Assembly: GCA_026709025.1 (NCBI GenBank)
Contig: JAPOTT010000032.1
Span: 92,803-156,802 of the forward strand
Length of the DNA: 64,000 bases
Direction of reading: 5' to 3'
DNA from: a bacterium
Lineage (GTDB): Bacteria > Actinomycetota > Acidimicrobiia > Acidimicrobiales > Bin134
Shown: positions 1 to 64,000 of the stretch, piece by piece
Layout: each line of letters begins with the position of its first letter
Position numbering within the stretch: the first letter of the stretch is position 1
Notes under the pieces: model-generated
Database searches by the model: none
Told to the model about the DNA's origin: nothing
What the model saw: only the letters and a program-made list of their open reading frames with translations
Program-made: the position numbers and the translations under genes

Positions 1-2515
1 CGATCTTGACGGCAATGAGTCCGCTAACAGGCGGGTTGAACGGGGCGGATCGTGTTGAGGTGAGCGCTTGTTGCTCGGACTCGTCGGCGTTGTGGCCCAG
101 TTTGTCGAGCAGCTTTTTGATGAGCTTGTCGCCATCAGCACCGGGGAAGTGAATACGCCGGGCAAAGAAGCTCTCCCCGTCATGGTCTGTGTCAATCATC
201 CAACAAGCGATGTCGTTTGGCCCACCACTGGCGGGAGCACCTGTAGCCGGATCGAACGTGTCGTAACCAGCAACGGCCACCGAGATCCGTCCGTCTGTGT
301 CACTATCACTTACTTCAATATCTGGGCGGCCCAAGATTACAAACGCCTCGTGGCCGGTTTCCTCTGAGAGGTCACGAATTATCAGGTCGCGATTCATCTG
401 AGCTTGGGCCACAGCAATTCGCCCAACTGTATGGGGAGCATCAGGGGCAAACGCATAAGCCACCACAAGCAACAAGTCGGCCGACTCCGCACCGGAGGCC
501 ATCTCCCGAGCTGCTTCGCGGATCATCTCGGCGGGCACGGTCACATCTTCGGCAGCGACCATCACCGCGGCTGTGTGCTCAGCAGCACCACCATTGACGG
601 TGTAGATGGCCTTCCATGCGAGAAGCTGCGAATCTGCAGGCCAGGGCTCCAAAGCCGAGATCGTCATATCTGTAGCAGCGCGGCCTCCGTTGATAGTGCG
701 ATGCAAAAGCGCGTGCTCAACCGCTTGTGAAAAGTCACTTTGGGCGGTGAAGTTTTCGTCTTCAGTGCCCTCGAAGGGGATCACCGTTGCCCACGGCTGT
801 TCGCTCTCCACGGTGAACGGCGAAGCCACACGCACCACGCCGCGCTTTCTGCGGGGCCGATCTACAAGCATGATTGGCTCTGGGTTAAGGTTATAAGCGA
901 GCGTGCTAGCCGACACCTGCGACACGCGCTCATAAACAAAACCTAAAGCCGGATCTTCGCCCCATCCGTGCTCAGATGGCTGCCGAAGAGTATTGCCAGA
1001 CAACTCGGCTTCTTGGGCTGCCCCATATTCGGAGTCGGCTAGCGCCCAGTAATCAAAAGTGGTGGTAGATAAGCGCTGGCGTGCTATGGCTATGGAGACT
1101 GGTGAGGTGTCGCAGGTGATCCATCTGCGCCCCCACTCCTCAGCCACAGAAGCGGTTGTGGCGCCACCGCAGGTGGGATCAAGCACAAGATCCCCAGGAT
1201 CGGTGGACATGAGCATGCACCGCTGAAGCACGCTGTTTGCTGTTTGGACTACATAGCGTTTGTCTGAGGTAGACATCTGCTGGTGCCATAGGTTGTGGAT
1301 GCGACGACCGGGCACCTCGTCCTCGTACCGCCTCCAACCAAGTCTGCCTTCACTCCCAGCCGCATCGAGTCGACCGAGTTCGGCCAAACGATCCATCCCT
1401 TCCATGGAGACGCTCCATTGTCGACCCCGTGGGCAGGGCCAGTCTTGTCCATTCCATTGATAAGACTCAGAGCGTCCAGTCTGTGATTCGCCTTGCGAAT
1501 CCAGTGACATTCTGCGGTAAGCGCGGGCACCTTCAGGAAGATGCTTATCGGGATCGGCCTTCTCCTCATCAGTCAGCTGTCTAGTAGTGCCGTCAGCGAG
1601 TTCGACCATTGCATGCCAACTCATGTGTGCAATCTTCTCCGCTTGGGTAAGCGGCTCATACAGCTGTCGATACTTGAGTTTTTCCTTATCTTTGGCGTAC
1701 CACAGCAGGAAGTCTGCAACGCTGGGAAGAGTCTTTGCAGAAGAACTGCTAGTTGTTGCGAATGGAATGATTGCTATTCGATTGTCGGCACCGAATATCT
1801 CATCCAAGAGCACTCCTACTCTCAACACGTTCTCATCGCCGATTTGCATGAATAGCGAGCCAGATTCGGTCAGCAGTTCGCGCATCAGTACCAGCTTTTC
1901 GTAGGTAAGGTCTAGGTAAGAGTGGATGCCGCGCTGATAGGTGTCACGAAACGCCCGGACGGTACGGGTGTCAAGTGGTCGACCCTTAGCTTTCTCGGGG
2001 GTGCTGTCGTTTTGGCCTACTTCCACTTGAAAGTTGGATTTGTAACCCATCCCATAAGGTGGATCAAAGTAAATCATCTGCACCTTGCCCACCATCTGCT
2101 CTCGCGCAATTAAAGAGGCCATTACACGGACGGCCTCGCCGTGGATTAGTCGGTTAGACCAGTTAGCAGTGTGCTGGTACCACTCATAAGCAGCATCGGC
2201 CGATGGTAGGCCATTGAAATCGCTAAACAAGCTAGGCTGTTCTCCGCTACCTTGAAGCAGCTTGGCAAACGCTGCCGGATGTACTTTTTCACGCACATAC
2301 AAAGGATGCGCGGCGTGCCCCCCCCCATGAAATAGCTGGCGATCCCACGCCAAAACCGGTTCATCGTCAACCATGCGAGTTTCAGGTTTGTGCAAGATGG
2401 GCTTGCGATCTGCTTCGCTCATGGTAGTGGCAGTCTGCTCGGTGGGCAGGTTGGTTCGCCGGGCAGATGAGTGGGTGTACTGTTCGGCAGTCTTGCTGCT
2501 GGCCTTTTGGGGCAT
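1..2515 (-). CDS. mod: Type III-like R-M DNA methyltransferase (Mod, beta-class amino-methyltransferase), 3'-partial. It runs off the left edge and is absent from the supplied ORF track.
   Basis: Manual minus-strand translation from the ATG at 2515-2513 gives one uninterrupted frame of 838 codons down to position 1; the track appears to list only complete ORFs. The N-terminus reads '...YEWYQHTANWSNRLIHGEAVRVMASL'. Motif IV is 'MIYFDPPYG' (DPPY at 2065-2054) and motif I is 'LVLDPTCGGATTASVAEEWGRRWITCD' (about 1180-1151). The order IV-TRD-I is as in Type III Mod proteins. More than 380 aa follow motif I. The ATG overlaps the res TGA (ATGA). Confidence 0.85.
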   Translation of the reverse strand, partial: MPQKASSKTAEQYTHSSARRTNLPTEQTATTMSEADRKPILHKPETRMVDDEPVLAWDRQLFHGGGHAAHPLYVREKVHPAAFAKLLQGSGEQPSLFSDFNGLPSADAAYEWYQHTANWSNRLIHGEAVRVMASLIAREQMVGKVQMIYFDPPYGMGYKSNFQVEVGQNDSTPEKAKGRPLDTRTVRAFRDTYQRGIHSYLDLTYEKLVLMRELLTESGSLFMQIGDENVLRVGVLLDEIFGADNRIAIIPFATTSSSSAKTLPSVADFLLWYAKDKEKLKYRQLYEPLTQAEKIAHMSWHAMVELADGTTRQLTDEEKADPDKHLPEGARAYRRMSLDSQGESQTGRSESYQWNGQDWPCPRGRQWSVSMEGMDRLAELGRLDAAGSEGRLGWRRYEDEVPGRRIHNLWHQQMSTSDKRYVVQTANSVLQRCMLMSTDPGDLVLDPTCGGATTASVAEEWGRRWITCDTSPVSIAIARQRLSTTTFDYWALADSEYGAAQEAELSGNTLRQPSEHGWGEDPALGFVYERVSQVSASTLAYNLNPEPIMLVDRPRRKRGVVRVASPFTVESEQPWATVIPFEGTEDENFTAQSDFSQAVEHALLHRTINGGRAATDMTISALEPWPADSQLLAWKAIYTVNGGAAEHTAAVMVAAEDVTVPAEMIREAAREMASGAESADLLLVVAYAFAPDAPHTVGRIAVAQAQMNRDLIIRDLSEETGHEAFVILGRPDIEVSDSDTDGRISVAVAGYDTFDPATGAPASGGPNDIACWMIDTDHDGESFFARRIHFPGADGDKLIKKLLDKLGHNADESEQQALTSTRSAPFNPPVSGLIAVKI
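2318..2326 (-). repeat. G9 homopolymer (C9 on the + strand) inside mod, codons 64-66 (Gly-Gly-Gly)
   Basis: Read directly as 'gtgccc ccccccatga'. Exactly 189 nt (63 codons) separate the mod ATG from the tract. It is the longest homopolymer I noticed in the window. Confidence 0.9.
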
Positions 2516-5505
2516 CATGCTGCTCCTTGCTGTGGGATGTGAAGCTCTACAGGCTTGGGGTGTGAGGTTTGAGTGTGGGCGCTGCGGACCTCAGCTATGG
2601 CTATGTTGAGATCTGCGGTCATGCGGTCTTTGTTGGCTAGCTCCACAAAAGACCAGCTGCGCAACCATCTAGGAAGTTGGGCAGAAGATTCCACAGCGGG
2701 TATCCATTTTTCGGTTGTTGCCTGCTTTTTACGCTCAGAACGGTCATCTGTGATGCCCTTGCATTCGATGATGAGGTGGACAGCTGATTCGTCTTCGCGT
2801 TCACCAAACAGGCGCACCACGAAATCGGGTTCGTAGTGATGCCATGCACCTTCCCACAGGCAGGGAATCTCCCAGCCGAGCCGAAAGTTACGCGCCCAGC
2901 CGCGCACGTCAGGGTGATTGTCCAGTTGCCAAGCTAACGCCGCCTCAAACTCCGAATGACACGCTGCCGCGCTCAACTCCGAATGTTTGGCAACGTGGCG
3001 ATCTACCAGGCTGGTTTCAAATGATATGCCCGAGGTGTCTAGCAGGTTGGGGTAACCGAACGTAGCAGCCACCCTGTCGGCAGTGGCATCAGCGGGCAAA
3101 CAGGCATCGGCAATCTCCTTTGTGGCTTGGACCAGGTTTGCTGAACCGATGGTATTCCAATCGGCGGCAATCACATTTGCAAGCTCAGCCCATTGGCTGA
3201 CTATACGGATGGCATCGTGAAACAGGTAACGTCGCCGCGCTCGCCAACTATTGCCTGTTTCATCAAGGTGAGTACACCAGCGGGTAACCAATTCAGCTGC
3301 AAGGCGGGTTTGGGCCTGCTGTGCACGCATCTGTTCATACGCCTTGAGGGTGGTAGTGCCACCTACCGACCCCGATAGCTCAGTTTGTGCAACACCATCG
3401 GGTACCCACCTAATCACCCTCGTTTTATCGAGGCGGAAGCGGTTTGAGCCATGTTCGGTAAGATATGAAGCCACGTTAGGGAAATCCACGCGGTACATCT
3501 GTCGACCATGCACACTTTTTACTTCGTAGCGTGGTTTGGGCGGGCTGCTTACGTCCTGGCCTTTGGTTGGCATGAACTCAAACGGCACGCCAATCACCTC
3601 GGCGTACTCGGCAACGAGGCGGCCCTCGGTGTCGTAGTTGTCGTAGTTAGAGCGCCGCAGCGCCCGTCCAGTCACCTGCTCACACAGCAGTTGGGTGGAG
3701 AAGGCCCTGTAGCCACAGATGTGAGTGACGGTGCGAGTGTCCCAACCCTCGGTGAGCATCTGCACCGATACAACACACCGAATGTGTTCACCGAGCCCTC
3801 CAGCCTTGCCTACCGAGTTCAGGGCGCTCCGCACCACCTCCTTATCGTCTCTGTTGTCGCCGGGTTCTCGCAAGCGGGCAGCCTGCGAGCTGACAGACTT
3901 GTTCAGGTTGGCTTCTCCCTCGAGTTGAGAATGGACTAGTAACGTGTGCATCTGCTCTGTTGGCTTACCTTCTGAGTAGTTGACTAACAACGGGTAAGCT
4001 CCGTTGTGACACTCGGTGGTGCCATCATCTTGCTTTTCCAACCAGCCAGAGATGTGGTCGGCTATGGCCGTTGCATTGGAGATATTATTTGCCACCACAA
4101 TCAGCACTGGCGGAGTGGGCATTCGCAGTTTTGGATCTTCCGGGTTCATCCACAGGTCGTACTTCTGTTCGTAACTGCTGTATAGCGCATCAAGCGCTCG
4201 TTTGAGTTCGGCGGGCACAGCATCGCGGCGCACCTTCTTGGGAGTGGTGTTGCGATACAGGTTGCGCCATTTCACATCGCCAGCGTCCGTGTTGTCGTCT
4301 ATTGGTACCTGCGGTATCTTCACTAACCCAGATTCAATGCTGTCCATAAGAGGGAAGTCCGACACCACCCACGGGAACATGCGTTCTTTACGCTCGGAGC
4401 CTTCTATGAAAATTGGCGTGGCCGAGAAATCGTACACCGGGCCTAGCTGTTGCGATTCGCGCAGCCCGGCTAGAGCGCCAAACCAGATTGCCGCCGCTTT
4501 GGTATCATCATCGCCATCTGCGCCACGCCGACCCGCTTCGGGTAAGTAGCAGTGGTGGGCTTCATCGTTGAGCACGCACACCCGTGGCGCGCCACTCCCC
4601 TTTGGAAAACCTCGCAGGATCCTCTGCAAAACAGCATCCATAGATTCGTATTCGGTTTTGTCGCTACCGACACGGAATAGTTTCTTGGCATCGCTCGAAG
4701 CAACAGCCAAGCGATCTCTGGGCGCGAACGCATGAAAGTTCAGCACCCGTATCTTTACCGCCCCCAGGCAAGCCCGCATACTCTCTGGCAAAAGCCGCAT
4801 TTCGTCATACACGTTTTCTTGATGGGTGGGTTGTAGCACCGCTAGGCGCTCCCTAACTGTATGGCCTGGTGCTATTGCTAGAAAACAGGTGGTGTAACGA
4901 CTATCACGGCGGCGTGTGGACGCAGCGTTGGCAGCGTGATAGGCGATCATCATGCCCATTACGGCTGTCTTGCCCGAACCGGTTGCCATCCGCACCGCCC
5001 AACGGGCGATGCCATCGTTGTACTCGTTGTTTGCATCTATTAACTGGCGGCGCACTTCAGCCAGCACCGGGTACTTGCTGGCGTTAGCCTCGGTTAACCA
5101 GATCAGAGTTTCGACGGCCTCTACCTGAGCAAAGAATAGCCGGGGTTCATTGGTTTCACTGCGCCAGTGCTGCAAAAGATGCCTAGTTGTTGCCGTTGTT
5201 CCAGGATAGGCCGAATGCCGCCACGCACCCACCGCGTCTCGGATGCGATTCACCAACTCGTTCTGTTCTGCGGAGGTGACCTGCATTCGCAACTGCGTGC
5301 CGCGCTGTTTGGGGACTATCACCAGTGCCTGGCTCAACCGGCGACCCTCAATCACCTCGCCAGTAGCAATGTTGTCCTCGCCTAATTCCCAATAGCGAGA
5401 AGGCTCTAAATGAGGCCGGTTCAGCACAGGCTGTGTAACGTGGTCGAGCACCCGAGATGGAGTTGGCAATGGCTTAGGTGCATGGTTAGCGCCATCGGTT
5501 GTCAT
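2515..5505 (-). CDS. res: Type III restriction enzyme Res subunit (SF2 helicase/ATPase with a C-terminal PD-(D/E)xK nuclease)
   Basis: 996-aa ORF. Helicase motifs are I 'MATGSGKTAV', II 'VLNDEAHHCY' (DEAH), III 'DFSATPI' and V/VI 'MLTEGWDTRTV...QVTGRALRR'. The C-terminal nuclease motif is 'YEPDFVV...HLIIECKG'. An RBS-like AAGGTGA sits just upstream of the ATG at 5505. Confidence 0.9.
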   Translation of the reverse strand: MTTDGANHAPKPLPTPSRVLDHVTQPVLNRPHLEPSRYWELGEDNIATGEVIEGRRLSQALVIVPKQRGTQLRMQVTSAEQNELVNRIRDAVGAWRHSAYPGTTATTRHLLQHWRSETNEPRLFFAQVEAVETLIWLTEANASKYPVLAEVRRQLIDANNEYNDGIARWAVRMATGSGKTAVMGMMIAYHAANAASTRRRDSRYTTCFLAIAPGHTVRERLAVLQPTHQENVYDEMRLLPESMRACLGAVKIRVLNFHAFAPRDRLAVASSDAKKLFRVGSDKTEYESMDAVLQRILRGFPKGSGAPRVCVLNDEAHHCYLPEAGRRGADGDDDTKAAAIWFGALAGLRESQQLGPVYDFSATPIFIEGSERKERMFPWVVSDFPLMDSIESGLVKIPQVPIDDNTDAGDVKWRNLYRNTTPKKVRRDAVPAELKRALDALYSSYEQKYDLWMNPEDPKLRMPTPPVLIVVANNISNATAIADHISGWLEKQDDGTTECHNGAYPLLVNYSEGKPTEQMHTLLVHSQLEGEANLNKSVSSQAARLREPGDNRDDKEVVRSALNSVGKAGGLGEHIRCVVSVQMLTEGWDTRTVTHICGYRAFSTQLLCEQVTGRALRRSNYDNYDTEGRLVAEYAEVIGVPFEFMPTKGQDVSSPPKPRYEVKSVHGRQMYRVDFPNVASYLTEHGSNRFRLDKTRVIRWVPDGVAQTELSGSVGGTTTLKAYEQMRAQQAQTRLAAELVTRWCTHLDETGNSWRARRRYLFHDAIRIVSQWAELANVIAADWNTIGSANLVQATKEIADACLPADATADRVAATFGYPNLLDTSGISFETSLVDRHVAKHSELSAAACHSEFEAALAWQLDNHPDVRGWARNFRLGWEIPCLWEGAWHHYEPDFVVRLFGEREDESAVHLIIECKGITDDRSERKKQATTEKWIPAVESSAQLPRWLRSWSFVELANKDRMTADLNIAIAEVRSAHTQTSHPKPVELHIPQQGAA

Positions 5506-5608
5506 AGCATCACCTTACAACCTCAACTAGCGCGCTACAGGGCATTCACCCCCACCGCTTCCACCCACTTCTACGTTGCGAGTTCGCTCTTATTGCCTAG
5601 AACTACCT

Positions 5609-6892
5609 TTAGGGTTTTAGTGCGGTGATGGACACCACTCCTACCCCGTCAGTTCGCATGTAGGGTTTCCCGGTAGAAGTGATGATAATAAGTGCGCTGG
5701 GAGCACCCATAACGCTTGTGTCAACTTTGGCGGTCAACTTCAACAACGATTGAGCTGCTTCTTCAATTGCATCGGGAGCCCCCAGCTTAACCTCAACTGC
5801 AATCCATTTACCGTCGTCTCGCTCTAAAATTGCATCTACTTCAAGCTTGTCTTTATCGCGGTAATGATAAACCGCACTTCGGCACGCTTGGGCATAAACA
5901 CGGAGATCTCGCATCACCATTGATTCAAAAAGCAACCCAAGAGCTTGTCTGTCTTTGAACAGGGAATCGGCGCTAGCTCCGAGGGCAGCCGTTGCCAACG
6001 ATGGATCAACGAGATGGTGCTTAGGAGATGACCGCAAAGTAGAGCGCGACAACAAACGTACCTTCCAAGCTGGCTGAGGTTCATAGATGAAAATACTGCT
6101 CAGCGCGTCCAGATATGTTCGCACTGTCTGGCGGGCTATAGCCCCGCTTTCGCCCAGATCAGTTGCCAACGTGTTCTGACTAGCTTCTGAAGCGCTGTTT
6201 CGGGCTAGCGATGCAAGCAATCGCCGCACACCCTGGGGATTGTGTCGGATGTTGCTAGTTTGCGGTAAATCTACACGACAAACCTCGTTCAGATAGTCCC
6301 GCGCAAACTCTTGCGCGTCACGAGGCTCTATGTGTTGAGTGAGTGGCCAGCCACCCCGCAGTAGCCAATCTATAACTTCTCTGAGTTCATCTGCAGGCGT
6401 GGCATTGCTCGTCGTCAAAGGTCTTAGATCAGCTTCGTATCCCGAATCAAAAAGTTTCCCGAGGCTTACTGTTCCAGTTGAAGTCCCACTCTCCCAGAGC
6501 GACATGGGCCGCATCAAAATTCGCCCTACCCGACCAGCACCAGAATGCCGAAAGATGTAATCAGAGGGTCGAGCCGAAGCTGAGAGAATGAACCTTCCTG
6601 GTCTGCCTAAACGATCGCTAGCCCGCCTGACTTGATCCCACAGCCCGGGAACTAAAGGCCACTCATCCAAGAGCATGGGATGTGCGCCTTCCGTTAGAGG
6701 TAGCGTTCCTTGCGATGCGTGACCCCGCGCCGACTCGTCTTCGTCAAACAAAATCTCACTAGCAGCGAACTGCTGCGATGTTGTCGTCTTACCACAACCG
6801 CGCGTGCCTTCGACTAGAACCACTGGAAGCGAGCGCAGTTTGTCGGCTATCTGGGTGTCAATCACCCGTGGCATATAGCGATCCACAACCAT
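5609..6892 (-). CDS. AAA+ ATPase with a C-terminal DUF4143 domain (COG1373-type predicted ATPase), paralog 1
   Basis: 427-aa ORF. Walker A is 'EGTRGCGKTT' and Walker B-like is 'PMLLDEWP'. The C-terminal 'LEVDAILERDDGKWIAVEVKLG' resembles a restriction-endonuclease-fold D...E-x-K motif. It is co-directional with res, 103 nt upstream of it. Confidence 0.8.
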   Translation of the reverse strand: MVVDRYMPRVIDTQIADKLRSLPVVLVEGTRGCGKTTTSQQFAASEILFDEDESARGHASQGTLPLTEGAHPMLLDEWPLVPGLWDQVRRASDRLGRPGRFILSASARPSDYIFRHSGAGRVGRILMRPMSLWESGTSTGTVSLGKLFDSGYEADLRPLTTSNATPADELREVIDWLLRGGWPLTQHIEPRDAQEFARDYLNEVCRVDLPQTSNIRHNPQGVRRLLASLARNSASEASQNTLATDLGESGAIARQTVRTYLDALSSIFIYEPQPAWKVRLLSRSTLRSSPKHHLVDPSLATAALGASADSLFKDRQALGLLFESMVMRDLRVYAQACRSAVYHYRDKDKLEVDAILERDDGKWIAVEVKLGAPDAIEEAAQSLLKLTAKVDTSVMGAPSALIIITSTGKPYMRTDGVGVVSITALKP

Positions 6893-6960
6893 AATCTAAC
6901 ACTTTGGCGATCATTTATCTTACAATTCGGCGAACAATTATCTAACAAAACAGCGACCCA
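6892..6960. repeat. Three tandem, exactly 23-bp-phased degenerate repeats (TTATCTWACA-N4-GGCGA) that abut and overlap the start codon of DUF4143 ATPase paralog 1
   Basis: Units are 6892-6914 'taatctaacactttggcgatcat', 6915-6937 'ttatcttacaattcggcgaacaa' and 6938-6960 'ttatctaacaaaacagcgaccca'. Pairwise identity is 16/23 and 17/23. The word and the GGCGA/AGCGA box each recur at exactly 23 bp. Confidence 0.85.
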
Positions 6961-7131
6961 CATTGCGCACCAACAGACTTGCGCCAGACTGTTCAAGCCA
7001 CCAATCCAACGCTGTGATACCAACAGTCTTTTGAGTCCCCAGTGCGCTGTCCAGCAGTTTTGTAAAGATCACCTAAAACCTCCAGGATATAAGATCCCAC
7101 ACGTTCTCCTTTGTTGTCCTACCCGCTAGCA

Positions 7132-7164
7132 CTAGGGCTTTAGCGTGGTAACGGTCACCACTCT
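7132..7164 (-). pseudogene. Relic of the 3' end of a third DUF4143 ATPase paralog
   Basis: The minus strand reads '...RVVTVTTLKP*', against the C-terminus '...GVVSITALKP*' of paralog 1. About 25 of 33 nt are identical to 5609-5641. An in-frame stop lies 26 codons upstream, so only the tail survives. Confidence 0.6.
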
Positions 7165-7238
7165 AAAACCACATTGAGACTTGTTGGGCTTTACCCAAAG
7201 CGTCTTGACACAAGGCAATTAAGCATCAAGATGGCAAC

Positions 7239-7475
7239 ATGCGAACCATACTCACCCTTGATAGCGATGTCGCCGATGCACTAAAAGAGCGCGCCCGTCA
7301 GTTTGACCAGACATTCAAACAAGTCGTCAACGATACACTCCGACGCGGTCTGTCATCCGTCTCTGATGAACTTCAAACCCCCTATAAAGTAAAACCGCAC
7401 AACAGCGGCTTTCGTGCTGGAGTCGACATGCTTCACCTCAGTCAACTCGCTGACGAAGTCCAATCTGACCACTAA
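7239..7475 (+). CDS. vapB: Type II antitoxin, VapB-like ('MRTxLTLDxDV' family)
   Basis: 78-aa ORF. 'MRTILTLDSDVADALKERARQFDQTFKQVVNDTLRRGL...PYKVKPHNSGFRAGVDMLHLSQL' follows the pattern of antitoxins paired with PIN toxins in Actinobacteria and cyanobacteria. Confidence 0.6.
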   Translation: MRTILTLDSDVADALKERARQFDQTFKQVVNDTLRRGLSSVSDELQTPYKVKPHNSGFRAGVDMLHLSQLADEVQSDH

Positions 7476-7532
7476 TCACCTATTCACATATTATGAGCCA
7501 TCCAGCGTCGCCGCATCATGCTATGGACTTAG

Positions 7533-7604
7533 GAACTGAGTGGTTTCGTTAATCGTTTCCCCGGCCTACGCTGGCGCAACCCTTTGAAAACGACTCTACA
7601 GTAA
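7533..7604 (+). pseudogene. C-terminal remnant of the cognate PIN-domain VapC toxin; about 300 bp of the gene is missing
   Basis: The frame after a TAG at 7530 reads 'ELSGFVNRFPGLRWRNPLKTTLQ*'. The 'RFPGLRWxNPL' tail is typical of VapC C-termini. Only 129 nt separate the vapB stop from this stop, where about 400 nt would be expected. Confidence 0.45.
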
Positions 7605-7643
7605 AATCAGCATTGGTTAGCAAATCTATCACCGTCATCTACC

Positions 7644-8588
7644 GTGCCTAGAAGTTTCAACTCAACAGCACAAACAAAAACAAACGGTACTGCTGCAAAG
7701 TTCCGTTCATATTTCGAACTTTTGGGTTTGGGTGTTGGGCGGTTTATGTCATCGCGGCGCGCTAGGGTATGGGCTATGATCTTGTGGGTAACGGCGGTGA
7801 CGATTGCAGCGCTAGGTGTAGCTGTGTTGTTGGTGGGATTAGCGATGCGCGACGGCGACCTCGCTACGAAATTATTAGGTGTGTTGTGGGGGTTTGGTTT
7901 TGTGGTGGTGGCTTGGGTGGCCTGGCTTATTGCCGACGGACACGGAGTGCGAACGGCGCTTTTAGTGTCTATGGCTACTGCTTGGGGGCTTCGACTGGGA
8001 ATCTATCTGGCGTTTCGTAATCTGGGCCAAAGGGCGGCTGGAAGCAACGGAAGTAGCAGAAGCAGCGAGTCGGCTTCCGAGGGCTCTGGCGAACATGCCA
8101 GAGCCGAGGGCATCACCTTAGCTGTGGTCATGCAGACGTTTATGCAAAGTGCAGCTATGTGGGTGCTTGCGTTGCCGGTGCAAATTGGCATCGGCGAAAC
8201 CAGTCGGGGCTGGACTCCCTTGTGGGTAGTTGGCGCTGTGGTGTTCTTAGCGGGATTCCTGTTTGAGGCTATCGGCGACTGGCAACTAGCCCGCTTCAAA
8301 GCCAACCCGGCCTCTGTGGGTCAAGTATTAGACACCGGCCTGTGGCGCTACACCCGCCACCCCAACTACTTTGGCGACACTTTGGCATGGTGGGGAATTG
8401 GCCTAGTGGCAGCCTCAACCCCCATAGGCATCATTGGGCTAATCGGCCCCGCATTCAACCACTGGACACTCCTGAAGGTATCTGGGGTGCCCGCCTTAGA
8501 GGGCAACTTGAAAGACAAACGCCCAGGCTATGCCGACTACATCCAACGAACCAGCACCTTTGTCCCCCGTCGTCCCAAACAACTCTGA
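7644..8588 (+). CDS. DUF1295 / steroid 5-alpha-reductase-like polytopic membrane protein
   Basis: 314-aa ORF with multiple hydrophobic helices and the signature 'GLWRYTRHPNYFGDTLAWWG'. A Ser/Gly-rich insert reads 'AAGSNGSSRSSESASEGSGEH'. An alternative start is the ATG at 7746. Confidence 0.75.
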   Translation: MPRSFNSTAQTKTNGTAAKFRSYFELLGLGVGRFMSSRRARVWAMILWVTAVTIAALGVAVLLVGLAMRDGDLATKLLGVLWGFGFVVVAWVAWLIADGHGVRTALLVSMATAWGLRLGIYLAFRNLGQRAAGSNGSSRSSESASEGSGEHARAEGITLAVVMQTFMQSAAMWVLALPVQIGIGETSRGWTPLWVVGAVVFLAGFLFEAIGDWQLARFKANPASVGQVLDTGLWRYTRHPNYFGDTLAWWGIGLVAASTPIGIIGLIGPAFNHWTLLKVSGVPALEGNLKDKRPGYADYIQRTSTFVPRRPKQL

Positions 8589-8601
8589 GGTGCTTGAGGT
8601 G

Positions 8602-9125
8602 TTACAGATTGGCTATCTCGTGTTCAATGCGAGATTCAATGTATTCACGGGCTTTAGCAATACGGGGAGGCAGGTACTGCGAGGGAAATAAGCCTTCAGA
8701 AGGCTTATGGCTTTTCAGTATTTGCTTGGCGATGGTGTCTTTGTGGACTTCGGTTGGGCCGTCCACGATGCCCATAATGGGGCCAAACCCCCACATTGAG
8801 ATGAGCGGGCACCCGCACATCGTTGTAGCGCAGGTAGGCGTGATCGCCATCTTCCATATTATCTTGGCCAACACCTGCGTTAACCACCACCTCTATCCCA
8901 GCGGTGTCGGTGGGCACTAAGACCATCGAAGAGCCTCTGTATACCTGCACATACGGCTGTAAGTACATCTCCTTTTGCTGTGCGGTTCCATAGTGGGCAA
9001 TGATACGGTTCAGGCCAACCCTTCTCGCTGATGGGCGACCAACCGTCTATGAAATCCATGAGATAAAAGGCTGCTCCGATGATGCTGGTGTCTTCGGTGC
9101 CAACTGCCCACTCCCCCAGCGCCAT
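8602..9125 (-). pseudogene. Degraded remnants of a phosphotransferase (APH-like) gene and an acyl-CoA dehydrogenase gene, with frameshifts and large internal deletions
   Basis: Three short minus-strand ORFs lie in different frames. 8880..9125 carries 'AFYLMDFIDGW' (APH-like). 8705..8968 carries 'SSMVLVPTDTAGIEVV...YLRYNDVRVPA' (ACAD middle domain). 8602..8874 carries 'IVDGPTEVHKDTIAKQILK' (ACAD C-terminus). Together they cover less than half of the two expected genes. Confidence 0.6.
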
Positions 9126-9186
9126 CGGGTCAATCAGCCCTTCGGTTCTTTGGTCGAGGAGTTCGTGTTTTGATGGTTAAGCGCGA

Positions 9187-9274
9187 ATTACATAGTCGAA
9201 GCGAAGAAAACCATATAGTCAACAAGGCGAAAATCATATAGCACATAGATCAATGCAGGCTTTATAGTGGTCAC
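9187..9274. repeat. Phased degenerate repeats (CATATAGTC core; three copies at a 23-bp period, plus a fourth ATAG word) directly upstream of DUF4143 ATPase paralog 2
   Basis: Units are 9187-9209 'attacatagtcgaagcgaagaaa', 9210-9232 'accatatagtcaacaaggcgaaa' and 9233-9255 'atcatatagcacatagatcaatg'. The ATAG cores at 9192, 9215 and 9238 are spaced at 23 bp. 'tttatagtg' occurs at 9261-9269. GCGAA boxes are interspersed. Confidence 0.75.
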
Positions 9275-10516
9275 ATGCAGCCTGAGTCAGAGCGCTACCC
9301 TCGGATCGTTGAGCGTGTGCTACGCGAAAACTTGCTGCCTGATTTTGCTGCCATCTTGATTGTGGGGCCTCGCGGCTGCGGTAAGTCTACATCGGCCGCA
9401 CAGTTTGCCGACGCAACGCTTGATCTCTCGCTTCCTGGCATAGCGCGCTCAGCTAGAGAAGATCCTGACAGCATGCTCAACGCCGTATCTGGTTGCTTGG
9501 TGATTGATGAGTGGCAAGAAGCTCCCGAGATAGTCGGTGCTGTAAAAAGAGCAGTGGATGCTGGTGCTGGTGACAACCGATACTTGCTAACTGGTTCAGT
9601 GCGAGCTGCTCGTCAGGCATCCACATGGCCTGGAACGGGCCGCTTGATTCGGATGCGCATGTGGGGTCTGACCCAAGGTGAAATAGCTGGCGATAATGTA
9701 TACAACCCTGTCGATGCACTTTTTTCCGATCAGTCTCCAACCTGTCACAGCGAGATCACTAGGAGCATGCTCTTAGAGCGGATAGTGGCAGGCCGCTTTC
9801 CTGAGGCGCTAGCTCTTGCAAACCAGAGTCGTTCGTACTGGTATGAGGGTTATGTGGAGCAACTGGCCGATTTGGATGCGCGTCAAGTAGCTAGCGGGCG
9901 ACCTGAGCCTCAGAAATTGCGGGCAGTGCTATCGTCTTGTGCAGCGCGCACAGGTCAAGTGTTGAACAAACAGGCCGTATCTCGTGATGCTGGCGTAACA
10001 GCCGTGACCGCTGATGCTCATCTCAGCCTGTTTGAAGATCTGTCTGTTATTGTGCGTATACCTGCATGGCACAACAAGCGTCTTTATCGCCTTACCCGTT
10101 CACCCAAAGTGTATGTGAGCGATCCAGGAATTGCAGCACATCTTTTAGGGCTTGACGCTGCTACTTTATTGTTAGATGCCACTGCGGTGGGTCAACTATT
10201 TGAAACATTCGTTGTGTCCGAAATAATGCCCCATCTTCAATGTGGTTCTGCACCCACTTTCATGTATCACTTTCGTGACCATTCGGGTCGCGAAGTTGAC
10301 TTGCTCCTCGAAAGAGGAGGCCGCGTTGTTGGTCTGGAAGTAAAGTCAGGCACCTCGGTAGGCAGTGAAGATGCCCGCCATTTGCGCTGGCTTCGCGAGC
10401 AACTTGGCGACAATTTCCACCTGGGTGTTGTGCTCTATAGCGGGCAGTTTGCAGTTCAGCTTGGCGAGCGTCTTTGGGCACTGCCCATAAGCTTGCTGTG
10501 GCAGCCACCGCGATAA
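9275..10516 (+). CDS. AAA+ ATPase with a C-terminal DUF4143 domain (COG1373-type), paralog 2
   Basis: 413-aa ORF. Walker A is 'VGPRGCGKST', followed by 'CLVIDEWQ'. The C-terminus reads 'GREVDLLLERGGRVVGLEVKSG'. Its architecture matches that of 5609..6892, and it is divergently oriented to that gene. Confidence 0.8.
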   Translation: MQPESERYPRIVERVLRENLLPDFAAILIVGPRGCGKSTSAAQFADATLDLSLPGIARSAREDPDSMLNAVSGCLVIDEWQEAPEIVGAVKRAVDAGAGDNRYLLTGSVRAARQASTWPGTGRLIRMRMWGLTQGEIAGDNVYNPVDALFSDQSPTCHSEITRSMLLERIVAGRFPEALALANQSRSYWYEGYVEQLADLDARQVASGRPEPQKLRAVLSSCAARTGQVLNKQAVSRDAGVTAVTADAHLSLFEDLSVIVRIPAWHNKRLYRLTRSPKVYVSDPGIAAHLLGLDAATLLLDATAVGQLFETFVVSEIMPHLQCGSAPTFMYHFRDHSGREVDLLLERGGRVVGLEVKSGTSVGSEDARHLRWLREQLGDNFHLGVVLYSGQFAVQLGERLWALPISLLWQPPR

Positions 10517-10518
10517 AA

Positions 10519-10583
10519 CCTTAGCTAGTGTAATCAGGTTACCTGCATCCCATGATTACAAATGGAACAATCTAAAGCTAAGG
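10519..10583. terminator. Nested inverted repeats between convergent genes; a possible bidirectional terminator
   Basis: The outer pair is CCTTAGCT (10519-10526) / AGCTAAGG (10576-10583). The inner pair is GTAATCA (10530-10536) / TGATTAC (10553-10559). The central palindrome is AGGTTACCT (10536-10544). There is no clear U-tract. Confidence 0.3.
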
Positions 10584-10592
10584 CTGAGCTAG

Positions 10593-12470
10593 TTAGGGAC
10601 AGCGGTTGCTTGTTTCCCACGCACTCCAAGCGCTAACAGGTTCACTTAACTCGGTTTCTCGCGCTCTCATTTCGTACACTTCTCCGCTATTTGGATCTGC
10701 TGAGAAGATAGATTGCCATTCATCTCTAGACGATTTAAATGCATACGATGAAGCTTTCACGGTGCGCCCCGATGATTGCTCTCTGATCTCAAGGTCAAAT
10801 CTTCTAGTTTCGTAGTCAAAGTTAGATTGTCCAGCATTCCATAACACCTCTAAACGTGGGGTGTTAGACCAGCTCAGCTCAATACATCTGAATTGAAACG
10901 AAAATGGTTCGGTTGATGCTGATGTAGATGTTGGTTGCAGTTCTTCATCCACTTCTACCCACCCGCACTTATCAAGAACAGGATCAATATGCGCGACCGC
11001 CTGTTCTAACGGGAATGCCCACAGTGCAGATGTATCTCTGCCAACCTGAACTTCCGCCCAGATAAGAATTTCAGAGAGAGGGCTGATTCGCAGCAAGTTC
11101 ACTATGTTTCTGATATCATCGTCGTCGGCCACAGAAACAAAATCGCTACCAGGAATCAAATCTATCCAAACAACATTATCTCTTAGATGCTGGTCCCTTC
11201 TAACATCACTCCAGTCCAACCACCCATACGGCCTAGCGTCATAACCCCCATTCACTACAGTTCTCGCACTCCACAACTTCTCCCCTGTATCGACCCACAC
11301 ATACACATCGCCGTCTGCTATGCCACAAACTACCTGAAGGTACACACCGTTTTCTAAAATATCTTCTACCTGCGCGTACCAAATAGTGTCGAACATTCGA
11401 CTCTCCCAATTCCCTGTTTGCGGCGCTGGAGTTGGATTAGGCGCAACAGTAGAACCGTTTGTTGCGCCGCAAACTCCCCCGGTAGGAATTAACGCGTAGG
11501 TAACGTACAGATGATCGGCTACACATCGGAAAATATCGTTGTGTACGCATGCTTGGTATGTGTCGTCATCAAGATTGCTGCAACTCTTGAGCGACGGATG
11601 ATCCGCTATCAGAGCGTGAGCTGTTTCATGTAGCAACACCAGAAGGAACGAATCGAGACGATCTATGTGATGAAGTGAATGGCGGTAGCAACCAATAGTC
11701 CCGCCAGCAGCACACTCAGTGCCAGAAGGTACTAACGCTGCGGTTGGCGGCTCAGCCGGTTTGCCAGCAACATCAACTTCCTCCCAAATACGTCTTAGAA
11801 GTTTCGCCGCTTCACCGTCGCTCACAGAATAGTTGTGCGTCTTGTCTAAGTAGTGTTCACGCCAAGCACATTGCTGCTCCCAGTCGTATATACCTGCACC
11901 AATATAAGAAGCGCACTTACCTGACGGCGCTTGAGGCGGCACAACGATAAGTGGTTTCTGAGCAGAAACGGCTACATCCTGTCGAGAGCAAAGCCCAGGA
12001 ACTATGGACATGTCGATTCCGAAACGACACCTAATAGTGTTCAACTGCCATTCTTGAGCTTCTATCAGCCTATCTCTTTGCGCTATACCGAGACTGGTTG
12101 GTTGGCCTAAGAACGGTTGAGGTTGAGTGAGGGTTCGGGCGGGCTTGCCGTCCCGGCACCCACCCGGGACAACACCGATATCGATACCAAAACGACAGCG
12201 ATACGAATTCAACAAACCCTCTTGTGCGAACACAAGGTTGTCCCTGGCCCGCACATCAGCAACCGTTGGAGGGTCAATTTGGTTGGTCGATACCACAGTG
12301 CCTACTTGTTGAGGGTTATGTCCATTATGGGCAACCACAGGAACAACCCCTACAATCAGCACAGACCAACAAACTAAAACCGCACATATAACCTTCACCA
12401 AAAAAGAACATACACCGACCTCCCGTGCAAGTTCAATGTCTAGTGGCTTATCTACAGATGAGCGGGCCAA
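10593..12470 (-). CDS. Secreted or membrane-anchored Cys-rich protein with an HExxH zinc-metallopeptidase-like motif, an N-terminal duplicated 30-aa module and an FN3-like C-terminus
   Basis: 625-aa ORF with a TTG start. A more likely start lies near the hydrophobic 'VKVICAVLVCWSVLIVGVVPVVA' segment. The repeats are 'RDNLVFAQEGLLNSYRCRFGIDIGVVPGGC' (12156-12245) and 'RDRLIEAQEWQLNTIRCRFGIDMSIVPGLC' (11988-12077), with 19/30 identity. 'LLHETAHAL' places HETAH at 11616-11630. The C-terminus 'YEMRARETELSEPVSAWSAW' is FN3-like. By eye the gene is more AT-rich than the core genes. Confidence 0.7.
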   Translation of the reverse strand: MARSSVDKPLDIELAREVGVCSFLVKVICAVLVCWSVLIVGVVPVVAHNGHNPQQVGTVVSTNQIDPPTVADVRARDNLVFAQEGLLNSYRCRFGIDIGVVPGGCRDGKPARTLTQPQPFLGQPTSLGIAQRDRLIEAQEWQLNTIRCRFGIDMSIVPGLCSRQDVAVSAQKPLIVVPPQAPSGKCASYIGAGIYDWEQQCAWREHYLDKTHNYSVSDGEAAKLLRRIWEEVDVAGKPAEPPTAALVPSGTECAAGGTIGCYRHSLHHIDRLDSFLLVLLHETAHALIADHPSLKSCSNLDDDTYQACVHNDIFRCVADHLYVTYALIPTGGVCGATNGSTVAPNPTPAPQTGNWESRMFDTIWYAQVEDILENGVYLQVVCGIADGDVYVWVDTGEKLWSARTVVNGGYDARPYGWLDWSDVRRDQHLRDNVVWIDLIPGSDFVSVADDDDIRNIVNLLRISPLSEILIWAEVQVGRDTSALWAFPLEQAVAHIDPVLDKCGWVEVDEELQPTSTSASTEPFSFQFRCIELSWSNTPRLEVLWNAGQSNFDYETRRFDLEIREQSSGRTVKASSYAFKSSRDEWQSIFSADPNSGEVYEMRARETELSEPVSAWSAWETSNRCP

Positions 12471-12557
12471 GTTGGTTCAACGTCATCTAGACAATGCGAC
12501 TGTACGGAGAGAGCTTGATGGATTCAAAAGGAATATGTCACAGGGTACTAGTACTGT

Positions 12558-13826
12558 GTGGGTATGGATTTTACATCTGTTTCAGCCGACCATATAGGAG
12601 CCAGCCATACAGAGGCCAGGCAGCAACCTAACGGTGCTGGCTCTAAGACCCACGTTGGCTGTGAGGCTTTTGTGTGCGTGGACCGTGCAGATGTTGCTGC
12701 GCTGTCTGATACGGAGTTACGTCAATGGCTCGGTGAGTTGGGATCGGCCGGTTCCAAGTTGGAAGCGCTTAGGGCTGAAGCTTTAGCCGAGTTATCACGG
12801 CGTCACAACACTGGGGGTGCCAAGCGGGTTGTTCGTGAAGTGTTGCGCTCGTCTCCGAGTGCGGCTCATCGGGATGTGAGGTCGGCTGAGCGGATGACCA
12901 AACTGGCTGACACCTCTGACGCTTTAGCATCAGGCCAAATACCTACCGATCATGCCCGCTTGATCGCCCGAGCCTCTTCAGAAGGACCGATTATCGAGAA
13001 CGATCTAGTTGAAGCTGCTAAAACCCAAAGCTTTGATGAATTTTCAAGAACCGTAAAACGCCAACAGCATGCACTATCTGCCGATGACGGCCAGTCACAA
13101 ATAGAACGGCAACGCAAACACCGCTCAGCCAAGTTGTTTAAAAACCACGAAACGGGCATGTACGTCCTCAACGCCGAGTTGGATTCAATCACAGGTGCCA
13201 ACATTGCTGGAGCATTAGCCAATAAAGAACGTCAATTCTGGCATCAAGAAAAAGCAAAAAATCGCCGCACCCCTGCACAACGCTCCGCAGATGCTCTAGC
13301 AGAATTAATCTTGCATCCAGAGAAGGGCAAAGTCGCAGGTATAGCCTTAGTGCTAGTAGCCGACTACGACACAGCGCACCAAAAGTTGATCGATGCGCGC
13401 ATATCAGACGGCACCCCGTTACCTGCCAAAGAACTCGTACGGCTAGCCTGTGAAGCCGATATTTTCCCGGCAGTATTCAAAGCCAAAACCCAAGATCTAT
13501 GGCTAGGCAGACGGCGGCGCTGTGCTAGCGATGCCCAGCGACTCGCACTGCTAGTACGAGACAAAACTTGCGTGGGCTGTGGTGCCGATGCCAACCGCAG
13601 TTTCTCCCACCACATTCGGCACTGGCAGAACGGGGGCGAAACTAACTATTCAAACTTGGTCACCGTATGCAACGACTGCCACCACGACATCCACGAACGC
13701 CATCACCAGATACAAACCAACCCTCACACCGGCAAACATAGCGTGCTAGCGCCACCTGAACCTTTTCCAGACGGTGGCAGCAGTGACTGGCAACCAGCAC
13801 AACGTAACCCCGTACTCAGAAACTGA
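12558..13826 (+). CDS. HNH endonuclease with an N-terminal DUF222 domain (actinobacterial REP13E12-type)
   Basis: 422-aa ORF. The C-terminal HNH motif is 'CVGCGADANRSFSHHIRHWQNGGETNYSNLVTVCNDCHHDIH'. The helical N-terminal region resembles DUF222. Confidence 0.85.
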   Translation: MGMDFTSVSADHIGASHTEARQQPNGAGSKTHVGCEAFVCVDRADVAALSDTELRQWLGELGSAGSKLEALRAEALAELSRRHNTGGAKRVVREVLRSSPSAAHRDVRSAERMTKLADTSDALASGQIPTDHARLIARASSEGPIIENDLVEAAKTQSFDEFSRTVKRQQHALSADDGQSQIERQRKHRSAKLFKNHETGMYVLNAELDSITGANIAGALANKERQFWHQEKAKNRRTPAQRSADALAELILHPEKGKVAGIALVLVADYDTAHQKLIDARISDGTPLPAKELVRLACEADIFPAVFKAKTQDLWLGRRRRCASDAQRLALLVRDKTCVGCGADANRSFSHHIRHWQNGGETNYSNLVTVCNDCHHDIHERHHQIQTNPHTGKHSVLAPPEPFPDGGSSDWQPAQRNPVLRN

Positions 13827-13844
13827 GAATCTAACTGAGAATCT
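13821..13844. repeat. Perfect 12-bp tandem duplication (aactgagaatct x2) spanning the HNH stop codon
   Basis: 13821-13832 is identical to 13833-13844. The TGA stop at 13824-13826 is therefore duplicated in frame 12 nt downstream. Confidence 0.9.
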
Positions 13845-13867
13845 AGAGGAAGCTAGCCAGAAAAAAT

Positions 13868-13902
13868 CCACGAGAAACTAGCCAACCACGAGCAACTAGC
13901 CA
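13868..13902. repeat. Near-perfect 17-bp direct repeat at an 18-bp period (ccacgagNaactagcca x2) within a CTAGCCA-rich spacer
   Basis: The copies are 13868-13884 and 13886-13902. CTAGCCA/CTAGCTA words occur at 13853, 13878, 13896 and 13912. Confidence 0.85.
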
Positions 13903-13961
13903 AAACAGGCACTAGCTAATCCCCCCTTTAGTCTTTAAATGGGCGGTACAAACAAAAGATA

Positions 13962-13979
13962 CCAGCCAAAAGGCGCTGG
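13962..13979 (-). terminator. Candidate intrinsic terminator at the end of the minus-strand pur/DUF1971 transcription unit
   Basis: The minus strand reads TAG-CCAGCgccttttgGCTGG-TATCTTTTGTTTG: a 5-bp GC-rich stem, an 8-nt loop and a T-rich tail, immediately after the stop at 13980. Confidence 0.35.
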
Positions 13980-14255
13980 CTACTCCCGATGATTATCGTA
14001 AAACTGGATGTAGAAGCAGGCATCATCTGAGGGCTCGATATGGTGATAGACATCGGGCACTATTGCCAAACGACCACCAGCAGCAACAACAACAACATTA
14101 CGGACCCCATCGTTCACAAACTGAACCGCGCCTTGCAGCACCACAAGTTCAGCCCAAACCGTGGTGCGATGGTGTTTTGTCAAAGCTGCGGGCATCGTCT
14201 CAGCGGTGAAAGTGGGAGTACGGCGACCCGGTACCGCATTACTGGGTATGTTCAC
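13980..14255 (-). CDS. DUF1971-like small protein (YeaR / TehB C-terminal-like)
   Basis: 91-aa ORF. 'TPTFTAETMPAALTKHHRTTVWAELVVLQGAVQF' resembles the DUF1971 pattern. It is the last gene of the minus-strand block. Confidence 0.5.
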   Translation of the reverse strand: MNIPSNAVPGRRTPTFTAETMPAALTKHHRTTVWAELVVLQGAVQFVNDGVRNVVVVAAGGRLAIVPDVYHHIEPSDDACFYIQFYDNHRE

Positions 14256-14261
14256 TGAATG

Positions 14262-15299
14262 TCATTCCACAATGTGAACGGTGCCGATGCCCTTTTCAAT
14301 CTGTCCCACTACTGAAGCACGATGGCCGCTTGCCCTAAGCGAGTCGACTGCTTTGGTGACATTTTTTGGGCTGACTATAAGCACCATTCCTAAGCCGAGA
14401 TTAAAAACTTGTGCCATCTCCTGATCTGACACATCGCCAATTTTTTGTAGTTCGCTAAATACTTGAGGCTGTTCCCAGCAACTTCTATCTACAACCACAT
14501 CTACTTTGTTGTGCAGCACCCGGGCGAGGTTGCCAATAATCCCGCCACCGGTAATATGCGCTATCGCTCGCGGTTGCACCTTAGCGAGAGCATCGCAAAC
14601 CGCCGGAGCGTATATAACCGAGGGCAATAACAGTTCATCTGCCACAGAATGATGGCATCCTTCCCACGCTGGCTCGTCTAAGTTCCGTTTAGCTACCTCA
14701 AAATAAAGCTTGCGAGCTAGTGAGTAACCGTTGCAGCGCAAACCTGGAGACGGCAGCCCAACAAGCACATCACCGGGGCGCACCTTCTGGTGACCTATCA
14801 ACTTAGAACGCTCCACCACCCCGGTTGCAAAACCCACCAGCTCAAACTCATCTTGTATCTTAGATTCATTAGGATGCTCGGCCATCTCCCCACCGATGAG
14901 CGCGCAACCAGCTTGACGGCATCCCTCCGCAACACCTGCCACTAACTGCTCAATGCGTTGCGAATCCAGTTTGTGGACAGATATGTAATCCAACATAAAC
15001 AACGGCTCTGCACCATGGCATACCAAGTCATCCACGCACATCGCAACCAAATCAATGCCGATGGTGTTATACCGCCCGGCGGCTGCGGCCACAAAAGCCT
15101 TTGTGCCAACCCCATCGGTGCTAGACACCAGCAGTGGCTTTTTGTAGCCATGGCGACTGAAGTCGAACAGCCCACCAAACCCACCAATGTCACCGATAAC
15201 CTCTGAGCGAAAAGTTGAACGTACCTGCTGTTTGATGCGCTGCACGGCATCTTCGCCTGCGGCAATGTTTACCCCGGCAGCTTCATAAGTTTCTCCCAC
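14262..15299 (-). CDS. purM: Phosphoribosylformylglycinamidine cyclo-ligase (AIR synthetase)
   Basis: 345 aa with 'YEAAGVNIAAGEDAV' and 'IGGFGGLFD', giving full-length PurM-like colinearity. Confidence 0.95.
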   Translation of the reverse strand: MGETYEAAGVNIAAGEDAVQRIKQQVRSTFRSEVIGDIGGFGGLFDFSRHGYKKPLLVSSTDGVGTKAFVAAAAGRYNTIGIDLVAMCVDDLVCHGAEPLFMLDYISVHKLDSQRIEQLVAGVAEGCRQAGCALIGGEMAEHPNESKIQDEFELVGFATGVVERSKLIGHQKVRPGDVLVGLPSPGLRCNGYSLARKLYFEVAKRNLDEPAWEGCHHSVADELLLPSVIYAPAVCDALAKVQPRAIAHITGGGIIGNLARVLHNKVDVVVDRSCWEQPQVFSELQKIGDVSDQEMAQVFNLGLGMVLIVSPKNVTKAVDSLRASGHRASVVGQIEKGIGTVHIVE

Positions 15300-15302
15300 A
15301 AC

Positions 15303-16772
15303 TTATCCAACCTGTATCGGGTAGTTGCCGGTTAAACACGCATTGCAAAAACCCTCGGCTGCGGCCCCGGTAGCTTCCGTTAGCCCATCTAAAGAAATAA
15401 AGGCCAAGGTGTCGGCCCCTACATACTCACGTATCTGCTCTGTTGTGAGGCGCGCGGCCAACAGCTCAGAACGATCTCCTGTGTCCATGCCAAAAAAACA
15501 TGGCCAGCGATAGGGCGGAGAGCTTATACGCAAATGAACCTCAGCCGCACCAGCTTCACGCAGCATCTCTACTAGAGCCCTCGTTGTCGTGCCGCGCACG
15601 ATGGAATCATCTACAACCACCAAACGATTGCCCGCAATACTGCTACGCAAAGGATTCAACTTCATTCGTACCCCCAAAGCACGCATCTTTTGGCTTGGAG
15701 CAATAAACGTGCGTCCGATATAGCGGTTCTTCACCAGTCCTTGGCCGTAAGGAATGCTGCTAGCACGCGAAAAACCCTCGGCTGCTGGCAACCCCGACTC
15801 TGGAACCCCCATCACCAAATCAGCTTCCACTGGAGACTGCTTAGCCAATAACTCCCCCATTCGTACCCGAGCGTGATGCACGCTTTGGCCGTACAGAACA
15901 GAATCAGGGCGCGAAAAATAGACGAACTCAAAGATACACATTCGGGGATCCACCTGCTCTTTGGGGAACGGCCACAAAGAGGTTACTCCCTCTTCATCGA
16001 TCACCACCATCTCCCCTGGGGCTAGCTCCCTCACAAACTGAGCACCCACAATATCTAATGCGGGGGTCTCTGAAGCCAGCACCCAGCCCGTTTCTAAGCG
16101 CCCCAAACAAAGCGGCCTGAAGCCGTTTGGGTCTCGCACCCCAATCACTTGGTGCTGATCAGCTAACACCAGTGAATAAGCCCCCTGCAATAGGGGTAAA
16201 ACTGCACCCAGTGCTCGCACCAAAACCCCGTCAGCACACAGCTGGGTAGCAGACATCGCCCCGATCTCCATCGCCAACAACTCACCAATGAGATCGCTGT
16301 CGGACCCCACCATGTTGGGCAAAATGGCAGTGGCTGTAGCCAGCTCTTTTGTGTTAGTGAGGTTGCCATTGTGACCTAGCACAAACTGCTGATCCGCAAT
16401 GCTGCGAAACACCGGCTGAGCGTTGCTCCACGAACTAGACCCAGCTGTGGAATAACGGGTGTGACCGATGCCCAACACACCATCCAATGTGGCTAAGGTG
16501 CGGTCGTCAAACACAGTAGCCACTAAGCCCATGTCTTTAACTACGGTGATGTTTTCCCCGTCACTAACCGCAATGCCTGCAGACTCTTGACCCCTGTGCT
16601 GTAGCGCATACAGCGCTAGGTAACTTAGATGGGACACGGGTTCACTAGGGGCATAAATGCCCACCACCCCACAAGCCTCACCGGGTGCCTCATGGAGCAC
16701 CGTGCCGGATACATCTGGTTCTAGTACATCTGGTTCCAGATCATCCAACAGCACCTCAGCCACAGCTCGCAC
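15303..16772 (-). CDS. purF: Amidophosphoribosyltransferase
   Basis: The Ntn catalytic Cys is in 'ACGVVGIYA' and the PRPP loop is 'LVVVDDSIVRGTT'. The true start is probably the GTG near 16700, which would leave a short propeptide; the ORF maximum is 16772. Confidence 0.95.
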   Translation of the reverse strand: MRAVAEVLLDDLEPDVLEPDVSGTVLHEAPGEACGVVGIYAPSEPVSHLSYLALYALQHRGQESAGIAVSDGENITVVKDMGLVATVFDDRTLATLDGVLGIGHTRYSTAGSSSWSNAQPVFRSIADQQFVLGHNGNLTNTKELATATAILPNMVGSDSDLIGELLAMEIGAMSATQLCADGVLVRALGAVLPLLQGAYSLVLADQHQVIGVRDPNGFRPLCLGRLETGWVLASETPALDIVGAQFVRELAPGEMVVIDEEGVTSLWPFPKEQVDPRMCIFEFVYFSRPDSVLYGQSVHHARVRMGELLAKQSPVEADLVMGVPESGLPAAEGFSRASSIPYGQGLVKNRYIGRTFIAPSQKMRALGVRMKLNPLRSSIAGNRLVVVDDSIVRGTTTRALVEMLREAGAAEVHLRISSPPYRWPCFFGMDTGDRSELLAARLTTEQIREYVGADTLAFISLDGLTEATGAAAEGFCNACLTGNYPIQVG

Positions 16773-18984
16773 CTGACTGTGCGACTTGGCCTAATAGTGG
16801 TGCGTTCCAGCGGGCCAAAACGTCTGTTAGCTCTAAATCCAACAAACCTTTGATGGAAAAACGCTGCCCTGTGGCCAGACCAATCCGCGTTAGCGGCACC
16901 TCAGCAGCAAGAGCAGCGGCCTCCACTGCTCCTAACATATCGGGGTGTACCGCCACTAAAACCCGTGAGGGTGCTTCCCCAAAAAGCTGCTCCAGGTTGT
17001 GGATTCGGGCACCCATAAAACCCACCTCAGCATGAGCCGACATCTCGGCCAGTGCTACTCCCAAACCACCACTAGAAACATCGTGAACAGCAGAAATCAA
17101 ACCCCCTGCTACCAGCTTGCGAACCAAATCGGCCACACAAAGGTGCCGGGTGTAATCCAGTTCCGCCAAAGACCCTGCTACAGCACCACCAGATTTCGCG
17201 GCCCACAGTGAGCCAGCTAAAGACCCTTCTAAATCAACCGAAAAAGCCCCTAACAGCACCACCCTGTCACCCTCATTCCACGCTAAATCACAAGGAACGC
17301 TGCTCAAGTTGTCTGTCACACCCAACAAACCAACCACAGGGCTGGGATGAATGTTGCGCCCCTGCGATTCGTTATAGAGACTTACATTGCCTCCCACCAC
17401 CGGCACACCAAAGGTATTAGCAGCTGTGGCTAACCCATCTATAGCTTCAGAAAGCTGCCACATAACCTCGGGGTTCTCAGGGTTACCGAAGTTCAAACAG
17501 TTCACCAGCGCTAAAGGACGAGCCCCCACGCAAGCCAGGTTCAACACCGACTCGGCCACAATCATCTCGGTGCCTGCACGCGGGTCGACTGAACACCAAC
17601 GCTGATTACCATCGGTGGTTATGGCCAGCCCTCTGCCGGTGTCGACACCGCTAACAGGATGCTTGAGTCGCAACAAGCAAGCATCTGCCCCAGGGCCTAC
17701 CACGGTGTTACAAAACAACATGTGGTCGTACTGCCGGTATACCCAGACAGGATTGGCCAGTAACTCCAACAGCTCAGAGCCCAGATCTAACTGAGACCTA
17801 TCGGGGGGCGTTGGTTGATCTTCCAAGCGAGTAACTGCTGGAGCTTTGAGAGGTCTGTCGTAAAGCGGGGCATCCTCATGCAGCGAAGCCGCTGGCAATT
17901 CGGCGAGCACTGGCCCATCCATGCCGTTGCGTACCCGTAGCAGCCCGCTAGCAGTTACGCGGCCAACCACCGCAGTTTGAACATCCCAACGCTCGCAAAT
18001 AGCTTCTACATCACATAGCGATGCGGGTTCCACTATCACCAACATTCGCTCCTGCGATTCGCTGGTCATCACCTCAAAAGGTTCCATACCTTTTTCTCGC
18101 AGTGGAACTACAGATACATCTACATCCATACCCATGCCACCTCGAGACGCGGTTTCACTAGTTGCACAAGTTAATCCAGCACCGCCGAGATCTTGAACGC
18201 CTACAACAAAACCGCCATCTATTAGAGCCAAACAAGCCTCAATCAAACGCTTTTCGGTAAAAGGATCACCCACTTGCACGCTGGGGCGCTTTTGGGCTTC
18301 TTGACGATCATCAGCCCCAAAAGATGCAGATGCCAACACGCTCACACCACCGATGCCATCTCGACCTGTAGATGACCCAAGCAAAACCGCTAAGTTGCCT
18401 TCTCCGCTAGCTTGCCCAAGCACCAAACGCTCTTTAGGCATAAGCCCCACACACATTACGTTCACCAAAGGGTTGCCAGAATATGTGGCATCAAACGAGA
18501 TTTCTCCCCCCAAAGTTGGAACACCCACAGCGTTGCCGTAACCAGAAATGCCCGACACCACTCCTTCGGCTATCCACCGATTGCGGAGATTCTCAGCCGG
18601 GCCAAACCTAAGCGCATCTAATAATGCAATCGGACGCGCCCCCATAGTGAAGATGTCCCGAATAATTCCACCTACTCCCGTAGCTGCACCTTGATATGGC
18701 TCTATAGCTGACGGGTGATTGTGGCTTTCAATGCGAAGAGCCACCGCAATGTCGTCACCAACATCTACCACTCCAGCGTTCTCTCCCGGGCCTACTAATA
18801 CCCAAGGTGCCTCGCTAGGAAGTCGCTTTAGATGTAACCGAGAAGACTTGTAGGAACAATGTTCAGACCACATAACTGCATACATCGCCAATTCCAAATG
18901 GTTCGGCGAACGGCCCAATATGCGTTCAATTGATGCTGCTTCTTCGTCTGTCAACCCCAAAGATCGATGCAAGGGCTCGCTCAT
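16756..18984 (-). CDS. purL: Phosphoribosylformylglycinamidine synthase subunit PurL (FGAM synthase II)
   Basis: 742 aa with 'MWSEHCSYKSS' and 'ESHNHPSAIEPYQGAATGVGG'. Confidence 0.96.
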   Translation of the reverse strand: MSEPLHRSLGLTDEEAASIERILGRSPNHLELAMYAVMWSEHCSYKSSRLHLKRLPSEAPWVLVGPGENAGVVDVGDDIAVALRIESHNHPSAIEPYQGAATGVGGIIRDIFTMGARPIALLDALRFGPAENLRNRWIAEGVVSGISGYGNAVGVPTLGGEISFDATYSGNPLVNVMCVGLMPKERLVLGQASGEGNLAVLLGSSTGRDGIGGVSVLASASFGADDRQEAQKRPSVQVGDPFTEKRLIEACLALIDGGFVVGVQDLGGAGLTCATSETASRGGMGMDVDVSVVPLREKGMEPFEVMTSESQERMLVIVEPASLCDVEAICERWDVQTAVVGRVTASGLLRVRNGMDGPVLAELPAASLHEDAPLYDRPLKAPAVTRLEDQPTPPDRSQLDLGSELLELLANPVWVYRQYDHMLFCNTVVGPGADACLLRLKHPVSGVDTGRGLAITTDGNQRWCSVDPRAGTEMIVAESVLNLACVGARPLALVNCLNFGNPENPEVMWQLSEAIDGLATAANTFGVPVVGGNVSLYNESQGRNIHPSPVVGLLGVTDNLSSVPCDLAWNEGDRVVLLGAFSVDLEGSLAGSLWAAKSGGAVAGSLAELDYTRHLCVADLVRKLVAGGLISAVHDVSSGGLGVALAEMSAHAEVGFMGARIHNLEQLFGEAPSRVLVAVHPDMLGAVEAAALAAEVPLTRIGLATGQRFSIKGLLDLELTDVLARWNAPLLGQVAQSGASCG

Positions 18985-19157
18985 CTCATCTCACCGTACC
19001 TTGTAGATTTAGTAACCTTGAACCGCACAAACAGATCAGATACCAAATTATTAGCACAGTTGTTGGCTTTGGTTTGAAACCCAGCAATACAGACGTGTAG
19101 GTTAAAGTCATTGCAGCAAAAGCTGCTTAAAAAGCTCAACTGTATCAAGGAGAAATA

Positions 19158-19556
19158 ATGGTATCTGAGGAAGCTAAAGATGCGCGAGCATACGGCCAAG
19201 CCCAAGGACGCACGGTAAGCCGTTACCTGAATGCGCTGGATCAAAGCAAGCCCAAGAGTGGTCGCAAGCGCTCTGTGGAGAAGATCCAGGCACGGGTAAC
19301 AGAGCTTCCTAACGAAATTGCTCAAGCCAAGCCCCTCAAGCGAGTTCATCTAATCCAAGAACTCATGGATTTAGAAGCTGAGCTAGCTAGCGACACAAAT
19401 CCGGTAGACATCAGCGTTACTGAAAACGACTTCATCGCTATTGCTGCCGAATACAGCGGGCGCAAGGGCATTTCTTATGCCGCTTGGCGTGAGGTTGGGG
19501 TGCCAGCAAGCGTGCTGAAGTCCGCAGGCATCTCTCGGGCTGTAGCCACCGACTAA
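19158..19556 (+). CDS. Hypothetical K/R-rich protein, encoded opposite to and embedded in the pur cluster
   Basis: 132-aa ORF with a strong SD (AAGGAGAAATA-ATG). Its 3' end overlaps the purQ 3' end by 4 nt. I recognise no family. Confidence 0.55.
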   Translation: MVSEEAKDARAYGQAQGRTVSRYLNALDQSKPKSGRKRSVEKIQARVTELPNEIAQAKPLKRVHLIQELMDLEAELASDTNPVDISVTENDFIAIAAEYSGRKGISYAAWREVGVPASVLKSAGISRAVATD

Positions 19557-20215
19557 CCATCGCTGTTCAAACCCTTCAACAACCGAGCACCATCGGTGCT
19601 CCCTAGCAACGCATGAGCGGCTCGCTCGGGGTGGGGCATTAGCCCCACCACGTTGCCGTTTGCATTAGATATACCCGCAATATCAGCAGTGCTTCCATTT
19701 GGATTGTCTGTGTAGGTCAACACAATAGAATCGGTGGCTTGCAAATCGCACAGAGTCTGCGGCGAACACAAATAATTGCCCTCAAAGTGGTTAATGGGCA
19801 CTTGTAACTCTGTGCCCACTGCTAGATGGCGGGTTAGCACTGAGTTATTTGATTTTACTTGCAAGCTGCTGGGTTGACATAAGAACTTCAAACCCTTGTT
19901 CTTATGCAGAGCCCCCGGCAGCAGTTGAGCTTCTGTGAGTATCTGAAACCCGTTACAGATGCCAACTACTGGCCCGCCTTGGTGAGCAAACTTCGTAACT
20001 GCTGTCATAATAGGTGAAAAGCGAGCCATGGCCCCGGTACGCAGATAATCACCATGGGCAAACCCTCCGGGTAGTACCACTGCGTCTATGTTTCCCAAAC
20101 TGTTGTCTTTGTGCCATACCAAACGCCCCTCGATGCCTACTTCGCCTAGCGCGCCAACCACGTCTTGTTCACAATTTGAGCCTGGAAAAACTACTACACC
20201 CACTACCGTTGTCAT
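19553..20215 (-). CDS. purQ: FGAM synthase glutamine amidotransferase subunit PurQ
   Basis: 220 aa with 'LPGGFAHGDYLR', the nucleophile 'GICNGFQIL', and 'MPHPERA'. The start overlaps the purS stop (ATGA). Confidence 0.95.
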   Translation of the reverse strand: MTTVVGVVVFPGSNCEQDVVGALGEVGIEGRLVWHKDNSLGNIDAVVLPGGFAHGDYLRTGAMARFSPIMTAVTKFAHQGGPVVGICNGFQILTEAQLLPGALHKNKGLKFLCQPSSLQVKSNNSVLTRHLAVGTELQVPINHFEGNYLCSPQTLCDLQATDSIVLTYTDNPNGSTADIAGISNANGNVVGLMPHPERAAHALLGSTDGARLLKGLNSDG

Positions 20216-20502
20216 TGTTCACCCCTGCTGTCAACAACCTGAATGAATGCCTCCTCAATAACGGGGTTGGTTAACAAACGCTCACACATCGCCTCAACTT
20301 GTTGTAGAGCGCTGGCGGCATTGGCAGCTTGTATCGTCAAGCGCAAGTTCTTTGCAACCCGAACTTCTGTGACCTCCACAAACCCCAAAGACAACAAAGC
20401 CTGTTGTATGGTTTGCCCTTCAGGGTCGGCAATACCGTCTCGCAGCGCTACTTCAACATGAATGCAATACTGGACAAGGTCTTGTGAGGCATCTTTGTTC
20501 AC
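20212..20502 (-). CDS. purS: FGAM synthase subunit PurS
   Basis: Small ORF with 'VEVALRDGIADPEGQTIQQALLSLGF', positioned before purQ. The start may lie internal to the ORF. Confidence 0.85.
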   Translation of the reverse strand: MNKDASQDLVQYCIHVEVALRDGIADPEGQTIQQALLSLGFVEVTEVRVAKNLRLTIQAANAASALQQVEAMCERLLTNPVIEEAFIQVVDSRGEQ

Positions 20503-20551
20503 CGGGTTAACAACCTTTCTTGGCGCAACAACTAAGTACTACCAACTGGCG

Positions 20552-21436
20552 TTACCGTGGCCAATCAGAAAAATTGTGGCCCGTTATTATCTCATAAGCG
20601 CTCACATAGCGTTGCTCGCTGGCAGCTATCACCTCAGATGGCAAAGGTGGAGGTGGATAGGTTTTGTCCCAGTCCAGAGTGTTCAAATAGTCACGAACCG
20701 GCTGCTTGTCATAAGAAGGTGGCGTGCTGTTGGGCTGCCAACCATCCACCGGCCAAAAGCGTGAGGAGTCTGGGGTGAGCACCTCATCTGCTACCACCAA
20801 CTTATTGTCTACCAACCCCATCTCAAACTTAGTGTCGGCAATGATAATGCCCTTTTCGGCTGCAGCCTCAGAAGCTCGGCGATACAACTCAAGCGAGGCT
20901 GTTCTAGCTTTATCAGCTAGTTCGCTGCCCACCAAAGACACGGCTTGATCGTAGGAAATGTTTTCGTCATGACCAGACTCAGCCTTCGTAGATGGCGTAA
21001 ACACCGGCTCTGGCAACTTCTCAGATTCTTGCAAGCCAGAGGGCAACTGTTGTCCATGCATGGTGCCATATTTGGAGTACTCTTTCCACGCAGACCCACT
21101 TATGTACCCCCGCACGATGCATTCAATGGGCAACATCTCGGCTTTGTGACACAACATGGTACGACCAGCCACCCCTTCTAGCTGAGCTTGCGGAGGAAAA
21201 TCGGCCAACTCAACAGAGATAAGATGGCTCGGCAACACATCGGCTAGCGCTTCAAACCAATAGACGGACATGGCCGTCAATACCCGACCTTTGTTGGGGA
21301 CAGGTTCGTGCATTACCACATCAAAAGCAGAAATACGATCGGAGGCCACCATTAGCAAGCGGCCATTTCCAGCATCGTAAATATCGCGTACCTTGCCTGA
21401 ATGCACTAGAGGTAGGGTGATCTTACAAGTGTTCAT
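20552..21436 (-). CDS. purC: SAICAR synthetase
   Basis: 294 aa with 'HSGKVRDIYD', 'SDRISAFD' and 'ADTKFEMG'. Confidence 0.95.
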   Translation of the reverse strand: MNTCKITLPLVHSGKVRDIYDAGNGRLLMVASDRISAFDVVMHEPVPNKGRVLTAMSVYWFEALADVLPSHLISVELADFPPQAQLEGVAGRTMLCHKAEMLPIECIVRGYISGSAWKEYSKYGTMHGQQLPSGLQESEKLPEPVFTPSTKAESGHDENISYDQAVSLVGSELADKARTASLELYRRASEAAAEKGIIIADTKFEMGLVDNKLVVADEVLTPDSSRFWPVDGWQPNSTPPSYDKQPVRDYLNTLDWDKTYPPPPLPSEVIAASEQRYVSAYEIITGHNFSDWPR

Positions 21437-22833
21437 AGGATGGACTCCGGAAGGTAGTGGACACTTTCAGGGTTCTCTGCAGCTAATTTGCCAGCTTGTC
21501 TAGCAAAAGCTTGAGCTTGGGCAACAGCAGCACCAGTTAGCATCACAGGATCAGCACGAATCTGCTGCATATCAGACCCACAAAGCGCCAAGCGCGAATC
21601 TACAGCAACTGCTGCAAAAAACCCTTTGCCCTTAGGAACATGCTCGGCAACTATGCTGTGAGCTCGTTCACGTCCCACGCCCCGAGCTACTGCGGCCAAC
21701 AGCACCCTAGTTGCGCTTAGCGCTGCCATGTTTTCCTGTAGTTCGGCTGCAATATCATCTTCAAAAACCTGCAGTTCGTTCAATACCACAAGGGCTGCTT
21801 CAAGCTGACCATCCAATGCCAAAAATGCCCCAGGCAAAGCAACCCTCCTAACAACCGAACAGCTCACGTCCCCCTCATTCCACTGATCTCCTAGCAACGA
21901 GCTCACCATCTGGCAATATCCGTGGAGCACCGCAGCCAAACCACAAATCCGCTCGCAAGTACGGGTATTGCGTTTACCGGGCATGGCCGATGAACCTACC
22001 TGCCCCGCCTGAAATCCCTCTGAAACCAACCCTTGTCCTGCCATTAGGCGAATGGCTTTGGCTAAGTTGGCAGGAGCCGAAGATGCCTGCACCAAAGCCG
22101 AGGTTACCTCGTAATCCAACGACCGTGGATACACCTGCCCCACGCTGTTTAGAACCTCTGTAAACCCCAACTCAGCAGCTACTCGGTTCTCCAACACATG
22201 TGCCTTGCTGCTATCACCATCTAGCAGATCCAAAATATCTTGTTGGGTGCCAACCGGGCCCTTGATCCCCCGAAACTGATAACGGCTGAGCACATCTTCT
22301 ACACGCTGCAAACCTGCTATTGCCTCAGTACCCAAGTTAGCTATGCGCTTGCCAAAAGTGGTGGCCTGCGCTGCCACGTTGTGTGTGCGCCCCACCATCA
22401 CCAAATCGGCATACTGCTCAGCGCGCTTGCCTAACGCGCATATTAGCGCTAGCAGTTTGGAGCGCACCAGCACTAAAGATCTGCGTATCTGAAGTTGTTC
22501 TATGTTCTCGGTTAGATCACGGGAGGTCATTGCCTTATGAATGTGTTCATACCCCGCAAGGGCACAGAACTCCTCAATTCGGGCCTTGACATCGTGACGA
22601 GTTACCAACTCACGCTGGCGGATGGATTCCAGATCCACCTGATCTTGCACAGCCTGATAAGCCTCAACCACCCCGGCTGGAACGTCTACGCCTAGCTCTT
22701 GTTGCGTTTTGAGCACCGCCACCCAAAGATGTCGCTCGGCTATCACCTTGCCTTCTGGCGACCACACATGCACCATTGCCGCGCTGGCATAGCGATCAGC
22801 AAGAACATCGGGAAATGGATTAGCGCTAACCAC
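21433..22833 (-). CDS. purB: Adenylosuccinate lyase
   Basis: 466 aa with the fumarate-lyase signature 'GSSAMPGKRN'. Confidence 0.95.
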   Translation of the reverse strand: MVSANPFPDVLADRYASAAMVHVWSPEGKVIAERHLWVAVLKTQQELGVDVPAGVVEAYQAVQDQVDLESIRQRELVTRHDVKARIEEFCALAGYEHIHKAMTSRDLTENIEQLQIRRSLVLVRSKLLALICALGKRAEQYADLVMVGRTHNVAAQATTFGKRIANLGTEAIAGLQRVEDVLSRYQFRGIKGPVGTQQDILDLLDGDSSKAHVLENRVAAELGFTEVLNSVGQVYPRSLDYEVTSALVQASSAPANLAKAIRLMAGQGLVSEGFQAGQVGSSAMPGKRNTRTCERICGLAAVLHGYCQMVSSLLGDQWNEGDVSCSVVRRVALPGAFLALDGQLEAALVVLNELQVFEDDIAAELQENMAALSATRVLLAAVARGVGRERAHSIVAEHVPKGKGFFAAVAVDSRLALCGSDMQQIRADPVMLTGAAVAQAQAFARQAGKLAAENPESVHYLPESIL

Positions 22834-23281
22834 CGGCTAGCTCAGCCCGGTGAACAGCGAGGCGTTCGGCCAAGCTTGCATCCGAAACTGCCAAAATCTG
22901 TATAGCCAGCAATGCAGCGTTCATAGCTCCGTTGATGGCCACTGTTGCCACTGGAATGCCCTTGGGCATCTGCACTGTGGAGTACAGGGCATCGGTGCCC
23001 CCCAGGGCACCCCCACTCAGCGGCACACCAATTACAGGTAGGGTGGTTTGCGCGGCGGTGGCACCTGCTAGATGCGCGGCCATTCCTGCGCCGCAGATGA
23101 TGACACCAAAACCATCTTGGCGGGCCTGCGTAACGAAGTTGCGTACCCGCTCAGGGGTTCGGTGAGCTGACATAACCTCAAAATGACATTCCACACCAAA
23201 CTCTTCCAATATGTCACGAGCTGCAGACATGGTATCGGTATCGCTCGCAGAACCCATGATGACGGCAACCTTCAAGCTCAT
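22826..23281 (-). CDS. purE: N5-CAIR mutase (PurE)
   Basis: '[14 protein letters not shown]' and 'GAGMAAHLAG'. The ATG at 23281 overlaps the purD stop (ATGA); the longer track ORF (to 23380) lies inside purD. Confidence 0.9.
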   Translation of the reverse strand: MSLKVAVIMGSASDTDTMSAARDILEEFGVECHFEVMSAHRTPERVRNFVTQARQDGFGVIICGAGMAAHLAGATAAQTTLPVIGVPLSGGALGGTDALYSTVQMPKGIPVATVAINGAMNAALLAIQILAVSDASLAERLAVHRAELAGG

Positions 23282-24588
23282 ATTTTTTCCCTTTCTGAGT
23301 GGGCCTCGCTGCTGCTGACAACAACCGGGGCAGCTGTAGCTACCTTTGCTATGTCCCTGCGAAAATAGCAACCCTGCCACCCAATTTGGGTGACCCCTTG
23401 ATATGCCCGTGTGCGAGCCACTTCTAAGCTAGGGCCTTGACCGGTAACGCTAAGCACACGGCCACCCGCAGTCACCAAACTGTTGCTGTGCCCAACAGGG
23501 CTTTTTGTGCCGACAGAGCTCTTAGCAGGTTGTGATGCAACTCCAGCGCAAAATACCTTTACTCCATCTTGGTGGTTTGCCGCTTCTATGCCACTGATTA
23601 CATCGCCAACTCTAGGTGTGCGGGGGTATCCCTTTGAAGCACATACCACGGTAACCGCTGCATCATCGCCATAAGCAGGCTCATGGCTAAGGCAACCCTG
23701 AGCGGCCTGTGCTAACAGCTCAGCTAGATCAGAGCGCAGTCTAGGCAGCACCACCTGTGCTTCAGGGTCGCCGAAGCGCACGTTGTACTCCAACACCTTT
23801 ATACCTTGTGGGGTGAGCATTAGCCCTGCATACAACACTCCTCGATAGTTGATGCCACGGCTACACAGAGCCGCCAAAGTGGGCAACACTGCATCAGACA
23901 TCACCTCCTGTACCATCGCGCTAGTAGCTTCTGGCACCGGCGAATAGGCCCCCATGCCTCCAGTGTTAGCACCCACATCGCCCTCACCGATGCGCTTGTA
24001 ATCCTGCGCCGGGGCTAACGCCACCGCATGTGTACCATCGCACACCGCTAACACCGACAGCTCAGGGCCGCTTAAGCCCTCTTCTATCACTATTTTTTTG
24101 CCCGCCTCCCCAAAAGCATCACCTGCCAAGTAAGCCCTGACTGCTGCTGTAGCCTCGGCCCGATCTTGGGTTACCAGCACACCCTTACCCGAAGCTAAGC
24201 CGTCTGTTTTGATCACAAACAAATCGCCCAGCGTATCCAAAAAACGCAACGCCGCAACCTCAGATGTAAAGGTGCCGTGGGCCGCTGTTGGTACTCCAGC
24301 CGATACCAACAATTCCTTCATCCACGCTTTGGATCCCTCTAAACGAGCCCCGTCAGCACCAGGACCAAAAACCAGCTTGCCTCTGCCACGCAGCTTATCG
24401 GCGAGGCCCGCTACCAGAGGAGCTTCGGGGCCAATCACATATAAATCCGCTGTAATCTCGGTAGCAGGCACAGACGTAGAACCAGCAATGCCGGGGTTAC
24501 CGGGCGTAACCACCACCTCTGCTGAGCGTCCAAGCACATGCGCCAAGGCATGTTCTCGGCCACCTGAACCTACAACACAAACCTTCAC
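23278..24588 (-). CDS. purD: Phosphoribosylamine-glycine ligase
   Basis: 436 aa with '[16 protein letters not shown]' and an ATP-grasp core. It has an unusual roughly 20-aa C-terminal tail. Confidence 0.95.
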
Positions 24589-25892
24589 CGTGTTGGATTT
24601 ACCAAATCAACAGTTGAACTAAAATTAATGTACTGGTGACGCTGCGGCCCTACTCCAACCAAAGAGGCAGGAACCCCAGCTTGTTCTTCAATAAAGCACA
24701 AGTAATCTTCAGCCGCCTTCGGCAACTCTGAACGACAAGCAACCCCAGAAATATCACACCCCCAGCCTGCTAACTCCTCATACACTGGCACCGCCCTATG
24801 TATGGCCGACTGATGATATGGCATTGTGTCATAACGCTCGCCATCTACTTCATAGGCCACACACACCTTAATCGTATCCAAAGTATCCAGCACGTCTAGC
24901 TTAGTGATGGCCAAATCCGACAAGGAGTTCACCCGAACTGCGTGGCGCAGCATAACCGTATCTAACCATCCGCATCGTCGCCGTCGCTTGGTGTTGGTGC
25001 CGTACTCTTGACCCACATCTACTAAATGATCGCCAACGGCATCGGTAAGCTCGCTCGGGAACGGCCCTGAACCAACCCTAGAAATGTAAGCCTTAGTAAT
25101 CCCAATTACTCGGTCGATGTAGCGAGGACCAATGCCCGCACCCACGCACACCCCACCGGCAATCGGATTAGAAGAAGTTACAAACGGATAGGTGCCATGA
25201 TCTAAATCTAGGTACATGGCTTGAGCACCCTCAAACAGCACGTTTTGGCCGTGTTCCAAACCCTGATGCAAAAGCCCCACGGTATCGCCAATATGAGGTT
25301 TAAGAAGCGGACCACACTCATCCAAGTACTGCTCAGCAATGGCCTCTAAATCAAAAGGCAGGCGGTTATAAACCTTCGCAAACAAGGGATTTCTCTCATG
25401 CAAAACCATGGCTAACTTTTCGCGAAAGATCTTCGGATCTAGCAAGTCTTGAACCCGCAAGCCCACCCGAGCTGCTTTGTCGGCATAAGCCGGGCCAATA
25501 CCTCTTTTGGTTGTACCCAACTTGTTGGAGCCCAAATGCCGTTCTGCCATCACATCGAGGGCCTGATGATAGGGAAAGATCAAATGTGCATTGCCACTTA
25601 CCACCAACTTAGAACAGTCCACACCCGCAGCGCTCAAACGCTTGATCTCCTCTAAAAGCACCACCGGATCTACCACTACACCGTTTGCAATCATTGGAGT
25701 AATATGAGGGTACAACACCCCACTTGGCACCAACTGAAGCTTAAAGGTGTTCCCTTCCACCACTAGGGTGTGCCCGGCGTTGTGCCCACCCTGATAGCGC
25801 ACAACCATATCCATATCCTGAGCCAAAAGATCGGTGAACTTGCCTTTGCCTTCGTCACCCCATTGTGTACCTACAACAACCGTGGTTCCCAT
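24585..25892 (-). CDS. purA: Adenylosuccinate synthetase
   Basis: 435 aa with '[11 protein letters not shown]', 'GGHNAGHT' and '[11 protein letters not shown]'. Confidence 0.96.
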
Positions 25893-25897
25893 AACCC

Positions 25898-26875
25898 TCA
25901 GCGCTCCACCCGACGAGCCAAACTAAGTGCAAAATCACCCTGAGCATCAGTCCAAAGTTGCTCTGTAACCAGCCCTACAGCAAAAAGTTCAGGGCCAATT
26001 CTCTCTGGCCGGAACTTAGCGCTCACCTCGGTACGCATCCGTTCACCAGCCCCAAAACCAACCTCCATGCCCAACTTGCCGATGGTTACTTGCTGATCTC
26101 TAGTAGAACACAACCACATCTCAATGCACTCATCTCCTGTGTCGAAATGTGCCTCGTGTTCAAACTGTTCCAACACAAAATCTGCATCCAAGCGATGGTT
26201 GATTACCGCTAGCACATTGCGATTGAACGCAGCGGTAATGCCCTCAGGGTCATCATAAGCTGCTATCAACCTGCGGCGATCTTTGAGCAAATCAAAGCCC
26301 ATCAACAAGGTGTCACCAGCAACCATGGTGTTGGCAAGTGCTGCTAGAAACTTCTTGCGATCAGCGGGTAAGAAGTTTCCAATAGTTCCCCCCAACATCA
26401 AGTACATACGGCATCCGCCCACGGGAATATGGTTTAGGTGATACTCAAAATCCCCCACCACCCCATGAACAGATAACCCTTCATAAGCTTTTGCGAGCGC
26501 ATCGGCTGCGTGCATTAATGTTGCCTCGCTATTATCAAAAGGCACATAGCGCTCTAACCTGCCGGTAGCAGCTAAGGCATCTAGCACAATTCGTGTTTTC
26601 TCAGATGTACCCGAGCCCAACTCCACAACCGTATCGGCCCCTGAGCGTTCGGCGATGACATCCACCTCGCGTTCCAATATCTCCCGCTCTCTACGGGTTG
26701 GGTAATAGTCGGGCAAATGTGTTATCTGTTCAAACAGTTCGCTCCCGCGATCATCGTAAAACCACTTAGGAGGCAACTCTTTGGGCGACATCAACAACCC
26801 CTCAGACACATCGGCTTGCAAGGCCCGTTCAATCCATGTGGGGTCTAAGTGGTTGTCAATAACTGGTTGAATCAT
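25898..26875 (-). CDS. egtD: L-histidine N-alpha-methyltransferase (ergothioneine pathway)
   Basis: 325 aa. '[37 protein letters not shown]' and '[11 protein letters not shown]' follow the EgtD pattern. Confidence 0.88.
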
Positions 26876-28197
26876 GATGCATCCTGAGCTAAACGCAAGC
26901 CCGAGAAGTGCCAGCGGGTGTGGGGGTGAAAGAAGTTCCGATAGGTGGGCCGGATGTGTCCCGCAGGAGTGGCAACCGAACCGCCTCGTAACACAAACTG
27001 ATTAGCCATGAACTTGCCGTTGTACTCCCCCACAGCGCCCGGGGCAGGGCTAAAGCCGGGATAAGCTCCATAAGCACTTGCTGTCCATTGCCAACGATGC
27101 CCAAACATGTCATGCAACAGTTGCGGTTGAAAAGTAGCAGCGTGTTCCCATTCGGCTTCTGTGGGGAGCCGTGTACCCGCCCAACGAGCAAAGGCATCTG
27201 CCTCATAATATGACAGATGGCAAACCGGCTTAGCGGGCTCTAGAGGTTGTAATCCCTCCAAGGTAAACTCAAACCACTGATCGTCAACAAAATGCCAGTA
27301 GAGCGGAGATTCCCAGCCTTTTTGTAATTGGTAATGCCAGCCGTCCGATAACCATAAGGTGGGAGTCTTATAGCCATCATCAGACATGAAATCCAGCCAA
27401 TCTTGGCAAGTGATGAGCGAACGGGCTAGCTGATACGGTGCCAAAAAACTGCGATGACTTGGGCATTCATTGTCGTAAGCAAACCCATCGCCAGTGTGAC
27501 CCAACCATATCTCACCACCAGCAAATGCCACCCACGCAGATTGCTCTGTGTTCGACAATTCAGTCGAGGTACTTGAATCCAAGCTCGCAGGTGCGCCATC
27601 TGCAGAACCGGGTAAAGTGTCGGTTTCTAAGCAACCCCGCTTGGGCATTTTGGGTAAAGCGCCATACGCTGGCCACAGTGCTTGGTTGGTAGACAGCACA
27701 TGCTTAATATCCATCAACAAGAGTTCTTGATGTTGTTGTTCATGGTGCAAACCCAACTCCAACAGCTGAGCTGGGATGCATTCTGGAGCCACCGAAAAAA
27801 GCTTGTCCATGGCCTCATCCACATAAGAACGATAGGTGGTTACCTCCGCTGCTGATGGACGCGACAAGTTACCTCGCTCCGGACGAGGATGACGCTCACC
27901 TACCGCCTCATAATAGGAGTTGAACAAGTATCCAAACACAGGGTTAAATACCTCATAGGTAGGCATCTTAGGCGTAAGCAAAAAGGTCTCAAAAAACCAA
28001 GTTGTATGGCCGCGGTGCCACTTGGTAGGGCTCACATCTGCCATAGATTGAATGCATTGATCTTCGCTGCTGAGAGGGGCAGCTAGCCGCTCTGTATGCG
28101 AGCGTACAGCATGATAGCTTTCTGCCCACGCGTCGGGCTCACCTACACAAGAAAGGGTTGCCGTCACGAGTCTGTTAGGTACAAGGTTATTTGACAC
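26872..28197 (-). CDS. egtB: Hercynine sulfoxide synthase EgtB (DinB_2 plus FGE-sulfatase domains)
   Basis: 441 aa with 'SPTKWHRGHTTWFFETF', 'HHEQQHQELLLMDIKH' and 'GEYNGKFMANQFVLRGGSVATP...TYRNFFHPHTRWHFSGLRLA'. Confidence 0.9.
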   Translation of the reverse strand: MSNNLVPNRLVTATLSCVGEPDAWAESYHAVRSHTERLAAPLSSEDQCIQSMADVSPTKWHRGHTTWFFETFLLTPKMPTYEVFNPVFGYLFNSYYEAVGERHPRPERGNLSRPSAAEVTTYRSYVDEAMDKLFSVAPECIPAQLLELGLHHEQQHQELLLMDIKHVLSTNQALWPAYGALPKMPKRGCLETDTLPGSADGAPASLDSSTSTELSNTEQSAWVAFAGGEIWLGHTGDGFAYDNECPSHRSFLAPYQLARSLITCQDWLDFMSDDGYKTPTLWLSDGWHYQLQKGWESPLYWHFVDDQWFEFTLEGLQPLEPAKPVCHLSYYEADAFARWAGTRLPTEAEWEHAATFQPQLLHDMFGHRWQWTASAYGAYPGFSPAPGAVGEYNGKFMANQFVLRGGSVATPAGHIRPTYRNFFHPHTRWHFSGLRLAQDAS

Positions 28198-28315
28198 ACA
28201 AGAAGCTATCTTTAACCCTAGTCGCCAACTACCGGGCTAAACCCATTAAAGCCACAAGACACGTCAACTAGTTCCCGGCAAAGTTTGTTGCACATAGCTA
28301 ACTCGTTAGCTCAGG

Positions 28316-28648
28316 TTAGGGTCGCCTGTACAACACAATGTCGGCCCGACGAGACTCCAGCTCTTGGGTTAGAGTGCGTACCTGTTGGGTGAGACGAACT
28401 ATTTCAGCTTCTAGAGCTAGCACCCGCTCCACTCCATCTAGGTTCATTCCCTCACGAGTCAGCTCATGTACTCTGCGCAGCCTGTCAATGTCGGCTTCGC
28501 TGTAGCGACGACTCCCCCCACCAGTGCGGGCAGGCTGTACCAGCCCTCGACGATCGTAAATTCGAAGGGTTTGCGGGTGGATGCCCGCCAATTCTGCAGC
28601 CACCGAGATTACGTAAACTGCCCGATCTCTGCCCCGAGGATCAATCAT
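28316..28648 (-). CDS. hspR: MerR-family heat-shock repressor HspR
   Basis: 'VYVISVAAELAGIHPQTLRIYDRRGLVQPART' is a MerR-type HTH, and this is the last gene of the dnaK operon. The start is chosen at 'MIDPRG', preceded by GGAGCTAGGTGG. Confidence 0.85.
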   Translation of the reverse strand: MIDPRGRDRAVYVISVAAELAGIHPQTLRIYDRRGLVQPARTGGGSRRYSEADIDRLRRVHELTREGMNLDGVERVLALEAEIVRLTQQVRTLTQELESRRADIVLYRRP

Positions 28649-28664
28649 CCACCTAGCTCCAGCA

Positions 28665-29561
28665 TTATTCTGCTTCCATCTGCTCCGCAAAGGCTTCCAA
28701 CGCCGCACGTTGTGAGTCCGTTAGCGTGGTGGGCACTTTTACCAGCACCGTCACCAACAGGTCACCACAGCTCTTAGCCGTAGCTATTCCCTTGCCTCGT
28801 ACCCGCAGCGCCCCGCCTGATTGCATGCCAGCTGGCAACCGCACCTTCACCGGGTCGCCTTGAAAAGTAGGTACTGAAATCTCTGCGCCCAACGCAGCCT
28901 GCACAAAGCTCACACTAGCGGTAACGGTTAGATTGTTGCCTTGTCGCCCAAACACCGGGTCGGGTTTGATCCGAACGGTCACATAGAGATCCCCCCGAGG
29001 CCCGCCGCCTACACCAGGTTCTCCCTTGCCAGTGAGCTTTATCTTCTGTCCATTGCTAATCCCAGCAGGTATTCGCACTGATATAGGTTGACCGGCCTGA
29101 GAAGTGTCTCCACTCAAGGTGAGCTCGGTGGTTGTACCCAGCACGGCCTCGGCAAAATCTAGTGTCAAACCAGCACTGAGGTCTTGGCCTCGCATCGGAC
29201 GACTTGGGCCACCAAAACGCATCCCCGCGCTTTGGTGGCGGCCCCGCCCCATAACCGAAGAGAACAAATCAGCTAAGTCGCCCTCCATAGTGAAACCATT
29301 AGTATTCGACTGGAAGTTCATCGGCCCCATCTGACGTACTTGGTCGTACTGAGAGCGGCGCTCATCATCGCCTAACACGTCATAAGCAGCAGACACCTTC
29401 TTGAACCGCTCCTCGGCCTTTTCGTTGTTGGGATTGGCATCAGGATGGAGCTTGCGAGCTAGCGAGCGATAGGCTTTGGTGATCTCCTTACCGGAGGCAC
29501 CAGGAGAGACCCCTAAATCTTTGTAGTAGTCGTTCTCTAGCCATTCCCGCTTTACCTCCAC
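28665..29561 (-). CDS. dnaJ: J-domain co-chaperone DnaJ, CbpA-like (no CxxCxGxG zinc-finger domain)
   Basis: The J domain is 'DYYKDLGVSPGASGKEITKAYRSLARKLHPDANP'. G/F-like and C-terminal substrate-binding domains are present. Cys-rich repeats are absent. The start is the GTG at 29561, after the grpE stop; the ORF maximum is 29618. Confidence 0.85.
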   Translation of the reverse strand: MEVKREWLENDYYKDLGVSPGASGKEITKAYRSLARKLHPDANPNNEKAEERFKKVSAAYDVLGDDERRSQYDQVRQMGPMNFQSNTNGFTMEGDLADLFSSVMGRGRHQSAGMRFGGPSRPMRGQDLSAGLTLDFAEAVLGTTTELTLSGDTSQAGQPISVRIPAGISNGQKIKLTGKGEPGVGGGPRGDLYVTVRIKPDPVFGRQGNNLTVTASVSFVQAALGAEISVPTFQGDPVKVRLPAGMQSGGALRVRGKGIATAKSCGDLLVTVLVKVPTTLTDSQRAALEAFAEQMEAE

Positions 29562-29569
29562 CGTCTTGT

Positions 29570-30133
29570 CTACCCTTTTACCTTCACCATCGCAGGACGC
29601 AGCACCCTTTGTTTCCACTGATAACCGGCCCGCAATACCTCGGCGATGACAGGTTCTCCTTCTCCAGGTTCATGCACCACAGCCTCATGGCAGTTGGGAT
29701 CAAACGGCTCACCTGGGTTATCTAACTTAGACAAGCCCTCTTTTTCTAAGATTGAAAAGAGCGCTTCGCTTATTGGCATCACATCTTGCGCCCCCTGAGC
29801 CGCCGCAGCATCGCAGGCATCTAGCACCGGCAACATCTTCTCCACCACTTTTGCCGCAGCCATTGCTACGATTTCTTGTTGACGCCTCTCTGCCTGGCGA
29901 CGATGGTTGGCAAATTCGGCGGTGACCCGCTGAAGATCCTTGAGATAGCCATCTCGTTCGGCCATCACCTCTGTTAGCGACAACGCATCTGAAGATGAAT
30001 CCAACAAAGGGTCGCCAGCAGGTTCGGGGGCCACGGGTTGATTGGCTGTAGCTTGATCTGCAACAGGTTCGGGGGCTACAAGGTTAGCTACAAGGTGATC
30101 AGCATCGGGTTGATCGGGCGCGGGTTGGCTCAC
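29570..30133 (-). CDS. grpE: Nucleotide exchange factor GrpE
   Basis: 187 aa. The C-terminus '[24 protein letters not shown]' is GrpE-like. The GTG start overlaps the dnaK stop. Confidence 0.9.
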
Positions 30134-32064
30134 TTAGCCTCCCCCGCGTCAGTTTTCATATCTGCAATATCTGCAGCATCTGTAATATCTGCAGCATCTG
30201 CATCATCTTCCACGATCTCAGCATCCACAATGTTGTCATCGTCAACCCCGTTGGAGGTTACATCGCCATCAAACTCACCATCACTGCTGCTCGTATCGGT
30301 GGCAGCAGCCGCAGCTGCAGCCTGCTCATACATGGCTGCACCAAGTTGCTGGCTAAGCATCCCTAGCTCTTCAGTAAGTGAGCCAATGCGCGCTGCGTCA
30401 ACATCATCATCGGTTGTGCTCAAAGCGGCCTTAAGCTCAGACAGTTTTGCCTCTAACTCATTGCGCTGGGCGGAATCTATGGAATCGCTAGCATCGCTCA
30501 ACAGTTTTTCCACCTGATACACCGTAGTATCGGCGTTGTTCACCACTTCAGCCTGTTCACGGCGGCGAGCGTCTTCAGCAGCGTGAGCTTCAGCATCAGA
30601 GATCATCTGGTCGATGGTGTTCTTATCCAACGAGCTCTGCCCGGTGATGGTGATTGACTGCTCTTTGCCTGTAGCCCGATCCTTAGCCGACACATGCACG
30701 ATGCCGTTGGCATCTATGTCAAAGGTAACCTCAATCTGTGGCACGCCGCGCGGTGCTGGGGGAAGGTCTACAAGCTGAAACTTGCCCAGCGTTTTGTTGT
30801 AGCTGGCCATTTCCCGCTCGCCTTGCAACACATGTATCTCCACGCTGGGCTGGTTGTCGTCTGCGGTGGTGAACACCTCGGTTCGCCTGGTTGGGATGGT
30901 GGTGTTGCGCTCGATTAGGCGAGTCATCACACCACCCTTTGTCTCAATACCAAGCGATAGAGGGGTGACATCTAGCAGCAACACGTCTTTTACTTCGCCC
31001 TTGAGCACGCCAGCTTGCACCGCAGCACCCACCGCCACAACCTCATCGGGGTTCACGCCTTGATGGGGTTGAGTGCCTGTCATTTCAGTAACGAGGTCTA
31101 CTACCGCAGGCATACGGGTGGAACCTCCCACAAGGATTACATGATCCACTTCGCCCGAAGACAAGTTGGCATCACCTAGAGCCTGTTCAAAGGGCTTGCG
31201 ACAACGATCTAACAGGTCGCTGGTGAGGTCTTGGAACTTGGCCCTGCTGAGTTGGTAATCCAAATGCAAAGGCCCGCTGTCGGTAGCGGTGATGAACGGC
31301 AAGTTCACAGATGCGCTCTGTCCCTGCGATAGTTCAATCTTGGCCTGCTCTGCTCCTTCCTTAAGCCGCTGCATGGCCATGTTGTCCTTGCTGAGGTCCA
31401 CACCATGATCATTGCGAAATGACTCCACAAGCCAACCGATGATTCGGTCGTCCCAATCATCGCCGCCTAACGCTGTGTCCCCACTTGTGGACTTTACTTC
31501 AAACACCCCGTCGCCAATCTCTAGCACCGACACATCAAAGGTTCCGCCGCCTAGGTCGAACACCAAGATTGTTTGGTCGGTATCACCCTTTTCTAGGCCA
31601 TAGGCCAGCGCGGCAGCAGTAGGCTCGTTGATGATACGCAGCACCTCCAAACCAGCGATGGTGCCTGCTTCTTTAGTAGCAGTGCGCTGGGCATCGTCAA
31701 AATAAGCGGGCACGGTGATGACGGCCTCGCTCACATCAGTTCCCAGATAGGTTTCGGCATCTCGCTTCAGCTTTTGCAGCGTTCTAGCTGAAATTTCCTG
31801 ACTGCTGTAATCCTTATCATCTATACCCACAGACCAATCTGTTCCCACATGACGCTTCACCGAGCGAATAGTGCGGGTTGGGTTGGTGATAGCTTGGCGC
31901 TTGGCTACCTCGCCCACAAGCACCTCACCGTCTTTAGAGAAAGCCACCACCGAAGGCGTTGTGCGAGCCCCCTCCGCGTTTGCGATCACAGTAGGTTCAC
32001 CGCCTTCTAAAACAGCCACCACGCTGTTGGTGGTACCTAGATCAATACCGACAACCTTGCCCAT
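30130..32064 (-). CDS. dnaK: Chaperone DnaK (Hsp70)
   Basis: '[14 protein letters not shown]', '[12 protein letters not shown]' and '[11 protein letters not shown]'. The SD is AAGGAGAAACAAAC-ATG at 32064. It has a long acidic C-terminal tail. Confidence 0.97.
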
Positions 32065-32169
32065 GTTTGTTTCTCCTTGTTTATGGAATTGTTTGTTAAG
32101 ATTTTTAAGTTGTGTTTTGAACACTTACTGCAACACCCCAAATGCCCTTATCATTCCCATATCTAAAAA

Positions 32170-32190
32170 ATTGAGCAAACTTCACTCAGG
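32170..32190. promoter_or_regulatory. HAIR-like inverted repeat (candidate HspR operator) in the dnaK/gpmA divergent intergenic region
   Basis: 'aTTGAGc-aaacttc-aCTCAgg' compared with the HAIR consensus CTTGAGT-N7-ACTCAAG. It lies about 105 nt upstream of the dnaK ATG, and hspR is in the same operon. Confidence 0.5.
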
Positions 32191-32248
32191 GTAGCTGGCA
32201 GTAAGGGCTCTGCCGAGACGACAAGCATCACGCAACCTTGCCTATGTA

Positions 32249-33025
32249 TTGGCTACGATGACCAGCGTGACCCCAGCAATCTTGATCCTATTGCGACATG
32301 GACAAAGCCAATGGAACGCATCCAACCAGTTCACCGGCTGGTACGACTGTGACCTCACCCCGCAAGGCGAAGCCGAGGCTCAGCGCACAGCTCAGTGGTT
32401 AACACAAGCCAACGTGTTGCCAGATGTGATACACACCTCGCTTCAAACTAGGGCCATCCGTACCGCCGAGTTGGCTCTAGCACAGCTAGGGCGCAGTTGG
32501 ATACCTGCCAAACGCCATTGGCGACTCAACGAGCGCCACTACGGAAATCTAACCGGCCTAGACAAAGCCAAGACCCGTCAAAAATACGGCGATGAGCAAC
32601 TCTTGGCATGGCGCCGTGGCTATCGCACTCCCCCACCACCCATCGCAGACGATAACCCCTGGAACCCTAACTTTGACGCGCGCTATGCCAACCTAACCCC
32701 AGACCAGATACCCCAAAGCGAATGTCTAGCAGATGTGGTAGCACGCCTTATGCCCTACTGGTACGATGCCATTGTTCCCGACCTGCAAGCAGGCCATACC
32801 GTTATGGTGTCAGCCCACGGGAACAGCCTGCGGGCTTTAGCTATGCATTTAGATCAGATCCCAGAAGACGAAATCGCTGGCCTGAACATCCCTACTGGCA
32901 TGCCGCTTGTCTACGAACTGAGCCAAAAGATGATGCCCCTGGAGGCCAAAGCCACGTTGGCGCGATCGCTTGACCCCGTAGCAGCCACAAAAGCAGCTGA
33001 GGCGGTAGCCAAACAAGCAGGCTAA
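32249..33025 (+). CDS. gpmA: 2,3-bisphosphoglycerate-dependent phosphoglycerate mutase
   Basis: 258 aa with 'LLRHGQSQWNASNQFTGW', 'ERHYGNLTG' and 'VSAHGNSLRAL'. Confidence 0.93.
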   Translation: MATMTSVTPAILILLRHGQSQWNASNQFTGWYDCDLTPQGEAEAQRTAQWLTQANVLPDVIHTSLQTRAIRTAELALAQLGRSWIPAKRHWRLNERHYGNLTGLDKAKTRQKYGDEQLLAWRRGYRTPPPPIADDNPWNPNFDARYANLTPDQIPQSECLADVVARLMPYWYDAIVPDLQAGHTVMVSAHGNSLRALAMHLDQIPEDEIAGLNIPTGMPLVYELSQKMMPLEAKATLARSLDPVAATKAAEAVAKQAG

Positions 33026-33049
33026 AAGCGCAAGCCTGTGTGCTGGCTC

Positions 33050-34024
33050 CTAGCTGCCAAGTGTATCTTGATTGAGCCTTAGGTGGTACCTGGCGAATCC
33101 AGTGAGTTCTCTCTTGATATCTTGATCTTCGGAAGAGTTACCCCCAAACCCACCATGCGACATCGCATCCCACACGTTCAACCAAGCTGCTACTCCAGCT
33201 CGGCGCAAAGCCCGGTGCATCAAAACGGTGTTAGACAAAAACAGATCGCGCGTGCCGGTCATCAAGTAAGTAGGTGGGAACCCTCTTAGATCCCCAAAAA
33301 TGGGCGAAATATAAGGATCGGTCAGAGCATGGCCGTTGGCATACAACAAGTTGGCCTCCATCAAACTGCTCAACACCTGATCCAGCCCATCGTTGGTAAC
33401 AAAGCTGTCACCAGACTCGGTAAGATCTACCTCAGGCGTGGCTAACACTAAGGCCGCAGGCATCGGCAGCCCTTCATCTTTAGCGCGTAACAGCAAAGCA
33501 GCAGCCAAGTTACCACCAGCAGAGCCTCCGTGAACCAGGATGTCTCTTGGCTCTCGTTCATCTAATGCCTTACGGTAAACCGCCATCAGATCATCTAAGC
33601 CAACAGGGTAAGGATGCAGCGGTGGCATCCTGTAGTCGGGTGCCCAAGTAATCACCGGTAGGTCTACCATGTCGCCTTTAGTTAGAACAATGCATGCCTC
33701 ACCAGCACCACAGGTTAGCCCACCACCATGAACGTCGATATAAATCGGTGCAGAAGAACTATCGGTTACAGACTCAGGGGTAAAGACGTAAGTTGGAACC
33801 CCATCTATCTCAAATTGTGTCTGCTCCATAGGACTGTTAGAAGCTCTAGCACCGAAGGCCGCAACTATGTTTTCATTAACCCCGGCTATCCAATCCAGCC
33901 AAACTTGCGTGCCAGCATCATGTTTGGGCATGTCTGGAGCGCCGCTAAACTGAGATACCATCTGCACGTATTCCCGAGCCGGCGGGCTAATAGTTAGCGG
34001 AGGTGGTGGAGCTTTTCTAGGCAT
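33050..34024 (-). CDS. Alpha/beta-hydrolase fold-3 esterase/lipase (HSL family), paralog A
   Basis: The oxyanion motif is 'DVHGGGLTCG' and the nucleophile elbow is 'HGGSAGGNLAAA'. The start at 'MPRKAPPPP' (34024) is preceded by AAGGAAACATCAATC, matching paralog B. The ORF maximum is 34060. Confidence 0.8.
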   Translation of the reverse strand: MPRKAPPPPLTISPPAREYVQMVSQFSGAPDMPKHDAGTQVWLDWIAGVNENIVAAFGARASNSPMEQTQFEIDGVPTYVFTPESVTDSSSAPIYIDVHGGGLTCGAGEACIVLTKGDMVDLPVITWAPDYRMPPLHPYPVGLDDLMAVYRKALDEREPRDILVHGGSAGGNLAAALLLRAKDEGLPMPAALVLATPEVDLTESGDSFVTNDGLDQVLSSLMEANLLYANGHALTDPYISPIFGDLRGFPPTYLMTGTRDLFLSNTVLMHRALRRAGVAAWLNVWDAMSHGGFGGNSSEDQDIKRELTGFARYHLRLNQDTLGS

Positions 34025-34068
34025 GATTGATGTTTCCTTACTTTTAGTGTTGGTTAACAAGATTGATG

Positions 34069-34108
34069 TAACTACAGATGACTGTAGCTATAACTACAGA
34101 TGACTGTA
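34069..34108. repeat. Two perfect 18-bp direct repeats (taactacagatgactgta) at a 22-bp period, each containing the palindrome TACAG-atga-CTGTA
   Basis: 34069-34086 is identical to 34091-34108. The repeats lie in the spacer between the two esterase paralogs, about 45 nt upstream of the paralog A start. Confidence 0.9.
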
Positions 34109-34160
34109 ACTGCCAACCCTCCGCAGCTAGGAGAGCTGTAGCAGGTTCATCTCCTACAAG

Positions 34161-35123
34161 CTAGGTGAGCCTAAGATGATGCCTCACAAAGCCAGTGACT
34201 TCTCTTCGCATGTCCTGATCTTCAGGAGAGTTGCCCCCAAACCCGCCGTGAGCCATTGCCTCCCAAATGTGCAACCAAGCTGCTACTCCAGCCCGACGCA
34301 AAGCCCGGTGCATCAAAACGGTGTTAGACAACAACAGATCACGCGTGCCGGTAAACAAGAAGGTGGGCGGGAACCCTCCCAGATCTCCAAAAATGGGCGA
34401 CACATAAGGATCGGTGAGATCATGGCCGTTGGCATACAACAAGTTGGCCTCCATCACGCTGCTGATACCGTAATCCAACTCATCGTTGGTAATAAAGCTA
34501 TCTCCCGACTCTGTAAGATCTATCTCAGGCGTGGCCAATACTAAGGCCGCAGGCATCGGCAGCCCTTCATCTTTAGCACGTAACAACAAGGCCGCAGCCA
34601 AGTTACCACCAGCTGAGCTTCCGTGAACCATGATGTCTCTTGGCTCCCGTTCATCTAATGCCTTACGGTAAACCGCCACCAGATCATCTAGGCCGACAGG
34701 ATAAGGATGCAGTGGTGGCATCCTATAGTCGGGTGCCCAAGTAATCACCGGCAATTCCATCAGATCTATGTTGACCTTAGCTAGAAGAACGCATGCCTCA
34801 CCAGCACCACAAGTTAGCGCGCCACCATGAATGTCGATGTAAATCGGTGCAGAAGAACTGTCAGTTACAGATTCAGGGGTCAAAACGTAGGTTAGTGCCC
34901 CATCTATCTCAAATTGGGTCTGCTCCATAGGGCTTTTAGAAGCTCTAGCATCTAGGCCCATAATCATTCTCTCGTCCATCCCGGCTACCCAATCCAACCA
35001 ATCTTGGGTGTCAGCATCATGTTTGGGCATCTCTGGCATGCCACCAAACTGAGATGCCATCTGCACAAATTCCCGGGCCTGCTGGCTTATAGTTGACGGA
35101 AGCGGTGGAGCGGTGTCAGACAT
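34161..35123 (-). CDS. Alpha/beta-hydrolase fold-3 esterase/lipase (HSL family), paralog B
   Basis: 320 aa, colinear with paralog A and highly similar to it by eye. Motifs are 'DIHGGALTCG' and 'HGSSAGGNLAAA'. Confidence 0.8.
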   Translation of the reverse strand: MSDTAPPLPSTISQQAREFVQMASQFGGMPEMPKHDADTQDWLDWVAGMDERMIMGLDARASKSPMEQTQFEIDGALTYVLTPESVTDSSSAPIYIDIHGGALTCGAGEACVLLAKVNIDLMELPVITWAPDYRMPPLHPYPVGLDDLVAVYRKALDEREPRDIMVHGSSAGGNLAAALLLRAKDEGLPMPAALVLATPEIDLTESGDSFITNDELDYGISSVMEANLLYANGHDLTDPYVSPIFGDLGGFPPTFLFTGTRDLLLSNTVLMHRALRRAGVAAWLHIWEAMAHGGFGGNSPEDQDMRREVTGFVRHHLRLT

Positions 35124-35186
35124 GATTGATTTTCCTTACTTTTGGGTATTGATTTACACAACTACTACAGCAGCATAAACTAAAGC

Positions 35187-35918
35187 TTAGCCACCATGAT
35201 CGAATAAACGCGAAGTTACCACTTCTTCGGCCCCCTCAGCAGGACCCTCCCAATCTACTTGTCCCTGTTTTAAAAACACAATCCGGTCACACAGTTTGAG
35301 AGCGTAGGTGGTTTGCTGCTCCACAATCAAAAGCGAGGTTCCACTTTGGCGGATAGATTCCAGCGTGCGGTAAACCTCTTCCACGATAATGGGGGCTAAC
35401 CCTAAAGAGAGTTCGTCTGCAATAAGCAACCGGGGTTCTTCAACTAACACGCGCGACAACGACAGCATGCGCTGCTCACCCCCCGATAAAGTGCCAGCCA
35501 CTTGGTTACGGCGCTCTCCTAGGCGCGGGAACAACTCAAATGCCCGTTCTAAACCATCGGCCATTCCTCGTCTCCCCAAAGCCCGCCTAAACGATAACTC
35601 TAAGTTCTCCTTTACAGTGAACGTGGATAACACCGACCTGCCCTCAGGAGCATGCGCCACCCCAGCACGAGCAAACTTGTAGGTACCTTGGTGGCTCATG
35701 TCATACCCATCTACCCACACGCTGCCTCTGCTAGGCGCTACTAACCCACTAGCTACTCTTGCAACCGCTGTTTTGCCAGCACCATTAGCTCCCAATAGTC
35801 CAACGGCCTCGCCTGACTCAACCTTCAAAGAAACATCAAACAAAGCCCTAAAGGGACCATAAGCTGCTTCTACATCTCGTATTTCTAGCACCGGTGGCAT
35901 TGCTCCGTTAGCAATCAT
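35187..35918 (-). CDS. livF: Branched-chain amino acid-type ABC transporter ATP-binding protein (LivF-like)
   Basis: Walker A is 'GANGAGKT' and the signature is 'LSGGEQRML'. The order is SBP-permease-LivG-LivF. Confidence 0.85.
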   Translation of the reverse strand: MIANGAMPPVLEIRDVEAAYGPFRALFDVSLKVESGEAVGLLGANGAGKTAVARVASGLVAPSRGSVWVDGYDMSHQGTYKFARAGVAHAPEGRSVLSTFTVKENLELSFRRALGRRGMADGLERAFELFPRLGERRNQVAGTLSGGEQRMLSLSRVLVEEPRLLIADELSLGLAPIIVEEVYRTLESIRQSGTSLLIVEQQTTYALKLCDRIVFLKQGQVDWEGPAEGAEEVVTSRLFDHGG

Positions 35919-36685
35919 TTGCCCACCTCAAATGTCCCCAAATAAGCAGAACGAACTGCTGGCTCCTTGAGCACCTCTTTGGTTGGGCCTTTTGCGATCA
36001 TGTTGCCGAAATCCAGAACATAAGAGTACTCCGTAAACTCGGCCACCAAGTTGATGTCGTGCTCTACCAACAAAATTGCAAACTCTCGTTCAGCTTGTAC
36101 TGCCTGAAGTGTGTTAGCTAACGCAGCAGTGTCTTCAGATCCCAACCCAGAACTAGGCTCATCCAACAACAACAGATCGGGCTCGGTCATCAAGGCTCGC
36201 CCTACCTCAACTAAGCGTCCTTGACCTAAGCTAAGGGTTTCAATGGGGGCTTGAGCCATCTCTAGCAAGCCCAAAAGCTCGAGCACTTCATAACATCGCT
36301 CCAACTCTTCGCTGCTTGGCCGTCCCAAACCTAAAATATCTTTCCAAAACGCGCCAGTACCATTGCGAATCCGTTCTGCAATAAACAGGTGCTCAAGAAC
36401 CGTGGTCTCCTCAAACAACTCTATGCGCTGGAAAGTACGACCTATGCCAGCGCGAGCCCTCTGACTAACCGGTAATCCGCTAAGTTCTTCACCCTTGAAC
36501 AAAACCTGCCCCTCATCAAGCGAGAGAACCCCCAACAAGCAGTTAAAAAAGGTTGTCTTGCCCGCCCCGTTTGGGCCGATCAGACCTACTCGTTGATGAG
36601 GGTATACAGCAATGTCTACGTTGCTGAGCGCTTGAATGCCAGCAAAGGATTTAGAAATGCCTGAAGCTTGCAACAAAGCACTCAC
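35915..36685 (-). CDS. livG: Branched-chain amino acid-type ABC transporter ATP-binding protein (LivG-like)
   Basis: Walker A is 'GPNGAGKTT', followed by 'LSLGQGRLVEV' and 'LLLDEPSSGL'. Confidence 0.85.
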   Translation of the reverse strand: MSALLQASGISKSFAGIQALSNVDIAVYPHQRVGLIGPNGAGKTTFFNCLLGVLSLDEGQVLFKGEELSGLPVSQRARAGIGRTFQRIELFEETTVLEHLFIAERIRNGTGAFWKDILGLGRPSSEELERCYEVLELLGLLEMAQAPIETLSLGQGRLVEVGRALMTEPDLLLLDEPSSGLGSEDTAALANTLQAVQAEREFAILLVEHDINLVAEFTEYSYVLDFGNMIAKGPTKEVLKEPAVRSAYLGTFEVGK

Positions 36686-38847
36686 GACTCAGCCTCTGCA
36701 TTCGGATTTGAATGAGCGTTGTCTTGGCTGTTTGATGCTTGGGCATCAACCACCTGTAGGTGTTCAGCTTGCTGGCCTTGCTGACGAGAGTTGTGTGTAG
36801 GTGCTTGGGGATACTTCTTATGCAGGCGAGCATTGATTTTTGCTAAGGAGCGGTTTTTACCGTATTCCACCATGCCTTCGGGATGGCGAGCGTACTGGAC
36901 AGCCGCTAGCCCAAACAGGATGAATCTCCATTTGGGTGATATTGGAAACAACCCAGGAATGCGTTCTTCGGAGCGTAAAATCCAGCCTAAGAAAGTGCCG
37001 TTGAGAATAACTGGAGGGAATAACGAAAACGCCGCGCCGGCTTGAAGGGCACCCTCCACAGTACGAGCACTCAATGACACCACTAACACCAGCCAGAACA
37101 ATGCCGTTGCAGGAGCAAAGTTGTTGCCGTAATTCACGTTCTCTTGGTGGATAGACAACATGGCTCCCCCGATACCTGCAATAAATGCCGATATAGCAAA
37201 CGCAGCTATACGAGCTTTAGCCGGGGATATGCCGATGGATTCTGAGGCCACCTCGCTACTGCGTAGCACACGCAGGGTGCGTCCGATAGTGCCTTCGCGT
37301 AGCTGAATAACTGCCAAGGAAATCAAGACCAGAACGATCACAGCTAAAACCAAAAACGCTTTGTCGTCGTTGAAATCCCACGGCCCTAGCTCAGGTCTGG
37401 GGACTCTAGTGCCTTGCAGCAAGGATGTATCTCCCCCTCCAACCCAGGGGAACTTCACCATTACTGAGTCAAAGAAATAGGCAAAGGCCAAAGTAGCCAA
37501 AGCCAACCATACTCCACCCAAGCGCAATACTGGAATGGACAACAAAGCCCCCACCGCCGCCGCAATGACAGCACCGATTAAGATGGCCAATAGAGGTGAA
37601 ACATCCCAACGATCTGCCATTTGGAAAACGGTGAAACCACCAATAGCTGCAAACGCCCCTTGACAGAGTGAAATTTGTCCTGCAAAGCCTGTTATCACCG
37701 TGATAGACAAGTAAATTGTAGACATAATCACCGCTTGAGTTACCAAAAACATCCAACGAATATCGGCTTGAGTCCACACCACCCAACCAAAGATAATCAA
37801 AAACGATACCGTGAAGGCTCGCAACCCTATGCTCAAATAACGATGGCGATCGTAACCAGTTGGCGTGGGTGGAGGAGGATCTACTCCAGCCATTGGATCT
37901 GTTGCTTCGCGCGCGCGGCGTATAGCTGGCCAAAGCACCACAATGCCAAACAAAACTACAAACGGCATCGCTAGTGTGAGGTTATCGGTTATGGGTTCTA
38001 AGAAGCTTGCAGACTCTGCCCATCGTGGTGCAAAGGTGTTGAACACAGCAATAACCCAACCCAGTGCCAAACCACCAACTAGTGCGCGCGGCAAGCTTAC
38101 CAGCCGACCTAAAGCAGCCGCAGCTACAGCTACTACCACCAGATAGGAAAAGTCTGCGCTAAGCAAGGTATTGAAACGAGGAGCAATTAGAACCCCAGCC
38201 AAACCAGCAAATGCACTGGACAAGGCCCATGCAAAAGCCGATACCCAGTCGGCACGGATACCAGCCAACTCTGTCATACGCGGACTCTCCACCACAGCTC
38301 GCATAGATAACCCAATCGCGGTGAACCGGAACAGGGCTCCCAACACAAGCGCTCCGAGCAAGGCAACAGCCATCTGCACTAACTCATTGCGGCTAAACGG
38401 GTAAACGCCAAACGGGTCATAGAACACGCCATTACCATTAGGTAAAAGTCCAGTAGGTGCGCGTCCAGCAACAGCCTCAAAGCTAAACACCAATTCAAAT
38501 ATGGCAGGCAGGGCCAAGCTTAAACCAATAGCTATAACCAGTTTGGAAACCGCACTAGCTGTGCGCAAGGTTCTAAAGATAACCCGCTCTAATATAAGCC
38601 CTATTGCAGGGGCAAGAACGAAAACCGATAGCACCAGAGCGGGAACGGTAGGCCAATCCCAATCATTAACCGCACGATAATACAAAGCAGCAGACACATA
38701 AGCCTGTGCGCCAAAAGCTAAGTTGAATACTCCCGATGTCTTATAAGTAAGAACAAACCCAAGCGCCACAAGAGCGTAAACGGTTCCGGGTGGTGTTCCC
38801 TGTAGGATTGCCCTAAATAAATCCTCGGCAACGGTTGCAAAAACCAC
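36682..38847 (-). CDS. Fused LivH-LivM type ABC permease
   Basis: 721 aa with about 18-20 hydrophobic segments. Two permease halves sit in one ORF, followed by a polar tail 'KKYPQAPTHNSRQQGQQAEH...'. Confidence 0.8.
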   Translation of the reverse strand: MVFATVAEDLFRAILQGTPPGTVYALVALGFVLTYKTSGVFNLAFGAQAYVSAALYYRAVNDWDWPTVPALVLSVFVLAPAIGLILERVIFRTLRTASAVSKLVIAIGLSLALPAIFELVFSFEAVAGRAPTGLLPNGNGVFYDPFGVYPFSRNELVQMAVALLGALVLGALFRFTAIGLSMRAVVESPRMTELAGIRADWVSAFAWALSSAFAGLAGVLIAPRFNTLLSADFSYLVVVAVAAAALGRLVSLPRALVGGLALGWVIAVFNTFAPRWAESASFLEPITDNLTLAMPFVVLFGIVVLWPAIRRAREATDPMAGVDPPPPTPTGYDRHRYLSIGLRAFTVSFLIIFGWVVWTQADIRWMFLVTQAVIMSTIYLSITVITGFAGQISLCQGAFAAIGGFTVFQMADRWDVSPLLAILIGAVIAAAVGALLSIPVLRLGGVWLALATLAFAYFFDSVMVKFPWVGGGDTSLLQGTRVPRPELGPWDFNDDKAFLVLAVIVLVLISLAVIQLREGTIGRTLRVLRSSEVASESIGISPAKARIAAFAISAFIAGIGGAMLSIHQENVNYGNNFAPATALFWLVLVVSLSARTVEGALQAGAAFSLFPPVILNGTFLGWILRSEERIPGLFPISPKWRFILFGLAAVQYARHPEGMVEYGKNRSLAKINARLHKKYPQAPTHNSRQQGQQAEHLQVVDAQASNSQDNAHSNPNAEAES

Positions 38848-38920
38848 TTCTTATCTCCGGTGGCCTGCTTGAATCATCAACCAGTATGTTGCGGCTAACC
38901 TTTACCTACTGAACTGTTAC

Positions 38921-40411
38921 CTACTCAAAGCTTGTGGGTTCAGGTTGGGCCCAATCAGTATTGGAATTGTCCCAACATAAGAAAGGCTTGGTTGGATCGC
39001 CGCTTACGATCTCAAAGGCTTTGTCTTTGACTTGTACAATGGCTTGACATTCAAGCTCATGCCCATTGCTTGTACGGTCGTCTGGTGTAGGTGAAGAGTG
39101 TTGACGAGACCAATCTGTGGCATTGATCATCCCATCAGCTGTGTAATTGGTTAGCTGCGTATTAGCAGCATCAATGTAAGATGCCCGATCAAACTCAGGC
39201 CCAGCAACCTTTAGACCTTCAACAAACAGATGTGCGTTAACCCAACCAGACATGGTTTGTTCCGATGTAGGCCCACCGTTTTCTTCTGTCCAGTGTAGAA
39301 AATCACGTACTATCTGCATGTCGCTTTCTTGAGGAGCAAGTTGGATAGCAACATAGTCACCCTCAAACAACTCGCCAGATTCTTCCACAAAAGCATGATC
39401 ATAGGCGTTGGCATGATGCAAGGTGATGGAATCACGTACTCCCTGACGCTGCAGTTCTTGGGCGAGGGTGATCATGCTATTCAGATCCATGCAAGAAACA
39501 ACAAAATCTACATCTGCCTCAATCATGGCGGTTACCTGTGGGCCAATCCCGTTGGGCAGACCAAACTCTAACTCGTCATTGAAATACGCCACTTCAGCAC
39601 CGATCTCCTCAGAATACATGTTTATAGAATCCCGATAGCTGCCAGTACATATTCTAGAGTTCTCTGTGACTCCGATGCCGAGGGCAGCAACTCGCGTGCC
39701 ACCCCCCTGTTGCACAAGATAAGGAATGTGGCGCACTGTACAGCCAGCACATGTTGGAGCAACAATAGAAAAGTTACTCAACTTCCCATCAGCTTCGGGA
39801 GCATGAATGCCCCAGTGAAAGCTGGGTACTCCTGCATTATCTAGTTCCACCCAACCGCTAGCAAAAAGGGTTGCGGTGAAAACCGCAAATGCGTCTCCGT
39901 CGGCGATGACTTCAAGCGCAGCAGCCTGGTTGTTAAACAGCTCATCATCAACCACATCACTGATAACTAGCTCACGACCCCAGATGCCACCCTCGTCGTT
40001 AATCTTATCAAAATAAGCCTGAACCCCTGTTGTGTAACAGTCCAAGGCGCAGATGCCGGTGGGATTGTTAGATTTGGTACCAATAACTGCTACAGCAATC
40101 TCTGCATCGCTCACACCGTCTACCCCTTCAATGGAAACAAACGTGCTGTAATCCTCTTCGGGCTCCTCTGGCATCTCTTCTGTTTCGCTATCAGCCATAT
40201 CTTCAGGCTCATTGCCAGCTGTATCTGTAGATTCATCGCTACTGGCCTCTGTGGGCTCTGGTTCAGGCTCTGGAGCTTGCGGAGTCTCTGTGCTCTGCGC
40301 TGTGGCCTCTACGGGAATTGTGGATGTATCATCATCATCGTTGCCGCACCCGGCAGCCAACATGACGAAGGCCACAACAAGCGCTAGAAACACTCGAAAC
40401 GAAAACTTCAT
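38921..40411 (-). CDS. ABC substrate-binding lipoprotein (LivK / periplasmic binding protein type I-like)
   Basis: The signal and lipobox are 'MKFSFRVFLALVVAFVMLAAGCG'. A roughly 65-aa acidic D/E/P/T-rich linker precedes the binding domain. The ORF maximum is 40426. Confidence 0.78.
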   Translation of the reverse strand: MKFSFRVFLALVVAFVMLAAGCGNDDDDTSTIPVEATAQSTETPQAPEPEPEPTEASSDESTDTAGNEPEDMADSETEEMPEEPEEDYSTFVSIEGVDGVSDAEIAVAVIGTKSNNPTGICALDCYTTGVQAYFDKINDEGGIWGRELVISDVVDDELFNNQAAALEVIADGDAFAVFTATLFASGWVELDNAGVPSFHWGIHAPEADGKLSNFSIVAPTCAGCTVRHIPYLVQQGGGTRVAALGIGVTENSRICTGSYRDSINMYSEEIGAEVAYFNDELEFGLPNGIGPQVTAMIEADVDFVVSCMDLNSMITLAQELQRQGVRDSITLHHANAYDHAFVEESGELFEGDYVAIQLAPQESDMQIVRDFLHWTEENGGPTSEQTMSGWVNAHLFVEGLKVAGPEFDRASYIDAANTQLTNYTADGMINATDWSRQHSSPTPDDRTSNGHELECQAIVQVKDKAFEIVSGDPTKPFLCWDNSNTDWAQPEPTSFE

Positions 40412-40477
40412 TTTCCCCCCTATCAAAGGTGATGCCCCTCAATCTGTTCAGGGCAATTTATATCAGACCAGCGGCAT

Positions 40478-41779
40478 CTAGCAAACATCAAGCACTCCTA
40501 AGCGCTGCACGTCGGCACCGAGGCTGCCAAGTTTGCCCACAAGATTCTCATATCCTCTGTCTATGTGATGCACATCCAACACGGTGGTTAACCCTTCCGC
40601 GGCCATACCAGCTAGCACCATTGCAGCCCCAGCACGAATATCGTGCGCCCGCACCGGGGCACCGCTCAACCGCTTCACCCCGCGGACAACCGCATGATGA
40701 CCTTCGGTGCGTATGTCGGCGCCCATACGCAACAGCTCATCCACATAGCGAAAGCGCCCTGAGAACAAGTTTTCAGTAACGATGCTCACCCCATCGGCCA
40801 CCGACAGGATTGCCACCAACAAAGGTTTGGTGTCGGTAGGCAACCCCGGATAAGGGAGGGTGGACACATCAGCTGCCTGTAAACGGTTCATGGCTGTGGC
40901 CATTATGCCGTTAGCTGCTTTAGCAGTACGAACGCCCATCTCTTCCAGCTTGCGACAAAAAATAGCCAAGTGATCTCCGCGAGCACCCTCCAGAGTTACC
41001 TCTCCACCAGCTACGCCCACAGCAGCCAAGTAAGTGGCAGCCTCAATGCGGTCGGCTACCACAGTATGGTCTGCGGGATGCAGTTCGCCTACGCCTTCCA
41101 CGCAGATGGTTGAGGTGCCCGCGCCAGAAACCTTGGCACCCATCTGATTCAAAAACACAGCTAAGTCTGCTATCTCGGGTTCGCGTGCGGCGTTATCAAT
41201 CACCGTGGTGCCAGTGGCCCTAGTAGCTGCCATCATCAAGTTTTCTGTGGCACCCACGCTGGGGTATTCCAGCAAAACCGGATTGCCCACCAGATTGTCT
41301 ACGGTGGCATATATGTCGCCACCAGATATCTTGAGCCGACATCCAATGGCCTCTAGAGCAGCAACGTGGATGTCTATAGGGCGATGGCCAAAGTCGTCTC
41401 CTCCCGGCAAAGCCACCCGAGCATTGCCGATCCCTGCCAAAAGCGAGCCAAGTACCGCTGTGGAAGCCCGCAGTTGCTCTGTGAGCGCATACGGAACTTC
41501 GCCGGTAATGAGCGCGGGACGCTGAATGACCAGAGCATTATCAGCGCGGTGCACCGACACCCCAATGTGGCGCAGCACATCGCCCATAACTTTGACATCT
41601 TCAATATCGGGCACATTACGAATTGTGAACGTGCCCTCGGTAAGCAAGCAGGCAGCCATGAGCTTTAGCACCGAGTTCTTGGCACCGCTGATAACCACTG
41701 AACCCTCAAGGGGCCCACTGGGGCGAACCTCAATACGTTCCTGATCGGTAAAATCCTCTGGATGGGTACGTTCCATCAA
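40478..41779 (-). CDS. murA: UDP-N-acetylglucosamine 1-carboxyvinyltransferase
   Basis: 433 aa with 'ISGAKNSVLKLMAA' and EPSP-synthase-fold colinearity. Confidence 0.95.
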   Translation of the reverse strand: MMERTHPEDFTDQERIEVRPSGPLEGSVVISGAKNSVLKLMAACLLTEGTFTIRNVPDIEDVKVMGDVLRHIGVSVHRADNALVIQRPALITGEVPYALTEQLRASTAVLGSLLAGIGNARVALPGGDDFGHRPIDIHVAALEAIGCRLKISGGDIYATVDNLVGNPVLLEYPSVGATENLMMAATRATGTTVIDNAAREPEIADLAVFLNQMGAKVSGAGTSTICVEGVGELHPADHTVVADRIEAATYLAAVGVAGGEVTLEGARGDHLAIFCRKLEEMGVRTAKAANGIMATAMNRLQAADVSTLPYPGLPTDTKPLLVAILSVADGVSIVTENLFSGRFRYVDELLRMGADIRTEGHHAVVRGVKRLSGAPVRAHDIRAGAAMVLAGMAAEGLTTVLDVHHIDRGYENLVGKLGSLGADVQRLGVLDVC

Positions 41780-41856
41780 ACAAGTATGGTCTACACAGAC
41801 AGGTCTAAAGTGTTCTATCTGTCATAAAGCCTGTCATCCATCCGCCACAATACAGT

Positions 41857-41900
41857 TACCACAGGTACAGGCACCACAGGTACAGGTACCACAGGCATCG
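41857..41900. repeat. 15-bp tandem repeat (YACCACAGGTACAGG, about 2.9 copies) in the murA/MFS divergent intergenic region
   Basis: The copies are 41857-41871 'taccacaggtacagg', 41872-41886 'caccacaggtacagg' and 41887-41900 'taccacaggcatcg'. Confidence 0.9.
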
Positions 41901-41950
41901 CGAGCGCTACCTCATACCTACAAGCACAAAAGTAGACTGCCATTTATTCC

Positions 41951-43462
41951 ATGCCCCAAGTGATCTCCCGTCACGTTCTGAGCGCGTCTGCTGCCGATGC
42001 TGTGTTAAACAGTAGCGGTGGACTGCTTTCTCCCCGATCAGACATCATCCTAGAAAAGGCTGATGGCGAAGGTACCTTTAGCGCAGCCGAAGGTCCGGTG
42101 ACGCAATACCGTCGCACTGTCACCACTCGGCACATCGGAGACGCTCAGGTAGAGATTACCGAACGATTCGACTACAAGTTGTCCATCGGTCTTTGGTGGG
42201 TACTGTTCGTGTTGCCTGTCAACCACACCCTGCGACACAAACGCGACCTGCCTTGGTGGCATCCCCCAGATCGATTTAACGCCCGACAAGCCAGCGTTGT
42301 GGCGCTATTGGCCACCTTAGCTGTGTTAGCAGGCTTCTTAGGCACCTTGTTGGGCCAAACCATCACCTTTGCCCGCGAGGAGTTTGGTGCTACTAAGTCT
42401 GCTCAGGGCTTTGCGCTCTCGGTGGTGCGCGTCAGCATCTTGCTAACCGTAGCCATTGCAGCCTTAGCTGATCGCCGCGGCCGTAGACGCATTCTCCTGC
42501 TTGCCGGTTTTGGGGCGATTGTGGCCTCCGCCGCAACCTCTCTGGCCCCCAACTTAGCTGCATTAGCTGGAATACAAGGGCTGGCACGCGGCCTGTCGCA
42601 CGCCATGGCTCTTTTGTTGTTTGTGTTCGCTCTGGAAGAATCTCCATCTGGTTCAAGGGCCTATGTAACCTCCCTTTTGGGCATGGCCGCAGGGTTAGGC
42701 TCATCTGTAGCAGTGGGATTGGTGCCGTTGGCCGACCTCGGGGTGGCCGCCTGGCGCTTTATCTTTTTGGTTGCTCTCATAGGGCTACCACTGCTTGCGT
42801 ATGCCGCCCGCCGTCTGCCAGAGTCGCAACGCTTCTGTGCAACACAGCCTGTAGCAAGAACTAAAGCTTCCAAACAGCATCGCCGCCGCTTAGTGCTGCT
42901 AGCAGCCACATCCTTTGCTGTGTTGTTGTTTGCTTCGCCAGCCTCACAACTTCAAAATGATTTTCTGCGAGACGAAAGAAACTTCAGCGCCACCAAGATT
43001 ACGGTCTTTGTGTTGCTCACAACGTGGACAGCTGGCCCGGCCATGTTGTGTGCGGGCAAGTTGGCCGACTTGCGCGGTCGCAGAGTCCTTGCATCGGTAG
43101 GGGTATGTGCTGGAGCGCTGCTAACCCTGTGGCATTTCACCACAGCTGGCTGGCCCATGTGGGTGCTGCTTGCGGCAGGCACCTGTATGTCTGCCACCAC
43201 AGTGCCTTCTTTGGGGGTTTACCGAGCCGAAATGTTTGGCACCATAAGACGCTCTGGTTCCAACGGATTAGTTGGTTTGGCTGGAGTTGCGGGCAGCGCT
43301 GCGGGGCTAGCTATTGCGGGAGTCATGGCAGATGCTTGGGGGTACGGTACGGCCTTTTCGGTGTTGGTGGCGGGACCACTTGTTGTGGCTGTGATTGTGC
43401 TGTTGTGTTATCCAGAGACCACTCGCAGATCTCTAGAGGAACTAAACCCGCAATCCCCCTAG
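41951..43462 (+). CDS. MFS transporter with a roughly 110-aa N-terminal cytoplasmic extension
   Basis: 503 aa with about 12 hydrophobic helices and the loop 'ADRRGRRRILL' (the MFS D-R-x-G-R-R motif). Confidence 0.8.
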   Translation: MPQVISRHVLSASAADAVLNSSGGLLSPRSDIILEKADGEGTFSAAEGPVTQYRRTVTTRHIGDAQVEITERFDYKLSIGLWWVLFVLPVNHTLRHKRDLPWWHPPDRFNARQASVVALLATLAVLAGFLGTLLGQTITFAREEFGATKSAQGFALSVVRVSILLTVAIAALADRRGRRRILLLAGFGAIVASAATSLAPNLAALAGIQGLARGLSHAMALLLFVFALEESPSGSRAYVTSLLGMAAGLGSSVAVGLVPLADLGVAAWRFIFLVALIGLPLLAYAARRLPESQRFCATQPVARTKASKQHRRRLVLLAATSFAVLLFASPASQLQNDFLRDERNFSATKITVFVLLTTWTAGPAMLCAGKLADLRGRRVLASVGVCAGALLTLWHFTTAGWPMWVLLAAGTCMSATTVPSLGVYRAEMFGTIRRSGSNGLVGLAGVAGSAAGLAIAGVMADAWGYGTAFSVLVAGPLVVAVIVLLCYPETTRRSLEELNPQSP

Positions 43463-43492
43463 CGCTAACAGTCCTGTAAATGCTCACTGCCC

Positions 43493-43792
43493 CTAGCTGT
43501 CGTCTTCATCAACCAGCTCAACGGCTTCATCCACAGATGCTTCATCTAACACACGCACGATCAAAGTTGGCCCTAGCCACGCATGTTGAAGCCGGCGCTG
43601 GCGCAGTTCAGCTTCTAAAGCATTGCGTCGCTCATAAGGCCAATCGTGGAGTTCATATGCCAGTTGCTCTTCGTCTGCGCTGCCCACTTCTTCTGGCAAC
43701 TGCGGCGGACTATCGAAGGTAGCTACCCCACATTCCAAACATTCTATCACACCATCTACAAAGTCGTACCCGCACTGATAACACCAGACCAT
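43493..43792 (-). CDS. Small acidic protein with an N-terminal zinc-ribbon (CxxC...CxxC)
   Basis: '[22 protein letters not shown]'. I recognise no family. It is divergent to glpX. Confidence 0.45.
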
Positions 43793-43897
43793 CTTAAAAT
43801 AGTGGCAGACCACGCAACGGGGCTACGGTGTCATAGTGTGAAAACATCTTCAGAAGTCGATCCCAAACATCTTGCATCTGCACCCAACAGAGTCTCC

Positions 43898-44926
43898 ATG
43901 CACCTTGAGCGCGCTGTATCAGCAGACAACCCACGGGTACCAGAAGCCCCCGACCGCAACCTAGCAATGGAGTTGGTGCGGGTTACAGAGGTGGCTGCAC
44001 TAGCCGCTGCTCGCTGGATGGGCCGTGGAAACAAAGAAGGTGCAGACGACGCAGCCGTTGAAGCTATGCGGGTGTTGTTACGCACCGTGCCTATGAACGG
44101 CGTGGTGATCATCGGCGAAGGTGAAAAAGACGAAGCCCCTATGCTGTTCAACGGCGAGATGATTGGCGATGGTTCTCCCCCAGATTGCGACATAGCAGTA
44201 GACCCAATAGACGGCACCACGCTTACCGCTTTGGGCAGAAACAACGCTCTAGCAGTTATCGCAGTCTCAGAGCGAGGCACCATGTTCAATCCGGGGCCTT
44301 GCGTGTACATGAACAAGATCGCCTTTGGCCCAGAATGCGTGGGATACGGTATCTCACTAGATAATACCCCTAGTGAAAATCTGGATTTAGTTGCCCAAGC
44401 CAAGAATACCCCTATCCGAGATGTAACGGCTGTTATCTTGGACCGTGACCGCCATGCTGAGTTGATTGAAGAGGTGCGCGATGCGGGAGCCCGTATCCGC
44501 TTAATTCCCGATGGCGATGTTGCTGGCGCTATTTCCACCGCCTCGCCCGATTCGGGAGCAGACATCTTGTTTGGAATAGGCGGGACTCCAGAGGGGGTGA
44601 TCGCCGCAGCCGCACTGAAGTGCATGGGCGGTGAGTTGCTCTCCAAGCTGTATCCCCGCAACGACAAAGAACGCAAGGGTGCAGAAAAGCTAGGCCGAGA
44701 CGTAAATCAGGTTTTAACCGCCAACGATCTAGTGCGAGGCAACAACTGCTTTTTTGCTGCCACAGGAATAACCGACGGCGATCTGCTCCGAGGTGTTCGC
44801 TACAAGCAGGGTCGTGCTACCACACAGTCGCTTGTGATGCGCTCCAAATCGGGAACGGTACGCCAAATTGTGGCCGAGCATCAGATACAAAAGCTCAACA
44901 GCTTCTCAGCTGTGGAGTTTGGCTAA
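43898..44926 (+). CDS. glpX: Fructose-1,6-bisphosphatase class II
   Basis: '[28 protein letters not shown]', '[14 protein letters not shown]' and 'AVDPIDGTT'. The start is chosen at 'MHLERAV', by analogy with the N-terminus of actinobacterial GlpX. The track ORF start at 43646 overlaps the divergent gene. Confidence 0.9.
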
Positions 44927-44984
44927 AGAGTTGCTGCTGTAAGGGTCGTTAAGGTTCCGCAATTAGGGCTTTCTACAATTAGGG

Positions 44985-45788
44985 CTACTGCCAGCGGCGG
45001 CGTGCGGCCCGGCCTAAGGCTATTCTACGAATCCTGTGAGGGGCTTTGGTGGATGCAAATGCCAACAGCCGGTTACGCCAACCGGTTACCGCTTGAGGTT
45101 GACGGCGGACTGCAGCCTTTAGTATCTGCTGTGCCACCTCGTCGGCATCCTGCCATCCAGTAGAAGGCCAGTTGTCTAAGTTCCACCCACCTTGCAGATG
45201 AAAGTTGGTGTGAGTTAATCCCGGCAAAACCGTGGTTACCTGCACCGATGAGCCCTTTTGTTCTTCATACAGCGCCTCTCCTAAACTGCTCACATAAGCC
45301 TTAGTGGCCGCATACACAGCTACGCTGGGCAGGGGTTGTAGGCCTGCCATAGACGACACCAACACAACCTGTCCGCCATCTCGTGTGGTTAGCGCGCCGA
45401 TTGCAGCGTGCGTGAGCCGCGTTAAAGCTGTTACGTTCAGCCCGATGGTTTCATCCACCTCGGCTGCGTCTTGTTCACCAAAGGGCCTCTCATAGCCGAG
45501 CCCTGCGTTGTTGATCACCAAATCCACGGGAACATCCTCAGACCATATCCGTTGTTCTACTTGAGCCAACTCCAGCGGATCGCACAGATCGGCAATGAGT
45601 ATTTCTGTGCCGAGCCCAGCAGCTACATCGGCCACACCAGCACGTTTGTCTACCAGTACCAACTTCACCCCAGCGCTTGCTAGCTGTTCAGCTAATGCTT
45701 TACCAATGCCCGAAGCTGCTCCTGTAACCAGAGCCCGCTCCCACCGCAACTGCTTTGACCGGCGCAAACCCACCCCCAACAACCTCAC
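44985..45788 (-). CDS. Short-chain dehydrogenase/reductase (SDR)
   Basis: 'ALVTGAASGIGKA' is the TGxxxGxG motif, 'NNAG' is present, and 'YAATKAY' is the YxxxK motif. Confidence 0.85.
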   Translation of the reverse strand: MRLLGVGLRRSKQLRWERALVTGAASGIGKALAEQLASAGVKLVLVDKRAGVADVAAGLGTEILIADLCDPLELAQVEQRIWSEDVPVDLVINNAGLGYERPFGEQDAAEVDETIGLNVTALTRLTHAAIGALTTRDGGQVVLVSSMAGLQPLPSVAVYAATKAYVSSLGEALYEEQKGSSVQVTTVLPGLTHTNFHLQGGWNLDNWPSTGWQDADEVAQQILKAAVRRQPQAVTGWRNRLLAFASTKAPHRIRRIALGRAARRRWQ

Positions 45789-45836
45789 CCCTCGCAGCCA
45801 ACCTATATTGGGCTATATAGAGGGGCAGCACACAGG

Positions 45837-46096
45837 TCAGCTTAAAGTGGCTGAGTCGCTCAACAAAGAGACGCTGTCGTGAGCTATCTCCACAAAGCCG
45901 CGCTCCACGGCGATGGTGGTTTTAGCTCCGTCAGTGGTATAAACCCTGATATCGCCGGGTATTAGCACCCCCAAAAAGGGCACATGACCGGGTTGAAAGG
46001 CAATCTCTCCGTCTGTGGTACGCGCCACCACCATCTCGGCTTCACCCTCAAACACAACCTTCTCAGGCGAGACAAGCTCCACAGCTAAAGCCACCA

Positions 46097-46097
<1 letters not shown>
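45837..46097 (-). CDS. atpC: F1 ATP synthase epsilon subunit, short form (beta-sandwich domain only)
   Basis: 86 aa, immediately after atpD with an overlapping GTG start. The pattern is 'VSPEKVVFEGEAEMVVARTTDGEIAFQPGHVPFL'. It stops where the C-terminal helical hairpin would normally begin. Confidence 0.8.
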
Positions 46098-47575
<1,478 letters not shown>

Positions 47576-47615
47576 TTATCGCTTTGTTGGCTAGGCCCTA
47601 TAGATTCCGATTTCG

Positions 47616-48572
47616 TTAGCTGGACTGGCCAGCCACAGAGGCCAGATAACTAGCCACATCATTGTCTGTGAGGTGATCCATGCCATCGTCTTTGAGGGCC
47701 TCAGCACCGCCAACAATCTCCATGATCTCGGTGGTGATGGCATCTTGGCGGGCTCGGTTCATGGCCCGCGTGAGCTTGGTGATTAGCTCTTCAGCATTAT
47801 CTGTAGCCGCTTTCATGGCTCGCTGACGGTTGGCATGTTCTGATGCCGCAGCATCCAACAAGGCCGAAAAGAGCCGCGACTCCACATAGCGAGGCAATAA
47901 AGACTCCAACACACCCTCCGGGGAGGGCTCAAACTCAAAAGCAGCCCGAGGCTCACCCGAACCAGAGGTGGCGATCACCTCAATGCTCTCTAAAGGCAAA
48001 AAGCGCCGCACAGCTACCCGCTGCGTGCCGATGGTAACAAACTCCATGTATGCCAGAATCACCTCGTCGATGTAGCCGCTCTCAAACTTTTCGGCAACCA
48101 CCTCTGCTACCTGTCGTGCATCTTCATAGGTAGGGGTGTCGCTCATGTCAACAAACGCCTCATCCACCCGGTAATTACGAAAACGAAAGTAATCCTGAGC
48201 CTTCTTGCCGATAAGCATCAACGAGTAGTCGCGCCCTTTGGTCTGTGCATCCATCAACTCTCGCTCAGCAGCCTTAATTACCGAGCTGTTGTAAGGCCCT
48301 GCTAAACCCCTATCTGAGGTGATGACCACAAACCCCACGCGGCGCACCGTTGCACGCCGCTCTAAAAGCGGGTGGGTTGCTTCGGCCCCACCAGCAGCCA
48401 CATCCTCAATCACACCGGTTAGCTTGGTGGAATAGGGCCTAGCTGCGTGGGCTCTTTGCTGCGCCTTCACCACTCTGGTAGCTGCAATCAGCTCCATAGC
48501 ACGGGTGATCTTTTTGGTGGACTGCACCGACGAAATGCGCCGCCGCAGAGCCCGTTCTTGACCACCCGGCAC
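47616..48572 (-). CDS. atpG: F1 ATP synthase gamma subunit
   Basis: 318 aa. The N-terminus reads 'RRRISSVQSTKKITRAMELIAATR' and the C-terminus reads 'ITTEIMEIVGGAEAL'. Confidence 0.95.
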   Translation of the reverse strand: MPGGQERALRRRISSVQSTKKITRAMELIAATRVVKAQQRAHAARPYSTKLTGVIEDVAAGGAEATHPLLERRATVRRVGFVVITSDRGLAGPYNSSVIKAAERELMDAQTKGRDYSLMLIGKKAQDYFRFRNYRVDEAFVDMSDTPTYEDARQVAEVVAEKFESGYIDEVILAYMEFVTIGTQRVAVRRFLPLESIEVIATSGSGEPRAAFEFEPSPEGVLESLLPRYVESRLFSALLDAAASEHANRQRAMKAATDNAEELITKLTRAMNRARQDAITTEIMEIVGGAEALKDDGMDHLTDNDVASYLASVAGQSS

Positions 48573-48575
48573 TGC

Positions 48576-50201
48576 TTAAACCTCGTCAGAACGCTGAATA
48601 TCGGTTTCAGGCAGCGTGTGGTCTGCGTCCACCAAACCAGCTTCAGCAGTAGCTTGAGCCTCAGCATCGGGTTCATCGCCTTCAGGTACTACAGATGATT
48701 CAAACTGTGCTGCAAAAGCCGCAACCGCAGCTTGCAGCGCTTGTTCATCTACCGAACCAGTCTGTGCTACCGCGTCTAGGAGATCGCCATTGCGAGCCCG
48801 TACCCACTCCAACAGTTCCGACTCAAAACGAGCTACATCCTCCACAGGAATATTGTCTAGGTAGCCACGAGTGCCCGCATATAACGACACAACTTGTTCT
48901 TGTACCGCAATGGGAGACTGAATGCCCTGCTTGAGTAGCTCTGTAAGGCGATAACCCCGATCCAGCTGGGCTTGGGATACAGCATCTAGATCAGAGCCAA
49001 AAGCAGCAAAGGCTTCTAGCTCGCGGAACTGTTGCAGATCGGCCTTGAGAGTACCTACTGCAGTTTTCATGGCGCTAACTTGCGCTGCTGACCCCACACG
49101 AGAAACCGAGATACCCACATCCACTGCGGGTCGCACACCAGACTTAAACAAGTCGTCCTGTAAAAATATCTGCCCGTCGGTAATGGAGATTACGTTGGTG
49201 GGAATGTACGCAGATACATCGCCTGCTTTGGTTTCAATGATAGGCAAAGCCGTGAGAGAGCCCGCCCCCCGTTCGTCGCTGAGCTTGGCAGCCCGCTCTA
49301 GCAGGCGGCTGTGTAGGTAGAAGACATCGCCCGGATATGCTTCGCGCCCCGGCGGGCGGCGCAACAAAAGTGCCATCTGCCGGTACGCCTCAGCCTGCTT
49401 GGATAAGTCGTCATACACCGCTAGGGCGTGGCCACCGTTGTCCATCCAATGCTGTCCCATGGCACAGCCCGCATAGGGAGCCAAGTACTTGAACGGCGCA
49501 GGGTCTGAAGCAGGGGCAACCACCACAACCGTGTATTCCATGGCACCCCGCTCAGCTAGAGTGGCAACTGCTTGGGCCACCGTGGAAGCCTTTTGTCCAA
49601 TGGCGACATACACGCACTTCACGCCTTGGCCCTTTTGGTTCAAGATGGTGTCTAGCGCCACAGTTGTCTTGCCAGTTTTGCGGTCGCCGATAATCAGCTC
49701 CCTTTGACCTCGGCCGATGGGGATAAGCGAATCAATAGCTTTGATACCGGTTTGAATAGGCTCATGAACAGGCTTTCGGCCAGTAATACCCGGTGCTTGC
49801 ACCTCCATACGGCGGGTGTCAGCGCCAGCTATCGGGCCTTTGCCATCCACTGGCTCCCCGAGAGCGTTCACCACCCTACCTAGCAAGGCATCCCCCACCG
49901 GTACGGCCAAGATTTCGCCGGTGGAACGCACGGCTTGGCCTTCTTCAATCTCATCCACCTCACCTAGCACCACAGCGCCGATGGAGTCCTCATCTAGGTT
50001 CAATGCCAACCCGATGGTTCCGTTTTGGAACTCCAACATCTCGTTCACTGCAGCCCCGGGCAACCCAGAAATGCGGGCAATGCCGTCGCCCACTTCGGTG
50101 ATCCGCCCTACCTGAGCTTGCTCCACATCTGGGTGAAAGCCCTCTAGATTGCGGCGGATAGCCTCAGCGATGGTGCCAGTGTCTATGGTCAACTCTGCCA
50201 T
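48576..50201 (-). CDS. atpA: F1 ATP synthase alpha subunit
   Basis: Walker A is 'GDRKTGKTT'. The protein is 541 aa with an acidic C-terminal tail. Confidence 0.97.
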
Positions 50202-50234
50202 GTTGCTCCTCGTTAGAAAACTCTGCTTTGGGGA

Positions 50235-50759
50235 CTACATGGAGTCCCGTAGCTGACTCAGGCGATGGCGCACCGAGCCGTCTATCACCTCATCGCCGAT
50301 GGTGGCTATAACCCCACCCATAACGCTGGGATCCACGATCACCTTCACATCAACCTGATGTCCAGTGGCTGCGCTAAGGGCTGACACCAATCGCTGGGTC
50401 TGGTCTTGAGTCAAAGCCACTGCTGCACGCACCTCGGCAACCGAGCGACCCCGATCCTTAGCATTCAACTCCACGGTGTGTTGCGCGATACCAGCAATAT
50501 CCGCAGACCGACCCGAAGCCACGATCATGGAAACCATTGCCGTGGTGGTATCTGAGGCTTGTCCACCCAAAAGGTCTTCCACAATCTGCTGGCGACGCGC
50601 AGCGGGGATCTGGCGGTCAGCTAAAGTCATCCGCAGCTCATCGGAGTGCTCAATGGCTCTCGCAACCCTGAACAACTCATCAGACACCATGTCTAAGTTG
50701 CCTTCAGCGCGCGCTACCGCGGCTACTGCGTTGGCATAGCTAGCTGATCGCTCAGACAT
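50235..50759 (-). CDS. atpH: F1 ATP synthase delta subunit (OSCP)
   Basis: The start at 'MSERSASYANA' is 4 nt after the atpF stop. The C-terminus 'GGVIATIGDEVIDGSVRHRL' is delta-like. The ORF maximum is 50807. Confidence 0.85.
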   Translation of the reverse strand: MSERSASYANAVAAVARAEGNLDMVSDELFRVARAIEHSDELRMTLADRQIPAARRQQIVEDLLGGQASDTTTAMVSMIVASGRSADIAGIAQHTVELNAKDRGRSVAEVRAAVALTQDQTQRLVSALSAATGHQVDVKVIVDPSVMGGVIATIGDEVIDGSVRHRLSQLRDSM

Positions 50760-50763
50760 CAAC

Positions 50764-51797
<1,034 letters not shown>

Positions 51798-52565
51798 CTA
51801 GTGTTCGGGATGTAGGGATCCGCTGATGTACACAGCGGTGAGAATGGTGAAAACAAAGGCTTGAAGAGCTGAGACGAATATCTCAAACGCTGTAATCAAG
51901 ATAAGGGCGAAAAACGGTAGGGCCGAGGGAATGAACCCGGCTCCCCAAAGCGCTGCAGATAGAACCGCGAAAGCCACCAGCAGTAAGTGACCGGCCACCA
52001 TGTTTGCCCAAAGTCGCACGGCCAGCGACAGTGGCCGAATCAAGATGATCTGAATCAACTCAATAGGGGTAACAAGTATATACAAAAACTTAGGCACACC
52101 CGGCGGAAACAGCGATGCCTTAATGTACCCAAAGAAACCTTGAGCCCTGATTCCAACAACATGGTAAACACCCCACACAACTAATGCCAGAACCAGTGGC
52201 ATCGCCATGCGCGAGTTGGCTGGGAACTGAAAAATAGGAATGACCCCGAAAATGTTACTAAAAAATATGAAAAAGAACAGGGTAGTCAAAAAGGGCAAAA
52301 AGCGACGACCTTCGGGGCCGATGGTCTGCATGACGATGTTGTTTTCAACAAACTCAATGCCAGCTTCAGCCACAGATTGAGCACCGGTTGGCACCAAAGC
52401 GGCACGGCGACCAGCAACCCAAAACAAACCAGCAGTTAGAAGCAACGCCAAGACGTGGATGAGACCTGTTTTGTTGAGGGCTAGCGGGGTGTCAGTGAAC
52501 AGAAAATCAGGCCATTGAAACAGATGCGTAACCGGCGGGAACTCCAAAGCCAATACTTGACTCAC
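51798..52565 (-). CDS. atpB: Fo ATP synthase a subunit
   Basis: 255 aa. 'LSLAVRLWANMVAGH' contains the essential Arg motif. Confidence 0.92.
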   Translation of the reverse strand: MSQVLALEFPPVTHLFQWPDFLFTDTPLALNKTGLIHVLALLLTAGLFWVAGRRAALVPTGAQSVAEAGIEFVENNIVMQTIGPEGRRFLPFLTTLFFFIFFSNIFGVIPIFQFPANSRMAMPLVLALVVWGVYHVVGIRAQGFFGYIKASLFPPGVPKFLYILVTPIELIQIILIRPLSLAVRLWANMVAGHLLLVAFAVLSAALWGAGFIPSALPFFALILITAFEIFVSALQAFVFTILTAVYISGSLHPEH

Positions 52566-52613
52566 GAAAACATCACCTCAGCCAAGTTCTGTCGCAACAT
52601 ACATTGTTGAAGT

Positions 52614-53078
52614 TCACGAGCGGACTCCTTGTGGCTTCAAGCCAGGATATGCAAGAGACATGGATACGTAGCGGGTCTCCCAAACCAACAACACAATATG
52701 CGCCGCGACAAGGGTGATGACAAATGGCAGAGCATCAAACCAAGCAATATTTCTCACTAGGAAGTAGGCACCGGTCAAAATGCCGAGGCGAATGAAGTAG
52801 CCGCCTAGCACAGCAGCCATCAACAGCGTGGCCGAAATCCGCAGCGACCAGGTAATAAGTGAGGCTGCTAACCAAAAGTTAACCAAGATCAAGCCCAAGG
52901 CGTACCCGCTAGACCACAATCCGTCCCAACCCCATATCCCCGTGCATACACCCACCAGCACCGGGCCACCAATCAAGCCACGGCGCACCATATCTAAAGC
53001 CAAATCCCGCTCTGGGGTCTGCTGCTGTACGGCCTGTTGGTCGGCTGCCTGCTCGGCTGGGTCTGCCTGCTCAATCAC
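52614..53078 (-). CDS. atpI: AtpI-like small membrane protein (ATP synthase protein I family candidate)
   Basis: 154 aa with 4 hydrophobic helices, positioned immediately upstream of atpB. Confidence 0.5.
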   Translation of the reverse strand: MIEQADPAEQAADQQAVQQQTPERDLALDMVRRGLIGGPVLVGVCTGIWGWDGLWSSGYALGLILVNFWLAASLITWSLRISATLLMAAVLGGYFIRLGILTGAYFLVRNIAWFDALPFVITLVAAHIVLLVWETRYVSMSLAYPGLKPQGVRS

Positions 53079-53485
53079 CCGCAGCCCCTCATAGCAGCAG
53101 GTTCTTTTTCAGGTTCAGCCTCTCCATGCCCCAGAGCACGTGTACGCCCAAGATGGTCGGCTTCAGTCTGGCTTACATCACGCTGGCCAACCTCTTGATA
53201 GCTAGCCTCGTAGCGGTAGCTGGGCAGGGCTTGATCGTAACGAGCCATGCGTTCAGAGTATGTGTGAAATGCCTTCCAGCCTGCGTAGATGGCAGTCATT
53301 ATTCCCAACAGCAGCGCAAACAGTGGCTTGGTGCCCAAAGCCCTGTCGATGAGCCAACCAAAGAACCCAAACAACGCGGGTGTGGCAACTAACTCAAAAG
53401 CAGCCGACAGGGCATCGCCAGCGCGGTAACTTTGTTGGTTTTGTGCAGCTTGGTTGTGGCTGTGCTGCGTGGTTGCAGATGGCAC
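53075..53485 (-). CDS. AtpZ-like / ATPase_gene1-type small membrane protein
   Basis: The two-helix core is 'ELVATPALFGFFGWLIDRALGTKPLFALLLGIMTAIYAGWKAF'. The stop overlaps the next start. Confidence 0.45.
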   Translation of the reverse strand: MPSATTQHSHNQAAQNQQSYRAGDALSAAFELVATPALFGFFGWLIDRALGTKPLFALLLGIMTAIYAGWKAFHTYSERMARYDQALPSYRYEASYQEVGQRDVSQTEADHLGRTRALGHGEAEPEKEPAAMRGCG

Positions 53486-53540
53486 TAGTAGTTCAAGATT
53501 CCTGTGGCAAGCGGATTGGCCTTTGCGTGAATGCTAGCGC

Positions 53541-54647
53541 TTAGTTAGCACGGCGACGCAACACGGGGTGAAACACCGTATAGAGCATCAACACCAGCGC
53601 CGCCGCCACAGGCAAAACGATGGCCTCACCAGCACCTGTATAGGTGGGATAAAGCACCAACGTAGACATCAACCCAGTAAACAACCAAAGAATTAACACG
53701 CTCCGGCGATGGCCGTGTCCCAGCCTCATCAACCGGTGATGCAGGTGTTCTTTATCTGGAGCTGTGATGCTGGTGCGGGCTCTAGTGCGCCGCAGCACCG
53801 TCCAAAGCACATCCACCACCGGCACCGCCAAAATAATGAGCGGAATCAGCATGGGAGCAAACAAAAAGTAGGTCTGCCCCGTAAAGGGCTCGCTGGAGCG
53901 TCCCCCTACCGAAACCGTGGAAGCAACCAGCAATGTGCCCAAAAACAACGCTCCACCGTCACCCATGAAAATACGGGCCCGGTGGAAGTTCTGCGGCAAA
54001 AACCCCAGCGCTACCCCGCTGGCAATGATGGCGATTAGCGGCCCGATGTTGTTGGACAACAAAACCTCAGAATCGCTGAGCTTGATGGAGTAGGCAAAAA
54101 AGGTTATGCCAGCAATAGCCACTATGCCCGCAGCTAAACCGTCTAGCCCGTCAATCAGGTTGATGGCGTTCACGATGGCTAACAGCCACAACACCGTTAC
54201 AACAAAGGCCAGATCTTGCGACAAGATCAACGCATCCAAAACAGGTAAGCGCAAGTTCAATATGGTGACCCCAGCGAAGGCCAACACGCTGCCAGCTAGC
54301 ACCATGGCAGCCACCTTGGCGGGTGCCGACATTTCACGTACATCGTCATAAGTGCCACACACCACCATCACCAACCCCGCTATCACAATGCCTACCGGCT
54401 CAGATGCCGTGGCAAACACCACATCAAAGTCGCTCATGAACCACGCCACACCCATAGCCACAACAAAGCCGATAAACATGGCTACCCCGCCCAACACGGC
54501 AGTTGCTTGGGTGTGTACCCGTCTAGCATCGGGCTCAGCCATGATGCCCATGCGCTCGCTAATGCGACGCATAACCGGTGTGGCCACCAACGTCACCGCA
54601 ACAGCCACCCCAAAAATTACAAGGTAGCTGCTAATGCTGGGAGCCAC
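53541..54647 (-). CDS. wecA: Undecaprenyl-phosphate GlcNAc-1-phosphate transferase (WecA/Rfe, MraY family)
   Basis: 368 aa and polytopic, with 'NAINLIDGLDGLAAG' and 'FMGDGGALFLG'. Its position before the atp operon is conserved in actinobacteria. Confidence 0.88.
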   Translation of the reverse strand: MAPSISSYLVIFGVAVAVTLVATPVMRRISERMGIMAEPDARRVHTQATAVLGGVAMFIGFVVAMGVAWFMSDFDVVFATASEPVGIVIAGLVMVVCGTYDDVREMSAPAKVAAMVLAGSVLAFAGVTILNLRLPVLDALILSQDLAFVVTVLWLLAIVNAINLIDGLDGLAAGIVAIAGITFFAYSIKLSDSEVLLSNNIGPLIAIIASGVALGFLPQNFHRARIFMGDGGALFLGTLLVASTVSVGGRSSEPFTGQTYFLFAPMLIPLIILAVPVVDVLWTVLRRTRARTSITAPDKEHLHHRLMRLGHGHRRSVLILWLFTGLMSTLVLYPTYTGAGEAIVLPVAAALVLMLYTVFHPVLRRRAN

Positions 54648-54704
54648 GACTTGATGATTGCTAGAAGCTGCGGTTAGACGAGAAGCTGCGGTTAGACCGT
54701 TGCC

Positions 54705-55955
54705 CTAGCTTGGCAGCTCGTAAGGTCTAAACCGCCCGCAAAGTTTAGCTACCTCTGCGCGCACCTCGTGTGCAACACCTTCATCTTTGTGCTGGCGCAA
54801 AGTGCGTCCAATCAAATCGGCAATCTTGCCCATCTCAGCGGGGCCCATGCCCTGCGTAGTGGTAGCAGGCGTGCCGATTCGCAGCCCGCTGGTCACAAAG
54901 GGCGAGCGTTCGTCATCGGGAACGGTGTTCTTGTTGAGGGTGATGCCCGCGCTATCCAAAACCTCCTGAGCTTGCTTGCCGGTGAGCTCGGTATCAAAGC
55001 TGCGTAAGTCCAACAGCAGCAGGTGATTGTCGCTGCCGCCAGACACCAAGCGAAAACCTGCCTCAGCTAAGCCCTTGCCCAAATCTGCACTGTTTTGGAC
55101 GATCTTTTTGGCATAGTCGGCAAACTCTGGCGTAGCTGCCTCAGCGAAGGCCACCGCCTTAGCTGCTATGGCGTGTTCTAAGGGGCCACCCTGTAGTCCT
55201 GGAAATATGGCCTTGTCTATGGCTGAGGCCAGCTCTGCAGTACACAAGATGGCACCCCCGCGCGGGCCGCGCAGCGTCTTGTGGGTAGTAAAAGTAACGA
55301 TGTCAGCATGGGGCACCGGGCTCGGATGGGCACCTCCAGCAATGAGCCCTGCAATGTGGGCTGCATCAAACATGTACAGCGCTCCCACTTCATCGGCGAT
55401 AGCCCGAAATGGTGCTGGATCAATGGTGCGGGAATAGGTGGTTGCCCCAGCCACGATGAGCTTGGGGCGGTGTTCTAGAGCTAAATCCCTCACCTGGTTG
55501 TAGTCAATGCGCTCATCGCTTGCGGTTACACCGTATGCCACAAAGTTGTAGTTGCGTCCGCTTATGTTTACCGGCGAACCGTGGGTGAGATGCCCGCCAT
55601 GATCCAAGCTCATCCCCAAAACGGTGTCGCCTGCCTCTAACACCGCCAAATAGGCCGCTAAGTTGGCGTTGGCCCCAGAGTGAGGCTGCACGTTGGCATG
55701 ATCTGCACCAAACAGCTCTTTGAGTCGTTGCTGGGCGATGGACTCCACCTCATCTATCACCATGTTGCCGCCGTAGTAACGCCGCCCCGGATAGCCCTCG
55801 CTGTATTTGTTGGTAAGCACCGAACCGGATGCCCGCAACACCGCCGGGGATGCAAAGTTTTCTGAAGCGATGAGCTGAATGGTGTTGTTTTGGCGTTCCA
55901 CCTCGCGACTGATCATCTCAAACACCGGGTCGTTGCTGCTGTCTGGCCACATCAT
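54705..55955 (-). CDS. glyA: Serine hydroxymethyltransferase
   Basis: 416 aa with 'ELIASENF' and the PLP-Lys motif '[12 protein letters not shown]'. Confidence 0.97.
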
Positions 55956-56410
55956 GGCTGTTCCTTCCTTATGGGCAAAATGGCATCTATTTTGGCTACG
56001 CGCGCAACGTGTCGGCCACCCTCAAAGGATGCCCCCAAAAAAGCATCAAGAGCTTCTATGGCCGCTGTGCTGCCAACAAGCCGCTCTCCTATGCAGATCA
56101 CATTAGCGTTGTTATGCTCGCGGGCTAAGCGTGCCGATGTTACATCATGCACTGTGGCAGCTCGCACGCCAGGCACCTTGTTTGCCGCCATGGCAATGCC
56201 GATACCGGTTCCGCACACACACAGCCCAACTTCAGCCTCAGCTTCGGTTACCTTGCGAGCCACAGCCTCGGCGTAGTCCGGGTAATCCACCCTATCTGTG
56301 TTGTGGGTGCCGCAATCTGTCACCTCATGGCCTAGTTCTCTCAAGTGGGCAACAAGCATGTTCTTCAAATGCACGCCTGCATGGTCGGCCCCAGCTGCAA
56401 TTCGCTCCAT
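55952..56410 (-). CDS. rpiB: Ribose-5-phosphate isomerase B
   Basis: 152 aa with 'GADHAG' and '[13 protein letters not shown]'. Confidence 0.93.
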
Positions 56411-56521
56411 GAAAAAGCAATTTTATCTGAGCCCGTGTGGAATTGGCTATACCTGCTGATAGCTGATTCTCCGATGGACTCCCCCACCCCTGGCGCTTCA
56501 TGGCGCGTATCATGTTCCTGT

Positions 56522-57049
56522 ATGGCCGACAAACACATCTACATCATCGCCGGACCAAACGGCGCTGGAAAGACCACGTTTGCGATACACCATCTAGCAA
56601 GCAGGGTGCCTACTCTGCACTTTGTGAATGCCGACCTAATAGCTGCTGGTTTGTCGCCGCTTGATCGCGGCGCAGGCATGGAAGCTACAGCAGGCAGATT
56701 GATGCTTGAAGAAATCAATCGTCTAGCTGCACAAGGGCGAAGTTTTGCATTCGAAACGACCCTGGCAGGCCGAAGCTACCTGAGGCGCATTGAGCAATGG
56801 CGACGCGACGGGTATAGGGTGCTATTGATGTATCTGATGCTTGATAGCCCGCAGGATGCTATGCAACGGGTTGAACAACGTATCAGACAAGGGGGCCATG
56901 GGGTTCCCGAACCAGTGATTCTTCGGCGCTTCTATGCAGGGCTACAGAACTTACGTGAGTTCTACATTGGTAAGGTTGATGAATGGATGGTGTTTGACAA
57001 CTCAAGATCGATGCCGGTTCTTATAGCACAAGGCACGAACAATGACTGA
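56522..57049 (+). CDS. Zeta-toxin-like / COG4185-type P-loop kinase
   Basis: 'MADKHIYIIAGPNGAGKTTF' is the Walker A region, followed by 'FAFETTLAG'. The size is about 176 aa. An alternative start is the ATG at 56474. The track ORF start at 56345 overlaps rpiB. Confidence 0.68.
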   Translation: MADKHIYIIAGPNGAGKTTFAIHHLASRVPTLHFVNADLIAAGLSPLDRGAGMEATAGRLMLEEINRLAAQGRSFAFETTLAGRSYLRRIEQWRRDGYRVLLMYLMLDSPQDAMQRVEQRIRQGGHGVPEPVILRRFYAGLQNLREFYIGKVDEWMVFDNSRSMPVLIAQGTNND

Positions 57050-57293
57050 GCACCACGATACCGAAAATACTAAACCTCACACCAATTCTATATCGCTAAG
57101 CGGCGATGAACTAGCAGAATCTATCTTGCAGTCGTTATGGCTCGCCGCCAAACACGCACACCTTGTTGCATATCAAACAGGCACAGGCGTGGTAACAAAA
57201 CACAACGGCAAAATGGCAGTTGTACCTCCCGACCCGGCCATGTACGAAGACCTAATCCCTCCGCCCTTCCAACCCAACAACCAAGAAGAATAA
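57042..57293 (+). CDS. Small hypothetical protein translationally coupled to the zeta-like gene (candidate cognate antitoxin)
   Basis: 83-aa ORF. Its ATG overlaps the upstream stop by 8 nt (ATGACTGA). I recognise no family. Confidence 0.4.
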   Translation: MTEHHDTENTKPHTNSISLSGDELAESILQSLWLAAKHAHLVAYQTGTGVVTKHNGKMAVVPPDPAMYEDLIPPPFQPNNQEE

Positions 57294-57501
57294 ACCCCAC
57301 CAATTAGATTCTCTCAGACACTTCACCAAACAGTACCTGCATGTCATACAAATACATTTCACCCAACGCAGTACGCATGTCCAACAGCCACATTTTGCAT
57401 GAATTGAAGCAGTTACTGTATCTATGGAAAGCGGGCCACGCTTACTATGGTAATGAATACTTTGATCGGAGTGAATCCAATCTGTCTCGCATATAAATTA
57501 T

Positions 57502-57936
57502 CTACAAGATCTCGTCTGGCCGGTGCATGAAAGGGTTAACCACTGTTACGGCATCGATGCGTTGAGCATCTTGGAGGTCCTCAGTCAACAGATACCTACA
57601 ACTAGCAGCCTGCGCTGTTGCTACAATCAGACAATCCCAATATGCGAAACCAAAACTGTCTTCAACTGCGAACGCCGCAGATAGGATTGCTGTGCTAATC
57701 GCAACCGGCACCCATGCATGGAAATCTTCAATATCAGCGCGAGCATCTTGTGCAGAAAGCCCTGGATTTAGCTTGCGAGTAACGGTCACATAGTACTCAT
57801 TTAGAACCTGCACACTAATACGGCCCTTTTGTGATGCCCACAACACAGACATCCACTCTTGGGCGCTCTGTTGTTTAACTGGCTCAGACAAATCGCGAGC
57901 GTAAACTAGCACATTGGTATCAACAAACACGCTCAT
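57502..57936 (-). CDS. vapC: PIN-domain toxin VapC
   Basis: 144 aa with 'MSVFVDTNVLVYARD' and 'WDCLIVATA'. Acidic residues are spaced as in PIN domains. Confidence 0.85.
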   Translation of the reverse strand: MSVFVDTNVLVYARDLSEPVKQQSAQEWMSVLWASQKGRISVQVLNEYYVTVTRKLNPGLSAQDARADIEDFHAWVPVAISTAILSAAFAVEDSFGFAYWDCLIVATAQAASCRYLLTEDLQDAQRIDAVTVVNPFMHRPDEIL

Positions 57937-57942
57937 TGTTTG

Positions 57943-58173
57943 TCAGCGTCTGTGTATCTCTTCACGACTTGGTAAAGAATCTGTGCTAGATCGCAGCCTT
58001 TGGGCATCGCGGCCAAAGTAGGACTGATGTGCCCGCTCATAATTATCCGAGTGCGACATCTGCTGTTGAAGCACTTCACCAATAAAACGCGACATGCTCA
58101 TGTCGTTGCACGCAGCCTCAACTCGAACCCAGCGTGCTGTCCTCTCATCTAAACTGATGGTTATGTTTTTCAC
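57943..58173 (-). CDS. vapB: Ribbon-helix-helix antitoxin VapB
   Basis: It starts at the GTG at 58173 and reads 'KNITISLDERTARWVRVEAACNDMSMSRFIGEVL', a CopG/RHH-like pattern. It ends 6 nt before vapC. Confidence 0.7.
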   Translation of the reverse strand: MKNITISLDERTARWVRVEAACNDMSMSRFIGEVLQQQMSHSDNYERAHQSYFGRDAQRLRSSTDSLPSREEIHRR

Positions 58174-58281
58174 GAGATCACAATACCAGTGGTTTCGTGC
58201 AAACTGTAATGTAAATCTCCAAAGCGGTAAAAACATCTCACCTTCTGAACTCACACGAACGCCAGATGAGCGTGTGCGGGC

Positions 58282-59292
58282 TTAGGTGAAAGAGATTGGG
58301 GATTGTAACCACCAGGGGCGGTCGCTGGTTCTGATTTCGGTTACCCACTTCACCCACCACAGCCCTCGCCTGCCGGGAACTACAAGGCGAACAGGAGCCC
58401 CATGCCCGCGCGACAATGGCTCGCCACCCAATGTGTGCGCTAAAAGCATCTTGTGTGCATCACTCATAGGAAAGCGGCGGCTATAACCGGTTGCCGAGCG
58501 TATCTGCAGACTCCGCCCCGTTGCATTAGGGCCTAACAGATCGGCCACACTGGCACCAGTCCACGTCTGCGTACTGAACCATCCGTTTGTGCAGTCTAAA
58601 GTTTCTTGGGTTGTAACCGTGTAGGTGGCTAGCTCCTGAAAGGTCACATCCTTTTTTACACTCCCCCGCAAACGCAGCACCCATTCTTGAGGATCAATCT
58701 GCGGAGGCGAATCATCTAACCATTGCACCACCGGCATTTGTTTGGGATCACCCGAGCCAACCTCGTGCGAACCAGTAAAGCGCCTGTCGGCAGCAATCCA
58801 ACGATCAAACCCACCTCGCAGCCCCCATGCAACCCCTGCCACTCCTAAAGCCTGCAACCAGGTACGCCTAGACAAATCCACCGGGCGGATGCGCTGAGGC
58901 CGCGTCACAGTATGAAACGCCAGCAATGGAACCGCAGCTATAGCGAACACCACATGAACACCAATTGGCGACCACACACCAAAAGGTGCCCACACATCAA
59001 GCGTGTGAATCAGCCCGGTGATCAGCGTTCCAGCAACAGCCACAGCTAGCGCAATCGACGCAAAGCGATTGGGGCGGCGCCGTGTGAGACCACGCTGCAC
59101 CACAGGTGATTTAGGCCAACCCAACACCAAAACAACAAAACCAAGCACCCCATGCAATGTCACCAACCATGCAGTAGAGGAACTTCCAAGCAAAAAGGAT
59201 GCACCACCGGTTATCAAAGCCAAAGACAAAGCAATCAGGAGAGCAATATTCGTCTTACGCCCCATAGAAGCAGGACTCTCACGCCAGCTCAC
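58282..59292 (-). CDS. Membrane-anchored molybdopterin-dependent oxidoreductase (sulfite-oxidase / YedY-fold domain)
   Basis: 336 aa with 4 N-terminal TM helices. The Oxidored_molyb-like part reads 'TLDCTNGWFSTQTWTG' and 'HGAPVRLVVPGRRGLWWVKWV'. An alternative start is the ATG at 59265. Confidence 0.72.
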   Translation of the reverse strand: MSWRESPASMGRKTNIALLIALSLALITGGASFLLGSSSTAWLVTLHGVLGFVVLVLGWPKSPVVQRGLTRRRPNRFASIALAVAVAGTLITGLIHTLDVWAPFGVWSPIGVHVVFAIAAVPLLAFHTVTRPQRIRPVDLSRRTWLQALGVAGVAWGLRGGFDRWIAADRRFTGSHEVGSGDPKQMPVVQWLDDSPPQIDPQEWVLRLRGSVKKDVTFQELATYTVTTQETLDCTNGWFSTQTWTGASVADLLGPNATGRSLQIRSATGYSRRFPMSDAHKMLLAHTLGGEPLSRGHGAPVRLVVPGRRGLWWVKWVTEIRTSDRPWWLQSPISFT

Positions 59293-59865
59293 TCAACCAC
59301 CCCCTCCGGTTAGCTTTACCGCTTCTACTTGGACTGATCCTTGGCGGAGTATCTTTATGTTGTTTTGGGTTACCTCTATAACGGTGGATGCCAACATTTG
59401 GAGTTGACCACCATCAATCACTAACTGCACATCGCTAAAGGCTGCGGCAGCTTCTATAGCCGTTTCGGGAGTGGGCTCTCCGCTCAAGTTGGCACTGGTG
59501 GTGGCAATAGGGCCTACCTGTTTGGTGAGAGCCCTTACAAAACCGTGATCTGCACAGCGCACCCCATAGCCATCTTGCACAATGGTCAGCGCTCCGGGCC
59601 AGTGCTTTTGAATTAGCTCACGGGCCACACGGCAGGGCTCAAAGAACTGTATGGCATCTTCTGGTTCACCTATCAAGATTGCTACCGCCTTATCTGAAGG
59701 TCGCTGCTTGAGTTCAAACAATAGGTCGGTATAGGCAGGTAGCGTAGCTAAGCCATACACCGTGTCGGTGGGCAAAATAACCGCACCCCCAGCCTGCAAC
59801 TCTGCTGCGGCCAACAGCACCAACTCTGCTTGATTATCGGTACCCAAACGCCTCAACAACGACAC
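59293..59865 (-). CDS. tsaC: L-threonylcarbamoyladenylate synthase (TsaC/YrdC/Sua5 family)
   Basis: 190 aa with 'ILPTDTVYGLA' and 'TSANLSGEP'. Confidence 0.85.
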   Translation of the reverse strand: MSLLRRLGTDNQAELVLLAAAELQAGGAVILPTDTVYGLATLPAYTDLLFELKQRPSDKAVAILIGEPEDAIQFFEPCRVARELIQKHWPGALTIVQDGYGVRCADHGFVRALTKQVGPIATTSANLSGEPTPETAIEAAAAFSDVQLVIDGGQLQMLASTVIEVTQNNIKILRQGSVQVEAVKLTGGGG

Positions 59866-60719
59866 GCCAACACCCGCTCATGTCCCGCTAAATCTTTGTA
59901 CACAGCATCGGCTACCAGCCCGTTTGCCTCAGCCAGCTGTTTGGCCGCAGATATCTGCGCTGGTGCCAGCTCCAACAACACCAAACCCGCAGGCACCAAC
60001 CACCGCACCGCTCCAGCCAGGATGCTGCGAACCGCATCTAGCCCATCGGTACCACCTCGCAATGCAATCTCTGGCTCCCAGCGCACCACCTCATCGGGTA
60101 GTGGTTCTGAATCACCAACATAGGGTGGGTTGCTCACCAACACATCCACCTTCCCTGCTAGCTCCTGCGGCAAAGCCTCATACCAAGAACCCTCGCTGAT
60201 TGAAACCCTTGTAGCAGTGCTACCTAACCCGGCCATGTTGGCCTGAGCCACCGCCAAAGCATCCGTTGAGATGTCGGTTAGCAGCACTTGGGCCTTCGGG
60301 CACTCCGCAGCCACCGCCAACCCTACTGCTCCACTGCCGGTACCTAAATCCACTACCAAAATGGGGCTGGTTCGCTCAGGCGTACCCAAGCTATTTACCT
60401 CATCTATGGCGAGTTCGGCCAGCACCTCCGTCTCAGGCCGGGGAATGAGCACCGCTGGGCTGACCATAATATCCAAACCTCGGAACCCCCAGCTTCCCAA
60501 CACATACTGCAAGGGCTCTCCGGCCAAACGGCGTTTGAGCATCCCATCAAAGCGGGCTAATTGCTGAGCAGTTGGGCTCATGCCCAACATCCCAAAGTAC
60601 TCGCTTCCCTCATTACCTGAAGCCTGTTCAGCTAACCAGCGAGCTTGCATCAAAGCATCTGTATGCCCCGCCTCCAACAACTCTGAGATAGCCCTATTTA
60701 CAACATCACGCCATATCAC
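59853..60719 (-). CDS. prmC: Release-factor glutamine methyltransferase
   Basis: 288 aa with 'VDLGTGSGAV' and 'SNPPYV'. It follows prfA. Confidence 0.9.
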   Translation of the reverse strand: MIWRDVVNRAISELLEAGHTDALMQARWLAEQASGNEGSEYFGMLGMSPTAQQLARFDGMLKRRLAGEPLQYVLGSWGFRGLDIMVSPAVLIPRPETEVLAELAIDEVNSLGTPERTSPILVVDLGTGSGAVGLAVAAECPKAQVLLTDISTDALAVAQANMAGLGSTATRVSISEGSWYEALPQELAGKVDVLVSNPPYVGDSEPLPDEVVRWEPEIALRGGTDGLDAVRSILAGAVRWLVPAGLVLLELAPAQISAAKQLAEANGLVADAVYKDLAGHERVLACRC

Positions 60720-60728
60720 GGCCAGATT

Positions 60729-61796
60729 TCACTGCTGTCCAGAAACTTCTTGGCGTTCGGCTGTAGCCAAAGCATCTACAACCTCATCTAAGCCCCCAGC
60801 CAGCACCCGATCTAGCTTGTACAAGGTCAACCCAATGCGGTGATCAGAAATCCGGTTCTCCTTGAAGTTGTAGGTGCGTATCTTCTCCGAGCGCCCTCCA
60901 CCCCCAACCTGATCGCGCCGTTGCTCCGAAAGCTCGTCTTGGCGGCGCTGTTGCTCAGCCTGCAAAAGCCGCGCTCGCAGCACAGCCATAGCCTTATTGC
61001 GGTTCTGTAACTGGCTTTTTTCATCCTGCATCGAAACAACCAAACCGGTGGGCTTGTGGGTAATGCGTACTGCTGAGTCGGTGGTGTTCACCGACTGTCC
61101 ACCCGGCCCCGACGAACGGTAAACGTCTACTTGGATGTCTTTGTCGTCAATATGTATCTCCACCTCTTCAGCCTCCGGTAACACAGACACCGTGGCCGAA
61201 GAAGTGTGTACTCGCCCCTGTGACTCTGTTACCGGCACCCGCTGCACGCGGTGAGGCCCGCCTTCAAACCTCATCTTGCACCACACATCGTCGCCCCGCA
61301 GCATGAACACCACGTTGGTATATCCGCCCATATCGGAACTCTGAGCATTCATCATCTCCAACTTCCAACGATGCTGGGTTGCATAAGCCTGATACATCTC
61401 AAACAGATCCCGGGCAAACAAGTTGGCCTCCTCACCACCCTCGGCACCCTTAATCTCTACTATGACGTTCTTGCCTTCGTTTGGGTCTTTTGGCGCCAAC
61501 AGCTCTACTAGTTCAGCTTGCAGCACCTCTGCTGAAGCCCGCGCCTTAGAGATCTCAGCCTGCAAGATGCTCTTGTCGTCTATATCAGCCCCCTGCAACA
61601 TCTCAGTGGCAACCTCTATATCACCTTGCAGCGCACGAAGCTGCCGAACACGGCTGGCGCGGGGCTCTAGCTCCTTGTAGCGCCGTGCCACCAAAGCGTA
61701 CTTATCCCGATCGGCATGCAAGTTTGGGTTAGCAAGCTGAGCTTCTAGGGTGGCGAACTCAGCCTCTATTTCTTCATGCACAGAATTGGGTGCCAT
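60729..61796 (-). CDS. prfA: Peptide chain release factor 1
   Basis: 'SSGPGGQSVNTTDSAVRITH' carries the GGQ motif and 'PVTESQGRVHTS' is also present. The start is chosen at 'MAPNSV', with GAAGGTG upstream. The ORF maximum is 61832. Confidence 0.94.
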   Translation of the reverse strand: MAPNSVHEEIEAEFATLEAQLANPNLHADRDKYALVARRYKELEPRASRVRQLRALQGDIEVATEMLQGADIDDKSILQAEISKARASAEVLQAELVELLAPKDPNEGKNVIVEIKGAEGGEEANLFARDLFEMYQAYATQHRWKLEMMNAQSSDMGGYTNVVFMLRGDDVWCKMRFEGGPHRVQRVPVTESQGRVHTSSATVSVLPEAEEVEIHIDDKDIQVDVYRSSGPGGQSVNTTDSAVRITHKPTGLVVSMQDEKSQLQNRNKAMAVLRARLLQAEQQRRQDELSEQRRDQVGGGGRSEKIRTYNFKENRISDHRIGLTLYKLDRVLAGGLDEVVDALATAERQEVSGQQ

Positions 61797-61809
61797 TGTA
61801 GTGGCACCT

Positions 61810-62136
61810 TCAGGCATCAGCTTTTTGATCAACCTCCGAAGCAGCAGCTTCAGCAGATTCTAGGGGCCCGGCGTTGCGCTTGGTAGCACGCTTGCGCTGC
61901 CCGTAGCGGCGCTCAAAGCGTTCTACGCGGCCAGCGGTGTCTACAATGGTCATCTGCCCGGTAAAAAACGGGTGGCTAGCACTAGAAATGCCCACCTTAG
62001 CCAAGGGGTACTCATTACCGTCCTCCCACACAACGGTTTCGTTGGTGTCAATGGTGGAACGGGTGAGAAATGAAGTACCCGCTGAGGTGTCCTGAAACAC
62101 CACCAGACGATACGCGGGATGAATGTCGGGTTTCAT
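61810..62136 (-). CDS. rpmE: 50S ribosomal protein L31, type B (Cys-free)
   Basis: 108 aa beginning '[28 protein letters not shown]'. It has no cysteine at all, and a basic/Ala-rich C-terminal tail. Confidence 0.9.
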
Positions 62137-62185
62137 AAGTCTCCTACCTTATAGAAATCAGCCTACAGAAATCAGCCTTTTAGCC

Positions 62186-63994
62186 TCATACCCCGGCGGG
62201 GCCCTTAGCTACTTCCTCCAAAAATGCGGCGTTGTTGGGGAAGGTACGAAGACGATCCATCAACAACTCTAGCCCGGCAGCACCGCCACCATCGCCATCG
62301 CTAGAAAGACCGTTCAGCACCCGGCGAAGCTTCCACACTTGTTGGAGTTGCTTGCGTTCAAACAGCAACTCTTCATGGCGAGTAGACGAAGCATCCACAT
62401 TGATAGCTGGATAAATACGCCGTTCGGCAATGTGGCGATCTAGGCGTAGCTCCATGTTGCCGGTGCCCTTGAACTCCTCAAATATCACCTCGTCCATTCG
62501 AGAACCGGTCTCCACCAATGCGGTGGCCAAAATGGTAAGCGACCCCCCCTCTTCTACATTGCGAGCGGCACCAAAGAACTTCTTAGGCGGATACAAGGCC
62601 CCAGTGTCAATACCACCCGACATAATGCGCCCTGTTGCAGGTGCGGCCAGGTTGTAGGCCCGCGACAATCTGGTGATGCCGTCTAGCATTATCACCACAT
62701 CCTCGCCCCGTTCCACCATACGCTTGGCTCGCTCAATGGTCATCTCCGCCACATGAGTGTGCTCATCTGCGGGGCGATCAAAGGTGGATGCTGCCACCTC
62801 GCCTCGCAACAACCAGCGGCGCATGTCGGTAACCTCTTCTGGCCGTTCGTCTACCAGCAACACCAAAAGATGCACTTCAGGGTTGTTCAGCTCGATGGAG
62901 CGCACAATCTCTTTCATTATTGTGGTCTTGCCTGCTTTGGGCGGCGACACGATCAAACCACGCTGACCCTTTCCTATGGGCGACAACAAATCGATGATCC
63001 GACATGTCATGTTGGCAGGATCATCATTGCGCTCTAACCTAAGCTTCTGATCGGGAAATAGCGGTGTTAGGTCTTCAAAATTGGGGCGCTGCTTAACCGC
63101 TTCGGGGGGCTGCTCGTTGACGCTATCAATCTGCAACAGTGCCGCGTTCTTCTCGTTGCGAGTAGCTGGACGACAGCTCCCAGCGAGTTGGTCGCCTTTA
63201 CGCAAACCAAACTGGCGCACCTGCTTGACCGACACGTAAGCGTCGTCTTTGCTGGGTTGGAAACCCTTCGTTCTCAAAAAGCCATAGCCATCATCTCGTA
63301 AATCCAAATGCCCAGCAATGGGGATGGGGGTTCCCTCCCATTGTTCCTCTGGGCGGTCTCTGTCTCTACCCCTGCCCCGGCGCCGGCGCCGGTTACCCAT
63401 CTCTGGCAGCTCTTCTTGGCGACCCCGATCGTTGCGCTCACGCCCCTGGCGATTGCGCTCAGAACGATCCCTGCTGCCGTCTCTATCGCGATCTGTACGT
63501 TGGTTGTCGCGCTCAGAGCGCTCCCTATCGCGATCGGTGCGGTCTCTGTCGCGATCTGTACGGTCGCTAGCGGAATGATCTCTGTCTCTGTCGCCCTCCC
63601 TGTCTACACGATGGGTGCGATGGTTAATTTCACCTGTATCTCCATTAGCCCGGCTAACAGGAGCATCTGACATCATGGCCTGCTCAGATTCCTGGGGGCC
63701 AGTTAGCACCTCTTGAACATTTTTATGTGCGCTGGAATCGGCAACTTCAGCATCAACAACCGCAACAGAAGCAGTAGCGGCATCGGTAGCGGTATCGGCG
63801 GGGCCCAAAGCACCGTTGGCGTTGGTTGTCCCCGCTTCGGCGATGCCTGCTAAATCCAAGATCATGTTCACGATGTCGGCTTTGCGGGCTTTGGCTTCTG
63901 GTTTAGCCCCCATCGCCGTTGCGATAATCTGTAGCTGAGCCCGATCCTTGCGTTGCAGCTTGGATCTGGATAGCTCATTGGTCTCTACACTCAC
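62186..63994 (-). CDS. rho: Transcription termination factor Rho with an R/D-rich N-terminal insertion
   Basis: 602 aa with '[18 protein letters not shown]' and '[11 protein letters not shown]'. The insertion reads '[59 protein letters not shown]'. Confidence 0.95.
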
Positions 63995-64000
63995 AATTCT

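What the first reader, a model, noticed from the sequence alone, without database searches (positions are those of the whole stretch)
2318..2326. In-frame G9 homopolymer near the 5' end of mod: a candidate phase-variable Type III methyltransferase (phasevarion) in an actinobacterium
Seen in the sequence:
- Nine consecutive G (coding strand) form codons 64-66 of mod, exactly 189 nt after the ATG. This length keeps the 838+ codon frame open (ON).
- By hand translation, a -1 slip (G8) reads 'HGGGTPRILCMC...' and terminates at 2146; this is the 74-aa frame listed in the ORF track.
- A +1 slip (G10) terminates after about 12 codons.
- It is the longest homopolymer I noticed in the 64 kb.

Established knowledge: simple-sequence repeats inside Type III mod genes drive ON/OFF switching (phasevarions) in Haemophilus, Neisseria, Helicobacter and Moraxella. 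Reversible homopolymer frameshifts also occur in Actinobacteria, for example the M. tuberculosis glpK 7C tract.

Because res lies upstream, mod-OFF would leave Res without its DNA-recognition partner, so the whole system would be silenced.
Basis: partly seen in the sequence, partly recalled or inferred. Interest (0 to 1): 0.7.

Follow-up and report, generated by a model that had tools for sequence, protein, structure and literature searches.

The report
Slippery G9 run in restriction-system methylase gene
A run of nine G's sits in frame near the start of the methylase gene of a DNA restriction system in a sponge-dwelling actinobacterium. Relatives suggest such runs can switch the system on and off, but in this species the run has the same length in all six assemblies examined, so switching is plausible, not shown, and the mechanism is already well known.

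Summary
C9 on the + strand at 2318-2326 is G9 on the coding strand. It forms three GGG codons 189 nt after the ATG at 2515 and is the only homopolymer of 8 or more bases in the 64 kb. A ±1 change truncates Mod at residue 76 or 123.

The gene is the mod of a chromosomal Type III-like res-mod operon in a sponge-associated Acidimicrobiia, close to Ca. Poriferisocius.

For a switch:
- The tract lies in a non-conserved linker; only its last Gly is conserved.
- A separate sister clade carries a conserved C9-C11 tract at the same linker site, with in-frame and frameshifted alleles under purifying selection (dN/dS 0.07-0.31).
- More distant relatives carry 10-16 nt G/C tracts in mod or res, both ON and OFF.

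Against:
- Six assemblies of this species all read G9.
- The inactive allele seen in four of them comes from a CGA-to-TGA nonsense mutation, not from the tract.
- Nothing bears on a regulon (phasevarion).
- res is intact.

Verdict: a credible candidate phase-variable restriction-modification system and a new member of a known kind. Switching is not demonstrated. Interest is moderate.

The parts
2318..2326 (-). G9 homopolymer (C9 on the + strand). It forms three GGG codons: Gly64-66 counted from ATG 2515, or Gly65-67 from ATG 2518. The current length keeps mod in frame (ON).
   Evidence: The tract is identical in L001, L082 and L177-L180.
1..2518 (-). mod, the Type III-class N6-adenine DNA methyltransferase. 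It runs off the window start: 839 codons are seen here, and the full length is 864/865 aa in near-identical contigs. It contains DPPY (motif IV), then a variable target-recognition region, then DPTCGG (motif I), then a roughly 300-aa C-terminal region with no Pfam domain.
   Evidence: PF01555, 6e-27; PADLOC MTase_III, 2e-150; EcoP15I Mod 4zcf 1.4e-12; 6k0w 8e-14; full length.
2515..5505 (-). res, 996 aa. It has SF2 helicase-like ATPase motifs (GSGKT at 176, LNDEAHH at 312, TEGWD at 585) and a C-terminal PD-ExK nuclease motif (YEPDF...IIECK, 891-916). Its stop codon TGA (2515-2517) overlaps the mod start (ATGATG).
   Evidence: NCBIfam NF046055 'BPTD_3080 family restriction endonuclease', 772 bits against a cut-off of 800; ResIII 20 bits, RE_endonuc 14 bits, both below cut-off; motifs.
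2146..2148 (-). TAA stop reached after a -1 (G8) or +2 (G11) tract change. The product is 123 aa counted from ATG 2518.
   Evidence: ORF 2146..2370.
2289..2291 (-). TGA stop reached after a +1 (G10) or -2 (G7) tract change. The product is 76 aa counted from ATG 2518.
   Evidence: read against the sequence.
2150..2152 (-). Arg123 codon, CGA here. In four other assemblies of the same species it is TGA, a natural mod-OFF allele that does not involve the tract.
2306..2344 (-). Hypervariable linker codons that contain the tract (here Q-L-F-H-G-G-G). They lie between the conserved LAW(N/D)R motif and the conserved HAAHPLYVREK motif. Coordinates are approximate.
   Evidence: W58 and R60 upstream, and A70/P72/L73/Y74 downstream, are invariant. 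Only the last Gly is conserved in 90% or more of sequences.

Best explanation
The G9 run is a real, lineage-specific homopolymer. It replaced part of a non-conserved linker near the 5' end of mod, in a chromosomal Type III-like res-mod operon of a sponge-associated Acidimicrobiia.

It most likely acts as a slipped-strand mutational switch. At nine G's, mod is in frame and the system is ON. Gaining or losing one G during replication shifts the frame and ends translation at residue 76 or 123. That removes the whole methyltransferase core. Type III Res needs Mod to recognise DNA, so restriction would be lost as well. Res itself would still be made, because it is encoded upstream.

The likely benefit is bet-hedging of a costly defence system, trading phage defence against DNA uptake or self-restriction. 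A dedicated gene-regulatory phasevarion is the less likely reading.

Shown here: the tract, its frame, the consequences of slips, the gene identities, and ON/OFF tract alleles in relatives.
Inferred: that slippage occurs at a useful rate in this organism, that it is reversible, and that it is selected for.
For: 1. The tract is in frame, and ±1 changes truncate Mod upstream of every methyltransferase motif.
2. The tract is not explained by protein conservation. Orthologs encode a different 6-7 residue linker with mixed codons, and only the last Gly is conserved. The other 10 Gly-Gly-Gly tripeptides in the window use mixed codons.
3. A monophyletic sister clade, separate from the window's clade in a neighbour-joining tree, has a pure poly-C tract at the same linker site. 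The states are C9 frameshifted (L011; L083-L088, six assemblies), C11 frameshifted (L089), and C11 in frame (L091, L092).
4. The frameshifted alleles are not decayed. dN/dS is 0.07-0.31 at dS 0.2-1.0, both upstream and downstream of the tract. The tract has persisted over dS of about 1.
5. Other members of this R-M family carry 10-16 nt G/C tracts in mod or res. In mod: L017 G12 ON, L025 C10 ON, L044 G11 OFF, and L066 with two tandem mod copies, G14 ON and G15 OFF. In res: L008 C16 at codons about 7-12, L044 C11, L019 C12, L020 C15.
6. G/C runs of 11 or more number 12 inside the R-M genes and 1 in the other flanking DNA (p=0.006, not corrected for phylogeny).
7. G9 meets the published operational threshold for a phase-variable mod (PMC5909438).
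8. Homopolymer phase variation is documented in another actinobacterium, M. tuberculosis (10.1101/717272 and PMC10334774).
9. A close relative (L174) is a variant allele with conserved 5' and 3' ends and a divergent central target-recognition region. Its scaffold breaks exactly at the tract, with G-rich junk after the gap.
Against: 1. All six readable assemblies of this species have exactly G9: the window, L082, L001/L178, L177, L179 and L180, from at least five ENA analyses. All protein-level copies read HGGGH. No G8 or G10 allele was found, including by a search with the hypothetical G8 product, though that search had limited sensitivity.
2. The OFF allele actually present in four assemblies is a CGA-to-TGA nonsense mutation 171 nt downstream of the tract. 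Inactivation here did not use the tract.
3. Within the sister species, six assemblies are uniformly C9. Length differences are therefore seen between species, not between samples. That fits slow evolutionary change as well as rapid switching.
4. Nine bases is the bottom of the range considered switch-prone.
5. Other family members are broken by ordinary frameshifts away from any homopolymer (L093, L175, L176, P0134). Gene decay is therefore common in this family.
6. res is intact and upstream. An OFF-to-ON switch on an unmethylated chromosome would carry a risk of self-restriction.
7. Consensus assemblies cannot show minority length variants.
Confidence: 0.5

Rival explanations
1. Neutral chance run. 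The linker tolerates almost any sequence. A Gly-rich replacement happened to use GGG three times, and the tract has no selected switching role. Any slippage is rare and simply deleterious.
For: The tract length is invariant in six assemblies. GGG makes up 22% of Gly codons, so with 11 Gly-Gly-Gly tripeptides in the window there is about a 12% chance that at least one is G9. A Markov model expects about 0.5 G/C runs of 9 or more in 64 kb. The linker is the least conserved part of the N-terminus. Inactivation in nature used a nonsense mutation.
Against: The real sequence is strongly depleted of long runs, and this is the only one of 8 or more bases. It lies in the gene class best known for such switches. 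Independent homopolymers occur at the same linker site in a sister clade, and elsewhere in res and mod of relatives, with ON/OFF states.
Confidence: 0.3
2. A mutational weak spot on the way to gene loss. Homopolymers in these R-M genes are just where irreversible pseudogenisation tends to happen in symbionts that are shedding or turning over defence genes. They are not reversible, selected switches.
For: Many mod genes of the family are broken in several ways: a nonsense mutation in this species, and non-homopolymer frameshifts in L093, L175, L176 and P0134. The C9 OFF state is uniform across six assemblies of one species and is shared with L011. dN/dS for L011 against L083 is higher (0.31) than for the other pairs.
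Against: The OFF alleles keep long open frames on both sides of the tract, and dN/dS is well below 1 over dS of 0.2-1.0. The poly-C tract stays uninterrupted across a clade with dS of about 1, and in-frame members exist (L091, L092). In the window the gene is intact and ON.
Confidence: 0.15
3. Sequencing or assembly artefact at a poly-G run.
For: Poly-G is error-prone on two-colour Illumina chemistry. One relative's scaffold (L174) breaks at the tract and carries G-rich junk. L027 also shows G-rich junk inside mod.
Against: The same G9, in frame, was recovered by different assemblers from at least five sample analyses, with 0-8 mismatches over 8-9 kb.
Confidence: 0.02

Closest known systems
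Phase-variable Type III mod genes with mononucleotide G tracts (for example Helicobacter pylori modH/modJ/modL and Campylobacter upsaliensis modU; surveyed in PMC5909438)
   Same: It has a poly-G run of nine bases inside the mod ORF, and ±1 changes give a premature stop. The Mod is a beta-class enzyme, with DPPY before the FxGxG-type motif and the target-recognition region between them. At least one close allele has conserved ends and a divergent target-recognition region (L174).
   Different: The gene order is res then mod, with overlapping stop and start codons. Mod has a roughly 100-aa family-specific N-terminal extension, which holds the tract, and a roughly 300-aa C-terminal extension. 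The host is an uncultured sponge-associated Acidimicrobiia. No length polymorphism has been seen in this species, and no methylome or expression data exist.
EcoP15I-type Type III restriction-modification (PDB 4zcf)
   Same: The Mod core is homologous (1.4e-12). Res has SF2 ATPase motifs and a C-terminal PD-ExK nuclease motif.
   Different: Res has no detectable sequence match in the PDB and is below the Pfam ResIII cut-off. It belongs to the NCBIfam 'BPTD_3080 family', scoring just under that cut-off. The gene order is reversed.
Homopolymer-tract phase variation in Mycobacterium tuberculosis (glpK 7C and others; 10.1101/717272, PMC10334774)
   Same: Both are reversible frameshifting at short G/C homopolymers in an actinobacterial genome.
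   Different: The target gene class differs (metabolic or ESX genes rather than R-M), and that case was demonstrated experimentally. Whether this Acidimicrobiia shares the mycobacterial repair background was not tested.
Corynebacterium casei M.Cca44701ORF9495P, listed in PMC5909438 as a repeat-containing Type III mod in an environmental actinobacterium
   Same: It is a candidate phase-variable Type III mod in the phylum Actinomycetota, identified from sequence alone.
   Different: Its repeat type and its homology to this gene were not examined here.

Membership tests
Type III restriction-modification system | Mod is a beta-class N6-adenine methyltransferase: motif IV (DPPY) comes before motif I, with the target-recognition region between them. 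| tested here: met
   DPPY lies at about residues 152-155 and DPTCGGATT at about 447-455. PF01555 scores 6e-27 over residues 146-479. PADLOC MTase_III scores 2e-150. EcoP15I Mod and H. pylori Mod in the PDB score 1e-12 to 8e-14.
Type III restriction-modification system | Res has an SF2 helicase-like ATPase and a PD-(D/E)xK nuclease. | tested here: inconclusive
   The motifs are present: GSGKT, LNDEAHH, TEGWD and YEPDF...IIECK. Profile scores are below cut-off: ResIII 20 against 22.5, RE_endonuc 14 against 23.4, and NF046055 772 against 800. PADLOC REase_III is only 4e-4, and there is no PDB sequence match.
Type III restriction-modification system | mod and res form one operon, classically in the order mod then res. 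| tested here: not met
   The two genes are adjacent and overlap (ATGATG/TGA at 2513-2518), so the operon part is met. The order is res then mod, here and in all close relatives examined. This is a layout variant, not evidence against the enzymology.
Type III restriction-modification system | Res activity depends on Mod, and cleavage is ATP-dependent between inversely oriented unmethylated sites. | not testable with these tools
   This needs biochemistry.
Phase-variable mod gene (operational criteria of PMC5909438) | A mononucleotide repeat of at least nine bases lies inside the ORF. | tested here: met
   G9 lies at 2318-2326, in frame. The threshold is quoted.
Phase-variable mod gene (operational criteria of PMC5909438) | A change in tract length shifts the frame to a premature stop. 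| tested here: met
   G8 and G11 stop at residue 123. G7 and G10 stop at residue 76.
Phase-variable gene (experimental definition) | Tract length differs among strains or within a population, giving ON and OFF states. | tested here: not met
   Six assemblies of this species all read G9 at consensus level, and no G8 or G10 product was found. The feature is met in relatives: C9 OFF, C11 OFF and C11 ON at the same site, and G14 ON with G15 OFF in one genome. Read-level heterogeneity could not be tested.
Phasevarion (phase-variable regulon) | ON/OFF switching of Mod changes genome-wide methylation and the expression of a set of genes. | not testable with these tools
   No methylome or transcriptome data are available. 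The intact res argues for a working defence system but does not exclude a regulatory side-effect.

The most novel reading that the evidence does not exclude
A single family of Type III-like res-mod systems, spread across sponge symbionts of several phyla (Acidimicrobiia, Acidobacteriota, Gammaproteobacteria and others), has repeatedly and independently acquired 9-16 nt G/C homopolymers in res or mod. Stochastic ON/OFF switching of restriction would then be a community-wide trait of sponge microbiomes. The long-lived 'frameshifted' alleles under purifying selection, such as C9 in six assemblies, may still be expressed, either through frequent reversion or through transcriptional slippage on the tract.
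Probability: 0.3. Interest if true: 0.6.

Novelty: new member of a known kind. Interest (0 to 1): 0.4.

Why it matters
Phase-variable restriction systems are known almost entirely from host-adapted pathogens. If confirmed, this locus and its relatives would extend the same trick to uncultured, vertically or horizontally maintained sponge symbionts, including Acidimicrobiia. It would suggest that these dense, phage-rich communities hedge their defence and DNA-uptake states stochastically. It also gives a concrete, checkable site (G9 at 2318-2326, plus the C9-C11 site in the sister clade) for read-level tests in existing public sponge metagenomes. The mechanism itself would not be new.

Tried and rejected
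- Hypothetical G8 frameshift product searched against 5.8 billion proteins. The only hit was P0134, an unrelated N-terminal fragment of a relative that is broken elsewhere. The word index apparently did not cover the N-terminus of this species' cluster, so this negative is weak.
- Metagenome-contig scan with the Mod alignment. It returned only four close relatives (L094-L097), none with a tract. The rest were relatives at 34-44% identity.
- N-terminally truncated gene calls P0096, P0114 and P0115 were followed as possible tract-OFF alleles. Their breaks are a 7-nt duplication or single-base indels away from any homopolymer, in 3-4x long-read contigs, so they are not evidence for tract switching. 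P0108 turned out to be the same contig as P0103.
- P0001 is 100% identical to the window's Mod but starts at residue 133. It looked like an OFF allele of the tract, but it is caused by a nonsense codon.
- AlphaFold2 model of Mod from a 33-sequence alignment. Mean pLDDT was 41.9, too poor to say whether the tract lies in a disordered loop, so no fold search was run.
- First enrichment test, mod against all flanks, gave p=0.40. Many of the 'flank' tracts were in res. The test was redone with res and mod together against the remaining DNA.
- Promoter/terminator, tRNA, Rfam and tandem-repeat scans found nothing relevant to the locus.
- Literature searches for phase-variable R-M in sponge symbionts and for 'BPTD_3080' found nothing.
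Full report
**1. The observation**

Window 2318-2326 is C9 on the + strand, which is G9 on the coding strand. The coding strand reads CAT GGG GGG GGG CAC. The tract starts 189 nt after the ATG at 2515. A second in-frame ATG at 2518 overlaps the res stop codon (ATGATG / TGA).

The frame stays open for 839 codons to the window edge. Near-identical contigs give a full length of 864/865 aa.

- G8 and G11 read ...HGGGTPRILCMC... and stop at TAA 2146-2148, a 123-aa product.
- G10 and G7 stop at TGA 2289-2291, a 76-aa product. That is nine codons after the Gly run, not about twelve.

It is the only homopolymer of 8 or more bases in the 64 kb. There are 34 runs of 6, three of 7, none of 8 and one of 9.

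On chance, the picture is mixed:
- A first-order Markov model expects about 0.5 G/C runs of 9 or more in this window, so that model alone does not make the run remarkable.
- The real sequence is strongly depleted of long runs.
- GGG is only 22% of Gly codons.
- The other ten Gly-Gly-Gly tripeptides in the window all use mixed codons.

**2. The genes and the host**

*Mod.* It carries PF01555 (6e-27). It matches a PADLOC Type III methyltransferase model at 2e-150. It also matches the solved Type III Mod proteins EcoP15I and H. pylori Mod. DPPY comes before the DPTCGG motif, with a variable region between them, which is the beta-class layout.

*Res.* The upstream 996-aa ORF scores 772 bits against NCBIfam NF046055, 'BPTD_3080 family restriction endonuclease', just under the cut-off of 800.
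- It has GSGKT, LNDEAHH and TEGWD motifs and a C-terminal YEPDF...IIECK (PD-ExK) motif.
- Its Pfam matches are only sub-threshold.
- It has no PDB sequence match.

I therefore call the system Type III-like. The gene order is res then mod, with coupled stop and start codons.

*Context.* The locus is chromosomal: purM, purF, purL, purB and dnaK lie in the same window.

*Host.* DnaK is 85-88% identical to Candidatus Poriferisocius and to Acidimicrobiia MAGs. That genus belongs to Acidimicrobiales, phylum Actinomycetota. Mod homologues come from sponge-symbiont MAGs. 'An actinobacterium' is correct; more precisely it is a sponge-associated Acidimicrobiia.

**3. Where the tract sits in the protein**

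In about 110 homologues at 60-80% identity, the N-terminus is well conserved: NLPTEQT, LAW(N/D)R, HAAHPLYVREK and DFNGLP. The exception is a 6-7 residue linker between LAW(N/D)R and HAAHPLY, usually QPANQDG or QPADTDG. Here the linker reads QLFHGGG.

Only the last Gly is conserved. At the DNA level, orthologues have mixed codons and no run longer than five bases.

That is not what is seen. The triple Gly exists because of the tract, not the other way round.

**4. Relatives with tracts**

Several N-terminally truncated gene calls led to a monophyletic sister clade, separate from the window + P0002 clade in a neighbour-joining tree. It has a pure poly-C run at exactly this linker site.

| Locus | Tract | State |
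|---|---|---|
| L011 | C9 | frameshifted |
| L083-L088 (six assemblies of one species, made with different assemblers) | C9 | frameshifted |
| L089 | C11 | frameshifted |
| L091 (196x circular long-read contig) | C11 | in frame |
| L092 | C11 | in frame |

In each of the three frameshifted lineages, C10 would restore the frame. The frameshifted alleles are not decaying. dN/dS between them is 0.07-0.31 at dS 0.2-1.0, both upstream and downstream of the tract. The tract has stayed uninterrupted across dS of about 1.

More distant members of the same R-M family, from other phyla of mostly sponge symbionts, also carry long G/C runs in variable segments.
- In mod: L017 G12 ON, L025 C10 ON, L044 G11 OFF, and L066 with two tandem mod copies, G14 ON and G15 OFF.
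- In res: L008 C16 at codons about 7-12, L044 C11, L019 C12, L020 C15. The L003 contig ends in a G15 run inside res.

I compared G/C runs inside the R-M genes (695 kb) with those in the other flanking DNA (538 kb). Runs of 9 or more number 15 against 4 (p=0.036). Runs of 11 or more number 12 against 1 (p=0.006). This test is not corrected for shared ancestry, and collapsing the poly-C clade to one origin weakens it.

**5. The same species**

This is where the case is weakest. The window matches L082 with 1 mismatch in 9005 nt and L001 with 7 in 8122, with no gaps. Six assemblies from at least five ENA analyses all read exactly G9: the window, L082, L001/L178, L177, L179 and L180. All cluster members at protein level read HGGGH.

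Four of these assemblies do carry an inactive mod. The cause is CGA to TGA at Arg123 (window 2150-2152), not the tract. A search with the hypothetical G8 product found nothing relevant, though that search was not sensitive.

One close relative, L174, has a divergent mod:
- Its res is 98% identical at nucleotide level.
- Its Mod is about 100% identical at the two ends but only 70-90% identical across residues 200-460. It looks like a target-recognition-domain variant allele.
- Its scaffold has a 10-N gap exactly at the tract, followed by G-rich junk.

That gap could mean a longer or heterogeneous tract, or it could be poly-G sequencing noise.

**6. Interpretation**

A G9 run will slip more often than ordinary sequence, and the consequences for Mod are clear. 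The comparative pattern is the signature of contingency loci:
- independent tracts at the same tolerant linker;
- conserved tracts;
- ON and OFF states held under purifying selection;
- tracts in res as well as in mod.

The same mechanism is textbook for Type III mod genes. The REBASE survey labels 17.4% of them phase-variable, using a nine-base threshold for mononucleotide runs. It already lists environmental species and one actinobacterium, Corynebacterium casei (PMC5909438). Homopolymer phase variation is also established in M. tuberculosis.

Set against that, tract length is uniform within each of the two species for which I have multiple assemblies. The one natural OFF allele in this species bypasses the tract. 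Ordinary decay of mod genes is common in the family. I therefore put about 0.5 on a functional slipped-strand switch, 0.3 on a neutral run with no selected role, and 0.15 on a one-way decay hotspot. An artefact is essentially excluded.

'Phasevarion' is not supported as such. Nothing here addresses a regulon. res is intact and upstream, so the simpler reading is ON/OFF switching of a working defence system. The inference that mod-OFF silences restriction as well rests on established Type III biology (Res needs Mod for DNA recognition) and was not tested here.

**7. Novelty and score**

This is a new member of a known kind. The specific points of interest are the host (uncultured sponge Acidimicrobiia), the res-mod layout, the convergent use of one linker site by G and C tracts in two clades, and the spread of such tracts through one R-M family in sponge symbionts. 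I found no paper on that last point in the held library. Interest is 0.4. Read-level pile-ups of existing public data would settle the matter.

Noticed in passing
window 2150-2152 (Arg123 codon of mod); L001 5971-5973; L177-L180: Four other assemblies of the same species carry TGA instead of CGA here. This splits mod into 121/122-aa and 733-aa pieces, while res stays intact and the tract stays G9. It is a natural mod-null allele at appreciable frequency.
   Followed up: yes
L011 4185; L083-L088 1925 (346 in L088); L089 2031; L091 2217; L092 1969: A sister clade of the same Mod family has a conserved poly-C tract at the same linker position. The states are C9 (frameshifted), C11 (frameshifted) and C11 (in frame). 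dN/dS is 0.07-0.31 between the frameshifted alleles.
   Followed up: yes
L008 1082 (C16); L044 1044 (C11); L019 3229 (C12); L020 1046 (C15); L003 3 (G15 at the contig end): Relatives whose mod lacks a tract often have a long G/C homopolymer in or next to res instead: at its 5' end (L008, L044), inside it (L019, L003), or just upstream of the region that matches Res (L020). In L008 it forms codons about 7-12 of a Res that is 72% identical to the window's.
   Followed up: partly
L066 4001-6823 and 7199-10028: A gammaproteobacterial MAG has two tandem copies of the mod gene with nearly identical flanks around a poly-G run. One copy has G14 and is in frame; the other has G15 and is frameshifted.
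   Followed up: partly
L174 2929-3040 (GCA_026708735.1, JAPOUH010000275.1): A close relative's scaffold has a 10-N gap exactly where the tract should be, followed by about 90 nt of G-rich junk. Its Mod is about 100% identical to the window's at both ends but 70-90% identical across residues 200-460, a variant allele of the target-recognition region.
   Followed up: partly
window 5609-6892 (- strand): The gene immediately upstream of res encodes an AAA_14 + DUF4143 ATPase. It matches the PADLOC candidate defence family PDC-S01 (1e-68), and the same neighbour is present in L001 and L082. It may form a small defence island with the R-M system.
   Followed up: no
window 6887-6956: A 23-bp unit (AACAATTATCTAACAATTCGGCG) is repeated about 2.7 times, overlapping the start of the ATPase gene and the region just upstream of it. 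Its function is unknown; it may be an operator or promoter element.
   Followed up: no
window 1-900 (- strand); Mod residues about 560-864: Mod has a conserved C-terminal region of about 300 aa with no Pfam domain, and a conserved N-terminal extension of about 100 aa (NLPTEQT, HAAHPLYVREK, DFNGLP) that EcoP15I-type Mod lacks. The AlphaFold model was too poor to interpret (pLDDT 41.9).
   Followed up: partly
samples ERZ27276907 and ERZ23500506 (L179/L083 and L177/L084): The window's species and the C9 sister species co-occur in the same metagenomes. In those samples both have an inactive mod: a nonsense mutation in one and a C9 frameshift in the other. In ERZ23497193 the window's species has an intact mod.
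   Followed up: no
L027 5508-5665: An Acidobacteriota contig has about 150 nt of G-rich, low-complexity sequence inside mod, at the position where L044 has G11. This is probably a mis-assembled long poly-G tract.
   Followed up: no

Follow-up and report, generated by a model that had tools for sequence, protein, structure and literature searches.

Plasmid iterons, as in pSC101, F, R6K, P1 and pPS10, are ~20-bp head-to-tail repeats spaced by about two helical turns beside the gene for their own binding protein. The Rep initiators are WH1-WH2 proteins, the iterons lie in the replication origin, and autorepression of rep classically acts via inverted half-sites. Orc1 recognizes DNA in two parts, one read by the ISM within its AAA+ domain and the other by its winged helix. 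Lrp-family proteins, NrdR at its boxes and DnaA at the DnaA boxes of the dnaA promoter bind cooperatively to helically phased sites on their own promoters; these sites are usually palindromic or irregularly spaced, and the proteins are dedicated regulators.

PDC-S01 (COG1373/DUF4143) is a very common family without a known ligand, target or mechanism. It has been reported to rank fourth in frequency among prokaryotic 'defence systems', with 29,494 bacterial and 9,986 archaeal loci (PMC12988326), and to be the single locus of highest frequency in rumen microbiomes. It is a candidate defence family whose experimental validation is pending, as for most such candidates (PMC12988326), and its architecture joins an ATPase to a PD-(D/E)XK domain (PMC3424549, PMC12988326). 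So far, the family is known at the protein level only. The first-pass annotation knew of no description of repeat arrays at COG1373/DUF4143 genes; similarly, our literature searches found no mention, and no published description, of an upstream array.

Here we analyzed a 64,000-nt stretch of DNA (the window) from an Acidimicrobiia metagenome-assembled genome of 2.2 Mb that has 10 DUF4143 paralogs, two of them, paralogs 1 and 2, in the window and both with the PDC-S01 architecture. Upstream of paralog 1 lies an array of 23-bp direct repeats. Nearly all relatives examined share this layout, each with its own word; judging from these comparisons, the most likely role of the protein is to bind and control the gene that encodes it. 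The array thus offers a testable DNA partner for PDC-S01.

The locus resembles archaeal Orc1/Cdc6 (S. solfataricus Orc1-1/Orc1-3, oriC2, 2qby) in that an AAA+ module is followed by a winged helix, in the sequence-specific repeated boxes beside the protein's own gene, and in its bipartite word, which parallels bipartite recognition by Orc1. However, the DUF4143 protein has a C-terminal PD-(D/E)XK nuclease after the winged helix, its arrays are strictly head to tail at 23 bp whereas ORBs are inverted and flank an unwinding element, and its sites number 10-19 per genome, each at a promoter, unlike an origin. Plasmid iterons share the repeat layout, the autorepression that we propose here, and private specificity of the kind seen in plasmid incompatibility, but the DUF4143 protein is an AAA+/winged-helix/nuclease protein with no sign of a replication function and is not a Rep initiator. 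The Lrp, NrdR and DnaA operators likewise place several phased sites over their own promoter, but without a fixed 23-bp head-to-tail lattice that is kept across phyla while its words change, and an ATPase-nuclease stands here in place of a dedicated regulator.

A 23-bp array precedes paralog 1

The first-pass annotation had described three head-to-tail 23-bp units at 6892-6960, and we found this array to be real (Table 1). Tandem Repeats Finder (TRF) returned period 23, with 2.7 copies and no indels, at 6887-6948, and a separate repeat search gave the same 23-bp spacing. The 10-mer word and the GGCGA/AGCGA box both recur with the strict 23-bp period claimed for them; the pairwise identity of 16-17 of 23 holds for two pairs of units (17 and 17), but is 14 for the remaining pair. 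On the gene (minus) strand, the boxes read GCC/GCT ... GTTAGAT / GTAAGAT, and each unit consists of a bipartite word, GCY-N5-GTWAGAT, and ~8 bases after it that are free of constraint.

Table 1. Coordinates of the DUF4143 genes, repeat units and putative promoter elements in the window
Feature	Position	Strand	Details
Unit 3, promoter-distal	6938..6960	-	word GCTGTTTTGTTAGAT, reverse complement of 6940-6954; TRF period 23
Unit 2	6915..6937	-	word GCCGAATTGTAAGAT, reverse complement of 6917-6931
Unit 1, promoter-proximal	6892..6914	-	word GCCAAAGTGTTAGAT, reverse complement of 6894-6908
Putative extended -10 element TGT-TAGATT	6893..6901	-	inside unit 1; start codon 6 nt downstream
DUF4143 / PDC-S01 paralog 1	5609..6886	-	425 aa from GTG 6886; 427 aa if ATG 6892
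Paralog-2 array, three 23-bp units	9190..9258	+	word (C)ATATAGTC; ATAG cores 9192, 9215, 9238
Putative -10 box TATAGT of paralog 2	9263..9268	+	6 nt before ATG 9275; predicted leaderless
DUF4143 / PDC-S01 paralog 2	9275..10516	+	413 aa; 24% identical to paralog 1

The 12-ortholog logo reads GCCA-aatt-GTTAgAT, with no constraint on the 8 bases after it, and unit 3 agrees with this logo; the logo of the proximal unit is GcCA-N4-GTTAGacT, its final T conserved. Since the word is conserved and the spacer is free, the word is under selection and the repeats are not the product of neutral or recent duplication.

In the 2.2-Mb genome, CGCY-N4-TGTWAGAT occurs 5 times, 3 of them inside this array. The full word has 2 single copies outside the array and is arrayed only at its own promoter. 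In the rest of the genome we saw the word neither avoided nor enriched; TGTTAGATA was counted 19 times against 16 expected and TGTTAGATT 12 times against 20 expected. A fourth in-phase unit upstream of 6960 was considered and rejected: AAGTCTGTTGGT and AAGACTGTTGGT (6969-6980, 7019-7030) stand 28 bp from unit 3, not 23, and match the paralog-1 word at only ~8 of 15 positions. An Rfam scan of 5000-11000 returned no RNA family.

An array analogous to that of paralog 1, as had been claimed for paralog 2, is real though weaker. Its best lag is 23 bp, its units at 9190, 9213 and 9236 are identical at 15, 10 and 7 of 23 positions, and its word ATCATATAG is retained in an ortholog that is 80% identical (L123).

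The proximal unit overlaps the promoter

The array had been taken to begin at an initiation codon, ATG 6892, but the likelier start is GTG 6886-6884. The public gene call (P0001) has 425 aa, and a start at GTG 6886 lines up with the M-x-x-Y-x-P-R N-termini of the paralogs; from this alignment, GTG 6886 is probably the true start. With this start, the -10 box falls within the array, whose end lies 6 nt ahead of the start codon.

We found TANNNT, followed after 6-8 nt by ATG or GTG, in 11 of 12 orthologs; the exception (L013) has CTG at the leaderless position. The same arrangement is present at 8 of the 10 paralogs of the genome (paralog 1 counted from GTG 6886), compared with 10.9% of all ORFs. 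A start codon 6-8 nt after the -10 box implies a leaderless mRNA, and by this spacing paralog 1 would have a leaderless transcription start. For annotation, Actinomycetota DUF4143 genes are suggested to be leaderless, and gene callers can misplace their starts.

Each paralog-1 unit has a -10-like hexamer (TAGATA, TAAGAT and TAGATT), TAAGAT in unit 2 being a second TANNNT hexamer. In other paralogs, the -10 box is in the spacer part of a unit or downstream of the array, and Bacteroidales arrays stop at the -33 region, upstream of TAnnTTTG. A sigma-70 consensus scan gave no -35/-10 pair on the gene strand and no canonical -35, a result that agrees with actinobacterial promoters of the -10-only type but is uninformative. 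Since the proximal word contains the -10 hexamer TAGATT, occupancy of the array should exclude RNA polymerase, which predicts negative autoregulation.

The 23-bp period is a property of the family

The survey of upstream periodicity among homologs that accompanied the first-pass annotation as a proposal was run here, and 23-bp direct repeats are enriched upstream beyond chance. In the host genome, the best upstream self-match falls at exactly 23 bp for 8 of 10 DUF4143 paralogs vs 2 of ~1907 other ORFs (Fisher p = about 4.5e-19). Only 3 of 1917 ORFs (>= 150 aa) have a lag-23 upstream score of at least 17, all three DUF4143 genes, and TRF gave 7 distinct period-23 arrays genome-wide, 5 of which precede DUF4143 genes. 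At the two array-less paralogs, which belong to other subfamilies, no lag from 15 to 40 bp is significant.

The array is family-wide. Within the genus, lag 23 ranks first in 30 of 30 homologs, and it is the best lag in 25 of 30 relatives of paralog 2, in 15 of 17 further paralogs of a related genome (G012), in 74 of 78 genome loci (Actinomycetota, Bacteroidota, Kiritimatiellota and one Oscillibacter record) and in 67 of 78 metagenome loci. Arrays invariably lie on the 5' side of their gene, all in one direction; paralog 1, too, has the family layout, in which two or more units follow head to tail every 23 bp immediately upstream and in gene orientation. Since the period is constant across phyla whose promoter architectures differ, it would be set by the protein and not by RNA polymerase.

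The arrays of some relatives have up to 6-7 units and reach about -150 to -200. Arrays of this length exceed the need of simple repression, which counts against pure autorepression. Among cultured strains, this layout was seen at a plasmid gene of Bacteroides ovatus 3725 D1 iv (DYI28_RS29395), where AAGCCAAACTGCCGAATAATATT stands in three perfect copies, and at GXM19_RS10835 on pCaero1 of Collinsella aerofaciens ATCC 25986.

Each paralog has a private word

The arrays are paralog-specific: the words of all eight arrays in the host genome are mutually different, and among the 15 additional arrays of G012 we saw no word a second time. Orthologs from different genomes, by contrast, have words in common. 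With a private word for each paralog, 10-19 copies per genome could act without cross-talk, which would explain how many paralogs coexist in one small genome.

These words bear on whether something other than the adjacent protein occupies the repeats, such as a host global regulator or RNA polymerase on tandem -10-like promoters, or whether the repeats are neutral slippage duplications. The -10-like hexamer in each paralog-1 unit, the canonical -35 that was not found, and the equality of 23 bp with the start-to-start distance of -35 and -10 speak for such an origin. However, because the words of paralogs in one cell are completely different, a single host factor cannot read them all; moreover, the words co-vary with the adjacent protein, the -10 box takes other positions at other paralogs, and the period is kept in Bacteroidota, with their -33/-7 promoter elements. 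Neutral duplication is excluded by the conserved word and free spacer. We therefore hold this explanation to be very improbable.

The word co-varies with the winged helix

Of all parts of the protein, the recognition helix of the winged helix is the one that similarity between words follows most closely. The alignment of words across clades is ambiguous in register, so a register-free pairwise similarity measure was used, and an unbiased sliding-window partial Mantel scan was run over the whole protein for 97 loci, controlled for identity of the remaining protein. Residues 246-259, which comprise the turn and the start of the recognition helix (252-264), ranked first of 59 windows (r = 0.28), and 0 of 2000 permutations reached this value. 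The co-variation between word and recognition helix is significant but modest. Clade effects dominate the mutual information when it is z-scored. When the word was split, in a noisy analysis, its variable right half followed the N-terminal helix (residues 6-20) more closely than it did the recognition helix.

In a Bacteroidales subset, the top mutual-information column pair is word position 11 with residue 253. Residue 253 tends to be D with CCG, E or K with CGG, N with CAC and R with TAC, with exceptions. A simple one-residue recognition code is not supported, as proteins with TGCGG words have E, D or A there.

The protein is an ATPase-nuclease with an Orc1/Cdc6-like fold

Paralog 1 consists of an AAA+ ATPase, a winged helix and a PD-(D/E)XK nuclease, all three visible in its AF2 model (pLDDT 91). 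Both window proteins score above the cut-offs for Pfam AAA_14 and DUF4143 and belong to PADLOC PDC-S01 (PDLC04790) by full-length profile match, at 1.2e-68 for paralog 1 and 1.4e-115 for paralog 2. The motifs of paralog 1 are intact, namely GTRGCGKT (Walker A), LLDEW (Walker B) and VDAIL...VEVK (nuclease D...EVK); the 76 sequences compared show no variation at G32, K33, D74, E75 and D351 and almost none at E365 and K367.

The ATPase had been assigned to an Orc1/Cdc6-like class, and at the level of the fold this is borne out: Foldseek matched the paralog-1 model to Orc1/Cdc6 on origin DNA, 2qby (E = 2e-5, probability 1.0), with low TM-scores of 0.2-0.3. Neither window protein has a Pfam or NCBIfam Orc or Cdc6 match, which places them outside the Orc1/Cdc6 sequence family, and phmmer against the PDB gave nothing significant. 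Further Foldseek matches are STAND NTPases (MalT, NLRs, Apaf-1). The winged helix of STAND NTPases serves the nucleotide switch as a structural element and is not DNA-binding; the presence of these proteins among the fold matches counts against a DNA-reading role for the paralog-1 winged helix.

Direct repeats that adjoin the gene of an Orc1/Cdc6-like AAA+ winged-helix protein, with homologs on plasmids, could be iterons of a replication origin with this ATPase as the initiator. We regard this as exceedingly unlikely, given 10-19 gene-array pairs per 2-3 Mb chromosome (10 loci here and at least 17 in G012), a protein that carries a nuclease, and arrays that coincide with the core promoter; in addition, sequence inspection of the paralog-1 locus found no AT-rich unwinding element, and the repeat search found no flanking inverted repeats or inverted box pairs at the array. 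Hence, where the array had been interpreted as an operator or iteron array for a multimeric DNA-binding protein, comparative tests uphold the operator and not the iteron in the replication sense.

A model of self-recognition

Autoregulation by, or loading of, the adjacent ATPase, the simplest hypothesis at the outset, draws support from the cassette organization, the period, the promoter overlap, the private words, the helix co-variation, the fold and the array of paralog 2, all of them comparisons of sequences and models. We consider it probable that the 23-bp units are the cognate sites of the downstream protein and that the protein represses its own promoter there. Gene and array would form one self-contained cassette. 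Each protomer would read one word, GCC-N5-GTTAGAT, mainly by the winged-helix recognition helix, and protomers would align head to tail, with the 23-bp spacing (~2.2 helical turns) set by protein-protein geometry. Binding itself, ATP-dependent oligomerization and the sign of regulation are predictions of this model. The modest strength of the co-variation, the two array-less paralogs and the CTG of L013 count against it. Under it, the test DNA for each DUF4143 protein can be read from the genome, and the outcome of recognition-helix swaps is predictable.

The array could instead be an assembly or parking platform, on which an ATP-dependent head-to-tail ATPase-nuclease filament is stored or licensed until infection or another signal releases or activates it, with autoregulation a by-product. 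The 3-7 units that extend well upstream of the promoter, the period and orientation fixed across phyla, the intact nuclease and Walker motifs, and the resemblance of the fold to both Orc1/Cdc6 and STAND switches would suit a platform, as would the membership of a candidate defence family and the location in an island with a Type III-like restriction-modification system and an HNH gene. However, we saw no sign of a second target, the paralog-1 word being neither avoided nor enriched in the genome; the defence function of PDC-S01 is at candidate level only (PMC12988326); and repression accounts more simply for the fusion of the proximal unit with the -10 box. A platform is unlikely as the main role, and it overlaps autorepression because it needs cognate binding too.

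A broader and equally doubtful proposal is that DUF4143/PDC-S01 is a huge family of sequence-programmable Orc1-like ATPase-nucleases, each with a private 15-bp specificity readable from its array, the array being a filament lattice. The protein would form an ATP-driven, directional head-to-tail filament that advances in 23-bp steps and ends on the -10 box. If so, the 10-19 orthogonal protein-word pairs per genome would be a diversified immune or conflict repertoire, and hundreds of natural protein-DNA recognition pairs would be available for decoding and engineering.

Gene and array travel together

DNA homology between paralog 1 and a 76%-identical ortholog covers only the array and the ORF: it starts in the array, stops 5 nt past the stop codon, and the flanks are unrelated. 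The paralog-1 orthologs also sit in unrelated gene contexts. These boundaries and contexts, together with the 10-19 paralogs per genome, the plasmid-borne copies and a possible relic copy nearby, might indicate that the array marks where a mobile single-gene cassette ends, as a site for recombination or homing at which the PD-(D/E)XK nuclease or a host recombinase moves or copies the gene. We rate this as quite improbable, though less so than occupancy by a host factor. The 3' end of the gene lacks a matching repeat, the word being absent from 5400-5700, and flanking inverted repeats are missing from the array, which is always 5', in a single orientation and fused to the promoter; co-movement with the gene is expected of any cis-regulatory element. 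The paralog-1 locus itself is chromosomal, beside the pur operon, and the possible relic, of another DUF4143 copy, lies just upstream of paralog 1.

A phased 23-bp array adjoins the start of paralog 1

The paralog 1 gene (AAA_14 plus DUF4143) adjoins an array of three units, which read TAATCTAACACTTTGGCGATCAT, TTATCTTACAATTCGGCGAACAA and TTATCTAACAAAACAGCGACCCA on the plus strand (Table). Tandem Repeats Finder gave a period of 23, 2.7 copies and zero indels, and an independent repeat search also gave the 23-bp spacing. Unit-versus-unit identities were 17, 17 and 14 of 23; hence, the strict phasing described in the first-pass annotation stands, but its identity range of 16-17 of 23 does not. 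On the gene strand, the units (GCTGTTTTGTTAGAT, GCCGAATTGTAAGAT and GCCAAAGTGTTAGAT) follow GCY-N5-GTWAGAT plus about 8 more bases.

Initiation had been placed at the ATG at 6892. This codon is present, but the public gene call for the exact protein (P0001) is 425 aa, corresponding to a probable start at GTG 6886; from there, the N-terminus of paralog 1 also lines up with those of the other paralogs (M-x-x-Y-x-P-R). This corrected start codon is new here. The analogous array claimed for paralog 2 was found.

Features of the window, of the paralog 1 protein and of two plasmid homologs
Feature	Position	Strand	Remarks
Accessory island	1-13826
Type III-like R-M pair	2-5505	minus	stop/start overlap
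N6_N4 DNA methylase	2-2518	minus	open at window edge
BPTD_3080-family restriction enzyme/helicase	2515-5505	minus	NCBIfam 772 bits, just below 800-bit cut-off
Paralog 1	5609-6892	minus
Paralog 1 array	6892-6960
Direct repeat	6969-6980 / 7019-7030		ACCAACAGACTT / ACCAACAGTCTT; 50-bp spacing
Short frame	7132-7170	minus	GFRVVTVTTLKP, then stop
78-aa ORF	7239-7475	plus	MRTILTLDSDVADALKERARQ...
DUF1295 membrane protein	7644-8588		island
Paralog 2 array	units at 9190, 9213, 9236
Paralog 2 TATAGT	9263-9268
Paralog 2 ATG	9275	plus
625-aa ORF	10593-12470	minus	island; no family
DUF222-HNH endonuclease	12558-13826		island
Purine operon	from 14262		purM/F/L/Q/C/B-like genes
AAA+ core	residues 1-150		AlphaFold2 model
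Lid	residues 164-206		AlphaFold2 model
Winged helix	residues 217-229, 237-244, 252-264 (recognition helix)		AlphaFold2 model; three helices plus beta wing
PD-(D/E)XK-type alpha/beta domain	residues 295-425		AlphaFold2 model
L253, cultured-strain homolog	B. ovatus 3725 D1 iv plasmid NZ_CP041396.1, 19114-20391		clear 23-bp array
L254, cultured-strain homolog	C. aerofaciens ATCC 25986 pCaero1, 4384-5649		clear 23-bp array

Period-23 arrays are enriched at DUF4143 genes

The host genome (2.2 Mb, 54.5% G+C) carries 10 complete DUF4143 genes plus one fragment. We scored ungapped self-similarity in the 148 bp 5' of each gene for all lags between 15 and 40 and found a best lag of exactly 23 in 8 of the 10 paralogs. 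A lag-23 score of at least 10 was reached by 8 of 1917 ORFs (at least 150 aa), six of them DUF4143 genes; the two remaining positive paralogs escaped this ORF scan only through N runs or a longer open reading frame. Overall, 8/10 DUF4143 genes versus 2/1907 other ORFs were positive (Fisher p = 4.5e-19). Corroborating this, five of the seven distinct period-23 arrays found by whole-genome TRF precede DUF4143 genes, and the full bipartite word of paralog 1 occurs five times genome-wide, three of them within its own array. The paralog 1 array is real and clearly non-random.

The paralogs at C31:5436-5915 (561 aa) and C31:90869-91330 (384 aa) belong to other DUF4143 subfamilies and had no significant repeat at lags 15 to 40 within 148 bp of their 5' ends; in each of them, a leaderless-type TANNNT is kept 6-7 nt 5' of the ATG. 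The only non-DUF4143 genes scoring at least 10 at lag 23 are a C27 ORF (17940-19331) and a C48 ORF (982-2106), one TldD/PmbA-like (GCCGKTAGGCT, two copies) and one CcdA-like (CAGATACCGKTAT, two copies), as labelled by eye only; these weak two-copy repeats are possibly sites of other regulators, or chance. A period-23 array away from DUF4143 genes (C2:54696-54756, TTAATCCCATAATTGACGGG, 2.6 copies, 66% matches) is found about 330 bp 5' of a minus-strand 387-aa ORF (C2:53206-54369) that resembles, by eye only, a DNA-binding regulator of the ATPase type with a helix-turn-helix at its C-terminus.

The 23-bp period is constant across phyla

The first-pass annotation had taken the arrays to be no coincidence, and phased direct repeats were indeed enriched upstream of homologous genes. 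The best lag was 23 at 30/30 same-genus homolog loci (43-76% identity, 24 genomes), at 25/30 relatives of paralog 2 and at 15/17 further DUF4143 paralogs within the single related genome G012. The same held for 74 of 78 loci in a one-genome-per-species collection that includes Acidimicrobiia, Demequina, Bifidobacteriaceae, many Bacteroidales, a Kiritimatiellae MAG and an Oscillibacter record, and for 67 of 78 metagenome loci, with lag 22 best in 6 more. Array copy number had a median of 3.2 (range 1.4-6.7). Judging by the names on close homologs, the host genome belongs to the Acidimicrobiia, with sponge-associated Candidatus Poriferisodalis among the related MAGs.

The two plasmid homologs, from cultured strains of Bacteroides ovatus and Collinsella aerofaciens that show the same layout, have about 38-40% identity. 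The Bacteroides ovatus plasmid array has AAGCCAAACTGCCGAATAATATT in three perfect copies, followed by a TAnnTTTG promoter element; on pCaero1, the gene of a small HTH regulator is located directly 5' of the array.

The proximal unit is fused with the promoter

We stacked the units of 12 orthologs (proteins 67-80% identical) and found the distal-unit logo to be GCCA-aatt-GTTAgAT; the next 8 positions carry essentially zero information. The proximal-unit logo is GcCA-N4-GTTAGacT, with the final T conserved. Recent slippage as the origin of the array is ruled out by this conserved word next to an unconstrained spacer; hence, the units reflect binding-site selection.

The proximal-unit word doubles as a TANNNT -10 hexamer, with ATG/GTG 6-8 nt on in 11 of the 12 orthologs; in the twelfth, L013, the leaderless position is occupied by CTG, with an abutting ATG. 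In paralog 1, the sequence runs TGT-TAGATT, ATGGTT and GTG (6886) in order. Since the gap is too short for a Shine-Dalgarno sequence, the paralog 1 mRNA is most simply leaderless, which would place the transcription start at GTG 6886. Actinomycetota commonly have leaderless mRNAs. In the host genome, TANNNT precedes the first start codon by 6-8 nt in 10.9% of all ORFs and in 8/10 DUF4143 paralogs, with paralog 1 counted from GTG 6886. Paralog 2 has the same design. The fusion of the proximal unit with the -10 box of a putative leaderless promoter, conserved through the ortholog group, is new here.

In other clades, the array stops at the -35/-33 region, 5' of a separate -10/-7 element and a ribosome-binding site. 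All arrays examined adjoin the core promoter or overlap it, and their orientation relative to the gene is constant. Since the period is constant in phyla with differently built promoters, it is set by the geometry of the array binder and not by RNA polymerase.

Gene and array move as a cassette with a private word

Between paralog 1 and its 76%-identical G012 ortholog, DNA similarity begins 54 bp 5' of the ATG, within the array, and ends 5 bp past the stop codon, with unrelated flanks. Four more orthologs have quite different neighbours (e.g. aldehyde dehydrogenase and thioesterase; FrhB and ArgRS). Hence, gene and array form a single-gene cassette.

The eight arrays of the host genome have eight unrelated words, and no word was seen twice in 15 further G012 arrays. 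Orthologous pairs between the two genomes have common words: CCCAATATATTGGG; TTTTGCaACTTTCAACGCGTCCA; GTACAAATTG(C/T)GG; GCCAnAnnGTTAGrT; and ATCATATAG. That paralogs keep mutually distinct words, demonstrated inside two genomes, is new here. In the 80%-identical paralog 2 ortholog (L123, G012:C1:424317-425543), an in-frame TAA suggests a pseudogene, but the ATCATATAG array is retained. The genus has several other DUF4143 copies with internal stops, plus truncated fragments.

The word co-varies with the winged helix

The confident AlphaFold2 model of the paralog 1 protein (76-sequence alignment; pLDDT 91, pTM 0.91) has four parts (Table), and the protein has intact Walker A, Walker B and D...EVK motifs. 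Foldseek matches in the PDB were MalT, origin-DNA-bound Orc1/Cdc6 (2qby), Card1, SAMD9, plant NLRs, RFC and ORC subunits, with E-values of 1e-5 to 1e-3 and low TM-scores, which are to be expected of a multi-domain protein.

For an unbiased view of which protein region follows the word, we compared, for all pairs of 97 loci, register-free word similarity with 14-residue sliding-window identity and rest-of-protein identity. The top partial correlation with the word was at window 246-259, which spans the turn and the N-terminal half of the recognition helix (r = 0.28, rank 1/59); flanking windows 239 and 253 rank third and fourth, and 0/2000 permutations equalled the value at 246-259. Among all protein-column by DNA-position pairs in the Bacteroidales subset with unambiguous word register, the best mutual-information pair was residue 253 and word position 11, with tendencies of D/CCG, E or K/CGG, N/CAC and R/TAC. 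A clean residue-253 code is contradicted by TGCGG words that occur with several residues at 253. The co-variation with the winged helix is real but modest.

With the word split, its left half follows helices 231-240 and 256-265, and its right half is tied less to the recognition helix than to the N-terminal helix 6-20. AAA+ window 50-63 ranks second in the whole-word scan, which may point to a second DNA contact like that of Orc1.

A putative operator array of an ATPase-nuclease

Both proteins belong to PADLOC PDC-S01. The DUF4143 domain is classified as a PD-(D/E)XK nuclease (PMC3424549), and by frequency the family is ranked fourth among defence candidates, most of which still await experimental validation (PMC12988326, PMC13356809). 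In the passages, titles and abstracts covered, no mention was found of upstream repeats of DUF4143/COG1373/PDC-S01 genes, in line with the first-pass annotation, and the finding appears to be unpublished.

The array is best explained as a putative cognate operator array of the PDC-S01 ATPase-nuclease. One protomer would bind each bipartite word, perhaps cooperatively or with ATP dependence, and protomers would stack head to tail with a 23-bp step. Occupancy of the proximal unit would cover the -10 box and +1 of the leaderless promoter, leading to negative autoregulation, and word diversification would insulate paralogs from one another. The main caveat to word reading by the winged helix is that winged helices of STAND-type switches often do not bind DNA. 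Long arrays reaching -150 to -200 suggest more than simple repression, such as a parking or assembly platform, and we keep this less likely reading beside the operator array.

The closest functional analogues are the ORB boxes of Orc1/Cdc6 and the iterons of plasmid Rep proteins; membership tests excluded both systems. Of the iteron- or operator-type array first proposed, the operator part is retained and plasmid iteron/Rep membership is not. The array resembles phased autoregulatory sites or iteron-like arrays. The family to which it is attached is uncharacterised and very abundant.

Genomic neighbourhood

Both PDC-S01 genes lie within an accessory island bordered by a purine operon, with the R-M pair directly 3' of paralog 1. 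The 78-aa ORF had no Pfam match at E <= 0.001, and no obvious toxin partner was seen downstream. About 170 bp upstream of the array, the short frame at 7132-7170 may be what is left of another DUF4143 copy's 3' end, judging from the paralog 1 C-terminus (GVGVVSITALKP, then stop); tblastn gave no significant match because the stretch is so short. The direct repeat next to the array reads AAGTCTGTTGGT on the gene strand and is loosely operator-word-like (TGTTAG to TGTTGG) outside the 23-bp phase; it could represent degenerate old sites or chance.
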